A stretch of DNA of 64,000 nt from Azolla caroliniana (taxonomy: Eukaryota > Plantae > Polypodiophyta). Every line of letters begins with the position of its first letter. Position 1 is the first letter of the stretch. The position numbers and the translations under genes are program-made. Positions 1 through 64,000 of the stretch are shown here, piece by piece. Location: contig JBHGNT010000011.1 of the NCBI GenBank assembly GCA_043228905.1, positions 1,612,001 to 1,676,000 on the forward strand, in the 5' to 3' direction. The notes under the pieces were generated by a model, which saw only the letters and a list, made by a program, of their open reading frames with translations, had not been told where the DNA came from and searched no databases.

Positions 1-2
1 GC

Positions 3-101
3 TTGAATAAAGTGACGATCAAGAATTCGTATCCACTGCCCCGGGCTGACGATCTAATTGACCGTCTCCAGGGAGCTCGGTATTTTACGAAACTTAATCT
101 C
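3..101 (+). pseudogene. Ty3/gypsy reverse transcriptase fragment (chromovirus-like)
   Basis: Manual translation gives [33 protein letters not shown], the gypsy RT LNKxT..YPLP.IDDL motif. Truncated on both sides. Confidence 0.8.
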
Positions 102-415
102 CAACCATTAGGCCAAGTGTGAACATGGTTGGGGGCCTTGGGTATCACTATAAATAGAGGCCTAGCGACCCTCATTTCAGGATCTTGTTGACTACGTCGA
201 GACTCTATCTTGTGGTGGGTCAACTCTTGTAGTGAGTGCGCCAGCACCAGGTACGACTCGACACCACGACGGTGGTATGGGACGCCGATCGAGGCTCGAG
301 TCCATCTCGATCCCTTCTCTCGGGGGTGGTCGGGTGGATCGACACCCTTCTTTCTCTCTCCCCTTTCTTTCTTTCTATCTAGATCTATCCTTATCTAATG
401 CATACTTTAGTACAT
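102..415 (+). mobile_element. Truncated LTR, same family as the solo LTR at 3939-4393
   Basis: Reverse-complement match to 3955-4265 (the spurious ORFs 210..398 and 3956..4177 are near-identical). TATAAATAG at ~149. Confidence 0.75.
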
Positions 416-1330
416 GTCTCTAATAGTTGCTACATGCCTTGATATTGCTTTTGCAGTGGGAGTGGTTAGTAGGTACATGGAAAATCTCGGCAAAAAGCAT
501 TGGGAAGCGGTGAAAGGTATTATGAGATACCTCAAAGGCACAAAGGACTTGTGTATTTGCTTTGGAAAGCAAAAGGCATCTGTCATTGGTTTTACGGATG
601 TGGACTATGCTGGTCACACAGACTGCAAGAATTCTACTTCTAGGTATGTGTTCACTTTCACAGGAGGAGCGGTCTCTTGGATCTCCAGACTACAGAAGTG
701 TGTTGCATTGTCTACTATAGAGGCAGAGTATGTTGCTGCCATTGAGGCATGCAAAGAGGCTTTATGGCTTTCATATCTAGTGAGAGATCTTGGCACTACA
801 GAGTTACCTATTCTTCATTGTGACAACTAGAGTGCTATCATGCTAGCTTGGAATCCCATCTTTCATGCAAAGACGAAGCATATAGAGGTGAAGTATCACT
901 TCATCAGAGATGTACTTGAAAACAAGAACATTGAGCTTCTCAAAGTACATACAAATAATAATCCTGCAGATCTTCTCACAAAGGGTCTTCCAACTGAGCG
1001 ATTTGCTCATTGCCGACAGATGATGGGAGTTGGACAGATGTATGTAGTTCAATTTTGTACATACTTGGACTTAGCTAACTTTCTTTTTTTCTTTTTTCTC
1101 TCATGGCACATTGCCTTTAGGTGGGAGGTTGTTAGGAATAAAGGGCCATCGTGCCTTTTATTAGTGCACGAATGTGAATGCACTCGTATCACACTTTTGA
1201 CTTGTATATACATAATATCTAAAAACCAAAAAAGAGGTACACTCTTTGTACCCAAGACAACGTGCATCTCTCTCTCTCACTTAGACTCTATCCCTCTCTA
1301 TTTTTGACCTAAACCCTAATCCTCGTGCTA
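416..1330 (+). mobile_element. Ty1/copia 3' remnant (RT end, RNase H, PPT, start of 3' LTR)
   Basis: DIAFAVGVVSRY, HWEAVK, VALSTIEAEY, HAKTKHIEV and NPADLLTK motifs. AGGTGGGAGG PPT followed by TGTTAGGAAT at ~1130. Confidence 0.8.
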
Positions 1331-3214
1331 CCTTCACGAGTGTCATCCGGTTACCGGCTAGCGTCCGGTTTTCAACCGGGTAAGTACTTGTGTCCTCAAG
1401 CCGGTTTTCAGTGAATGATCCGGAGTTCATCACCTTCTTCTCCGACTCCTAGTCGGCAATGGTCCTATCTTCCATGAAGACTATGTCCCGACTCCGGAAC
1501 ACCTTCTTGTTGACCAAATCCCACACTCGGTAGCCGAATTCATCATCGCCGTATCCAAGGAATATGCATGGCCTGGACTTCGGATCTAGCTTGGCTCTCT
1601 TGTCCTTTGCAACATGCACATATGCGAGACACCCGAACACCTTCAGATGCTGGTAAGATACATCTTTACTGGTCCATACTTTCTGAGGTGAGTCTCCTTC
1701 CAAGGGTGCTGAGGGTGATCTATTTATCACATAGGTCGCCGTCGTCAACGCCTCATCCCAAAACGTCTTGGGTAACTTTGCATGTGCTAGCATGCTCCAG
1801 ACTCTTTAAATTATGATCCGGTTCACCCTTGCGTCCAACCCGTTTAGTTCGAGTGTCTTCAACACGGTGAATTCGAGCCGGATTCCCTTCGATTGGCAAT
1901 ACTTCTCGAATTTCCCCTGATATTCTCCTCCGTTATCTACTCGAACCGTCTTCAGCTTCCGGTCGGTTTCTCTTTCCACTCTCGCGTGGAGCGCCTTGAA
2001 GACGGATAACACGTAATCCCTCGTCTTCAACGGTGAGACCCACATCTTCCGACTGTGGTCATCTATGAACGTCACAAAGTACTGCAATCCGGCATGTGAC
2101 TTTGTGTCCACTTGACACACATCGGTATGCACCAGCTCCAGTGGTGCATTCCGTCTCATCGGTGGCCTTGACTGGAAGGAGGTGCGGTTTTGCTTGCCGG
2201 CCAAGCAATCGGTGCACTTCTCAAGTTGCACGTCCTTCACCGGAATGAGGTTGTCTTCAACAAGCCTCTTCATCCCCTTCTGACTCATGTGACACAGTCT
2301 TTTGTGCCACAGCTCACTAGAAGTGTCGGATGCTACGTTCACTTCTTCCCGGCATATCTGGGCATGCATCAAGTACAGTGTGTTGACCTTCTCGGCTCAA
2401 GCCACTATCAAGCTTTCCTTGCTGAACTTCATGACTTCGTTCCGGATGCTACTAGTGTAGCCTTCATCATTTAGCCGACCGAATGATATCAGGTTCAGTC
2501 GAACCTCCGGAACGTGTCAGACATCCTTTAGCAGTAGCTTGCATCCAGTTGATGTCCCTTTATTCCCCATCCGGACACAACCATGATCACCGACTGTGTA
2601 GGATAAGAAGCATCTCCTATCCGGTGTCAGGTGGAACGACACTCCAGAATCGACAACCCACGTTGTCTCGTCGCCGACAAGGTTTAACTCATTCTCCTCG
2701 GTAATGAGCAGAAGTTCTTCTTCAATGGTAGAGATTGTCGACGTTCCTTTCCGATCCGAGCTTCTCCGGTCTGGACCGTTTCGGTCCGAACTCTTCTTCG
2801 AATCGGTGGTGTCAGTTTCTTTCTCTTTCCGGAAGTGCCGACAATTCTTCCCGCAATAGAAGCATGTGGGCCTCCCCCTTGGCTTCGACCTCGTCCCTGA
2901 CTTGTCCCGGTTTTGGGGACTCCGATACCGGCCTCTTCCCAGATTGTGGTCATCTTCCGTGACCAAGGCCTTCGGATCGGTTCTGGATTCCCGGTCCTTC
3001 CGGCGAGCTTCTTCATCTAGCAAGCTTGATTTTTCCCTTGTTAGGGACAACTGTTTTCCTTCCGGCCCGGCATTGCCCAACGTGACAACTAACGTCTCCC
3101 AACTATCCGAGAGGGAACCGAGCAGAAGCAATGCGAGTACGTCATCAGCGAGAGGTACTTCCAACAAGGTTGTTTGATGTATTAGCCCCTGGAAGGGATT
3201 CATGTGCTCCATCA

Positions 3215-3292
3215 TACTGGAGCCGTCTTGGTACTAGAGCCGTCTTGGTACTGGAGCCGTCTTGGTACTGGAGCCGTCTTGGTACTGGAGCC
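3215..3292. repeat. 17-bp tandem repeat (TACTGGAGCCGTCTTGG) x ~4.6 inside gag of H
   Basis: Read directly. Sibling elements have a single copy. Confidence 0.9.
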
Positions 3293-3938
3293 TCACTAGC
3301 TTCCGGAATACCGAAACCCAGTTAACATCATTCTTGTTCTGGAACATGATGCTGATCTTCTCCCAGAGTTCATGAGCCTTACTTTCTTCATTGAAGTTGT
3401 TGTATAGGCTCATGTCGATGAAGCACCGGATGTATGCCGTCGTCTTCATGTGAATCACCTCCGACACTGTGGAGTCGATCTTTTCCGATCTCTTGTCCCC
3501 GAACTAAACCGGCAACCAAAGATCTTTGACCACCAGCATATCCCTCATTTTCGACTTCCACACTGAGTAGTTGGATCCGGTGAGCTTGAACATGCCGCCG
3601 AATGATTCTTCCATTTTCTATGTTGTTTGCTCTCATACTTGTTTGCGGGGAATAATGCGGAATATTGCTCGGCCACAACTGAGTCTTGAATCACAGAAAT
3701 GGGAATGAACAAGAGAGTACGGAGAAATGGCACAGGATGTTTACATGGAAAAACCCTAATAGGGAAAAAACCATGGGAGCCCATAGACTCCAATTATCAC
3801 TATATGAGAGGAAATACAAAGTGGATGCACAGAGGCAACGACCTCGTGCTCGCGATCTTCGCCAGACGGTGGTTACAACAGAGAGTGCTCGTAGCTACTC
3901 TCTGCATCTCTCGCTCTCTCTCTCCCTCCCTCCCCCCC

Positions 3939-4393
3939 TATTATAGATCTTGGTACTAACGTAAGCTTAAGATAAGGATAATGAAAAGATAGATAGAAAG
4001 GAGAAAGAGAAAGAAGGGTGCCGATCCACCCGACCACCCCCGAGCGAAGGGATCGAGACGGACTCGAGCCTCGATCGGCGTCCCATACCACCGCCGTGGC
4101 GTCGAGTCGTACCCGGTGCTGGCGCGCTCGCTACAAGAGTTGACCCACCACACGAGCAGAGTCTCGATGTAGTCCAAAGATGATCAAATGAGGGTAGCTA
4201 GGCCTCTTATTTATAGCGATACCCAAGGCCCCCAGGCAAGTTCACACTTGACCTAATGGGTTGTCTCAATCCCGAGGATTAAAAGTAATCCTCCCCTTCT
4301 TTACACTCTCGTTTAACCCTCACACTTATCCACGTGTATAGAATACTACGGTAAATTCTTACCACGGGATATTATATGGTCATGCTCGTAACA
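3939..4393 (-). mobile_element. Solo LTR (455 bp) with TSD CCCCC
   Basis: Ends T(A)TTATAG...CGTAACA, flanked by CCCCC at 3934-3938 and 4394-4398, inside the CT-rich tract of the H LTR. Confidence 0.75.
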
Positions 4394-4394
4394 C

Positions 4395-4444
<50 letters not shown>

Positions 4445-4498
4445 GCTCTCTCTATATACAGTAGTTATGCACATATAACAATATGACAATAACAAAAA

Positions 4499-7400
4499 TG
4501 TTGAGATACAAGCTCAACATTGGCCGGATCGGCTATGCAAGTTGAGAACCAGATTGGTTGGGGCCGATCGGTTAGGCCAGACCGGTGCGTAAAACGGGTG
4601 CGTAAACCAATACCAAACCGGTGCGTAACGAGAAGCCGTAGCGGTGCATAAACCGCGAGGCCGTTGGAAAGATACTCCGCGTAGGAATATATTTTGGGAG
4701 TTAGCGTAGAGCTCAGTTATGAGCATTGAAGTACGTGTCAGTACTTCTGTCAGTCCGTATGGACTTGTATAAAAATGCTCATTGAGCACATCCTATGTAC
4801 AGACTGAGTGATATTTTGAATTGAGTTTTTCTGTGTTCTCTCACTGTCTCTCCTGCATACTGTGTATACCCTAAGCTCTCCATTAAACTTGCGTATTCTC
4901 TGTGTTCGGTTTTCTATTGCTTCCGCACGTAATCTTTTTCATGGTATCAGAGCGGGAGGGTTGAGAACCTCTACAACCAACATAGCTTGAAAAGAAAAAC
5001 CAACCGATAAGAACAGGTAAAAACCGATGGATAGAGGCATGGCTAGCTCGCTTCCGACGGAGAAGCTCGACAGAAACAACTATGCATCTTGGTCCTACAA
5101 GATGCACCAGTACCTGCTCGGGCACGGTTATTGGAGCTATGTCGACGGAGCAAATGACACAGCACCCGAATAGACACACAGAGATTTTCCGGCGTGGGAA
5201 CAATCGGTGAGCAGAGTATTGTACTTCTTCGCGTCTTGTGTGGGCGAACATCTCCTAAGCTACATTCGGGATGCGAAAATGCCGAAGGATGCTTGGGGAA
5301 ATCTGAAGATGATTTTCACTGCAAGCACTACAGCTAGGAAGTTTCAACTCCGACAAGAGCTGAGCAACCTACGACAACGTGACTTGTCGGTGGCCGATTA
5401 CACCTCGAAGATCAAAGATATATGCGACACCTTAGCCTCCATCGATGTGAACGTCGAGGAAGGCGAGATGGTGCAGATCTGTCTGGGGGACTGGCATTGA
5501 AGTTTGGAGCATTCCGAACTGCTGTGTGTACATGGGAGAATACGCCGTTGTTTTCCGACCTACAATCGATGCTCCTTATAGAGGAAAACCACGCGGGTGC
5601 ATCGAAGAGCACGCATGCCGACAAAAACATGTTGTACACAGAGGGAGATAGGCCCCGTGGTCATGGCGGATGAGGCGAGTTGGTGCGCAATGGAGGCGGC
5701 CGACGGGACCAAGGAAGAAGGCACCGAAGTGATGTTGACAGCAACTCCAGACCCTCCGGAAATAGGGGGAGTCGAGGCAATGAGAACCGGCAAGGGAAAT
5801 CCTCCATGGAATGCTGGTACTATGGCAAGAAAGGCCACAGGGAGAGCGAGTGCTGGAAAAAGCGCGCTGACTCGGAGAGAACCGGGTTTGGATCAGGTTT
5901 CAGACAAAACGACAAGGGTAATTGGCAGCGATCGCACTACGCCGAGGGAGCCGAAAAAAGGTCAGTCTTCGTGACGAGACACGAAGCAAACTCGATGAAG
6001 AAGATCACCCCAAAATCAGACAAGGTGTGGTACGTCGACTCCGGCGCGTCAAACCACATGACGTGCCACAAGGAGTGGTTCTTGTACCTGGAAAAACCGA
6101 TGCAACCGGGAGTAGTAGCAACCGGAGACGACACTCCGCATCCGATCGCGAATGTCAGTGAAGTTCTCCTGAGCCATGTCGGGCAGAAAGGGAAACTCAT
6201 GAATGTGTTACATGTCCCGACAATCACAAAGAACCTGGTGTTGGTCGGGCAGATCGTTGACCAGGGGATGCAGGTTCGGTTTATGCATCTGGGGTGCTTC
6301 ATCGAGGAAGAAGGTTGTGTTATTACGCAAGGGCGCACAGATGGGAGGATGTTTATCCTCGACTCTAGCGACGGTGGCACCGCAATGTTTGCAAGAGGAC
6401 AAAAAGTTGAGTCGGATATTGACTTATGGCACAAGCGGATAGGCCACGTCAACTATCAACGGCTTCAGGACCTGCAATCGAAATAGGTGGTGTTCGGATT
6501 GCCCAAATTTTGTGGCCGGAAGGCACAAATTTGTGAAGCCTGCCAGCTAGGGAAGCAACACCGACTTCCTTTCCCAAACGAGCATAACCGGAGCCGGAAC
6601 AAGCTCAACTTGATACATTCCGATGTATGGGGGCCGACACAGAATGTTAGTCTTGGTGGGAGTTGATATTTCGTCTCTTTCATCGACGACTATACGCGGC
6701 GCACGTGGATCTACCTCATCGAGAAGAAGAGTGAAGTCTTTGACTGTTTCCGGGACCTCAAAGGGTTCGCGGAATCGGAAATAGGAAGAAAGATCAAGTG
6801 CCTATGGTTGGATGGCGGAAAAGAGTACTTTTCTGGTCAATTCAACGGCTATCTGCAACATATGGGAATTCGGCGCGAATTCAGTTGTAGATACACGCTG
6901 GAGCAAAACGGCGTGGCCGAGAGGAAAAATCGTTCGATTGTGGAAGCGGCATGGGCAATGCTGGAGGAAAAGGGCTTGCCCAAGTTCTATTGGGCCGAGG
7001 CGGTACGAACTGCAGTATACATCCAGAATCGGATCAGAGAAAAAGTGTCAGCGCATGAGCTGTATTTCGAAAGGAAACCAAATCTGCGGCACTTGAGAGT
7101 TTTCGGTAGCATCGCGTATGTGCACGTGCCGAACAAGAAATGGAGGAAGTTGGACAAGAAAGCCGAGAAGTGTATCTTGGTCGGTTACTTGGACGAGGAA
7201 AAGGGTTATAAGTGTTATAACCCTCACACCAAACAAGCGCGCGTGAGTCGTGACGCTATGTTTGATGAGTCCGCATCCTGGTACTTGCCTCCGACTCCAG
7301 ACCTCACCTCCAATCCGAATTCTGATGATGAGTTCAGCGAGGCCGAGATACCTCCAGATAAACCTGAAATCGGGACCCATGAAGAAAGTCCGATTTCGTT

Positions 7401-8924
7401 TCGGTTAAGCAGACCGGATGGACGACTGAGTCGGTTCGACCAGTCCGATGAAGAGCTGGCGAGTAGTGGAGACTCGGTCGTGGATTCCCCGCGCAGGAAG
7501 CCAAGGAGGCGGCTTACGTGCAAGGAAAAAGGGAAGAAGAAGGTGTCGGCATACGACACTGATAGGAATGAGTTGGATCGATGCGAGTCCGACTCTGAGG
7601 GAAGTGGTGACGGGTCTTCGAGACCGAAGTTCGGGCCGGCGACGAAAGCCTCAACATCGGCTAATGAGCAATTACGCCAATCTACCCACCAGAAGAACCC
7701 TGTTGTGCGGTTCAGTTACAACGAGTACATGGTGCATCACTATGCGTACATGACCCGTGTAGCGGAAGTGCGTGAGCCGAAGAGCTACGCAGAGGCAGCG
7801 AAGGACGTGAATTGGTGTGCCGCAATGGAGGAAGAGATGCGCGCATTGGCGAATAATGAAACCTGGGACCTGGTTGACGCACCGAAGGGTGTGAAGCGGA
7901 TCGGATGCAGGTGGGTGTACAAGGTCAAGTACAACACCAACGGATCAACTGATACAAGGCCCGGTTAGTAGCAAAAGGCTACGCGCAGAAACAAGGCATT
8001 GACTACGATGAGACGTTTGCGCCGGTCGTGAAGATGACGACCGTCCGTGTTTTGCTCACGGTAGCTGCAGCAAAGGGGTTGCACTTACATTAGATGGATG
8101 TAAAGAATGCGTTCCTGTAAGGTGAGGTTGAGGAATAGGTGTACATGGTACATCCCCTGGATTTCACTCCAGAACGAACACTTCGGCGGGGTGCCGATTG
8201 AAGAAGTCCCTTTACGGTCTAAAGCAAGGCCTGCGTGCCTGGAACGCGAAGATCATGCAATGATTGCGTCGGATGGGCTTTGTGACGTCAAAATCGGACT
8301 CCTCACTGTTCATCTGGAAACGTCAACTCGGGCCGATCATTATTTTACTTTATGTTGATGACTTGGTCATCACAGGCGCCGACCTAGGTGAGATAGACCG
8401 CGTGAAGCTCCAGCTCGAGGCATCATTCGACATGAAGGATCTGGGGGACCTTCATTACTTCCTCGAGATCGAAGTGATCCGTACCCCTGAAGGCATCTTG
8501 ATCAGCCAACGTCATTACGCGTTGAATATGCTCTTCAAATTCGGGATGGCCGACTGTAAGTCCGTCTCGACTCCTCTAGATAGAACCGTCAAGCTTAGCC
8601 CCGATTCTGGAAAGGTATGTGACCCGACGAGGTTCCGATAGATAGTCGGAAGCCTTATATACTTGACCATCACTCGACCAGATCTCAGCTATCCGGTCGG
8701 GGTGATTAGTCAATTCATGGCGCGACCCACTAAGGAGCACTTTCAATGCGCGCAACGCGTACTCCGGTATGTTAGTGGCACTAAGGACCGGGGGCTACTA
8801 TATTAGACTAATACTTCCGCGCAGTTGGTCGGGTACACCGATGCTGATTGGGCCGGAAACGCCGGCGATCGTCGATCCACGTCCGGTTTCGCGTTCTCTC
8901 TTGGGAGTGTCGCGATCGCGTGGG
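4499..8924 (+). mobile_element. Bryco/RLC5-like Ty1/copia G, degenerate and 3'-truncated in RNase H
   Basis: LTR 4499-4941 (TG..CA) and PBS TGGTATCAGAGC at 4942-4953. Gag CWYYGKKGH, PR WYVDSGAS, IN DGGKE/EQNGVAE and RT LLYVDD, with many stops. Confidence 0.85.
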
Positions 8925-10932
8925 ACTTGCTTCAATCCGTATAAGCTCTTCTTTAGCCGGCATACCAGGTGCTCCTTCCCTTTCCCCTCAAATCCTTCCG
9001 ATTGATGCATGTAGATCTCTTCTTCAAGGTCGCCATGCAGGAATGTTGTCTTGACGTCCAGTTGCTCTACCTTGAGGTCCATGCTTGCTGCTATGCTCAA
9101 TACCATCTAGATGTATGTCATCTTTACTACCGGGGCAAAGATCTCATCGAAATCCACACCTTTCTTCTACTGGAAACCCTTCACCACTATCTGGGCTTTG
9201 TACCTTGGTGGATTTCCGGTGTCCCGGTTTCAGCTTGTACACCCACTTGTTCCGGAGTGCCCTCTTTTCTTTTGGGAACATTGTCAGTTCGTATGTATGG
9301 TTCTCATGCAAGGAATCCATCTCGTCCTGCATGGCATTCAACCACTTGGGGCTGTGGGTGTCTTTGTTTGCTTCTTCGAAGCTTTCCGGTTCCTCCTCAT
9401 CGGTCAACAATACGTGCTATGCATTTGGAAATCTCAGGGGGGGGGGCATTTTCTCTCTCTGAGAGGGTATCTTCGTCCTTGGTTTCTGACTACCAGTTTT
9501 TCCGTTTGTTCCTCATTCGAATCCAATTCGGGATCTCGTCCGGTTCCAGTGTCTTCATCTTCTTGTTCTTGTTATTCTTCGGTCTGTTCAGTTTCTTGCC
9601 CGAATCCGGCCGGTTCGTCGAGTGTCATCCGGTTACTGGCTAACATCTGGTTTTCAACTGGATAAGTCCTTGTGTCCTCAAGCCGGTTTTCATTGGATGA
9701 TCTGGAGTTCATCACCTTCTTCTCCGACTCCCAGTTAGCAATGGTCCTGTCTTCCATGAAGACTATGTCCCGACTTTGGAACACCTTCTTGTCGACCAAT
9801 TCCCACACCCAGTAACCAAACTCATTATCGTCGTAACCAAGGAATATGCATGGCCTGGTCTTCGGATCTAACTTTGCTCTCTTGTCCTTTGTAACATGCA
9901 CATAGGCGAGACACCCGAACACCTTCAGATGCCGGTAAGATACATCTTTACCGGTCCATACTTTCTGCGGTGAGTCTCCTTCCAAGGGTGTTGAGGGTGA
10001 TTTGTTTATCACATAGGTCGCCGTCATCAGTGGCTTAGCCCAAAACGTCTTGGGTAACTTTGCATGTGCCATCATGCTCCGGACTCTCTCCATCATGGCC
10101 TGGTTCATCCGTTCAGTCAGCCCGTTCAATTCCGGTGTCTTCGGCACAGTGAATTTGAGTTGGATTCCCTTCGATCGATAGTACTCCTTGAACTACCCCC
10201 AGTATTCTCCTCCATTATTAGCTCGAACCGCCTTCAATTTCCGGCCAGTTTCTCTTTCCACTCTCACGTGGAGCTCCTTGAAGACGGATAGCACTTGATC
10301 AGGTGATCCTTTGTCTTGAGCGGGGAGACTCACAGCTTCCGGCTGTGGTCGTCTATGAACGTCACGAAGTACTACGATCCGGCATGTGACTTTGTGTCCA
10401 CTTGACACACATTGGTATGCCCTAGCTACAGTGGTACATTGTTACCCGGACAAGTGGGGAAGTGTCGGAGTCAGAAATGAAGAAGGTTCGGAGTCGGAGT
10501 CGGATTCGGATCGGTATAGAGGATTGATAAGTCAACATCTGGCCGAAGTAAATTAAAATAGAAATTATAAGTTAGTTAAAGATTTTGTAGTTCTTGCCAT
10601 GTTTGGCAATATGTTTTCTTGATGAGGAAGTCCTTCTGGTTGCCTGTAAAAGGAACCGAAGGCAGTGTAAAGAGTTATCATTTTATTTAGTAATATAAAG
10701 TTAGTTTAGGAAATCTCTGTGTACGAAACGTTCTGTCAATCTATTTCCTTTCTGTTATAACTTGTTACGTAAATAGCGATCTCGATGCTTGCTGAACATA
10801 GATAAGTTTAGAATCATTTTTAGTATCTATTTCGTCTAAAGCACAACTCATTGATAAAACATTCAATGAGCAACGTTCGACCTATACTGTGTCGGCAATA
10901 GTTATTGTCGACCGAACAACACAGTATAATTT

Positions 10933-10945
10933 TGGCATGCCTGGT
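10933..10945 (+). promoter_or_regulatory. Primer binding site of F (tRNA-Arg-like, C>T decayed)
   Basis: TGGCATGCCTGGT resembles TGGCACGCCCGGT and lies 11 nt after the 5' LTR. Element J has a similar TGGCACGC PBS. Confidence 0.6.
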
Positions 10946-10979
10946 TACATCTGAAGCTAGTAGAGAACAAGTCGAATGA

Positions 10980-13369
10980 ATGTCGTCTGCTCCAGATACA
11001 CCAGTCAGTTGTAAATGTCCTCGTACACAATCGATTACGAAGACACTAGAAAAAGATTCGGCTGCAAAGTTACAACCAGAAACAAGTAGAAGGTGGTCTA
11101 CGCTCCCGGATTTAACTGATAGTCAATTGGATGAAAATCAGGAGGAGGAGATATCATTTTACGATATCTAGAGTGAAGACAATATGCCTTACCCATATTC
11201 TAAATTTTAGGAAGGTGCTGATGCAGAATCGCATATTAGGGATTTCTTGACAACATGGGAAATTAACCATGGAGCTCAGAGACTATCGACAATAGCCGAA
11301 GATAAATTTAAAATTGTTGAGTTTGTTTTGTCATTAGATGGTCAATTCGCTAATTGGTTTGCGCAAAATGGTTTCCATGCATTCGAAACATTTGAACAAT
11401 TAAATACCAAATTTCTGTAATTATTACATCGTCAGATTCCTCAAAAGGATCTGATAGCGCAATTTTATGCGTTGTATCAGGAGCCGCATGAAACAGTGTC
11501 TCAATTTGTCATTCGTTTTCAGAATTTACAACTCCAGATTTCCAGGCCTATTCTGGACAATGAATTGAAGGATGTATTCCTTGAAGCAATTCGTGAACCA
11601 TTACGAACAACATTAGTAGTGTTCGATTTCCAGAATCAGATGATCGAGCAAGTGATTGATAAAGCAATCGCTATGGGCCGGAATCCGAAAAATGTAAGGA
11701 GTATGGATATGTCGGCATTACATAATACCTTCCCAACTCGGGAGGAGTTGCAATTTCGACAAGTGGTTCAATGTACGACTTGTTTGAATACTGGGCATTT
11801 GGGAATAGAATGTAGTTTACGAACACATTGCACAATATGTCATTCTAAACTTCATTCGGTCGAGCAATGTGAATATAATCTTCTTAACAAAACAACGACT
11901 CTGGTACGGCAAATTTTTCCGAAAAATGGGTACCAGAATAACCGGCATATATTCAATAATGGGTACCAAGAAACCGCTCGACAAAATAATTATCAACAGA
12001 ATCAAGATTTTTTGGCGGCACAAGATAACGACTATCAACAACACAATGGAGGTCAGTTTAAACAAAATCACTATAAGAATAAAAAATTCTATAAGCAAAA
12101 AGCGTCACGACAATTTCAACAACCCCCAGATTCTAATGAAGATGGAAACCATTAGTTTGCGCTAGGCGAAGGGAGTGGAACATTTGTTCCTACCTACTAT
12201 ATTTGCCGATAGGAGGGACATTATGCAAATCAATGTTCGTCTAAAGGAAAAGGAAAAACACTGGCTATGCACATGGTCATGCCGGAAATTCAGCAAGTGA
12301 CCACCAGAAGTAAAAGTAAACAATCATAGTGGGAAATTTAGGAAGCTGTTCAGAAAGTAGCCAAGGAATGGGTAGAAGAAGCGAATAAAAACAATGTGTC
12401 CCGAATGCTCCAAGATAATGAGATTAATCAAGCTAATGAATTGCCCGGAGTTATGGCCATACCAGAACAAGAAGAAACTTGGAAAATTTTGGCGGATTGC
12501 CAAGTATCATTACCTTTGACGGGATTACTCAAACTAGTTCCTAGGTTCACAAAGAAAGTGGCGACGTTAATTGCCCAAAAAGGGACAGAACAAGTAGATG
12601 TTCACTATAATCAGCCAAGCAATAATCCTTCAATTATGGATGAACAAAATCCTTCTATTAAGGTCATAATCCATGGAGAAGAGATAGAAGGTGCTATTGT
12701 CAATGGTGGCTCAGGCGTGAATGTAATTAATAGAACTACTTGTGATAGGTTTGGCATTACCAAATGGGAAGCATGCCCATTTTGGCTAAGGATGGCTGAT
12801 ACTAGTACGATACGACTAATCGGGTTGCTGCGGCAGTTGGATGTCGTATTAGGAGGTCACACTTTTCAAATATCAGCAGTGGTGCTTCATTTGGAAGCTC
12901 TTGGAGCATATCCTTTGCTATTAGGTCGACCATGGTTAAAAACTGCTAATATTAAGAAAAATTGGAATAAGAATTTATTAACATTCCGAAAAGGCAAGAA
13001 GAAAATCCGGGTATCTACTCAGAATAAGATTATGACGAGCAAACAATGTTTGCCAATTCATGCGGAGGCTGTAAATATGATGGAAGGACTAGATGAGGTC
13101 GAAGAGAATCATTATTTTAATGATAACCCAAAAATTATCCCTTTGTTCGAAGTAGACATTTACAAGCCCTGACATCGTACATGGATTCACAAGAGGAATT
13201 ACCATTAGACGAGCAAACAATGAAAGAAATCCGAATGCAGCAGGAAGCTACCGAAAGAGAAATGAAGGTATCTCAACGGGTTTAGGCATTGGCATTGGAG
13301 GAAGTAAATTTGGCAGGAGATGATAAGGGGTTTGAACCAAAAACAGTGTTCGTAGCTAAAGATATGAGA
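10980..13369 (+). pseudogene. gag-protease of gypsy F
   Basis: Retrotrans-gag-like QEPHETVSQFVIRF, zinc knuckles CTTCLNTGH..C and CTICHSKLH..C, protease AIV(N)GGSGVNVI...LLLGRPWL. Confidence 0.8.
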
Positions 13370-14305
13370 GTGGCGGAAGCTAGAGCCGAAAAAGCTAAAA
13401 TCCGATCCAAGAAACTGGAGGATCGGATACAACTGGCAAAAACATAAATCGGAAAATGGCTCGATGCAAAGGATGAATTAATTCAACAACTGCGCCAAAA
13501 GTTAGCATAGTAGTAGGAAGCCACGCGCCAAAATGCTGAGCAAGTGGAGGAACTTGAAGAATATGTAAATGTACAAACATAATATTTTGCGGAAGAGATG
13601 GTTGGAAAAGACACCTTGTTGAAGGACATCAATGAAAAATATAACAAACAACAAGAAGAATGGGAAGTTCTCGAAAGACGGTGTTCAGAAGTAGAAGACT
13701 TGTCTGAAAAAAGGCGACTTGATCTATTACTCGCACAAAACAAGCTTTTGCAGACAGAAGTAGAAAATAATGCTCAAATTGATGATTTACGAAGAACATT
13801 GGCAGCAACACAGTTTCAGGCAAGTATAACCGAGGAAAGAATTCGAGATATCCTAAGACACCATAAACTTAACACCTTGAAAATGGTGAATGAGTCCATC
13901 AATAAGGGATGGAAAGCCTAGTCAGCACAAGCAATCGAGCTTCAGTTGTTACAGGCTAACAGAGACAATAGGAAGGCTCATGGCCAAGGTTTCTTCAAGA
14001 TGACGGAAGAAGCAATATCAACTATTCAGGAGGATATTGCTAAAGACTTGTATGAGATAGCAACGTGTCACCGAGAAGAAGTTAGTCGAATTATGAAAGA
14101 ATTTGACAAACATGATGTCGACATAGTTGTCCAACTAGATAACCTTCAATCCGAAAGGCGAGATCAGACCCCAGGACTTGAAGCACCGGCAACAGAGAAA
14201 CCAAGACCACTGGCCGCAGATACAAACATGTTTACAGAAACCGAAGACAGACGAAGAAGACATGCAGCAACCCGAACCTTCATTGTTCGATATTCTGCAA
14301 GATGA
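13370..14305 (+). pseudogene. Extra coiled-coil-rich ORF of gypsy F, in frame with the end of the protease spacer
   Basis: One E/K/Q/L-rich reading frame interrupted only by TAA/TAG (e.g. TAGTAGTAG near 13508). ORFs 13598..13921 and 13946..14305 share this frame. Confidence 0.65.
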
Positions 14306-16609
14306 TGCATGAGGATCAATTAGATGAGGACCTTCCTTCGGACCAATAGGAGTAAAAGGATACCATGGGGTTCGCCGGACAAAGCCCTGGCCCACGGGCG
14401 TGCCATGTGTTACCCGGACAAGTGGGGAAGTGTCGGAGTTGGAGTTGGATTCGGATCGGTATAGAGGATCGATGAGTCAGCATTTGGCCGAAGTAAATTA
14501 AAATAGAAATTATAAGTTAGTTAAAGATTTTGTAGTTCTTGCCATGTTTGGCAATATGTTTTCTTGATGAGCAAGTCCTTCCGGTTGCCTATAAAAGGAA
14601 CCGAAGGCAATGTAAAGAGCCATCATTTTATTTAGTAATATAAAGTTAGTTTAGGAAATCTCTGTGTACGAAACACTCTGTCAATCTATTTCCTTTCTGT
14701 TATAACTTATTACTAAATAGCGATCTCGATGTCTGCTAACCATCGATAAGTTTACAACCATTTTTAGTATCTATTTCGTCTAAAGCGCAACTCATTGATA
14801 GAACGTTCAGTGAGCAATGTTCGACCTATACTATGTCGGCAATAGTTATTGTCGACCGAACAACATGCATTCCGTCTCATCCGTGGTCTTGAGCGGAAGG
14901 AGGTTCGGTTTTGTTTGCCAGCCAAGCAATCGGTGCACTTCTCAAGATGCACACCTTTTACCTCCGGAATGAGGTTGTCTTCGGCAAGTCTTCTCATCCC
15001 CCTTCTGGCTTATATGACACAGTCCCTTGTGCCACAACTCACAGGCAATGTCGGATGCTACGTTCACTTCTTCTCGGAATATCCGGGTAAGGATAAGGTA
15101 AAACGTGTTGATCTTCCGGGCTCGACTCACGATCAAGCTTCCTTTGCTGAATTTCATGACTCCGTTCCAGATGCTACCCGTGTAGCCTTCATCATCTAGC
15201 TGACCGACTGATATTAGGTTCAACTGAACGTCCAGAACATGTCGGACTTCTTGCAGCAGCAACTTGCATCTGGTTGATGTTTTCAACAACACATCTCCTA
15301 TGCCAAAAATTCGGCATGTACCTTCATTCCCCATACAGACACAACCTTGATCTCTGGCTATGTAGGATGAGAAGTTTTTCTAGTCCGGTGTTAGATGAAA
15401 CGATGCTCCGGAATCGACAACCCATGTTTTCTCATCACCAACAAGGTTTAACTCATTCTCCTCAGTAATGAGAATGAGTTCTTCTTCACTTGTCGCAATT
15501 GCTGATGTTCCCTTCCGATCCAAACCGTTTTGGTTTGAACTGGCATTGTCGGCTCCTTTCTCTTTCCGAAAATGCCAACAATTCTTCTGGAAGTGCCCCG
15601 ACTTCCCACAATAGAAGCAAGTAGGCCTCCCCCTTGACTTCGATCTCGTCCCCGATTTGTCCCGGTTTTGGGGACTCTGATACCGGCCTCTTCGCTGGTA
15701 ATGGTCATCTTCCGTGACCAAGGCCTTCGGATCGGTTCCGGACTCCCGGTCCTTCCAGCGAGCTTCTTTTGGCCCGGTGTTGCCCAACGTGACAACTAAC
15801 GTCTCCCAACTATCCCGGAGGGAACCGAGCAAGAGCAATACGAGTACCTCATCTGCGAGAGGTACTTCCAACGAGGTGTCTTGGTTTATTAGCCCCTGGA
15901 AGGCATTCATGTCCTCCGCCATACTGCAACTGTCTTGGCACCGGAGCCTCACTAACTTCTGTAATACTAAAACCCGATTAATGACATTTTTGTTTTGGAA
16001 CATGATGTCGATCTTCTCCCAGAGTTCATGAGCCTTACTTTCTTCATTGAAGTTGTTGTACATGCTCATATCGATGAAGCACCAGATGTACGTCGTCGTC
16101 TTCATGTGCATAACCTCCCATGTCGCGGCATCGATCTTATTCGGTTTCTTGTCCCCAAACTGTACCGAGAACCAAAGATCTATAACCACCAACATGTCCC
16201 TCATCTTCAACTTCCACACGAAGTACTTGGAGCCGGCGAGCTTGAACATGCCGCCGAACGACTCTTCCATTTCTTGTGTTGTTTGTTCTGATACCAGATT
16301 GACCAGATTGATTGGAACTAGCGCGGAAGTATTGCTCGGCCACAACTGAGTCTCAAATCACTCTATGAAGGACCAAACACATAAATGGGAAATAGGTATG
16401 ATGAATGTATGTACACAAAACAACGATAGAGAATACAGGATGTTTACATGGAAAAACCCTAATCGGGAAAAAACCACGGGAGCCCACAAACTCCGAACTA
16501 TCACTATATGAGAGGAAATACAAAGTCGAAACATAGAGGCAACGATCTCGTGCTCGTGATCTTCGCCAGACGGCGGTTACAACAGAAAGTACTCGTAGCT
16601 ACTCTCTTG

Positions 16610-16640
<31 letters not shown>

Positions 16641-18036
16641 CAACAATAATAATAACCACAACCCACAATTCACAAGTAAAGTGCTTGCCCTAAGTCATAT
16701 TTATACTTATATGACTTTTAGGCTATTTACAAATATAGCCTCAGTGGGCTTACTCTAACATATTTACAATATATGTTCTTGGATCCGGTTTGCACTGAAT
16801 CCAACCAGATTCACTCAATCTGGTTTCCGGGTCTCATCCGGAACCCTTCCGGATACGGTTCCTTCATCCGGCTCATCTAATCTGACTGCTTCGGTTCTCA
16901 TCCAGATCCCAACCGGAGGGACTGAATTCCTAATAGATCTTCGTTAGCAAAAACGCTTTATCTTCTACCTTCTCCTAGAGCCAATGATATCTACTCTAGA
17001 TGTGCTTAGTACGGGAGTGGTAGGCCGCGTACATCGCGAGGTGGATGGCACTTTGAATGTCGCAGTAGACACATGTGAGGAATAGTGTGGAATACTGCTC
17101 GGCCACGACCGAGTCTTGAATTACTTCGATAAAAGTGCAACACAAGAAATGGAATAGACGTTCACACAAAAGAGAGTACATAGGATGTTTACGTGGAAAA
17201 CCCTGAATGGAAAAAACCACGGGAGCCCACAGACTACAGCTATCACTACGAAGAAAAGAGGGTACAATCAGAGACTTGGAGGCAATGACCTCGAGCTCTG
17301 TTTCTTTGCCAACCGGCGGTTACAACAAAGTATTTCTTTGTATCTCACACTCTCTGTGTGTCACTCTCTCTCTGTACAACGATATAACAACAACAATAAC
17401 AACACACGCATATAGTGATTGCCCTAAGTCATATTTATACTTATATGAACTTAGGGCTATTTACAAATATAGCCTCAATAGGCTTGCTCAAATCATATTT
17501 ACAAATATGTCTCTCTTCCGGTTCTCATCGGGTCTCCTCCGGTTTCCGGATCTCTTCTGGTTCTCATCGGGTCCCATCTAGAGACACTGATTTCCCAACA
17601 ATCTCCCCCTTCACTCCGGCATGGGATGTCTCGTCAACCCAATCCACTCTCGGCACGCATCTAGCTTGTCGGTCGTCAACACCTTGGTCAGCATATCCTA
17701 CCCGTTCTCCTCCGTGTGGATCTTTGTCAGCACGAACTCTTGATCTTCTACTCTCTCCTGGATCCAGTGTGTTTGAAAATCGGTCTCTCCGGATGGGATC
17801 TGGTGATGAATAAAGAGGACCCGACCCGGTGAGAACCGAAAGAGATCCGGAAACCGGATCGGTGGACCCGGTGAGAACGAAAAGAGAAGACAGATATGTA
17901 AATATGTCTTGAATAAGCCCATTGTTGCTATAGTTGTAAATAGCCCTAAGTTCATATAACTATAAATATGACTTAGGGCAATCACTTTACGTAGTTAGTG
18001 TGTGATTGTGTTGTTGTCATATTGCTGAAACTGTTG

Positions 18037-18100
<64 letters not shown>

Positions 18101-20900
18101 CAGAGCGATACTCTATTGTAACCACCACTGTATGAAGACACAGAGCTCAAGGTTATTGCCTCCGAGTCTCTGATTGTATCCCTTCTCTTCATAGTGATAG
18201 TTCAAAGTCTATAGGCTCTCGTGGTTTTTCCCTATTAGGGTTTTCCACGTAAACATCCTATGTCATTTTCTTGTGTACTCTCCACTTCCCATTTCTGTGT
18301 TTGATTCTTTTGAGAAGTGATTTACTACTCGGTTGTGGCTGAGCGATATTCAACACATTTCTCTTCAAATTGGTATCAGAGCGAACAACATAGGAAATGG
18401 AAGAATCTTACAGTGGCATGTTCAAGCTCACCGGCTCCAACTATCCAGTGTGGAAGTCGAAGATGAGGGACATGTTGGTGGGTAAAGATATTTAGTTGCC
18501 GGTTCAGTTTCAGGACAAGAGACCGGATAAGATCGACACCACAGTGTGGGAGGTGATGCACATGAAGACGACGACATACATCCAGTGCTCCATCTACATG
18601 AGCCTGTACAACAACTTCAATGAAGAGAGCAAGGCTCATGAACTCTGGGAGAAGATCGGCATCATGTTCCAAAACAAAGAATGTTGTTAATCGGGTTTTG
18701 GTATTTCGGAAGCTAGTGAGGCTCCGATACCAAGATGGCTCCAGTATGGCGGGCTGATACACCAAGCAACCTCAGTGGAAGTACCTCTCGCCGATGAGGT
18801 ACTTGCTCTACTCCTCCTCGGTTCCCTCCCGGATAGCTGGGAGACGTTAGTTGTCACGTTGGGCAACGCTGGGCCGGAAGGAAAACAACTATCCCTAGCA
18901 AGAGTCAAGTCGAGCTTGCTAGATGAGGAGGCGCGTCGGAAAGACAAGGAGGTGATCTCTGAAGCCAAAGCCCTCCGTACCGAATCAGAACGCGGAAGAC
19001 AAAGGAATCGGAATCCCCAGAACTGGGAAAAGTTGGGGACATGGTCAAAGTCAAGGGGGAGGCCCACTTGCTTCTATTGCGGCAAGCCGAGGCACTTCCA
19101 GAAGAACGATCGACATTTCTGAAAAGACAAGGGAGCCGACAGTACCGATTCGAAGAAGTCACCAAACCGAAACGGTTCAGATTGGCGAGGCCCGGATTGG
19201 AAGGGAACGACGGCAATCGTAGCAAGTGAAGAAGAACTAATGCTCATCACCGAGAAGAGTGAGTTGAACCTTGCCGTCGACGAGACAACATGGGTTGTCG
19301 ATTCCGGGGCGTCATTCCACCTTACTCTGGATTGGAAATGTTTCTCATCCTACACAGCCGGATAGGGAATGAAGGGACATGCCAAATTATTGGCATAGGA
19401 GATGTGCTGTTGAAGACATCAACCGGATGCAAGTTGTTTTGCTGAAGGATGTTCGACACGTTCGGGAGGTCTGACTGAACCTGATAGCAGTCGGTCGGCT
19501 AGATGATGAAGGCTACACATGTAGCATCCAGAATGGTGTCATGAAGTTCTGCAAAGGGAGCTTAATAGTGGCTTTAGCCCGGAAGGTCAACACACTATAC
19601 TTGATGCATGCTCGGATATGCCGGGAAGTAGTGAACGTAGCATTTGACATTGCCGGTGAGCTGTGGCACAAAAGACTGTGTCACATGAGTCAGAAGGGGA
19701 TGAAGAGGCTTGCCGAAGTCAACCTCATTCCGGTGAAGGAAGTGCAACTTGAGAAGTGCACCGACTGCCTAGCCAGCAAGCAAATCCGAACCTCCTTCCG
19801 GTCAAGACCACCGATGACACGGATTGCACCACTGGAGCTGGTGCATACCGATGTTTGTCAAGTAGACACGAAGTCACATGCTGGATCACAGTACTTCATT
19901 ACGTTCATTGATGACCACAGCCGGAAGCTGTGGTTCTCACCATTGAAGACGAAGGATCAGGTACTAACCGTCTTCAAGGAACTCCATGCGAGAGTGGAAA
20001 GAGAAACCGGCCGGAAACTGAAGGCGGTTAAAGTGGACAACGGAGGAGAATACCGGGGGCAGTTTGAGGAGTACTGCCAGTCGATGGGAATCCGGCTCGA
20101 ATTCATCGTGCCGAAGATGCCGGAACTAAACGGGGTGGCCGAAAGGATGAACCGGACCATAACGGAGAGAGTTCGGAGCATGCTCGCACATGCGAAGTTA
20201 CCCAAGAGGTTTTGGGCTGAGGCGTTGACGACGGCGACCTATGTCATAAACAAATCACCCTCAATACCCTTGGGAGGGGAATCACCTCATAAGGTAAGGA
20301 CCGACAAAGATGTATCTTACCGACATCTGAAGGTGTTCGGGTGTCTCGCATACGTGCATGTGGTGAAGGACAAGAGAGCAAAGTTGGATCCAAAGTCCCG
20401 ACCATGCAGATTCCTTGGATACGACGATGATGAGTTCGGTTACCTGGTGTGGGATCTGGTCGATAGAAAGGTGTTTCGGAGTTGGGACATAGTTTTCATG
20501 GAAGACAGGACCATTGCCGACTGGGAGTCAGAGAAGAAGGTAACGAACTTTGGATCATCCATTGAAAACCAGCCAGAGGACACAAGGACTTACCCGGTTG
20601 AAAACCGGACACTAGGCGGTAATCGGATGACACTCCACGAACCGGCCGGATACAGACAAGAAACCAAACTGACCGAAGAAGAAGAAGAAGAAGACACCGG
20701 AACCGGAGAAGATCCCGAATCGGATTCGGATTCAGAACAAATGGAGGAACCGACAGTCAGAAACCAAGGATGGAGATATCCTCTCTGGGAGAGAAGAGCC
20801 CCCCAAAGATTTCCAGATGCAGAGCATATGTTGCTAACCGATGAGGGGGAGCTAGAAAGCTTTGAAGAAGTAATGGGAGACACCCACAACAACAAGTGGT

Positions 20901-21314
20901 TGTTGGGATTTACGGTCCCTCCGGATGGGATGTCCGGAGATGAATGACGGCAAGCCCGGTTGCGGTTACGGAACCGGAGGATGAAGAGTACCCGGCATGA
21001 AGCCGGATGAAGAGTACCCGGCTACGGAGCCGGATGATGTAGACCCCGGGTACGGAGCCGGATGATGAAGACCCGGCTACGGAGCCGGATGATGAAGACC
21101 CGGCTACGGAGCCGGATGATGTATGTACCCGGAGAGAGATCCGGATGCGGGGACATATTTGTGAATATGTTTGCCAAGGGCCCTTGTGGCTATATTTGTA
21201 AATAGCCTGAAAGTCATATGTGTATAAATATGACTTAGGGCAAACTGTTTATTGCTGCTGTAAGTTGCTACTCATTTTTTCTGTTTTTCCACTTAGAGAG
21301 AGTGAAGAGAGCAG

Positions 21315-21345
<31 letters not shown>

Positions 21346-21615
21346 GAAGAGGTCGTTGCCTCTGTGCATTACCGCCGCCTGTGGCGAAGACAGTGAGCTC
21401 AAGGTGATTGCCTTGAAGCTTCACCATTGTACATCTCTGTTCATAGTGATAGTTGGAGTTTGAGGACTCCCGTGGTTTTTCCCGTATAGGGTTTTCCACG
21501 TTAATCCCTGTGTTATCGTGTCTTTCTCTGTGTGTCCTATTTTCTGCTGCATTGATTCGCGATTTGTCGGTTGTGGCCGAGCGGTGAAGGCGAATCGGAG
21601 CGTTGATTCGCAACA
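20901..21615 (+). repeat. 5' LTR of A (715 bp)
   Basis: Direct repeat of 25731-26443. TATAAAT at 21223. Confidence 0.97.
20972..21132 (+). repeat. ~27-bp CCGG-rich tandem array (~6 units) in U3 of A, repeated at 25802-25962
   Basis: Unit approximately GCCGGATGATGAAGACCCGGCTACGGA. Confidence 0.85.
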
Positions 21616-21618
21616 AAG

Positions 21619-21630
21619 TGGTATCAGAGC
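21619..21630 (+). promoter_or_regulatory. PBS complementary to initiator tRNA-Met
   Basis: TGGTATCAGAGC, 3 nt after the LTR end. Confidence 0.95.
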
Positions 21631-21646
21631 GACGGCAGTGCAGAAA

Positions 21647-24600
21647 ATGGAAGGCGGCAGCAGCGGGCAGCCGGGGATGATGGTGCTGAATGCGCAGAAC
21701 TACGCCGACTGGAAGATCAAGATGGAGGATCTTCTGATTGTTCGGGACCTGTACGAACCGATTGACAGGTCGGAAATACCGAAGGGGGTACTTGAGACGG
21801 AATGGAGGCTTCTGAACCGGAAAGCCGTTGCAACCATTCGGCAATACGTCGACGTGAGCGTTCTACAACATGTGGCGAACGACACCAACGCATACGAGAT
21901 GTGGCGGAAGCTGTCGGGCCTCTACGAGAGGAAGAATGCGTTGAACCGGACCTCCCTGATGAGGAAGATAGTGAACCTCAAGTACCGGGACGGTGAAAAT
22001 ATGGTGGAACACGTGAGCACGTTCATGGGATTCGTGAACCAGCTTGCGGCGATCAAGTTCCCGTTGGAGGATGCAATGCAAGCCATCATTCTGATGTGTA
22101 CATTGCCGGAAAGCTGGGAGAACTTGGTGGTGACTCTCAGCACCTCCTGCACCGAAGATAACTTGTCTCTACAAACGGTAAAGACAAGTATTCTAAATGA
22201 AGAAGCGCGTCGGAGAGATAAAGAACCGGCCACCGACTCGAAGGCGCTGCTTACCGAATCGGAACGGGGAAGACAATGGAACCGGAGTCCGCAAAGACGG
22301 GAGAAGTCGGGGACCCGGTCGCAGTCAAGAGGAAGACCCACATGCTTCCACTGTGGGAAGCCGGGGCACTTCCGGAAGAATTGTCGGCATTACCGAAAGG
22401 ACAACGGAGCCGACGACACCGATTCGAAGAAGTCACCGGAGAGAAACGGTGCATACCGGGGAGCCACGGGCCGGAGAGGTCCGGATCGGCGAGGGCAGGA
22501 CCGGAAAGGAACGACGGCACTCGCGGCAAGTGAAGAAGAAATAATGCTCATTACCGAAGAGAGGGAGCTGAACCTTGCCGGTGAAGAGATGACCTGGGTG
22601 GTCGATTCCGGAGCGTCGTTCCACCTGACCCCGGAGAAGAAATACTTCTCATCCTACATAGCCGGTGAGCACGGCTGTGTCCGGATGGGAAACGAAGGTA
22701 CGTGCCGGATTGCCGGCATAGGAGACGTGTGGTTGACAACCTCGACCGGATGCAAGATGCTGTTGAAAGATGTACGACACGTTCCGGAGGTTCGATTGAA
22801 CCTGATTTCGGCCGGGAGGCTAGACGATGAAGGCTACACGGGTAGCATCCGGAACGGTGTCATGAAGTTCAGCAAAGGGAGCCTGATAGTGGCTCGGGCC
22901 CGGAAGATCAACACACTGTACCTGATGAATTCCCGGCTATGTCCGGAGCAGCTGAACGTGGCAGCTGACACTGCCGGTGAGCTATGGCACAAGAGACTGT
23001 GCCACATGAGCGAGAAGGGGATGAAGAGGCTTGCAGAAGACAACCTTATTCCAGTGAAGCATGTGCACCTGGAGAAGTGCACCGATTGCCTGGCCGGTAA
23101 GCAGAACCGAACCTCCTTCCACTCAAGGCCACCGACGAGACGTAGCGCACCATTGGAGTTGGTGCACACTGACGTGTGTCAAGTAGAAACGAAGTCACAT
23201 GGCGGAGCCCAGTACTTCGTGACATTCATTGATGATCACAGCCGGAAGCTGTGGACGGCACCGTTGAAGACAAAGGACCAAGTATTGTCTGTCTTCAAAG
23301 AACTCCACGCGAGAGTGGAAAGGGAATCCGGCAAGGAGCTGAAAGCGATACGAGCGGATAACGGAGGAGAATACCGGGGGCAGTTCGCGGAGTACTGTCG
23401 CTCGAAGGGAATCCGGCTCGAGTTTACTGTGCCGAAGACGCCGGAACTGAACGGGCTGGCCGAGAGGATGAACCGGACCATAATGGAGAGGGTCCGGAGT
23501 ATGCTGGCGCATGCGAAATTACCCAAGGGGTTTTGGGCTGAGGCAATGTCGACGGCGACATACGTGATAAACAGATCACCCTCAGTACCTTTGGATGGAG
23601 ACACGCCGCAAAGAGTGTGGACCGGTAGGGAAGTATCCTACCGGCATCTGAAGGTGTTCGGGTGTCTCGCATATGTGCATGTGGCAAAGGACCGGAGAGG
23701 AAAGCTAGATCCAAAGACCCGGCCATGCATATTCCTCGGTTACGGCAACGACGAGTTCGGCTACCGAGTATGGGACCCGGTCGACAAGAAGATATTCAGG
23801 AGTCGAGATATCATCTTCATGGAGGACAAGACACTCGCCGACTGGGAGTCGGAGAAGAAGATGAAGAGCTCCAAGTCGACTGGTGAGGATCAACTCTACA
23901 AGGAGCAGTCCCGACCGGCAAGAGACCGGTTAGCACTCGAGGATCCGGCCGAAGACGGTGAAGAAACAGAACCGGCCGAAGAAGATGAAAATGATACCGG
24001 AACCGGCCCCGATCCCGAAATGGATTCGGATGAAGAAGAATCGGAAGAACCGGTTACCGAAGCTCCGGAACGGAGATATCCTCTAAGAGAGAGAAGGGCC
24101 CCCCGGAGATTTCCGGAACCAGAGCACGTGCTGCTAACCGACGAGGGGGAGCCGGAGAATTTTGAAGAAGCAGAGCTTGACACACATAGCCGCAGGTGGT
24201 TAAGTGCCATGCAGGAGGAGATGGATTCCCTGCATGAGAACCACACATATGAACTTGTGGAGTTGCCGAAAGGAAAGCGGGCACTTCGAAACAAGTGGGT
24301 GTTCAAGCTGAAACCGGGAGATGCCGGAAACCCCCCGAGATACAAAGCCAGGATCGTGGTGAAGGGGTTCCAGCAGAAGAAGGGCGTCGACTTCGACGAG
24401 ATATTTGCCCCGGTAGTGAAGATGACCTCCATCCGGACGGTGCTGAGCATAGCGGCAAGCATGGACCTCGAGGTAGAACAGATGGATGTGAAGACGGCAT
24501 TCCTTCACGGTGACCTCGAAGAAGAGATCTACATGCAGCAACCGGAAGGATTCGAGAAGAAAGGAAAGGAGCACCTGGTATGCCGGTTGAAGAAGAGCCT

Positions 24601-25720
24601 CTACGGTCTGAAGCAGGCTCCTTGGCAATGGTACCGGAAGTTCGACTCCTTCATGACAGACGAAGGGTACCACAAAACGCAGACCGATCACTACGTGTTT
24701 GTGAAGAAGTTCGAAGGAGGAGACTTTCTAATACTCCTCCTGTACGTGGACGACATGTTGATCGTCGGACAGGACCAGGGCAAGATACGGATGCTGAAGA
24801 AAGCACTTCACCGAACCTTCTCAATGAAGGACCTGGGTCCGGCGAGGCAAATACTAGGGATGCACATCATCCGGGACCGGAAGAAGAAGCAGTTGTGGTT
24901 GTCACAGGAGAAGTACGTGACAAAGGTGCTTCACCGGTTCAACATGTCGGAAGCAAGGCCGGTCGGATCGACCCTCCCGGCAAACTGCAAGCTGTCCAGG
25001 AAGCAAAGCCCCAAGACAAAGGCTGAGAAGGAGGACATGATGAAAGTACCATATGCCTCTGCCGTCGGGAGCTTGATGTACGCGATGGTGTGTACCCGAC
25101 CGGACATAGGATATGCAGTCGGAGTGGTGAGCCGTTACATGAGCAATCCCGACAAAGAGCATTGGAACGCGGTCAAATGGATACTCCGATACCTGAAGGG
25201 CACGGCAAACATGTGCCTCCGATTCGGCTCCGGTAAGCCCGAACTCGATGGATTTACCGATTCGGATATGTCGGCTGATGCAGATACCAGCCGGTCCACA
25301 TCAGGGTATGTGATGACGTATGCAGGGGGAGCTGTTTCATGGCAGTCGAGGCTGCAGAAGACGGTTGCACTGTCAACCACGGAGGCGGAGTACATGGCGG
25401 CTGTTGAAGCCGGCAAGGAAATAATATGGATGAAGGACTTCATTAGAGAGCTCGGTATCCGGCAGGTGGAGTACCGACTCTACTGCGACAGTCAGAGTGC
25501 CATCCACCTTGCGAAGAACGCGGCCTATCACTCCCGGACGAAGCACATCCAGCGAAGATATCACTGGATCCGGGAAAGGATAGAAGACAAGGAGTTCGTG
25601 CTGACGAAGATCCACACGGACGAGAACGGGTCGGATATGCTGACTAAGGTACTTACACCCGACAAGCTGGAAGCATGCCGGAAGAGGATCGGATTGGAGA
25701 GACATCCCATGCCGAAGTGA
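21647..25720 (+). CDS. Gag-Pol polyprotein (Gag, CCHC knuckle, protease, integrase, RT, RNase H), 1357 aa
   Basis: First ATG after the PBS. Motifs CFHCGKPGHFRKNC, WVVDSGAS, LWHKRLCH, HTDV/DNGGE/NGLAE, LLLYVDDML, ALSTTEAEY and HSRTKHI in copia domain order. Confidence 0.95.
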   Translation: MEGGSSGQPGMMVLNAQNYADWKIKMEDLLIVRDLYEPIDRSEIPKGVLETEWRLLNRKAVATIRQYVDVSVLQHVANDTNAYEMWRKLSGLYERKNALNRTSLMRKIVNLKYRDGENMVEHVSTFMGFVNQLAAIKFPLEDAMQAIILMCTLPESWENLVVTLSTSCTEDNLSLQTVKTSILNEEARRRDKEPATDSKALLTESERGRQWNRSPQRREKSGTRSQSRGRPTCFHCGKPGHFRKNCRHYRKDNGADDTDSKKSPERNGAYRGATGRRGPDRRGQDRKGTTALAASEEEIMLITEERELNLAGEEMTWVVDSGASFHLTPEKKYFSSYIAGEHGCVRMGNEGTCRIAGIGDVWLTTSTGCKMLLKDVRHVPEVRLNLISAGRLDDEGYTGSIRNGVMKFSKGSLIVARARKINTLYLMNSRLCPEQLNVAADTAGELWHKRLCHMSEKGMKRLAEDNLIPVKHVHLEKCTDCLAGKQNRTSFHSRPPTRRSAPLELVHTDVCQVETKSHGGAQYFVTFIDDHSRKLWTAPLKTKDQVLSVFKELHARVERESGKELKAIRADNGGEYRGQFAEYCRSKGIRLEFTVPKTPELNGLAERMNRTIMERVRSMLAHAKLPKGFWAEAMSTATYVINRSPSVPLDGDTPQRVWTGREVSYRHLKVFGCLAYVHVAKDRRGKLDPKTRPCIFLGYGNDEFGYRVWDPVDKKIFRSRDIIFMEDKTLADWESEKKMKSSKSTGEDQLYKEQSRPARDRLALEDPAEDGEETEPAEEDENDTGTGPDPEMDSDEEESEEPVTEAPERRYPLRERRAPRRFPEPEHVLLTDEGEPENFEEAELDTHSRRWLSAMQEEMDSLHENHTYELVELPKGKRALRNKWVFKLKPGDAGNPPRYKARIVVKGFQQKKGVDFDEIFAPVVKMTSIRTVLSIAASMDLEVEQMDVKTAFLHGDLEEEIYMQQPEGFEKKGKEHLVCRLKKSLYGLKQAPWQWYRKFDSFMTDEGYHKTQTDHYVFVKKFEGGDFLILLLYVDDMLIVGQDQGKIRMLKKALHRTFSMKDLGPARQILGMHIIRDRKKKQLWLSQEKYVTKVLHRFNMSEARPVGSTLPANCKLSRKQSPKTKAEKEDMMKVPYASAVGSLMYAMVCTRPDIGYAVGVVSRYMSNPDKEHWNAVKWILRYLKGTANMCLRFGSGKPELDGFTDSDMSADADTSRSTSGYVMTYAGGAVSWQSRLQKTVALSTTEAEYMAAVEAGKEIIWMKDFIRELGIRQVEYRLYCDSQSAIHLAKNAAYHSRTKHIQRRYHWIRERIEDKEFVLTKIHTDENGSDMLTKVLTPDKLEACRKRIGLERHPMPK

Positions 25721-25728
25721 AGGGGGAG
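25719..25728 (+). promoter_or_regulatory. Polypurine tract of A
   Basis: GAAGGGGGAG, 2 nt before the 3' LTR. Confidence 0.9.
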
Positions 25729-25730
25729 TT

Positions 25731-26443
25731 TGTTGGGATTTACGGTCCCTCCGGATGGGATGTCCGGAGATGAATGACGGCAAGCCCGGTTGCGGTTACG
25801 GAACCGGAGGATGAAGAGTACCCGGCATGAAGCCGGATGAAGAGTACCCGGCTACGGAGCCGGATGATGTAGACCCCGGGTACGGAGCCGGATGATGAAG
25901 ACCCGGCTACGGAGCCGGATGATGAAGACCCGGCTACGGAGCCGGATGATGTATGTACCCGGAGAGAGATCCGGATGCGGGGACATATTTGTGAATATGT
26001 TTGCCAAGGGCCCTTGTGGCTATATTTGTAAATAGCCTGAAAGTCATATGTGTATAAATATGACTTAGGGCAAACTGTTTATTGCTGCTGTAAGTTGCTA
26101 CTCATTTTTTCTGTTTTTCCACTTAGAGAGAGTGAAGAGAGCAGCCGAGAGAGAGAGAGAGAGAGAGAGAGACGAAGAGGTCGTTGCCTCTGTGCATTAC
26201 CGCCGCCTGTGGCGAAGACAGTGAGCTCAAGGTGATTGCCTTGAAGCTTCACCATTGTACATCTCTGTTCATAGTGATAGTTGGAGTTTGAGGACTCCCG
26301 TGGTTTTTCCCGTATAGGGTTTTCCACGTTAATCCCTGTGTTATCGTGTCTTTCTCTGTGTGTCCTATTTTCTGCTGCATTGATTCGCGATTTGTCGGTT
26401 GTGGCCGAGCGGTGAAGGCGAATCGGAGCGTTGATTCGCAACA
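25731..26443 (+). repeat. 3' LTR of A (713 bp)
   Basis: Direct repeat of 20901-21615. Confidence 0.97.
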
Positions 26444-29400
26444 GTGGTTTAGTGCCATGTAGGATGAGATGGATTCCCTGCATGAGAACCACACATACGA
26501 ATTGGTGGAGTTGCCGAAAGGAAGGAGGGCACTCTGGAACAAGTGGGTGTACAAGCTGAAACCGGGAGACGCCGGAAATCCACCAAGGTATAAGGCCCAA
26601 ATCGTGGTGAAGGGTTTCCAGCAAAAGAAAGGAGTGAACTTCGATGAGATCTTTGTCGCGGTAGTAAAGATGACATCCATCCGGACAGTCTTAGGCATAG
26701 CGGCAACCACGGACCTCGAGGTAGAGCAATTGGATGTCAAGACGGCATTCCTACACGGAGACCTCGAAGAAGAGATCTACAGGCATCAACCAGAAGGATT
26801 TGAGGAGAAAGGGAAGGAACACCTGGTGTGCCTGTTGAAGAAGAGCTTATACGGACTGAAGCAAGCTCCCTGACAATGGTACCGGAAGTTTGACTCCTTC
26901 ATGACCTATCAAGGGTACCACAAGACGTAGGCCGATCACTGCGTGTTTGTGAAGAAATTTGATGGAGGAGATTTCTTGATATTGCTCCTATACATGGACG
27001 ACATGTTGATCGTCGGACGAGACCAAGTCAAGATACAGATGCTAAAGAAGGACCTTAACTGGACCTTCTCAATGAAAGACTTAGGTCCGGCAAGATAGAT
27101 ACTGGGGATGCACATCATTCGAGACCGGTCGAAGAACCAATTGTGGTTGTCACAGGAAAAGTACGTGATAAAGGTGCTTCAACGGTTTAACATATCAGAA
27201 GCAAAACTAGTTGGATTGACACTCCCAGAAAACTGCAGATTATTAGGTAAGCTAAAGCCCGAAAACAAAGGCAGAGAAGGTGGATATGATGAAGATTCCA
27301 TATGCCTTTGCGGTCGGGAGCTTGATGTACGCAATGGTGTGTACTCGACCGGATATTGGATATGCAATCGGAGTAATGAGTCGGTTCATGACCAACACTG
27401 GAGAAAAGCACTAGAATGCGGTAAAATGGACACTTCGGTACTTGAAGGGCACTTCGAGTATGTGCCTCCGATTCGGCTCCGGTAAACCCCTCATGGAAGG
27501 ATTTACCGATTCGGATATGTCAGCTGATGTGGACACCAACCGGTCAACTTCCGGATATGTCATGACCTATGTAGGGGGAGCCGTTTCGTGGCAGTCAAGG
27601 CTGTAGAAGACGGTTGCGTTGTCAACCACAGAGGCGGAGTACATGGCAGCCGTGGAAGCCGGCAAGAAAATATTATGGATGAAGGACTTCATCGGAGAGC
27701 TAGGGATCCGGCAAGAGGAATACCGGCTCTACTGTGATAGTCAAAGTGCCATTCACCTTCCAAAGAGCATGGCATACCATTCCAGAACGAAGCACATGCA
27801 GCGTAGGTACCACTCGATCCGGGAGCGAGTTGAAGATCGAGAGTTCGTGCTGACGAAGATCCACATGGAGGAGAACAAGTCGGATATGCTAACCAAGGTA
27901 CTGACACCCGACAAGCTGGACATATGTTGGAAGCGGATCAGACTTACAAGACATCCCATACCGGAGTGAAAGGGGAGATTGTTGGAAAATCGGTCTCTCC
28001 GGATGGGATCCGGTGATGAATAAAGAGGACCCAGTGAGAACCGGAAGAGAGCTGGTGAGAACTGGAAGAGATCCGGAAACTGGATCGGTGGACCCGGTGA
28101 GAACCGGAAGAGAAGACAGATATGTAAACATGTCTTGAATACGCCCATTGTGGCTATATTTGTAAATAAACCTAAGTTCATATAACTATAAATATGACTT
28201 ACGACAATCACTTTACATAGTGTGTGATTGTGTTGTTGTCATATTGCTGAAACTGTTGTACAGAGAGAGAGGGAGAGAGAGGGAGAGAGAGAGATACAGA
28301 GCGATACTCTATTGTAACCGCCACTGTGCGAAGAAACAGAGCTCGAGGTCATTGCCTACGAGTCTTTGATTGTACCCCTTCTCTTCATAGTGATAGTTCG
28401 GAGTCTGTAGGCTCCCGTGGTTTTCCACGTAAACATCCTGTGTCATTTTCTTGTGTACTCTCCACTTCCCATTTCTATGTTTGATTCTTTTGAGAAGTGA
28501 TTTACTACTCGGTTGTGGCCGAGCGATATTCCACATATTTCTCTTAACAGTAGGCCGCGTTCTTTGCAAGGTGGATGGCGCTTTGACTATCACAGTAGAG
28601 CCGGTATTCCTCTTGTTGGATCCCTAGCTTTCCGATAAAGTCCTTCATCCAGATTATCTCCTTGCCAGCTTCTACAACTGCCATGTACTCCGTCTCCATG
28701 GTTGTCAATGCAACCGTCTTTTGCACCCTCGACTGCCATGAAACAACTCCCCCTACAAAAGTCATGACATATCCGGATGTCGACCAACTAGTATCTACAT
28801 CAACCGACATATCCTAATCCGTGAAACCATCGAGTTGGGGTTTTCTGGAGCCAAACCGGAGGCATATACTCGACATGCCTTTTAGATACTGGAGTATCCA
28901 CTTGACCGCGTTCCAGTGTTGTCTTCCGGGATTGCTCATGAACTGGCTCACCACTCCGACTACATATCCGATATCTGGCCGGGTACATACCATCATGTAC
29001 ATCAAGCTCCCAATGGCAGAGGCATATGTGATCTTCATCATATCTGTCTTATCCGCCTTTGCCCTCGGGCTTTGTTTTCCGGATAGCTTGAGGTTTTCCG
29101 GAAGTGTCGATCCGACTGGTTTCACCTCGTACATGTTGAACCGTTGAAGCACCTTTGTCACATACTTCTCCTGTGACAAGCACAATAGCTTCTTCGATCG
29201 GTGCCGGATGATGTGCATTCCCAATATTTGTCTTGATGGCTCCAAGTCTTTCATTGAGAAGGTCTGGTTTAGAGCCTTCTTTAGCATCCGAATCTTGCCT
29301 TGGTCTCTTCCACGATCAACATATCATCCACATATAGGAGTATAATGAAATCTCCTCCATCAAATTTCTTCACAAACACGCAATGATCGGCTTGCATCTT

Positions 29401-31389
29401 GTGGTACCCTTGGTCGGTCATGAAGGAGTCGAACTTCCGGTACCATTGTCGGGGAGCTTGGTTCAGTCCGTATCGGCTCTTCTGCATCCGGAACACTAGG
29501 TGTTCCTTCCCTTTCCTCTCAAATCCTTCTGGTTGATGCATGTAGATCTCTTCTTTGAGGTCGCCATGTAGGAATGTCGTCTTCACGTCTAGTTGCTCTA
29601 CCTTGAGGTCCATGCTTGCCGCTATGCCCAATACCGTCCGGATGGATGTCATCTTTACTATCGGGGCAAAGATCTCATCGAAGTCCACTCCTTTGTTCTG
29701 TTGGGAGCCCTTCACCACGATTCGGGCCTTATACTTGGGTGGATTTCCGGCATCTCACGGTTTCAACTTGTACACCCACTTCTTCCGGATTGCTCTCTTC
29801 CCTTTCTACAACTCCGTCAGTTCATATGTGTGGTTCTCATGCAGGGAGTCCATCTCATCCTACATGGCACTCAGTCACTTGTGGCTCTAGGTGTCTCTCT
29901 TTGCTTCTTCGAAGCTTTCCGGCGCCCCCTCATCAGTTAGCAACACATGCTCTGCATCCGGAAATCTCCGGGGGGCTCTTCTTTATCTAAGAGGATATCT
30001 TCGTCCTTGATTTCTAACTACCGGTTCCTCCGTCTGTTCCTCATCCTCATCTGATTCGGGATATTTTCTGGTTCCAGTGTCTTCCTCTTCTTCTTCAGTC
30101 GGTTCGGTTTCTTGTCCGTATCCGGCTGGTTTGTCGAGTATCATCCGGTTACCGGACAATATCTGGTTTTCAACTAGGTATGTCCTTGTGTCCTCAAGCT
30201 GATTTTTTCATTGGATGATCCAAGGTTCATCACCTGCGTCTCGAATTCCTAGTCGGCAATTGTCCTATCTTCCATGAAGACTATGTCGCGACTCCAAAAC
30301 ACCTTGTCTACCAGATCCCACACTAGGTAACCGAACTCATCATCATCGTATCCAAGGAATATGCATGGTCAGGACTTTAGATCCAGCTTTGCTCTCTGAT
30401 CCTTTGCAACATGCACATATGCGAGACACCCGAACACCTTCAGATACTGGTAAGACACGTCCTTACCGGTCCATACTCTTTGCGGCGTGTCTCCGTCCAA
30501 GGGTATTGAGGGTGACTTGTTTATCACATAGGTCGCCGTCGTCAGCGCCTCAACCCAAAACGTCTTGGGTAACTTTGCATGTGCTAGCATGCTTCGGACT
30601 CTCTCCATTATGGTTTGCTTCATCCTTTCGGCTAGCCCGTTTATTTCTGGCATCTTCGGCACAGTAAACTCGAGCTGGATTCCCTTCGACTAGCAGTACT
30701 GCTCGAACTACCCCCGGTATTCTCTTCCGTTATCTGCTCGAACTGCCTTCAGTTTCCGGATGGTTTCTCTTTCCTTTCTCGCGTGGAGGTCCTTGAAGAC
30801 GGATAGCACCTGATCTTTCGTCTTCAATGGTGAGACCCACAACTTCCGGATGTGGTCATCTATGAACGTCACGAAGTACTGTGATCTGGCATGTGACTTC
30901 GTGTCCACTTGACACACATCGGTATGCACTAGTTCCAGTGGTGCATTCCATCTCATCTATGGTCTTGACTGGAAGGAGGTTTGGTTTTGTTTGATGACCA
31001 AGCAATTGGTGCAATTCTCAAGTTGCATGTCCTTTACCGGAATGAGGTTGTCTTCGTCAAGCCTCTTCATCCCTGTCTCACTCATGTGACACAGTCTTTT
31101 GTGCCATAGCTCACCGGAAGTGTTAGATGCTACGTTCACTTCTTCCCGGAATATCCAAGCATTCATCAAGTACAGTGTGTTGATCTTCCGGGTGCGATCC
31201 ACTATCAAGCTTCCTTTGCTGAACTTCATAACTCCGTTCCGGATGCTACCCGTGTAGCCTTCATCATCTAGCCGAGCGACTAATATCAAGTTCAATCGAA
31301 CCTCCGGAACGTGTCGGACATCCTTCAACAACAATTTGCATCCGGTTGGTGTCGCCAACAACACATCTCCTATGCTGATAATTCAGCAT

Positions 31390-34300
31390 TGTAAACAGAA
31401 TATCGTGCGGAAGCAATAGAAAACCGAACACAGAAATGCAAGTTTAATGGAGAGCTTGAATATACACAGTACACAGGAGAGATAGACAGACAGAGAGAAT
31501 ACACACAAACTCAATTCAAAAAATGATACTCAAATCTGTACATAGGATGTGCTCAATGAGCACTTTTATACAAGTCCATATGAACTGACAAAAGTATTGA
31601 CACGTACTTCAATGCTCATAAGTGAGCTCTACACTAACTCCCAAAATATATTCCTACGTAGAATATCTTTCCAACGGCCTTGCGGTTTACGCATTGCTAC
31701 GGCTTCTCGTTGCGCACTAGTCTGCGCACCCGGTTTACGTACCGGTCTGGCCTAACCGATCGATCCCAACTGATCTGGTTCTCGGCTTGCACAACCGATC
31801 CGGCCAATGTCGAGATTGTATCTCAACACTCCCCCTCAAGCTCAACTTGAGGTTCCATCCACTCTTCTGGATCTACGCTTCGATTCCTTCTGGCTTCACA
31901 CCTTGCTCGATCTCCTCGATCTGTTCGATTCCACGCGCCTCGACCCTTCCGGTCGGCTTGCGTGCCCATGCGGCCCTTCTCAACTCCATTGTTGTCGCGG
32001 TGTTGGCGCTTCTTCTACTGCCTTCTCTTCCGCTTGGTCCTCAGTTGATTCGGCGTATCCGAATCAAACATCCGAACCGACTTGGCTTTCTCCGATCGGT
32101 TTTCGTTTTCGTCCGAGTTGGCTGTCTCCAACTCGTCTTTGGTCTTCTTGCCCTTCATGGAATCGTCTCCCCCATGCCTGGTTCACTTCGGCTCTTTTTT
32201 TCGACTTCTCCCTTTATGTCCGCTTTCGGAATCTTCTGCGGATCCACGCTCGGTTTCTTCAGTTGATCCAAAATCAAATTCGTCATCCGACTCGACGTCG
32301 CGGTCTTCCGGAACTTCTCTCCCCCTTCCATGGTGATTCGGGACGTCTCTCCCCCTCAAGTTCGGCATGTCGAGGTGACGCAACCCAAGCGCACCTGAGA
32401 ATTGCCGCAACTTGTCTAGACCAAGATGCTTGGTGAAGATGTCGGCGGTTTGCCGATCCATTGGAACATACTGAAGTCCGACTTCACCGGAGAGGACGCC
32501 CTCACGGACGAAATGGTAGTGCACCTCAATGTGCTTGGTCTGGGCGTGGAAGATGGGGTTCTTTGCTAGTTGGATGCTGCTAAGGTTGTCGCAGTAGATT
32601 GTCGTTGGATCGGATACCTCCACCTGCAGATCCTTAAGTATCCGCTTCAACCATATGGCTTCGCATGTCGCGAAAGCCGCTCCTCTATACTCGGCTTCGG
32701 TGCTCGACAGCGCAACTGTCAGCTGCTTCTTGCTACTCCACGCGATCGCGGCACTCCCAAGAGAGAACGCAAAACCAGACGTGGATCGGCGATCGGTGAC
32801 GTTGCCAGCCTAGTCAGCATCGGTGTAGTTGACCAACTACGGGGCTGTACCAGTCCGATATAGTAGCCCTCGGTCTTTAGTGCCACTTACATACCGCAAT
32901 ACGCGTTGCGCACACTGAAGGTGCTCCTCGGTAGGTCGCGCCATGAACTGACTAATCACCCCGACTGAGTAGCTAAGATCTAGTCGGGTGATGGTCAAGT
33001 ATATAAGGCATTCGACTATCTGTCGGAACCTCATCAGGTCACATACCTTTCCGGAATTGGGGCGAAGCTTGAGGGTTCTATCAAGAGGAGTTCTTAGCCG
33101 ACACAGACTTCGCTCTTGAAGAACCGTCATCACTTCCCTCGGAGTCGGACTCGCGTCGATCCGACTCATTCTTATCCGTGCCATAGTCCAACATCTTCTT
33201 CTTCCCTTTTTCCTTGCGCATAAACCATGTCCTCGGCTTCCTGCGCGGGGAATGCACGGCCGAGCCTCCACTACTCGCTGCCTCTTCTTCGGACTGATCA
33301 AACTGACTCAGTCGTACATTCGGTTCACTTAATTGAAATGAGATCGGACTCTCTTCGAGGGTCCCAATTTCACCCTCATTCGGAGGCACTTCAGCCTCGC
33401 TGACCTCATCGTCAGAGCTTGGATTGGAGTTGAGGTTCGGAGTCGGAGGCAAGTACTAGGACACGGACTCGTCAAACACAACGTCGCGGCTTACACGGGC
33501 TTGTTTGGTTCGGGGGTTATAACACTTATAACCCTTCTGCTCGTCCGAATAGCCGACTAAGATACACTTCTCAGCTTTTGCGTCCAACTTCCTCTGTTTC
33601 TCCTTTGGCACATGCACATACGCAATGCTACCGAAAACTCTCAAGTGTCGTAGATTTGGCTTCCTTCCGAAATACAATTCATGCGCCGACACTTTGTATC
33701 CGATCCGATTCTGGATGTACACCGTGGTTCGTACTGCCTCGGCCCAATAGAACTTGGGCAAGCTCTTCTTTTCCAGCATTGCCCACACTGCTTCCACAAC
33801 CAACTGATTTTTCCTCTCGGCCACGCCGTTTTGCTTCGGCGTATATCTGTAACTGAATTCGTGTCTGTTGTAGATACCTGTTGAATTGACTGGAGAAGTA
33901 CTTTTTTTCACCATCTGAACACAGGCACTTGATTGTTACCGGCCGGCAAGGAGTCCAAAATACGGAGTGAAGGAATTAATTAAGTATGGTTGTAAATAAG
34001 CATAGTGTGGACGGACGGACTGGAAACGGTATGCCGTTCCAGATCCGGACGGATCCCGAATAGGTGCGATAGGCACCGTTTTGTACTACGGGCCGGAAAC
34101 CTATTTAAAGGCCCCAACCCCATTGTAATCGCAGCGGATAATTAATAGAGCGTATGGTGTTTATACTTCTGTGTTGATTTCCGTTCTGTACTTACTGTTA
34201 TATCTTACGCGTGTAATTAACGAAAGCGCTCTAATCGTGTAACCTACGTAAGTCGGTGTAATCGTTGAGTTATAATCCTATGCCGTAATCACCCTTTGGT

Positions 34301-35800
34301 GAAGTGTCTCCGTGACACCTTGTGTTAGGCCTTGTCCGGTCAGAGAATAACATTGATCTTTCTTCTTGTTTCCCTTTCGACGAAACTCTTGAGGTTCCGG
34401 AAACAGTCGAAGACTTCACTCTTCTTCTGAATGAGGTAGATCCATGTGTGCCCCATATAGTCGTTGATGAAGGAGACGAAATATCGACTCCTGCCAAGAC
34501 TAACGTTCTGTGCCAGTTCCCATACATCGGAATGTATCAAGTCGAGCTTGTTCCGGCTCTGGTTACACTCGTTAGGGAAAGGAAGTCAGTGTTGCTTCCC
34601 TAGTTGGCAGGCTTGACAAATTTGTGCCTTCCGGCCACTAAATTTGGGCAATCCGAACACCACCTGGTTCAATTGCAGGTGCTGAAGCCGTCGATAGTTG
34701 ACGTGGTCTATCTGCTTGTGCCATAAGTCGATATCCGACTCGACTTTTTATCCTTTTGCGAACATTACGGTACCACCTTCACTAAAGTCGAGGATAAACA
34801 TCCTCCCGTCTCTGTGCCCTTGTGCAATAACTCGGCCTTCTTCCTCGATGAAGCACCCGAGATGCGTAAACCGAACCTGCATCCCCTGGTTGACGATATG
34901 TCCGACTGACACCAGGTTCTTCATGATTGTTGGAACGTGTAACACGTTCATGAGTTTCCCTTTCTGACCGACATGGCTCAGGGGAACTTCACCGACATTC
35001 GCAATCGGATGCGGAGTGTCATCTATGGTTGCGACTACTCCCGGTTGCATCGGTTTCTCAAGGTATGAGAACCACCCTTTTGGCATGTCATGTGGTTTGA
35101 TGCGCCGGAGTTGACGTACCACACCTTGCCCGATTTCGGGGTGGACTTCTTCATCGAGTTCTCTTCGTGTTTCGTCACGAAGGTTGACCCTTTTTCGGCT
35201 TTTACGGATCCTTTGGCGTAGTACGATCACTGCCGATTACCCCCGTCGGTTTGTCCGGAACCTGATCCAGATTAGGTCCTCTCCGAATCGGCGCGCTTCT
35301 TCTAGCACTCGTTCTGCTTGTGGCCTTTCTTGCCACAGTACCAACATTCTGTGACGGGTTTCCCTTGCCAAGTCTCGTTGCCTCGACTCCCCCTGTTTCC
35401 GGAGGGTCTGGAATTCCTGTCGGCATCACTTCGGTGCCTTCTTCCTTGATCCCGTCGGCCGCTTCCATTGCGCACTGACTTGCCTCGTCCGCTAGAACCA
35501 CGGGGCCTATCTCCCTCCGTGTATAACATCTTGTTGTCGGCATGCGTGCTTGTGAACACTCCCGCGTCGTTCTCCTCTATAAGGAGCATCGACTGTAGGT
35601 CAAAAAACGATGGCGTATTCTCCCGTGTACACACGGCAATTCGGAACGCTCCGAACTTCGACGCCAGTCCCCCGAGACAGATCTACACCATCTCGCCTTC
35701 CTCGACATTCACATTGATAGAGGCTAAGGAGTCGCATATCTCTTTGATCTTCGAGGTGTAATCAGCCACCGACAAGTCGCGTTGTCATAAGTTGCTTAGC
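31390..35800 (-). mobile_element. Bryco/RLC5-like copia I (3' LTR 31390-31828; 5' end deleted; most of RT deleted near 33090), inserted in C
   Basis: LTR homologous to 4499-4941, PPT (rc) CTCCCCCTCAAG at 31829, RNase H with a long charged tail, IN/PR/gag homologous to G. Confidence 0.85.
33934..34352 (+). mobile_element. Solo LTR (419 bp), perfect TSD TTGAT, in the integrase of I
   Basis: TGTTA...TAACA. TTGAT at 33929-33933 and 34353-34357. TATTTAAA at ~34102. Confidence 0.9.
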
Positions 35801-38800
35801 TTCGGTAATGAGCATCAATTCTTTTTCACTTGTCGTGAATGCCGACGTTCCCTTCCGATCCATTCCGAACCATTTCGGTTCAAACTCGTCTTTGAATCGA
35901 TAGTGCCGGTTTCTTTCTCATTCCGGAAATGCCGACAGTTCTTTTGGAAGTGTCCCGGCTTCCCGCAATAGAAGCACATGGGCCTCCCCCTTGACTTTGA
36001 CCTCGTCCCCGATTTGTCTCGATTTTGGGGACTCCGATACCGGCCTCTTCCCCGGTTGTGGTCATCTTCCGTGACCAAGGCCTTCGGATCGGTTCCGGAC
36101 TCCCGGTCCTTCTGGCGAGCTTGTTCATCTAGCAAGCTTGATTTTACCCTTGCTAGGGACAACTGTTTTCCTTCTGGCCCGGCGTTGCCCAATGTGACAA
36201 CTAACATCTCCCAGCTATCCGGGAGGGAACCGAGCAGGAGCAATGTGAGTACCTCATCGGTGAGAGGTACTTTGAACAAGGTTGCTTGATGTATCAGCCC
36301 TTGGAAGGCATTCATGTGCTTCGCCATACTAGAGTTGTCCTGGTACCGGAGCCTCACTAGCTTCCGGAATACCGAAACCCGATTAACGGTATTCTTGTTC
36401 TGGAACATGATGTTGATCTTCTCCCAAAGTTCATGGGCCTTGCTCTCTTCATTGAAGTTGTTGTATAGGCTCATGTCAATGAAGCACCGAATATATGTTG
36501 TAGGCTTCATGTGCATCACCTCCCACACTGTGGCATTGATCTTATCCGGTCTCATGTCCCCGAACTGAACCAGCAACCAAAGATCTTTAACCACCAGCAT
36601 ATCCCTGATCTTCAACTTCCACACTTAGTAGTTTGAGCCGGTGAGCTTGAACATGCCGCTGGACGATTCTTTCATTTCCTGTGTTGTTCGCTCTGATACC
36701 AGTTTGTGAGGAATAACGCGGAATACTGCTCGGCCACGACTGAGTCTTGAATTACTTCTATAAGAGTGCAACACAGTAATGGGAATAGACATACACACAA
36801 AAGAGAGTACACAAGATGTTTACATGGAGAACCTTGAATGGGAAAATCCACGGGAGCCCACAGACTCCAACTATGACTATGAAGAAAAGAGGGTACAATC
36901 AAAGACTTGGAGGCAACGACCTCGAGCTCTGTTTCTTCACCAATTGGCAGTTACAACAGAGTATTTCTCTGTATCTCACACTCTCTCTCTGTCGCTCTCT
37001 CTCTGTACAACAATATAACAAGAACAATAACAACACATGCATATAGTGAGAAAGGTACAATCAGAGACTCGGAGGCAACAACTTCGAGCTCTGTTTCTTC
37101 ACCAACTGGCTATTACAACAGAGTAAATCGCTTTGTATCTCCACTATCTCTCTCTCTCTCTCTCTCTCTTTGTTCTCTCTATACAACAGTTATACACATA
37201 CAACAACTCTATCACAACACCCTTACAAAGTGATTGCTCTAAGTCATATTTATACTTATATGAACGTAGGGCTATTTACAAATATAGCCTCAATAGGCTT
37301 GCTCAAAACATATTTACAGATATGTCTCTCTTCCGGTTCTCACCGGGTCTCCTCCGGTTTCCGGTTCTCATCGGGTCCTCTTCATTCATCACTGGTCCCA
37401 TCTGGAGGGACTGATTTCCCAACAAGACAGAATTCCTCCCACCGGATCCCTAATTGTCCGATGAAGTTCTTCATCCAAATTACCTCTTTGCCAACTTCTA
37501 CAGCCGCCATGTACTCTGATTCCGTTGTTGACAATGCAATGGACTTCTACAACCTCGACTGCCACGATACAACTCCCCCTGCATAAGTCATGACATATCT
37601 GGATGTAGAATGAGTGATATCCGTATCAACCAACATATCCGAATCCGTGAATCCTCCAAGTTGGGGTTTAACTGAGCTGAATTGGAGGCACATACTTGAG
37701 GTGCCTTTCAACTACCGGAGTATCCAGTTGACCATGGTCCAATGTTCTTTTCCGAGATTTCTCATGAACTGGCTGACCAATCCGACTACATATCCAATAT
37801 CCGGTTGTGTACACACCATTGCGTAAATGAGGCTTCTGACTGCAGAGGCATACAATATCTTCATCATTTCCGACTTCTTGCCTTTGTCTTCGGGCTTTGC
37901 TTTTCGGATAGTTTGCAGTTTGCCGGAAGTGTCGACCCAACCGGCTTTGCATCCGTCATGTTGAATCGTTCGAGCACCTTTGTCATGCACTTCTCCTATG
38001 ACAACCACAATAACTTTTCGTCTAGTCTCGGATTATGTGGATCCCTAGGATTTGTCTCACCGGATCCATATCTTTCATTGAGAAGGATCGGCTTAGGGCC
38101 TTCTTCAAAATTCTGATTTTGATACGGTCTTGTTCGACGATCAACATGTCGTGTGATTTTGATACAGTAGTATCAGGAAGTATCCTCTGTCAAACTTCTT
38201 CACGAATATGCAGTGGTCGGCCTGCGTCTTGTGGATGCTTGATCGGTCATGAAGGAATCGAACTTCCATTACCATTGCTAGGGGGCTTGCTTCAATCCGT
38301 ATAAGCTCTTCTTCAACTGGCACACCAGGTTCTCCTTCCCTTTATTGACAAAACCTTCCAGTTGTTGCATGTATATCTTTTATGCGAGGTCGCCATGTAG
38401 GAACGCCAACTTGACGTTTAGTTGCTCTACCTCGAGGTCCATGCTTGCCACTATGCTCAACATCGTCCGAATGGATGTCATCTTGACTAACGGGGCGAAG
38501 ATCTCATTGAAATCCAGTCCTTTCTTCTATTGAAACCCCTTCACCACGATCCGAGCTTTGTATCTTTGAGGATTTCCGACATCTCCAAGTTTTAGCTTAT
38601 ATACCCACTTGTTTCGGAGTGCTTTCTTTCCCTTCGGTAGTTCCATCAATTCATATGTGTGGTTCTCATGTATGGAATCCATCTCATCTTGCATGGAACT
38701 TAACTACTTGCAGTTGTGGGTGTTTTTCCTAGCTTCTTCGAGGCTTTCCAACTCCCCCTCGTTGGTCAATAAGACATGCCCTACATCTGGAAATCTCTGG

Positions 38801-40424
38801 GGCCCCTTCTCTCTCTATGAGGGTATCTCCGTCCTTTATTTTTTGTCTGAACCCGGACAGTCCTTCGAGTGTCATCCGGCTTCCGACTGGATGGGTCCTT
38901 GTATCTTCCGATATTCTCCGACTCCAAGTCGGCAATGGTCTTGTCTTCCATGAAGACTATGTCTCGACTCCAGAACACCTTCTTGTCAACCAAGTCCACA
39001 CTCGGTAGCCGAGCTCATCATCGCCATATCGAAGGAATATGCATGGCTGGGACTTCGGATCCAAATTTTCCCTCTTTTCCTTTGCTACATGCACGTAGGT
39101 GAGACAACCGATCACCTTCAGATGCCGGTAAGACTCGTCTTTACCAGTCCATACTCTTTGTGGTGTGTCTCCTTCCAAGGGTGTTGAGGGTAATCTATTT
39201 ATCACATAAGTCGTCGTCATCAACACTTCAACGTAAAACATCTTGGGCAACTTTGCATGTGCTAGCATGTTCCGAACGCTCTCCATCACGGTTCGGTTCA
39301 TCCTTTCGGCCAATCCATTCAGTTCCAGTGTCTTCGGCATGGTAACTGCCCCCTGTATTTGCCTCCATTGTCCGCTCAAACCGCCTTTAGCTTTCGGCCA
39401 GTTTCCCTTTCCATTCCCGCGTCAAAATCCCTAAAGAAGGATAATACCTAGTCCTTCGTCCTCACCGGTGAGACCCACAGCCTGTTGTGCCACAACTCAC
39501 TGACATTGTCAGATGCCACATTCACTTCTTCCCGACATATACGGGCATGCATCAGGTACAATGTGTTGATCTTCCGGGATCCAGCCACGATCAGGATTCC
39601 TTTGCAAAACTTCATGTCTCCATTCCAGATGCTAACCGTGTAGCCTTCATCATCTAGCCGACCGACTGATATCAAGTTCAACCGAACCTCCGGAACATTT
39701 CGTACAGCTTTCAGTAGCAACTTGCACTAGGTTGATGTCGTCAACCACACGTCTCCTACGCCGACAATTTGGCATGCACCTTCATTTCCCATCCGGTCAT
39801 AATGGTGATCTCTGACTTTGGAAGATGAGAAGCACTTCCGGTCGGGGGTCAGATGGAACGACGCACCGGAGTCAATCACCCACGTCGTTTCATTGCTGAC
39901 AAGATGTAGCTCATTTTCCTTGGTTATGAGCAACAACTCTTCTTCACTTGTCGCAATTGACGATGTTCCTCTCCTTTTCAAAATCTTCTTCGGTTCCTGA
40001 ATATCGGCTCCCCCTTTGGTTTTCCGGAAGTGCCGACAATTCTTCTCGACATGCCCCATCTTTCTGCAATAAAAGCACATGGGCCTCCCCCTTGACTTCG
40101 ATCTCATCCCCGATTTTTCCCGGTTCAGGGATTCTGATTCCGGCCTCTTCCCCAGTTATGATCGTCTTCCGTAACCAAGGCCTTCGGATCGGTTCTGGAC
40201 TCCCGATCCTTCCAACGAGCTTCTTCATCTAGCAAACTCGACTTCACTCTCGCTAGGGATAGGTGTTTCCCTTCCGGCCCGACGTTGTCTAAAGTGACAA
40301 CCAACTTCTCCCAACTATCCAGGAGGGAACCGAGCAACAACAACATGAGTACCTCGTTGGCTAGAGGTACTTCCGACGAACTTGTCTAGTTTATGAGTCC
40401 CTAGAAGGCATTCATATGCTCTGC

Positions 40425-40764
40425 CATGCTGGAGCCGTCTTGGTATCGGAGTCTCACTAACTTCCAGAATACTTAGACCCGATTCACAACATTTTTGCTC
40501 TCCAACATGGTACCGACTTTCTCCTAGAGCACATGAGCCTTACTATCATCGTTGAAGTTATTGTATAGGCTCATATCGATGAAGCACTGAATGTCATGCT
40601 GGAGCCGTCTTGGTATTAGAGTCTCACTAACTTCCAGAATATTTAGACCCGATTCACAACATTTTTGCTCTCCAACATGGTACCGACTTTCTCCTAGAGC
40701 ACATGAGCCTTACTATCATCGTTGAAGTTATTGTACAGGCTCATATCGATGAAGCACTGAATGT
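40425..40764. repeat. 170-bp tandem duplication in gag of D
   Basis: CATGCTGGAGCCGTCTTGG starts at both 40425 and 40595, and the two units are near-identical. Confidence 0.9.
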
Positions 40765-41919
40765 ATGTCGTTGTCTTCGTGTGCATTACTTCATAGATCG
40801 TGGCATCGATCTTACCCGGTCTTTTGTCCGCAAACTGTGCTAGCAGCTAGAGATCTTTGACCACCAGCATGTCCCTCATCTTCAACTTCCATACTGAGTA
40901 GTTGGATCCTGTGAGCTTGAACATGCCGCTCAAAGAATCTTCCATTTTCTTTCCTTAGTTGTTCGCTCTGATACCAATTTGATAGAAATAGTGCTCGGCC
41001 ACAACCGAGTTTGAATCACACAATGGAAGTAACATAAAACATAAATGAGACAACACAGGATGTTAACGTGGAAAACCCTAAAAGGGAAGAACCAAGGGAG
41101 CCCATAGACTCCACCTATCACTATGAGAGGAAAGACACAATGAGAGACTCTGAGCCAATGACCTCGAGCTCTGTCTTCGCCAACCAACAGTTACAACAGG
41201 AAAGCTTTCTGTATCTTTCTGTGTGTGTGTGTGTGTCTTTGTACAATAACAACTACAATGATAATAGCGACAATATTAGTATTGCCCTAGTTATATTTAT
41301 ACTTATATAACTTTGGGGGTTATTTACAAATATGACCTCAAGGGTCACATCTAAACATATTTACTAATATGTTCCTATTTGTTGGTTCATACCGGATCCG
41401 GACTCCTTCCGGGTCCATCAGATCCGGTATCTGGATACCTTCCAGACCCATCCGGTCTAGTTCCTTCCTTCGGCTCATCCAATCCGGCTCATTCGGATCC
41501 CATCCGGAGGGACCCGATTCCCAAAAGATGTAAAAAGGGCATTTTCTGTGTCACCATCTCCTTCAAGCACTCCTGCTCTTGTCACTAAGGAAGGGTCCTT
41601 GTGCGAGCTTAGCTAGCTTGGCAATTGTTATCTTCTCCAAGTGCGCTTGGCGGTGGGATCTAACCTCATCCAGTCATGATCCAGAAGCCCGCCCTCGCAG
41701 CCTCCGACTCCTCACCTCGTTTCGTTACCATCTAGGAGTTGTTGACCTTTACATCTAGCCGGTGCCGATCACCCACCTGGTCAAGTATCACCCGTGGGAT
41801 GAATAAGCAATTCCGATTAGGCTAGGGAATACGACTATACCCAAATTAACCGTCAAAGCCTATTGGACGGAACGAGCTGGTGGAGCCCGAAATGATGAGT
41901 CGAACGTCTGAACGAAGGC

Positions 41920-44115
41920 AGGCGGATTTAGCTAGACGTGCCAATCAAATTGGGATTGAACAAACCGATTCTGAACAGATCTGTCTATCGGATCATAACA
42001 ACGAGGCAACCACCTATTTCTGAGCTCCCTAGTTAGGGACTTTCATGATCCCGCCCAAGCCGACCCGCAAGGCATGGTTTTCCGCGACATCGCTAAATAA
42101 CAAAGTTTGTTAGAAACAACAAAAAAGTTTTAGAGCAACTACTTTTAGTTGCCACAATAACTCCAGACCACATCTATATTAGTTACTATTATCAACGGTA
42201 TTTTCAAACACATTCAACATTCCCTCCACTTCCTTTATTATATAAGGAGGAAGCCGAGAACGCTAGAGTTGTAGTATTATGCTGGAGCTGCTATAACAAT
42301 TAACTCCTTTAGTTGTACTCCAATCTGTATTCCCAACTTAATATCAATTACATGGTAGTTTAAACTCTCCCTATTTTTGTTCATGTGCCTCTCACCTCCT
42401 TTGGTATTGGAGCGTCAATAGTACGAAGCCGGAAGATACGCCTGAAGATATACTACCCAATCTATACTCTACCTTTGCAAAAAAGAAGACAACAACCTTA
42501 GTATTATGGCAAGCTCCAGTTAGGCAAGAAAATAGCCTGTATATAAACTTATTGCAAAGATAGATAGATAGATTATATTATTGTCTTCGGAGGTCAAATA
42601 TGACCTATGAGAGCAAAAACATTACATTTCACGTGATACGTGTGAAAGTGAGTAGTGACTCTCGATGTTCAAGAACTTTACCAATGAATGTTGCAATTGA
42701 GAGTGCACATTGTGGTTGTGAGAGGAATTCATGCAAGGATTGGGCTCAGTCGAAGAGATGTGGAAAGCATGGTCGAATATGATCAAAGGTAGAGCATTGT
42801 ATCTAAGTCTGTACTCAGACTCATGAACTTGTTTAGGGCAAAGTGTGCATAGCCGACCACTCTCATCACTTGTGCCCCATCACCATATCTCACATCGCAA
42901 TGCATGTGAGCTAAGTCGCAAGTACCTCGTCAGCTAGAGGTACTTCCAATGAGGTTTTCTGGTTTATGGGTCCTTGGAAGGCCTTCATATGCTCCGCCTT
43001 GCTAGAGCCGTCTTGGTATTGGAGTCTCACTAACTTCCGGAATACGGAGACCCGATTCACAACATTTTTAATCTCCGGCGTGGTACCGATTTTCTGCAAG
43101 AGCACATGAGCCTTACTTTCTTCGTTGAAGTTGTTGTACAAGCTCATATCGATGAAGCACCGAATGTATGTTGTCGTCTTCATGTGCATTACTTCCCAAA
43201 TCGTGGCATCGATCTTGCCCGGACTTTTGTCCCCAAACTGTACTGGCAGCCAAAGATCTTTGACCACTAGCATGTCCCTCATCTTCAACTTCCATACTGA
43301 GTAGTTGGATCCTATGAGCTTGAACATGTCGCCGAAAGAATCTTCTATTTTCATTCGTTGGTTGTTTGCTCTGATACCAGTTTGACAGAAATAGTGCTCG
43401 GCCACAACCGAGTTTGAATCACACAATGGCAGAGCCCGTAATGATGTGCCAAGCCTTTGGATTGAGTCGGCCGACCGACGAACAAGCGTCCGGACAAAGC
43501 TAGGCCGATTTGGCTAGACGCACCAATCAAATTCGGATTGAACAAATCAATTTTGAACAGATCAATCTATCGGATCGTAGCAATGAGGCAGCCACCCATT
43601 TCTAACCTCCCTAGTCCGGGACCCTCGTGGTCCGCCCAAGCTGACCCGCAAGGCGTGGATTTCCGTGCCATCGCTAAATAACAAAGTTTGTTAGAAACAA
43701 CAAAACAGTTTCAAAGCAACTACTTTTAGTTGCGACAATAACTCCACACCAAATATATGTTAGTTACTATTATCAACTGTATTTTCAAACACATTCAACA
43801 TTCCCTCCACTTCCTCTATTATATAAGGAGGAAGCCGAGAACATTAGAGTTGTAGTATTATGCTAGAGCTGGTATAATAGTTAGCTTGTTTAGTTGTATT
43901 CCAGTTTGTATTCCCAACTTATTATCAATTACATGGTAGTTGCAACAATCCCTATTTTTGTTCATGTGCCTCTCACTTCCTTTGGTAATGAAGTGTCAGT
44001 AGTACGATGCCTGAAGATATGCTTGAAGATATACTACCCACTCTATACTCTACTGCTGCAAAAAAGAAGACAACAACCTTAGCATTATGGCAAGCTCCAG
44101 TTAGGCAAGAAAATA
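41920..44115. repeat. Direct segmental repeat of ~620 bp (41920-42535 and ~43500-44115), including a gypsy-type LTR end
   Basis: Aligned by eye from CTAGACG..CAATCAAAT to GGCAAGCTCCAGTTAGGCAAGAAAATA. Confidence 0.85.
42915..43428 (-). pseudogene. Tork-like gag 5' fragment with PBS and LTR stub, duplicate of the D 5' end
   Basis: ORF 42911..43426, PBS (rc) at 43369-43380, LTR stub near-identical to 40980-41026. Confidence 0.8.
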
Positions 44116-44534
44116 CTCTGGAAACTAAGGATGGACCTACTACTTGACTTGAAAGAGCTACTTGAAGTCACCACGAGAACTTGTCTAGCACCAAAAAATA
44201 CACAAAGTTTGAAATACTACTAAATGTCGAAGTTCTATGTACAAAGTTTTACACATTATTTGAATTTAGTTTTTTTGTGTTAAATCCCGCTCTGTGTCTC
44301 CCGCGTACATCGTGTCTTAAGCTCTCTATTAAACTTGTTTTTTCCTTGTTGGTATTATGTGTTTCTTATAGCTTCTGCACGTAACATTTCACAGATGCCA
44401 TTTGAAAACTTTAGTATTTGTTGGCCTTATGGCGTAAGCAAGGAGTGCGAGTGTATAACCTTCGACGGTTGAATAGTTAGGTTAAATAGGATGGTACCCA
44501 AAGAATAGTATAAAAGAGAATAGTCGAGGAGGCG

Positions 44535-44574
<40 letters not shown>

Positions 44575-44579
<5 letters not shown>

Positions 44580-45640
44580 AATTTCAATTTATGTAAAAGA
44601 AGGTCTTTTGGCAAACATGTTTCGCTCTATATGAGCTCATCAATGCTAAAGACCATATACAAAAATGTGAGGCTTATATAAGGGAAGAGGAAAGAAGAGA
44701 GAAGGGGAGTGGTAGGGATGGATGAGAGGGATTTAAAATGTGTATAAAGGAGGATGTGGGAGTTAGGGATGTAGTGAATGTAGAGAGGGATAACCTAATG
44801 AGTTTGATGGGAAGGGATGATTTGGGGATCTATTATATTTAGTTCTAATAGATAGATAGCAATAGTAAGTGTGATGTTTTAATGGGGATTTGGGGATCTA
44901 ATATATTTAGTTTTGATTAGATAAGAATAGAGTGATTTGAACTTGGTCCAACATATAAAAGGCTTAGGGATGTCTTTTAGTTGGGGATCTAGGCTAAGGT
45001 TGGCATCTAAGTCTTGTAAAAATGAGTGGATGCCTAATTTAGGGGAGTTTTTAGAGTACCTAAGCTTGAATATGGTAGGTGTAAAGGAAGATTTGTTTTT
45101 ATGCTTATGGATGAGAGTATTCCTAAGGGAGAAAGGATGTTTTTTAAAGGCTTTAAGGATGAAATGGGGTGGGTAACCTCGGCTAATGAGTCTAAGGAAG
45201 AAACATGTTTTCATTTCTAGGTACCCTATAGGTGTGCTTTCTCTAACTAGGTAGCGTTTTAATTCGTTTTAAATAAAATTTTGTTTAACATGTATGGGAT
45301 TGTCTGAAGAGAAGGGAAGATATTGATAGGAATTTAATGGTTTTTGGAAACAATTGAAAGAGAACTTAGAGTTCTCTAGATTGATCCAAATATCCAAGAA
45401 AGGGGGATCCTAGTGGGGTACGTATGGATCGTAAGTTTAATAGAGTTATTGGTCATAAGGCTATAGAAACCGAGGTAGTCTAAGAGTTGGGGTTTCGTAC
45501 CTGTCCAAACCCCGAAGGCATCATCTATGTACCTAGTAAAATAGAAGAGATGGGGTGTGGTTTGTGAGTTTTCTAAGTGTGATAAGAAAAGGCATGCATA
45601 GACAACTGAGAAATTGCTACCCATGGCTAAATTGTATTGA
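44575..45640 (-). mobile_element. 5'-truncated Penelope-like retroelement (RT core end, thumb, 3' UTR)
   Basis: LAMGSNFSVVYACLFL, FTRYIDDAFGVW, FQKPLNSYQYLPFSS.NP.HVK, ELKRY and RLISRGYP are PLE-type RT motifs. The ORF ends without a C-terminal GIY-YIG domain. Confidence 0.8.
44602..44654 (-). ncRNA. Minimal type I hammerhead ribozyme (probably inactivated) in the PLE 3' UTR
   Basis: rc reads GGUCUUUAGCA-UUGAUGA-GCUC(AUAUA)GAGC-GAA-ACAUGU-U-UGCCAAAAGACC: stems I and II, a palindromic stem III, and a core with C3U. Confidence 0.75.
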
Positions 45641-46028
45641 GTAACATTTGAGAGACTTGAACCCATAACCTCAGTTACCAAGGACGAAGCATAAACCATT
45701 AGGATAAGTTATTTCATAGTAATATTTTTATCATCATACTTATGACATGTGTATCTTCATACATAATTAGAGCTTAGATGAGCATGATGGCTATCATGCA
45801 TCACATGTAAAGGATGTGCGCCAAATGGCGATCATGCATCACATGCATTCCATGCATGCCATGCACCCCCATATCATCATATGCATGAGAGAACCTATAA
45901 GAGAGGCGAGGATTAAGGGACGAATAAAGGGAAAATAGGGTAATCAATGAAGAAGAAAAAGTAAGAAATCAAATAATATAATTGTCAAAGTTAATATGCG
46001 GAAGCGTATGACAAACCAGCTCAACCGG

Positions 46029-47638
46029 TGTCGTGAAAATCCGTCACTATGTGCGGATCGCGAGGCGGAACCACCGAGGTTATGGACGGGAAGGAAATAG
46101 GGCTCACATACACAACACAAGGAAGGCTTACACAAACAAGGCATGAGTATTCGAACGTGTTTGTGAAAAGGAGAGGTGCATGGGCAAGCCCGAATCAACC
46201 CCTAGTCACAAGGTGAATGAATGCACGTGAGAAAGGCTTACGCACGGACACACAAGGAAAATGCTTACTTACACAAATGAGTGACAGAGTTTCGAATGCC
46301 TTTGTGAAAAGAGAGGTGCATGGGAAAGCCCGAACGCTCCCTTGTTACAAGACACGTGAACACACAAGGAAAAGACTTACTTACACACACGAGAGACGGA
46401 GTTTTGAATGCCTTTGTGAAAAGAGAGGTGCATGGGCAAGCCCGAATGCTCCCTTATTACAAGACATGTGAACACACAAGCAAGGTTTACACACAATATC
46501 GAATGCCTTTGTGAAAGGAGAGGTGCATGGGCAAAGCCCAAACGCTCCCTTGCCATAAGTCGCATGAACACACAAGCAAGATTTACACTAACACGCAAGA
46601 AACAATTTCGAATGCCTTTGTGAAAGGAGAGGTGCATGGGCAAGCCTGAATGCTCCCTTACCACAAGTCGCATGAACACACAAGCAAGATTTACACTAAC
46701 ACGCAAGACACGTAAGTTTGAATGCCTTTGTGAAAGGAGAGGTGCATGGGCAAGCCCGAAACTCTCCCTTGTCACAAGACACACAAACAAATAAGCACAA
46801 ATGATGATAACATATAAGACATGTAGGTTTGAATGCCTTTGTGAAAGGAGAGATGCATGGGCAAGCCCGAAACGCTCCCTTGTCACAAGACACACAAACA
46901 AATTAGAACAAATGACGATAACAAATAAGCACAATCAAGATTTACACATAAGACAAGTAGATGAAAGAAAACATTATTTTATATCAATATAATAGATTCT
47001 TTTATAATATAAGAATCATGTTACAATGGATTGGATGTGAATATGAAGGATTGTTTATAAAGGAATGGGGGAAGAGAGGTGGAGGAAAGAAGAGAGTGGA
47101 GTATAGAAGGAGTTTCTTTGTTGATGATGCCTCTCAATGTTGTTGATCCTTCTTTTTCCACTTTCCAATTGAGTAGAGCTTCCACGTTCCTTCTCCCTCC
47201 TCCCCTTCTTCACTAGAATAGGCTCTTATTTATAGGTTTAAGATTGCTTGTCTTTTTCCCCTAAAAAAAAGCTTGTCTATATGAGTTGACTTTTCTTTTC
47301 CTCACTATTTTTGTTTTCTAGCCTCAAATGTAACATGCAATATATTCTTGGAAATCTCTTTGGGTTAGCTTTCTTATGCATCTTTTCGTTTCTAATTTGG
47401 ACATCTGACAAGGAAATTATGAGCTTTTTTCTCTACAGTGCTCCTCATATCCACGTGTGCTTCTTCTTCTTTTTCTCTCCATCTTTTTCTCTACTTTTGT
47501 CTACTTTTGAAAACCGCCTCTATCTTAATATTCTTTCATTTATTACTATAGCTGACTTAACAACATTAGTTTATTTGGACTATTATTTTATTCTCTTTTG
47601 AGGGTGGTTTTGCACTATGTGTCGAAAACATCACGACA
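46029..47638 (-). mobile_element. Long solo LTR (1610 bp, gypsy-type), termini TGTCGTGA...TCACGACA
   Basis: Perfect 8-bp terminal inverted repeat, TATA (rc) at ~47227-47234, apparent TSD CCGG/CCAG. Confidence 0.75.
46145..46900. repeat. Seven ~95-140-bp tandem units inside the solo LTR
   Basis: Core GAATGCCTTTGTGAAAGGAGAGGTGCATGGGCAAGCCCGAA at ~46153, 46294, 46406, 46501, 46610, 46720 and 46831. Confidence 0.9.
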
Positions 47639-47826
47639 CCAGATACCAACAGAACGTAGAGAAGAAGGTTTAATGGAGACGTTACACAGAGAATACACCG
47701 GAAAGACAAAGAGAGCAGGACATAAAATCAATTAAAAAATAATGATCCTCTATACATAGAATGTGCTCAGAGAGCACTTTTATACAAGTCCATAAAGGAC
47801 TAACATAAGTATTGACAGGTACTTCT

Positions 47827-48310
47827 GCGCACCTCGACCTCCTTGGACGACTCCTCATCCGATTGGCCTTTAGTTGATTCGGCTCCTCCAAATCAAATCG
47901 TTGAACCAAATCGGCTTTTTGCGATTCGGTCTTAGCTCTTGTCCGAATCGGTTGCCTCCGATTCGTTCCAGATATTGTCCGAATCGGTTGCCTCCAATTC
48001 GTTCTAGATATTGTCTGAATTGGTTGCCTCCGATTTGTTCCGGCTCTTGTCCGATTCGTTCAGGCCCTTCACCACATCGGACCACATCCGGGTCCTCGCC
48101 TTCTTCCATTCGGATCTGTCCTTCTTGAGTCTGCCGTCATTGCCACTTGCTCCGACTTGTTCAGATGTGTTGACTTTTCCAGTCGACTCGGCTTCCTTTT
48201 TCTTCTTATCTCTCCCTGTCTTGGTTCGTTCCTCTTTCTCTCCGGCCCCTTGTCCGGTGCCATTACTCCTTTCGGTTCCCGTTGTCCCCTTCAAGTGCGG
48301 CACATCGAGA
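47827..48310 (-). pseudogene. Bryco-like post-RNase H charged tail remnant with 33-bp repeats
   Basis: LDVPHLKG...WSDVVKGL...(NESEATDSDNI)x3...RFDLEEPNQLK, homologous to 31830-32370. Confidence 0.65.
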
Positions 48311-48690
48311 CGATTAGGGTTTTCCACGTTAACATTCAGTGTCGTCACATTCTGTGTAAGTGCATTAATCTTCATTTCCGTTTTGTTTCTTCCATACAGT
48401 GTTTAAGACTCAGTTGTTGCCAAGCACTATTCCGCACAATAAAGAGATCACAAGAAAAGAGGAATTAAATGATAAGAGAAGAAAGAATGTATTTAGATAG
48501 AATGAGAATGGATACAAGATAGGTGATGAGAGCTTAAGATTGGTGTTGATTCTAATTGATTTGAGAATACATGTGTGCCTCTATTTATAGGTTCCTATAG
48601 AATAGCTTAGAGATTTCTATAATGTTCTAGAATATTCTAAGATGTTCTAGGACATTCTAGAACATTGTAGAATGATCTAGAGTTTTCGCA
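48311..48690 (-). mobile_element. AT-rich LTR fragment (end at ~48415, TCTAGA-type repeats) plus leader
   Basis: TGTTGCC terminus, TATA (rc) CTATTTATAG at ~48581, TTCTAGAA-like repeats at 48615-48682. Confidence 0.5.
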
Positions 48691-48699
48691 CTAATCAAT

Positions 48700-50000
48700 A
48701 TATTATAGAAGTAGCTATTATCTTCTCATATAACAATAACCTACCTAATGGTTGGGGATTTCAGTTATGGATTACAAGGGAAATAATAGGATATGATGGT
48801 AGAAAATCGTGGGTAAATCACTGACAGAAACGATTGTGATAACTACTAAGCTAACGGCCTCTCCTTGGTGATAAAAAGGAGGGGAGGGAGATTGAGAGGG
48901 GGGTTCATCCTTTGGGAGGGGAAGGTGTTGTCGGTTTGCGATCTTGAGCACTTCAGGGTTTCTATTCTTCTTGTTCGAATTGGTGTGAGACCTCTACTCG
49001 CGTAGGATGCCCGTGTGCTCCCGACCAGAGGCTAACCTGCGCCTGTTTGTGTGTGGGTTTGCTGAGCTCAAAGCTTTGTTATTTGGTCAACGACCATACT
49101 TGTATTCCTTTTCTATCTTAATTCATTATAGGTATTGTTGTACATGGTCTCTCTATGTGTCCACTATTTCGGTCTCTTTGTGATTACGTCGATACTTGTA
49201 TCTTGTCCGTGGTGTTTGGAGGGGTCACTCTTTCCTCTTCTATTCTACGTTTACCCACTATGCAGGGGAGCTTATGTGCTTCGTGAAGAAACCCGACAAA
49301 CGAGTCGGATAACCGTTGCTACGTTAGCAACCTCTCTTCCTCTGATTCCCTAGTCCAAGAACCCCGTGGTTCCACCTGATCCGATACGTATACGCGGTGT
49401 CGTGAAGAATTTCGTCCAGAGGCGGAAACCGGGAAACATTGGCTACATCAGCGGGGTGCAGCATGTCTGCTCACCCTTGTACATTTAGTGTGAATAACGA
49501 GGGCGCCTTTATGGCGCCGAAGAGTAGTCAAGTCGGGACAGACGATCCCATGTAAGTCGGGATTTATCCCACATTGTAACGCATCCCTCTCCTTGTTCTA
49601 TAAAAGGAAAGGAGCGCCCTTTGTGAAAGGGTTGCCCGTTTTGTGTTAGAGGGTATACCGTTAGGTTTAGAGTTAGTTTTCTTCTTCTTCTTCTTCTTCT
49701 TCATCTTCTTCTTCTTCTGCTTCTTCTTGGCGGGGAGGTCGACCGTTGAGGGCTGTCTCTGCTAGGTCTCCTGTGCAAGACCCCACTCCACGTGATGAGC
49801 CCGAGAGCTCCCCGGACGGCGGCTTGGCAGCAGACTGCTGCTGTAACCTACCCTACCATGGTCCGGCTCGAAGCTGGGAATGTATTCCTCCTTTTATATA
49901 TATACATTTGCGTCTGTCTGTGTAAATTGGTGTCTCTGCTGGTGTCAGGTGCTTCCCCTTTTCCTGCGTTTCCCGTACATAAGGGTGTGAGTCGGGTCGG

Positions 50001-50051
<51 letters not shown>

Positions 50052-50229
50052 CGGCGTCAAGCGCGCGCTCCCTCTCTTTCTCTCTCTCCCTTCGGTTGCT
50101 TCCGGTGTGCTTCCGGTGTGCCCCGAAAACGGTGAAGCAGGACTTCCTACGCTCCGTCACTCCCTAGTCCAAGACCCCCGTGGTCCCACCTTTCTCCACG
50201 CACGCGCGTAACAATGCGATAGCGGACAT
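48700..50229 (+). mobile_element. Gypsy-type LTR (5' end uncertain) with a related LTR nested near its 3' end
   Basis: U5 motif TCCCTAGTCCAAGA..CCCCGTGGT at ~49347. The terminus resumes as ATGCGATAGCGGACA at 50214-50228. Confidence 0.55.
49398..50213 (+). mobile_element. Solo LTR (816 bp) containing (CTT)n and (GT)n
   Basis: TGTCGTGA...CGTAACA, TATAAAAGG at ~49599, end matches the rc of 54551-54610. Confidence 0.75.
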
Positions 50230-51300
50230 CTGCGATACCGTGAAGCTGACCTCATGTTATGAGTTGGGCCGTCATGAAGGGCTGGCACTTCGGAAAAGGT
50301 TACCCTTTGGAATTCAGGAGGCCTTTCTGTTGTCTTATGCATAGCCGACTCATTGAACACTCTGTCTAAAGTTCAGACGATCTGTTTGTGCTCAGGTTCC
50401 CAGAGTCGGTATCCGATCTCGTCGTCTGGTCCATAACCAAGTAAAATGCATTTCCTAGACCTTGGTTCAATTTTTCAGTGATTGTCCTTCATTATGATGG
50501 CGTAGGTCTCACATCCAAAAATCCTTAGGTTGTCGTAAGTCAGCTTATTGCCGGTCCATAATTTCTGAGGTATTGGAAGTCCTAGAGGCCTACTCAGCGA
50601 CATATTGATTATGTATATTGTCATAACTAGAGCCTCTGCCCAGAAGCCATCTGACAGTCTAGAGTGTTGGAGCATGGATACTATTCGTTCCTAAATTGTC
50701 TGATTCATCTACTTGGAAATTCCATTCTGCTCCGCACTATGTGGTGCCGTGTATTCACATCTAATGCTGCGCTACCAACAAAATCTGACGAATGCTTCAG
50801 ACTTAAATTCTCCCCCGTTGTCGGTCCGAAGGCATTTCAGCTTTCATCCAAACTAATTTTCAACCATAGCGAGACATTCCTGGAAGATCGAGAACACCCA
50901 ATCTTTGGTTCTAGTCGGATATGCCCACACCTTTTTGGTTGAGTCTTCAATGAAGCTGACAAAATAGAAAGCACCACTGAGAGACTGATGTGGCATAAGA
51001 TTAGATCAAGTGGACCAGATCGAGCGGGCTCGATTCTCTTGGTTATGTCGTCGGGTGTGAGGTTGCGGCTTGTTTACCATATTGGCAATGCTCACAGAAC
51101 TCGTGATTTGAGAAGGAGAGTTTGGGGATATATCTGTCTCTGGATAAGTGCATTATGTCGGCCTTGCTGAGGTGTCCGAGTCGTGCGTGCCATAACGATG
51201 AAAGTGGAATGTCGACCATAAGCAAGTCACCCTCTCTGAGTGTGACGTATAGGGGGTACAATGAATGTACTTTCGGACCTCGAGCAAGCAAGAGGTTCCC
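50230..51300 (-). pseudogene. Ty1/copia integrase fragment (a different family)
   Basis: LWHARLGHLS, CEHCQYGKQ, SDNGGEF, FWAEAL and LRIFGC motifs. Confidence 0.8.
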
Positions 51301-52317
51301 CTCTCCCCTCCCTCTATTTTCTTGTAGGTAAATTTAGATAGATTTAGGTTTATGTTTTAATCTTAATTTTTATTAATCTTATGTTTAGCCCTAATATTAG
51401 CAATTAACCCCCCATCCCTGATCCCTAATCATGCCTCTCCCACCACCCCTTATCACAACCCGAAGCCATTGTCACACCATTCCACACTCCTCGTCTACGA
51501 CCTCACGGTCAACAAAAAGTCATTTACCGTAACACTCCATGGAGGCCCCCGTATCGGAGATTGGCACCCATGACGAAAGAGCATTGTCTAACACCGAGAA
51601 TTCGTTTGTGCCAAGTGCCCTCACACAACGACTCGTGCCATTTGCAAATGGGACCATCGACATCTCTCATTTCTCCTCGCTCCTGACATCCCCCCTCACA
51701 GATCTTTCTATTGTAAACACAGAACTACATTATGTAGTCGTGCAATTTTAATTTGATTTAAAATCTTCTCCTTCTCACTTGTAGTAACATGCACAAGACT
51801 ACACTTTTGGTAGCCAGAATTGTATTCGTATCGTACCCGTTTACATCTACCCCTCCTTTTATTTTTTTAATTACCACCCTCCCCTCCCTTTACCTAAATT
51901 CTAACCATAACCTCCCACATGTTTTTTCCTAATTTTATCTTCTACCCCTCCCATTACTTTTTTATTACCACCCTACCCCTACCCCTACCCTTACCCCTAA
52001 CCCTCCCTAATTCACACCAAGTATATCAAACGATTTGGGTGCGCTCAAATTGTTCTTGGTGATCTTTTCACTTCACCTCCATTTTGTTATTTTACCCCCC
52101 TACCCCTCCCTTGTAACCTTCCTAAATTACTTTTCCTAAATTACCATCCTACCCTTCCCCTTGACTTCTTCAAAATTTTACCTTTCTACCCCTCCTCCCA
52201 CTTTTTCCTATTACCAACCTACCCCTCCCCTAAACCCCCCCTCATTTCTTAAAATCGAAACACCCTACCCTCACCCCGCCTCTCTCTAAATCTTTTCCTT
52301 TTCTGTCTCTCTCTCTA

Positions 52318-52895
52318 AAGGAAGAGTGTGTTGAAGAAGTTGTCATTGGGAATGTTGTGATTATGATTTTGCTATATGAGGATGATATAGTGCTTTTTGC
52401 AAATACTTTAGGAGATGCACTAAAACTTATGAAGGCATTGGAAAAAAATTGCATGGATATTAAATTAAGTGTCAATAGCTCTAAAACAAATATTATGCTT
52501 GTGAAGAGCAAAAAGAGAGATAAACCATGCATTATGTACAACAATGATCCACTTGAATGTGTGGAAAGCTTCAAATAACTTGGCCTTTAAGTTCTTTCAA
52601 ATCATAGATGGAATGAATGTGCTACACGCCACTAAGAGGTGGGTAAGTGAGCATATGCAATCTTGGAGATATTAAGTGTTGGGTCCTCAAGAAATATCTT
52701 TTCGGTACTTTCGTGACACTGGTTCTTCTCTATGGGGTGGAAGTATGGGGTGGTAGCATCCCTAAATCTATGTGGAAAGAGTTTGAAAATGTCCAAACTT
52801 TACATTTTCTTACAAAGTTTCTACAAGTTAAGAAACAAACTCCCTACACCCTCCTCCTTGAGACGGGATCGCTTCCCATTGAGATCATGGCCATG
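52318..52895 (+). pseudogene. Non-LTR (RTE-like LINE) RT C-terminal fragment
   Basis: ILLY(E)DDIVL, LSVNSSKT, VESFK*LG, LLYGVEVWG and ETGSLPIE motifs. Confidence 0.8.
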
Positions 52896-54542
52896 GTATC
52901 GAGACCAACGGCGGTACGACGAAAGTTCGGACGATGATCGGCACCAGGAACTGCGCTGGGACCAACATCAACCACCGCGTACGCTCCGAAGAACGAACTA
53001 GGACCGGGAGGAGCAAGTCACACTTGGGGACCAGCACACACCACTAGTTGCTGAGAAAGGCGAATCTAGCGTCCATTGTTTTGTTTGCCAACAACCCGAA
53101 CATTATGCCACGCAATGCCCATTACGCAAGGGCAAGGGGCCCACCATCAATAAGATTACGGCGGAAGTGCAGCAAGTGACGACAAGACAGCAAACAAAAA
53201 ATGTTGATTGGGCCGCGCAAGATGAGATACGTTAGACGGCCCAAGAATGGGTTGAAAAAGCAAACACGGCAAATACGGAACGCATGCGGAAGGAGTCCAC
53301 AAACACGGTGGAGCCGTCGGAGGAAGATGTAATATCTCTGGATCCCATATAGCAAGCACTGACAGGTTGTGAGATAACGCTAACCATGGGGAAGCTACTT
53401 CAACTAGTCCCACGGTTCCACCAAGCCGTGGAGGATCATATAACGGGCAAACCTAGGGTAAGCGTCTCCACAAATTTTACGAACATCAACGCCAGACCAA
53501 CAATGGTGGATCACCACAATCCGACTATTAAGTTGATATTACACGGTCAGGAAATCCCAGGATGCATAATCGACGGCGGCTCTAGCGTCAATGTAATTAG
53601 CACGAAGACATGTGAACAATTGGGAATTTCAGAATGGGAAGCTTGCCCGTTTTGGCTTCCCATGGCGGATACCTGCTCAATACGGCCATTGGGTTTAATA
53701 AGCAAGATAGGCATTATCGTCAGAGGACATTGCTTCGACGTCTCGGCAGTAGTCCTCGCCCTCGATGCCCTAGGAGTGTATCCTATGCTGCTAGGTAGAC
53801 CCTGGCTTCGTTCAACAAATATCAAGCAGAGCTAGCAACATAAGTGCAGAAGCTTTCGACGCAGACGCACCAAGGTTCGTGTACCAATAGAGGAAATGGC
53901 GGCACAACCCAAGGGCATAACACCGTTATACGCGGAGGATATAAATATGTTGGCTGGGGTGGATGATATAGAATTAGAAGTATACCTAGAAGAGCAACCC
54001 CGGATCATTCCGCTATTCGAAATTGACGTCATCGAAACTGCGGCGGAGTATGCCACACCTGCTACGCTCCACGACGAGGCTTACGAACCAAACCCAGAGT
54101 CAATATTAGAACTAAGCAGAGCACGGGCAACGTTCAAGAGGGAAATGGAAATTTCACGATGAGTCACTACCTCAGTCCTCGAAGAAGTAAATGTGGGTAC
54201 GACATCAGAACCCCGATTCCTCTCCATCGCAAAAGAATTACTGGCGGCTTAGAGAGACGCGATGATAGCACTACTCCGGAAGTATAACGATGTGTTTTCT
54301 TGGTCCCACGAGGACATGAAGGGGTTAGATCCGAAGTTTTATCAACATAAGATCAATTTAGCGACCGATGCGAAACCGGTCCAACAACGTCGATACCGCA
54401 TGAACCCAAACTACGCGGCTCGCATAAAAGAAGAAATTGACAAACTCCTCAAGGCCGGATTCATACGACTAGTAAAACAAGCTACATGGTTAAGCCCGAT
54501 AGTAGTTGTACCAAAGAAAAATGGCAAAATACGTGTATGCGT
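52896..54542 (+). pseudogene. Ty3/gypsy gag end, protease and RT start (related to F)
   Basis: CFVCQQPEHYATQC, IIDGGSSVN, LLGRPWL, DVFSWSHEDMKG and WLSPIVVVPKKNGKIRVCV motifs. Confidence 0.85.
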
Positions 54543-54550
54543 TGTCGCGT

Positions 54551-55005
54551 TGTTACGCGCGTGCATGTAAAAGGGGCGGGACCACGAGGGTCTTGGACTA
54601 GGGAGTAGAGGAGAATGAATAAGATATGAGAAATGGAAGCTTAACACCGGATGAGAAGATGAAGAGTAGCACATAAGCATAGACCAAAATAGATGGAAGC
54701 AAGATCCATAACAAGATATATTAAAACGAATGATTGATTACAACGATGGTGGCCGCATGGACCGCCCCAAAACTATGAGAAAACCCTAACCAGGGATGAA
54801 CAAGGGGACCCTAAACGAAACCCTAACCCTAAAACGGTAAGAACTCTACACTAAGTGGTATAACTTTCATACGCAAAATAGGCAACCCCCTCATAAGTGA
54901 CCCCTCCCTTCCTTTTATAGCCCAAGGAGGGAGGGACTTTACAATGTGGGATAAAATTTCCCCTCTTATTTCTATACACCATTTCCTAGTATACATGTGC
55001 ACATG
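54551..55005 (-). mobile_element. Truncated LTR of the 49398-50213 family
   Basis: Begins TGTTACGCGCGTGC...CCACGAGGGTCTTGGACTAGGGAG, the rc of 50160-50213. TATA (rc) at ~54913-54920. Confidence 0.7.
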
Positions 55006-55007
55006 GT

Positions 55008-57308
55008 CTGTAAAATTTGCGGAGACGCTTACCCTAGGTCTGCCCGTTATACGATCCTCCACGGCTTGGCGGAACCGTGGGACTAGTTGAAGTAGCTTCC
55101 CCATGGTTAGCGTTATCTCATAGCCTGTCAGTGCTTGCTATATGGGATCCGGAGATATTACATCTTCTTCCGACGACTCCACCGTGTTTGTGGACTCCTT
55201 CCGCATGCGTTCCGTATTTCCCGCATTTGCTTTTTCAACCCATGCTTGGGCCGTCTAACGTATCTCATCTTGCGCGGCCCAATCAACATTTTTTGTTTGC
55301 TGTCTTGTCGTCACTTGTTGCACTTCCGCCGTAATCTTATTGACGGCAGGCCCCTTGCACTTGCGTAATGGGCATTGCGTGGCATAATGTCTAGGTTGTT
55401 GGCAAACAAAACAATGGACGCTAGATTCGCCTTTCTCGGCAACTGGTGGTGTGTGCCCGTCCCCAAGTGTGACTTGCTCCTCCCGGTCCTAGTTCATTCT
55501 TCAGAGCATACGCGGTGGTTGTTGTTGGTCCCGGCGTAGTTCCTGGTGCCGATCATCGTCCGAACATTCATCGTACCACCGTTGGTTTCAATACTGGCGA
55601 TGTTTTCCTCGAGGCCCATTGAAGCCGCCCCATTTGTTTGTCAGACGGTAATTCTCATAGCGTTGGCCCCCTTTAGTATTTCTGTGGTTGCCACGGTAGT
55701 CTTCATCCTCCAGCTCGTCTTCCTCGGAATCGTTGTTATTCCGGCGATTCCGGTAGTGTCGGTCATCGCGTGGGTTCCGATCCATATACCAGGGTTGTTC
55801 TTCTTGCCGCCTTCGCTCATTACGGAGAGGGGGGCGCTATGTTTCCACACTGTGTACTATGGGCGTGCCTCTGTTCAACATATTGTACTCACACTGGTCG
55901 ACCGTGTGTGCCTTCGAGTGACAGATTGGGCAGTGGATTTGCATGTTGCATTCGACTGCGGAATGCCCCGAATTCAAGCAAATCGTACACTGGATTGCCT
56001 GGCAGAAGTGTCGTTCCTCGTCCTAAGGTAACGCTTGCCGTAATGAGGACAACCTTTCTTCTTTGTCGTCCAACTCGAGCTATAGCGCTCGTTCTATTAC
56101 CATGTCGGCCGTTTCTCCTTTTCACGCTATTGTTGTTGAGCGTCATCTGTATCGGTCATCGTAGAGTTGCCAGGAATGTCTCCCGAGCCTCGTCCTCCGT
56201 CGGTCCCCGTTCTAATTTCTGTCGTAGATTTTGGAAGCGTAAACTGTAATCCGCTACAGTCTCAGTCGGCAACTGTTTAATTGTATAAAACTGCCCGAGA
56301 ATTTCGTGTTGTGGCATCTACCAATGAAAGAAATGCAAAAAGGCCGACTGCAGCTGGTCAAAGGTCTTGATTGCTGGCAGATCCATCTACGAAAGCCAAA
56401 ACGCCGCTCTCCCATCCAGAGTTAATCCGAACTCTGTCATTTTGGACAGGTGCGCAACTTCTTCGGGAAGGCTCTGCGCGATGTGATTTGCATTCCAGAC
56501 ATTTAGGAACATGCGACTGTGGGTTGCGGCGTCAGTTTCGCCGTTGAAGTGGGGATACGAGAAGGACCATGGTGCTTGTGTGGTGAGTGAACTTTCTACC
56601 TGTCGCCAGGGTATTTGGTGAGAGGAAAGTCGTCTTTGTGGTCCCCACAGGTATCACTGAGGTCCCTGAGGCGAGGTTTTTGCCGTGCACGTTCCTTTGC
56701 CTAGCGGGTGATGGACCCTGTGATTGGTCGATCTTGTCATGTTGGTTCTCTGGGACGTCTGCGGCTAAACATCCTTTCGTCGTTGTTCTTCTGTGAGAAG
56801 ACACAGATCACCAAGCGTGCCAAAAGTGTTATCAATTAGGAACACGGTCTTCAGTTAGTCCTTCGACCTAGACCTCAAGGTTACTACGTTGCCACGAATG
56901 GTACCGTTGTACCGTAATACGTAATGGGATAACTCTCCGTATCCTAGTAGCATATAAGAGAGACGGCTACAACCGAACTCCCTAGACAGTGCACTAGTCA
57001 CAACACTTGCACTCACGCCTACGCCTCTTACGATTACAGTGTTTACAATACGCCACCAAGAATCACAGACACATAGTAGATTAACCACAGAGATGCATAG
57101 GATATTAGAGAAGGTAAAACTCTATTAAGATGTGCTCTATGCACCAAAATTTACACGCTACCTCTATCAGAGGATTTCTGCCCTTTATATACATAGGGTC
57201 TTTTAGCCGTTCACGCTTCCCGCGTGAACCGTTTACATGCATTACGTTTTTTACTATATTCTATATTTCTGTGCTCCTATCCTTCGGTTACTATTCCAAT
57301 GGACAACA
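55008..57308 (-). mobile_element. Ty3/gypsy J: 5' LTR 56827-57308, PBS and gag; inserted in the RT of K
   Basis: TGTT..AACA termini, PBS TGGCACGCTTGGTG (rc of 56809-56822), gag with knuckles. 55008-55594 is an inverted copy of 52896-53480. Confidence 0.8.
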
Positions 57309-60300
57309 CCGGTCCCAGATGATATGCATCCCTAGTATTTGTCTTTCCGAACCCAAGTCTTTCATTGAGAAGGTCTGGTTAAGAGCCTTCTTCCGCATCC
57401 GTATCTTGACTTGGTCTCGTCCGACGATCAACATGTCATCTACGTACAGGAGGAGTATCAGGAAGTCTCCCCCTTTGAACCTCTTCACAAACACGCAGTG
57501 ATCGGCCTGCGTCTTGTGGTATCCTTGATCCGTCATGAAGGAGTTGAACTTCCGGTACCATTGCCGGGGAGCTTGCTTCAAACCATAGAGGCTCAACTTC
57601 AACCAACAAACCAGGTGCTCCTTCCCTTTCTTCACAAATCCCTCCGGTTGTTGCATGTAGATCTCCTCTTCGAGGTCATCGTGGAGGAACGCCGTCTCCA
57701 CGTCTAACTGCTCTACCTCAAGGTCCATGCTTGCCGCTATGCTCAGCAATGTCCGGATGGAAGTCATCTTTACTACCGGGGAAAATATCTCGTCGAAGTC
57801 CACGCCCTTCTTCTGCTGGAACCCCTTCACCACAATCCTGGCTTTGTATCTCGGGGGGTTATCGGCATCTCCCAGTTTCAGCTTGTACACCCACTTGTTT
57901 CGGAGTGCCTTCTTTCCTTTCGGCAACTCCACCAATTCATACGTGTGGTTCTCATGCAGGGAATGCATCTCATCCTGCATGGCACTCAACCACTTGCGGC
58001 TATGGGTGTCATCCTTTGCTTCTTCGAAGCTTTCCAGCCCCCTCATCGGTTAGCAACACACGCTCTACATCCGGAAATCTCCGGGGGGGCCTTCTCTCTT
58101 TGAGAGCATATCTACGTCCTTGGCTTTTGGCAACCAGCTCCTCTGTTTGTTCTTCATCCAAATCCGATTCGGGGTCTTGGCCGATTCCAGTTTCTTCTTC
58201 TTCTTTTGCCGGTTTGGTATCCTCACCGTAACCGGCCGATTCTTCGAGTGTTAACCGGCTCTTTGCCGGATGGGTTTGCATCTCATCAAACCGGTCCTTT
58301 CCGGTCGATTCAGAGTTCATTATCTTCTTCTCCGACTCCCAGTCGACAAGGGTCTTGTCCTCCATGAAGATAATATCTCAACTCCGGAATACTTTCTTGT
58401 TGACCCGGTCCCACACTCGGTAGCCGAACTCATCATCGCTGTATCCAAGGAATATGCATGGCCGTGTCTTTGGATCCAATATCCTCTCCAGTCCATAGCA
58501 ACATGCACGTACGCGAGACACCCGAACACCTTCAGATACCAGTAGGATACTTCCTTACCGGTCCACACTCTCTGTGGTATGTCTCCATCCAAGGGCACTA
58601 AGGGTGATCTGTTGATCACATATGTCGTTGTCAACAATGCCTCAGCCCCAAACATCTTGGGTAGCTTTGCATGTGCCAACATGCTCCAGACCCTCTCCAT
58701 TATGGTCCGGTTCATCCTCTTGGCCAGCCCGTTTAGTTCCAACGTCTTCGGCACAATAAATTCGAGCCGGATTCCCTTCGAGCGGTAGTACTCCTCGATT
58801 TGCCCCTGGTATTCACCTCCGTTATCTGCTTGAACCGCCTTCAGCTTCCAACCGGTTTCTCTTTCCACTCTAGCGTGGACCTCCTTGAAGACGGATAACA
58901 CCTGATCCTTCGTCTTCAACGGTGTGGCCCACAGCTTCCAGCTGTGGTCGTCTATGAACGTCACGAAGTATTGCGATCCAGCATGTGACTTCGTGTCCAC
59001 TTGACACACATCGGTATGCACCAGCTCCAGTGGTGCATTACATCTCATCGGCGGCCTTGAGCGGAAGGAGGTCCGGTTTTGCTTACATGCCAGGCAGTCG
59101 ATGCACTTCTCAAGATGCACGTCTTCACCGGAATGAGGTTGTCATCGACAAGCCTCTTCATCCCCTTCTCGCTCATGTGACACAGTCTCTTGTGCCACAG
59201 CTCACCGGTAGTGTTTGATGCCACGTTCACTTATTCCGGACATATTTGGGCATTCATCAAGTACAGTGTGTTGACATTCCGGGCTAAAGCCAGTTTTAGG
59301 CTCCCTTTGTAGAACTTCATGACACTGTTCCAAATGCTACCTGTGTAGCCTTCATCACCTAGCCGACCGGGTGATATCAGGTTCAGTTGAACCTCCAGAA
59401 CGTGTCAAACTTCCTTCAGCAGCCACACGTCTCCTATGCCGACAATTCGGCATGTACCTTCATTCCCCATCCGGACACAACCATGCTCACCGGTTGTGTA
59501 GGATGAGAAGCATTTCCGGTCCGGGGTAAGGTGGAATGACACTCCGGAATCAACAACCCACGTTGTTTCATCGCCTACAAGGTTCAACTCACGCTCCTCG
59601 GTGATGAGCATCAACTCTTCTTCAATTGCCACGATTGTCGTCATTCCCTTCCAGTCCGGTTCTCTTTGGTCTTTGTCGTTCCTATCTGGTGACCACTTCG
59701 AATCGGTACTGTCGGTTTCCTTGTCTTTCCGGAAAGGCCAACAATTCTTCTAAAAGTGCCCCGGCTTCCCACAGTAGAAGCAAGTGGGCCTTCCCCTTGA
59801 CTTTGACCGTGTCCCCGACTTTTCCCTGTTCTGGAGACTCCGATTCCTTTGTCTTCCACAATCCGATTCAGTAAGGAGTGCTTTGGGGTTAGAGCTCTTA
59901 TCCTTTTCTTTCCGACGTGTCTCCTCATCTAGCAAGCTCGACTTGACTCTTGCTAGGGACAACTGTTTTCCTTCTGGCCCGGCGTTGCCCAACGTGACAA
60001 CTAACGTCTCCCAGCTATCTGGGAGGGAACCGAGTAGGAGTAGAGAAAGTACCTCATCAGCGAGAGGTACTTCCAACGAGGTTGCCGGGTGAATCAGACC
60101 CTGGAAGGCATTCATGTGCTCCGCCATACTGGAGCCATCTTAGTATCGGAGCCTCACTAGCTTCCGAAACCCGATTAACAGCATTTTTGTTCTAAAACAT
60201 AATGTCGATCTTCGATGAAGCACCGTATGTACGTCGTTGTCTTCATGTGCATCACCTCCCATATCGTGGCATCGATCTTGTCCAGTCTCTTGTCCCCGAA

Positions 60301-60983
60301 CTTAACCGGAAACCAAAGATCTTTAACCATGAGCATGTCCCTCATCTTTGACTTCCACACTGAGTAGTTGGAGCCGGTGAGCTTGAACATGCCTCCCAAC
60401 GAATCTTCCATTTTTCTGTGTCATTTTGCTTTGGTACCAAATTGACAGGAACTATGCGGAATAATCTTCGTCCACTACCGAGACTTAGATCACTTCATGA
60501 TAATCAAACACAATACAAATGGAGAAATGGAAGTAGGTACACAGACAGAAGAGAATGCACAGGATGTTAACGTGGAAAACCCTAAAACGGGAAAAACCAC
60601 GGGAGTCCCCAAACTCCAACTATCACTATGTAGAGAGGAATACAACATATGAACATAGAGGCCACGACCTCTTGCTCTCAATCTTCGCCTAGCGGTGGTT
60701 ACAACAGAGACACACACACACTCTCTCTCTCTCTCTTTTCTTCTGCTACGCTTTGTACAGTAGTTACATCAATAACTCTATACAAAATAATGACTACACA
60801 ATGATCTTGTTTGCCCTAGGTCATATTTATACTAATATGACTTTTGGGCTATTTACAAATATGGCCCTTGTGGGCTCTTTGGAACATATTTACATATATG
60901 TCCCTTCATCTGGTGAGAGGTTCTCACCGGGTCTTCCGTTGTTGGGTACTCATATCCCATCTGGAGGGACCAAAATCCTAACA
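57309..60983 (-). mobile_element. Degenerate Tork-like copia K (5' LTR 60443-60983, gag-PR-IN-RT; 3' end missing)
   Basis: ORFs 57291..58046 (RT, YVDD), 58320..59120 (IN) and 59750..60411 (gag). Degenerate PBS at 60428-60439. Confidence 0.85.
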
Positions 60984-61059
60984 CATGAAAGGGATCAAGT
61001 GTACAAACACAACTTATACATTAATCTCCCAAAGCAAAATCCGCTACATATGTAATTTT

Positions 61060-64000
61060 TGAGCGGCAAGCTCAACCGGATCCAAATCGGCTGAATAAGC
61101 CTGAGCCAGATCGGCATCCAGAAGGATGAGCTAGATCGGAGAGCCAGATTCGAGCGGGAACTGAAAGCCTAGTAGTAGCCTAGATTACTAGGTAGTTAAT
61201 GTCTCGTAGTTAGTGATAGATGCTTGTGTGAGCATTGAAGTACATTGTACTTCTGTCAGTCCTCTTAGGACTTGTGTAAATAGTGTTGTTGAGCACGTTG
61301 TATGTACAGAGAATTTTACAAAGTTGTTGATAATAGATTTAAGTTGTTCTGCTCTTTCTCTGTCTCTCCTGCATACCTTCTGTGTGTTAATCTCTCTCTC
61401 TCTCTATTGTTATCCGGCTAAGCCGGTTGTCTAACGCTTCCGCACCTTCGTTTCTACATGGTGTCAGAGCGTGAGGGTTGAGAACATTTGCAGCCGACAT
61501 CAGCATCTGAAGACAAACCCTAAAACCTGGTAAGAACAGAAAGAGAAGTGATGGACAGAGGAATGGCTAGCTCGCTCCTAGTGGAGAAGCTTGACAAATC
61601 CAACTACGCATCTTGGTCATACAAGATGCACCAGTACCTGCTTGGGCATGGCTATTGGCGCTATGTCGACGGAGCTAATGACACATCACGTGATGCAGCA
61701 CACAAGGACTTCCTAGTGTGGGAACAAGTGGCAAGCAAAGTGATGTACTGCTTTGTGTCCAGTGTCAGAGACCAGCTACTGAGCCATGTCCGAGATGCCA
61801 AGACGCCAAAAGAAGCTTGAGGAAACCTGAAGAAGGTTTTCGCGGCAAGCACTATGGCCCGGAAGTTGCAACTCCGATAGGAGTTGAGCAATGTCCGACA
61901 AAAGGACATGTCGGTAGCCAATTACACGGCCCGAATCAAAGAGATCTGTGACTCACTTGCCTCTATCAACGTCATTGTAGAGGAAGATGAGATGGTGCAG
62001 ATATGTCTTGGGGGCCTAGTGTCTAAGTTCAGAGCGTTCCGAATGGCGGTATGTACAAGGGAGAATACGCCGTCATTTTTCGACTTACAGTCGATGCTCC
62101 TTGTCGAGGAGAACCACATTGATGCATCAACAAGTGCACCCATCAACAGCCGGATGATGTACACGGAGGAGGATCGGCCTCGTGGGCATGGTGGACGAGG
62201 CGGGTCGACCCGCACTGGTAGAGGCAAGCAAGAGCAGGACTAAAGGCATAGAGAACGTGCCAACAGTAGTTCCGGACCCTCCACAAGCAAGGGGAGTGAA
62301 GGCGGCGCCGGAGGCCGGCAAGCAAAGGCCGACACGAAATGTTGGTACTGTGGTAAAAAGGGCCACAGAGAAAATGAGTGTTGGAAGAAGCGCGCCAATT
62401 CGGACAGATCCGGATCAGGCAAGCCCGACAGAGAGAACCGGCAATACTCGCACTATGCAGGAGGATCAAGAGGATCCAAAACCGGAAAAGTCAGTAAAGG
62501 GCCAACCTTGGTGATGAAACATGAGGCTAACTCGATGAAGAAGACCACTTCCAAATTGGAGGAAGTGTGGTACGTTGATTCCGGTGCGTCGAATCACATG
62601 ATGAGTCACAAAGAGTGGTTCTCTTTCTTGTAGAAACCGGAACAACCGGAGACGACACTACTCACCCAATTGTGCATGTCAAAGAAGTCCCTTTGAGCCA
62701 CGTCGGACAGAGGGGGAAGTTGATGAACGTATTACACGTTCCGACTATCACGAAGAACCTAGTGTTAGTCGATTAGATCATTGACCAGGGGATGCAAGTG
62801 TGGTTTACGCACCTTGGGTGCTTCATTGAGGAAGAGGGCCAGATTATTGCGCAAGGGCGCAGAGATGGGAGGATGTTCATCCTCGACACCAATGACGTCG
62901 GCACCGATTTGTTCGCCAAAGGACAGAATATTGAATTGGATATTGATCTCTAGCACAAGCGGATCGGCCACGTCAATTACCGGAGGCTTCAAGACCTGCA
63001 AACGAAACAAGTTGTTTTCGGTTTGCCGAAGTTCAGTGGCCGGAAGGCTGAAATTTGTGAAGCATGCCAACTCGAGAAGCAACACCAGCTTCCATTCCCC
63101 ACTGATCAAAACCAAAGCCATAACAAGCTCGATGTATGGGGACCGACACAAAATGTTAGTCTTGGCAGGAGTCGGTATTTCGTCTCCTTCATCGACGACT
63201 ACAGTCGGCACACATTGATCTACCTCATTGAGCAGAAGAGCGAAGTCTTCGAGTGTTTTCGGAACCTGTAAAGCTTGGTTGAACGGGAAATGGAGAGGAA
63301 GATCAAGTGTCTACGGTCGGATGGCGGAAAAGAATACTTTTCCGGCCAATTCAACAGTTATCTATAGCAAAAAGGAATTCGGAGAGAGTTTAGCTGCAGA
63401 TACACACCGGAGCAAAATGGTGTGGCCAAGAGGAAGAACCGGTCGATTATCGACGCGGCAAGGGCAATGCTAGAGGAGAAGAGCATGCCCAAATTCTACT
63501 AGGCTGAGGCGGTCTGGATGGCCGTTTATATCCAAAACCGGATCGGTGACAAGGTGTCCGCGAATGAGCTGTATTTCGGGTGCAAGCCGAACTTGAGACA
63601 CCTTTGGATATTCGGTAGCATTGCATATGTGCATGTGCCGGATGAGAAGCGGAGGAAGTTAGATGCAAAGTCGAAGAAATGCATCCTGGTCGAAGTTACT
63701 CGCATGAGCAAAAGGGGTATAAGTGTTATAACCCCCCGGACGAAGCAGGTCCGAGTTAGCCGAAATGTTCAGTTTGATGAAACAACATCATGGTATGCCT
63801 TACCGGCTCCGACTTCCGACCCCGTCCCAATACCGGAGGATGAGGCTAGTGAGCCTGAACCAGTCCAGTTAGAAGACGAAGGTTTCAAGACTCTAGATAT
63901 GAGTCCAAAATCGTTTCGGTTGAGCGGGCCGAACGAGCGACTGGGTCAGATAGACTAGTCGGAAGATGAACTAGTGAGTACTGGAGACTCTGCCGTGTTC
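61060..64000 (+). mobile_element. Bryco/RLC5-like copia L (LTR to 61458, PBS 61459-61470, gag-PR-IN; runs off the window)
   Basis: TGGTGTCAGAGC PBS, gag MDRGMASSLLVEKLDKSNYASWSYKM from 61551, homologous to G and I. Multiple stops. LTR start uncertain. Confidence 0.85.

Follow-up and report, generated by a model that had tools for sequence, protein, structure and literature searches.

Priming of the plus strand from a polypurine tract (PPT) is held to be general for LTR retroelements and retroviruses, and annotation tools seek the PPT. Ty3 and HIV-1, in the available portions of two sources (PMC11381356, PMC13191261), exemplify the canonical scheme: TG...CA LTRs, 5-bp TSD-like flanks, a tRNA-type PBS and the order gag-PR-RT-RH-IN, all shared by the lineage described here, and a PPT, in whose place this lineage has a tRNA 3'-end copy. 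For plant elements, three primer types are described, all for the minus strand, and the PPT figures as the 3' feature (PMC6317226, Neumann et al. 2019, in the text accessible). The non-chromovirus Ty3/gypsy groups covered there (Athila, Tat/Ogre, Phygy and Selgy) resemble our lineage in having no chromodomain match, a tRNA-Arg PBS and an extra 3' ORF. Tat elements (TatI-III, Ogre and Retand), however, possess an additional archaeal-type RNase H (aRH), which had no match in our lineage, so the lineage is not Tat.

We analysed element F in a 64,000-nucleotide stretch of Azolla caroliniana DNA (the window). Its lineage carries a conserved copy of the 3' end of tRNA-Arg(UCU) in the PPT's place, 2 nt before the LTR. 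On sequence comparison, we think the chances slightly favour a second tRNA-Arg(UCU) that would anneal to minus-strand DNA at this site and prime the plus strand.

Element F and its 3' junction

Judged by its sequence, F (10440-14865) is a broken, dead and internally deleted non-autonomous Ty3/gypsy copy. Its LTRs (10440..10921 and 14408..14865, plus strand) run from TG to CA, the right end of the 5' copy being backed by the 3' LTR ends of loci L004 and L007, and they align with 430 matches and 28 mismatches, 24 of the latter transitions. Flanking them are TACAT (10435..10439, plus strand) and TGCAT (14866-14870), alike at four of five positions; F thus has the TG...CA LTRs and the 4-6 bp TSD of a Ty3/gypsy LTR retrotransposon. 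An 11-nt spacer (10922..10932) puts the minus-strand PBS 11 rather than 2 nt inside the LTR end, a spacing identical in L013. This tRNA-complementary stretch of about 13 nt (10933..10945, plus strand), of tRNA-Arg(UCU) type and reading TGGCATGCCTGGT, lies where the preliminary description had placed it.

The coding region has the plus orientation that the preliminary description had read from gag and the TATA box. Gag and protease, interrupted by stops and frameshifts, occupy 10980..13366, with 69-74% identity to the intact relative P0087 on the plus strand by tblastn and with Pfam support. Homology ends just before RT, and tblastn with P0087 found no match in F to RT, RNase H or integrase; F itself is gag-PR only, whereas P0087 and locus L014 have the full order gag-PR-RT-RH-IN, and intact RT, RNase H and integrase are present in P0086, P0087, P0089 and L014. 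The pol of the lineage matches Ty3 Gag-Pol at E 1.6e-92. A broken extra 3' ORF (13367..14350, plus strand), coiled-coil-like with an acidic tail, follows in F and is conserved in L001-L013; it matched no Pfam family and, in the Atlas, only low-scoring Streptophyta look-alikes.

Directly before the 3' LTR, positions 14389-14407 read GGCCCACGGGCGTGCCATG, with CCA at 14403-14405, then TG, then the LTR from 14408. Both the tRNA 3'-end mimic and the exact 2-nt distance of its CCA, as first reported from the letters of the window, are therefore present. The tRNA-like copy proper, one base short, spans 14391..14405, and a 2-nt spacer (14406..14407) separates it from the LTR; both are on the plus strand. 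No polypurine tract adjoins the 3' LTR as in a canonical PPT-primed element: over the last 25 nt, purine runs reach 3 at most. The same maximum of 3 holds for all 13 metagenome loci and for L014, against 10-14 in four controls: 10 in the copia element of the window and 12-14 in three outgroup gypsy elements. Allowing up to 3 mismatches, the 17-mer of the F site occurs once in the window (mean 0.07 in shuffles).

We took as tRNA reference the Arabidopsis tRNA-Arg sequences from the accessible supplement of PMC7827920, with CCA added and compared by eye; the host's own sequences may differ. Against this reference, the F site matches 9 of the last 10 bases of tRNA-Arg(UCU) and, after a one-base gap, CCCAC, the fit that the preliminary description had anticipated. 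It had also called the site the reverse complement of the element's own PBS type: the tRNA type is the same, and the match to F's own PBS is partial, with differences at CpG-type positions and a site 1 nt short.

In the F family, the likeness to the tRNA extends beyond the acceptor end. A 9-nt copy of the T-arm, GTGGGTTCG, stands 16-17 nt before CCCAC; it is exact in 8 of the 13 loci and has 1-2 mismatches, mostly CpG-type, in the other five and in F, where 14365..14374 is a decayed copy of the 5' strand of the T-stem and the start of the T-loop. Between the two parts lies a 16-nt insert (14375..14390), capable of a short hairpin, where the tRNA has 3 nt; all of these features are on the plus strand. 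In conventional tRNA numbering, the likeness ends at position 57 and resumes at 61, omitting 58. Methylation to m1A58 prevents base-pairing (PMC13191261, in the portion available). Downstream of four 5' PBSs, no complement of the T-arm was found (best, 2 mismatches). ARAGORN called no tRNA gene in the window or in 19 loci, and in L013 an Rfam search of the motif's surroundings gave no match with E up to 10. Sequence searches of the supplements obtainable for PMC6317226, PMC2533021, PMC7544208, PMC6016605 and PMC11658184 returned no usable match.

Read on the minus strand, the site looks like a PBS, and this raises the alternative that the packaged RNA is of either polarity or antisense, the site being the ordinary PBS of an opposite-strand transcript. 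The minus strand indeed has a textbook CA, 2 nt and TGG, better spaced than F's 5' PBS. Set against this, gag, pol and the extra ORF all lie on the plus strand, and a PPT would also be missing at the 3' end of the antisense genome, where the second strand would again need tRNA-type priming. We therefore consider an antisense genome highly improbable.

Two further elements in the window provide context. The related element J has a PBS of the same tRNA type as F (56810..56822, minus strand), 4 nt inside its LTR end; its 3' end was not found in the window. J is rearranged at 52896-55594: its gag-PR part is duplicated in inverted orientation (94% complementary), and at about 54543 its pol is interrupted by an LTR-like piece that is related to 43607-50219. 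The copia element at 20900-26029 is young, and stretches of its LTRs are 100% identical. It has an open frame of 1418 aa, a tRNA-Met-type PBS and a normal PPT, and it served as a purine-tract control.

The junction across contigs and in a distant relative

Contigs from public runs, aligned to the F junction, contain the tRNA-like site in abundance. Summed contig depth, which is not copy number, reached 149,000-169,000 at 14387-14414 in run X1, possibly the same source as the window, compared with 195 at 14343-14354 and 2,160-5,455 at 14423-14442. Runs X3, X5, X6 and X9 peak at the same place; run X8 yielded no contigs at the F junction. Because the plateau extends 7 nt into the LTR, it marks the junction and not tRNA genes. 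The differences inside it, among those listed, are transitions at CpG sites and the first base of the spacer, and several of the matches listed span extra ORF, site and LTR. Seven joints omit parts of the junction region; each occurs in a single contig per run, and most enclose unknown letters, so rare alternative junctions are possible.

Scanning metagenome contigs with a 22-nt motif found 13 loci, whose DNA shares about 64-73% identity with that of F. All 13 continue with AG and TGT, spacer and LTR start both lying outside the search pattern; F has TG in place of the AG. Among the loci, the upstream 60-mer takes 10 distinct forms and the LTR start 9; as loci selected by motif, they inform on position and context, not frequency. 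The preliminary description had asked whether other family members have a normal PPT at this position: the contigs and the 13 loci carry the site. The junction with the tRNA-like site is thus an abundant, conserved form and not a one-off. In two loci, L012 and L013, the order is motif, LTR, PBS and gag, as in LTR-sharing tandem copies or one-LTR circles; it is no evidence of such forms, because short-read assembly can collapse LTRs. Viral-contig scans gave no match to the motif, and protein queries confirmed 0 of 3 and 0 of 70 stretches. Two pattern matches proved unrelated: neither L043 nor L047 has a tRNA call, and L047 lacks LTR or pol homology.

Conservation of the site also bears on whether a displaced PPT does the priming. 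A purine-rich patch lies about 45-60 nt upstream, where purines fill as many as 12 of 13 positions in F, L001, L003, L004 and L013; priming there would be followed by trimming of the extra bases, and the tRNA-like piece would be the relic of a captured tRNA fragment. The patch, however, belongs to the acidic extra ORF, whose end it forms, and is variable (longest run 5-8; 9 of 13 purines in L014); nothing else in the region is as conserved as the tRNA-like site. Such a displaced tract has the lowest probability of the readings we considered and is scarcely credible.

When genome contigs were scanned by protein, 23 loci emerged, among them L014, found by protein alone and not by the motif. L014 is a full element: its LTRs are 93% identical, and its pol shares 56-57% identity with P0089, a close relative of F. 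Before its 3' LTR stand CCACCAGGTGTGCCA and then AG, without a purine tract, and its PBS, 2 nt after the LTR, starts TGGCGACTCC; both inner LTR borders read CA-CT-TGG, on opposite strands. The two sites are of different tRNA types. In the Arabidopsis reference, as far as its supplement is accessible, tRNA-Arg(UCU) matches the 3' site at 14 of its last 15 bases and tRNA-Arg(ACG) matches the PBS at 17 of 18; an exact complement of this PBS has also been published as a PBS primer (PMC7798630, in the part available). The exact T-arm 9-mer is absent, and an unrelated hairpin lies directly 5' of the site.

The surroundings of L014 are unusual. Its contig, from a prokaryote bin, joins a eukaryote-like retrotransposon to bacterial-looking DNA (GC 0.57-0.63, an ABC transporter frame) and is likely chimeric. 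Adjoining L014 is a chromovirus with a PPT (L044), where 12 purines stand before TG. One frame of L014 (8726-16057) runs about 1000 aa past the integrase without a stop, with a 75-nt tandem repeat region at its start, and the reading of the TSD is ambiguous by two bases.

Phylogeny places L014 with the F lineage. In a quick tree with a midpoint root, built from 48 rows (6 loci and 42 of the 120 listed proteins), L014, P0091, P0097, P0106 and the F-like and J-like polyproteins form one group of eight with an SH-aLRT of 100. The 3' junction was read for L014 and F's family only, making L014 the sole distant case. The purine-tract elements L015 and L016 (43-46% identical), with tracts of 13-14 nt soon after the integrase and unconfirmed LTR starts, fall outside this group in the same quick tree, in which the clade of F-like proteins and L014 also stands apart from the seed-plant rows. 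Among named proteins, the nearest are those of liverworts, ferns, a lycophyte, pine and angiosperms, which suggests a land plant as host, likely not a seed plant. P0087 has no chromodomain family, and the lineage, which groups apart from the chromoviruses in the quick tree, classes as non-chromovirus. Only RT-type RNase H families were found in P0087 and in P0085-P0091, and no aRH, the mark of Tat. The RNase H of the autonomous relatives, which the preliminary description had singled out for checking, retains all four acidic residues, aligned with those of Ty3. With these residues intact and no aRH, the loss of the PPT is not accounted for by a dead RNase H.

Routes to the plus strand

The tRNA types of L014 weigh against pairing between the site and the element's own PBS, which the preliminary description had offered as a second role for the site. 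Circularisation or dimerisation of the RNA through such pairing, like that of Ty1 CYC5/CYC3, with the plus strand started otherwise, draws on predicted PBS-site duplexes of -21.5 (F) and -25.0 (L013) kcal/mol and on the 5'-3' contacts known in Ty1 and Ty3 (PMC11381356, in the text available). The L014 site, though, is of Arg(UCU) type and its PBS of Arg(ACG) type, and their pairing is the weakest: -16.2 kcal/mol, compared with -23.0 for the same site with F's PBS and -26.3 with J's. Since it pairs better with the F and J PBSs than with its own, the site follows the tRNA type and not the element's PBS. Pairing of this kind would also leave the fixed 2-nt distance to the LTR and the missing PPT unaccounted for. 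We now regard it as very unlikely.

Dual tRNA priming, the principal proposal of the preliminary description, is the reading we favour, as an inference. The element RNA has the tRNA's own sense; the tRNA could therefore bind only minus-strand DNA. Once RNase H had cleared the genomic RNA, the minus DNA would expose a PBS-like stretch beside U3, and tRNA-Arg(UCU), whole or as a 3' fragment, would anneal to the complement of the site on the newly made strand. In the F family, the tRNA could pair in three blocks of 10, 5 and 9 nt; its T-loop positions 58-60 would stay unpaired, facing a 16-nt loop in the DNA. RT would begin extension at the CCA, and the tRNA would afterwards be cleared by RNase H, as with the first primer, which would leave a 2-nt end for the integrase. 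A plus strand begun from a CCA-ended primer starts 2 nt before TG, where a PPT primer ends. For F, which is without RT, RNase H and integrase, these enzymes would be needed in trans.

Several observations fit tRNA priming poorly. RNase H also acts on a tRNA that is paired with DNA, which counts against this reading. So do the difference between the F site and the Arabidopsis tRNA at 1 of the last 10 bases, the absence of the exact T-arm 9-mer from L014 and the 11-nt 5' spacer of the F family, which is left without explanation. Nor does pure tRNA annealing need the hairpin of the F-family site, where the one missing base creates a contiguous 7-bp pairing with upstream CCGTGGG (92.9% of cells paired). 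No covariation was seen in this hairpin, and the pair count is unable to show any because the 3' arm is fixed by the search pattern.

That hairpin is a point in favour of self-priming, in which the tRNA-like piece of the genomic RNA would survive RNase H, be cut after CCA and prime the plus strand as a PPT does, its tRNA likeness serving recognition by RT or RNase H. Position and end are those of a PPT primer, the one-base gap of the F family completes the 7-bp hairpin, and a second tRNA in the particle becomes unnecessary. The predicted folds of 8 of the 13 loci place the F-family site in a hairpin of 7-9 bp with upstream sequence, and L014 has its unrelated hairpin 5' of the site. Local folding of the F junction is, however, no better than shuffles, with hairpin energies at z -1.68 to +1.75. 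The Arg(UCU)-type site of L014 is independent of the Arg(ACG)-type first primer that its RT handles, and RNA that has been copied into DNA would sit in a hybrid, where a hairpin should give no protection. Self-priming, an idea absent from the preliminary description, is the strongest alternative and, in our assessment, unlikely.

A broader picture may hold: a whole plant Ty3/gypsy clade without a PPT, in which both strands would be primed by host tRNAs, by two arginine isoacceptors in L014 and, in the F family, at a minus-DNA site that would unfold the T-arm. We give this picture even odds.

Relation to known systems

The lineage-level feature is real and conserved, and it would be a novel variant of Ty3/gypsy replication if either leading mechanism, tRNA priming or self-priming, holds. 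In the literature searched, which takes in few subscription journals and is partly available, we found no description of an element in which a tRNA-type site stands in for the PPT. A PPT-less lineage that is successful and high in copy number would be a natural alternative route to the second strand and a direct system for studying what RT and RNase H require in the choice of second-strand primer. Even if self-priming is true, the primer would be a non-purine one, undescribed in the same partly available literature.

Three described systems share parts of this arrangement, each as presented in the available portion of its source. In the self-priming elements Tf1/Sushi, Tcn1 and TAR (PMC6317226), a piece of the element's own RNA replaces the normal primer, a likeness that bears on the self-priming alternative; there, however, the minus-strand tRNA is replaced, whereas in the F lineage it is the PPT. 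Sireviruses have an inverted repeat at the PPT/3' LTR junction (PMC2829016), a precisely placed structured motif at the same junction; they are a copia lineage that has kept and multiplied its PPTs, in contrast to the F lineage, which is gypsy and has none. The bipartite PBS of Ty3 and CYC5/CYC3 of Ty1 (PMC11381356) likewise place tRNA-related or pairing sequences close to the RNA 3' end, with pairing that goes past the last 18 nt of the tRNA. There, the sites in the RNA are the complement of the tRNA and act in minus-strand synthesis, and Ty3 has retained its PPT; the RNA of the F lineage, by contrast, carries its site in the sense of the tRNA.
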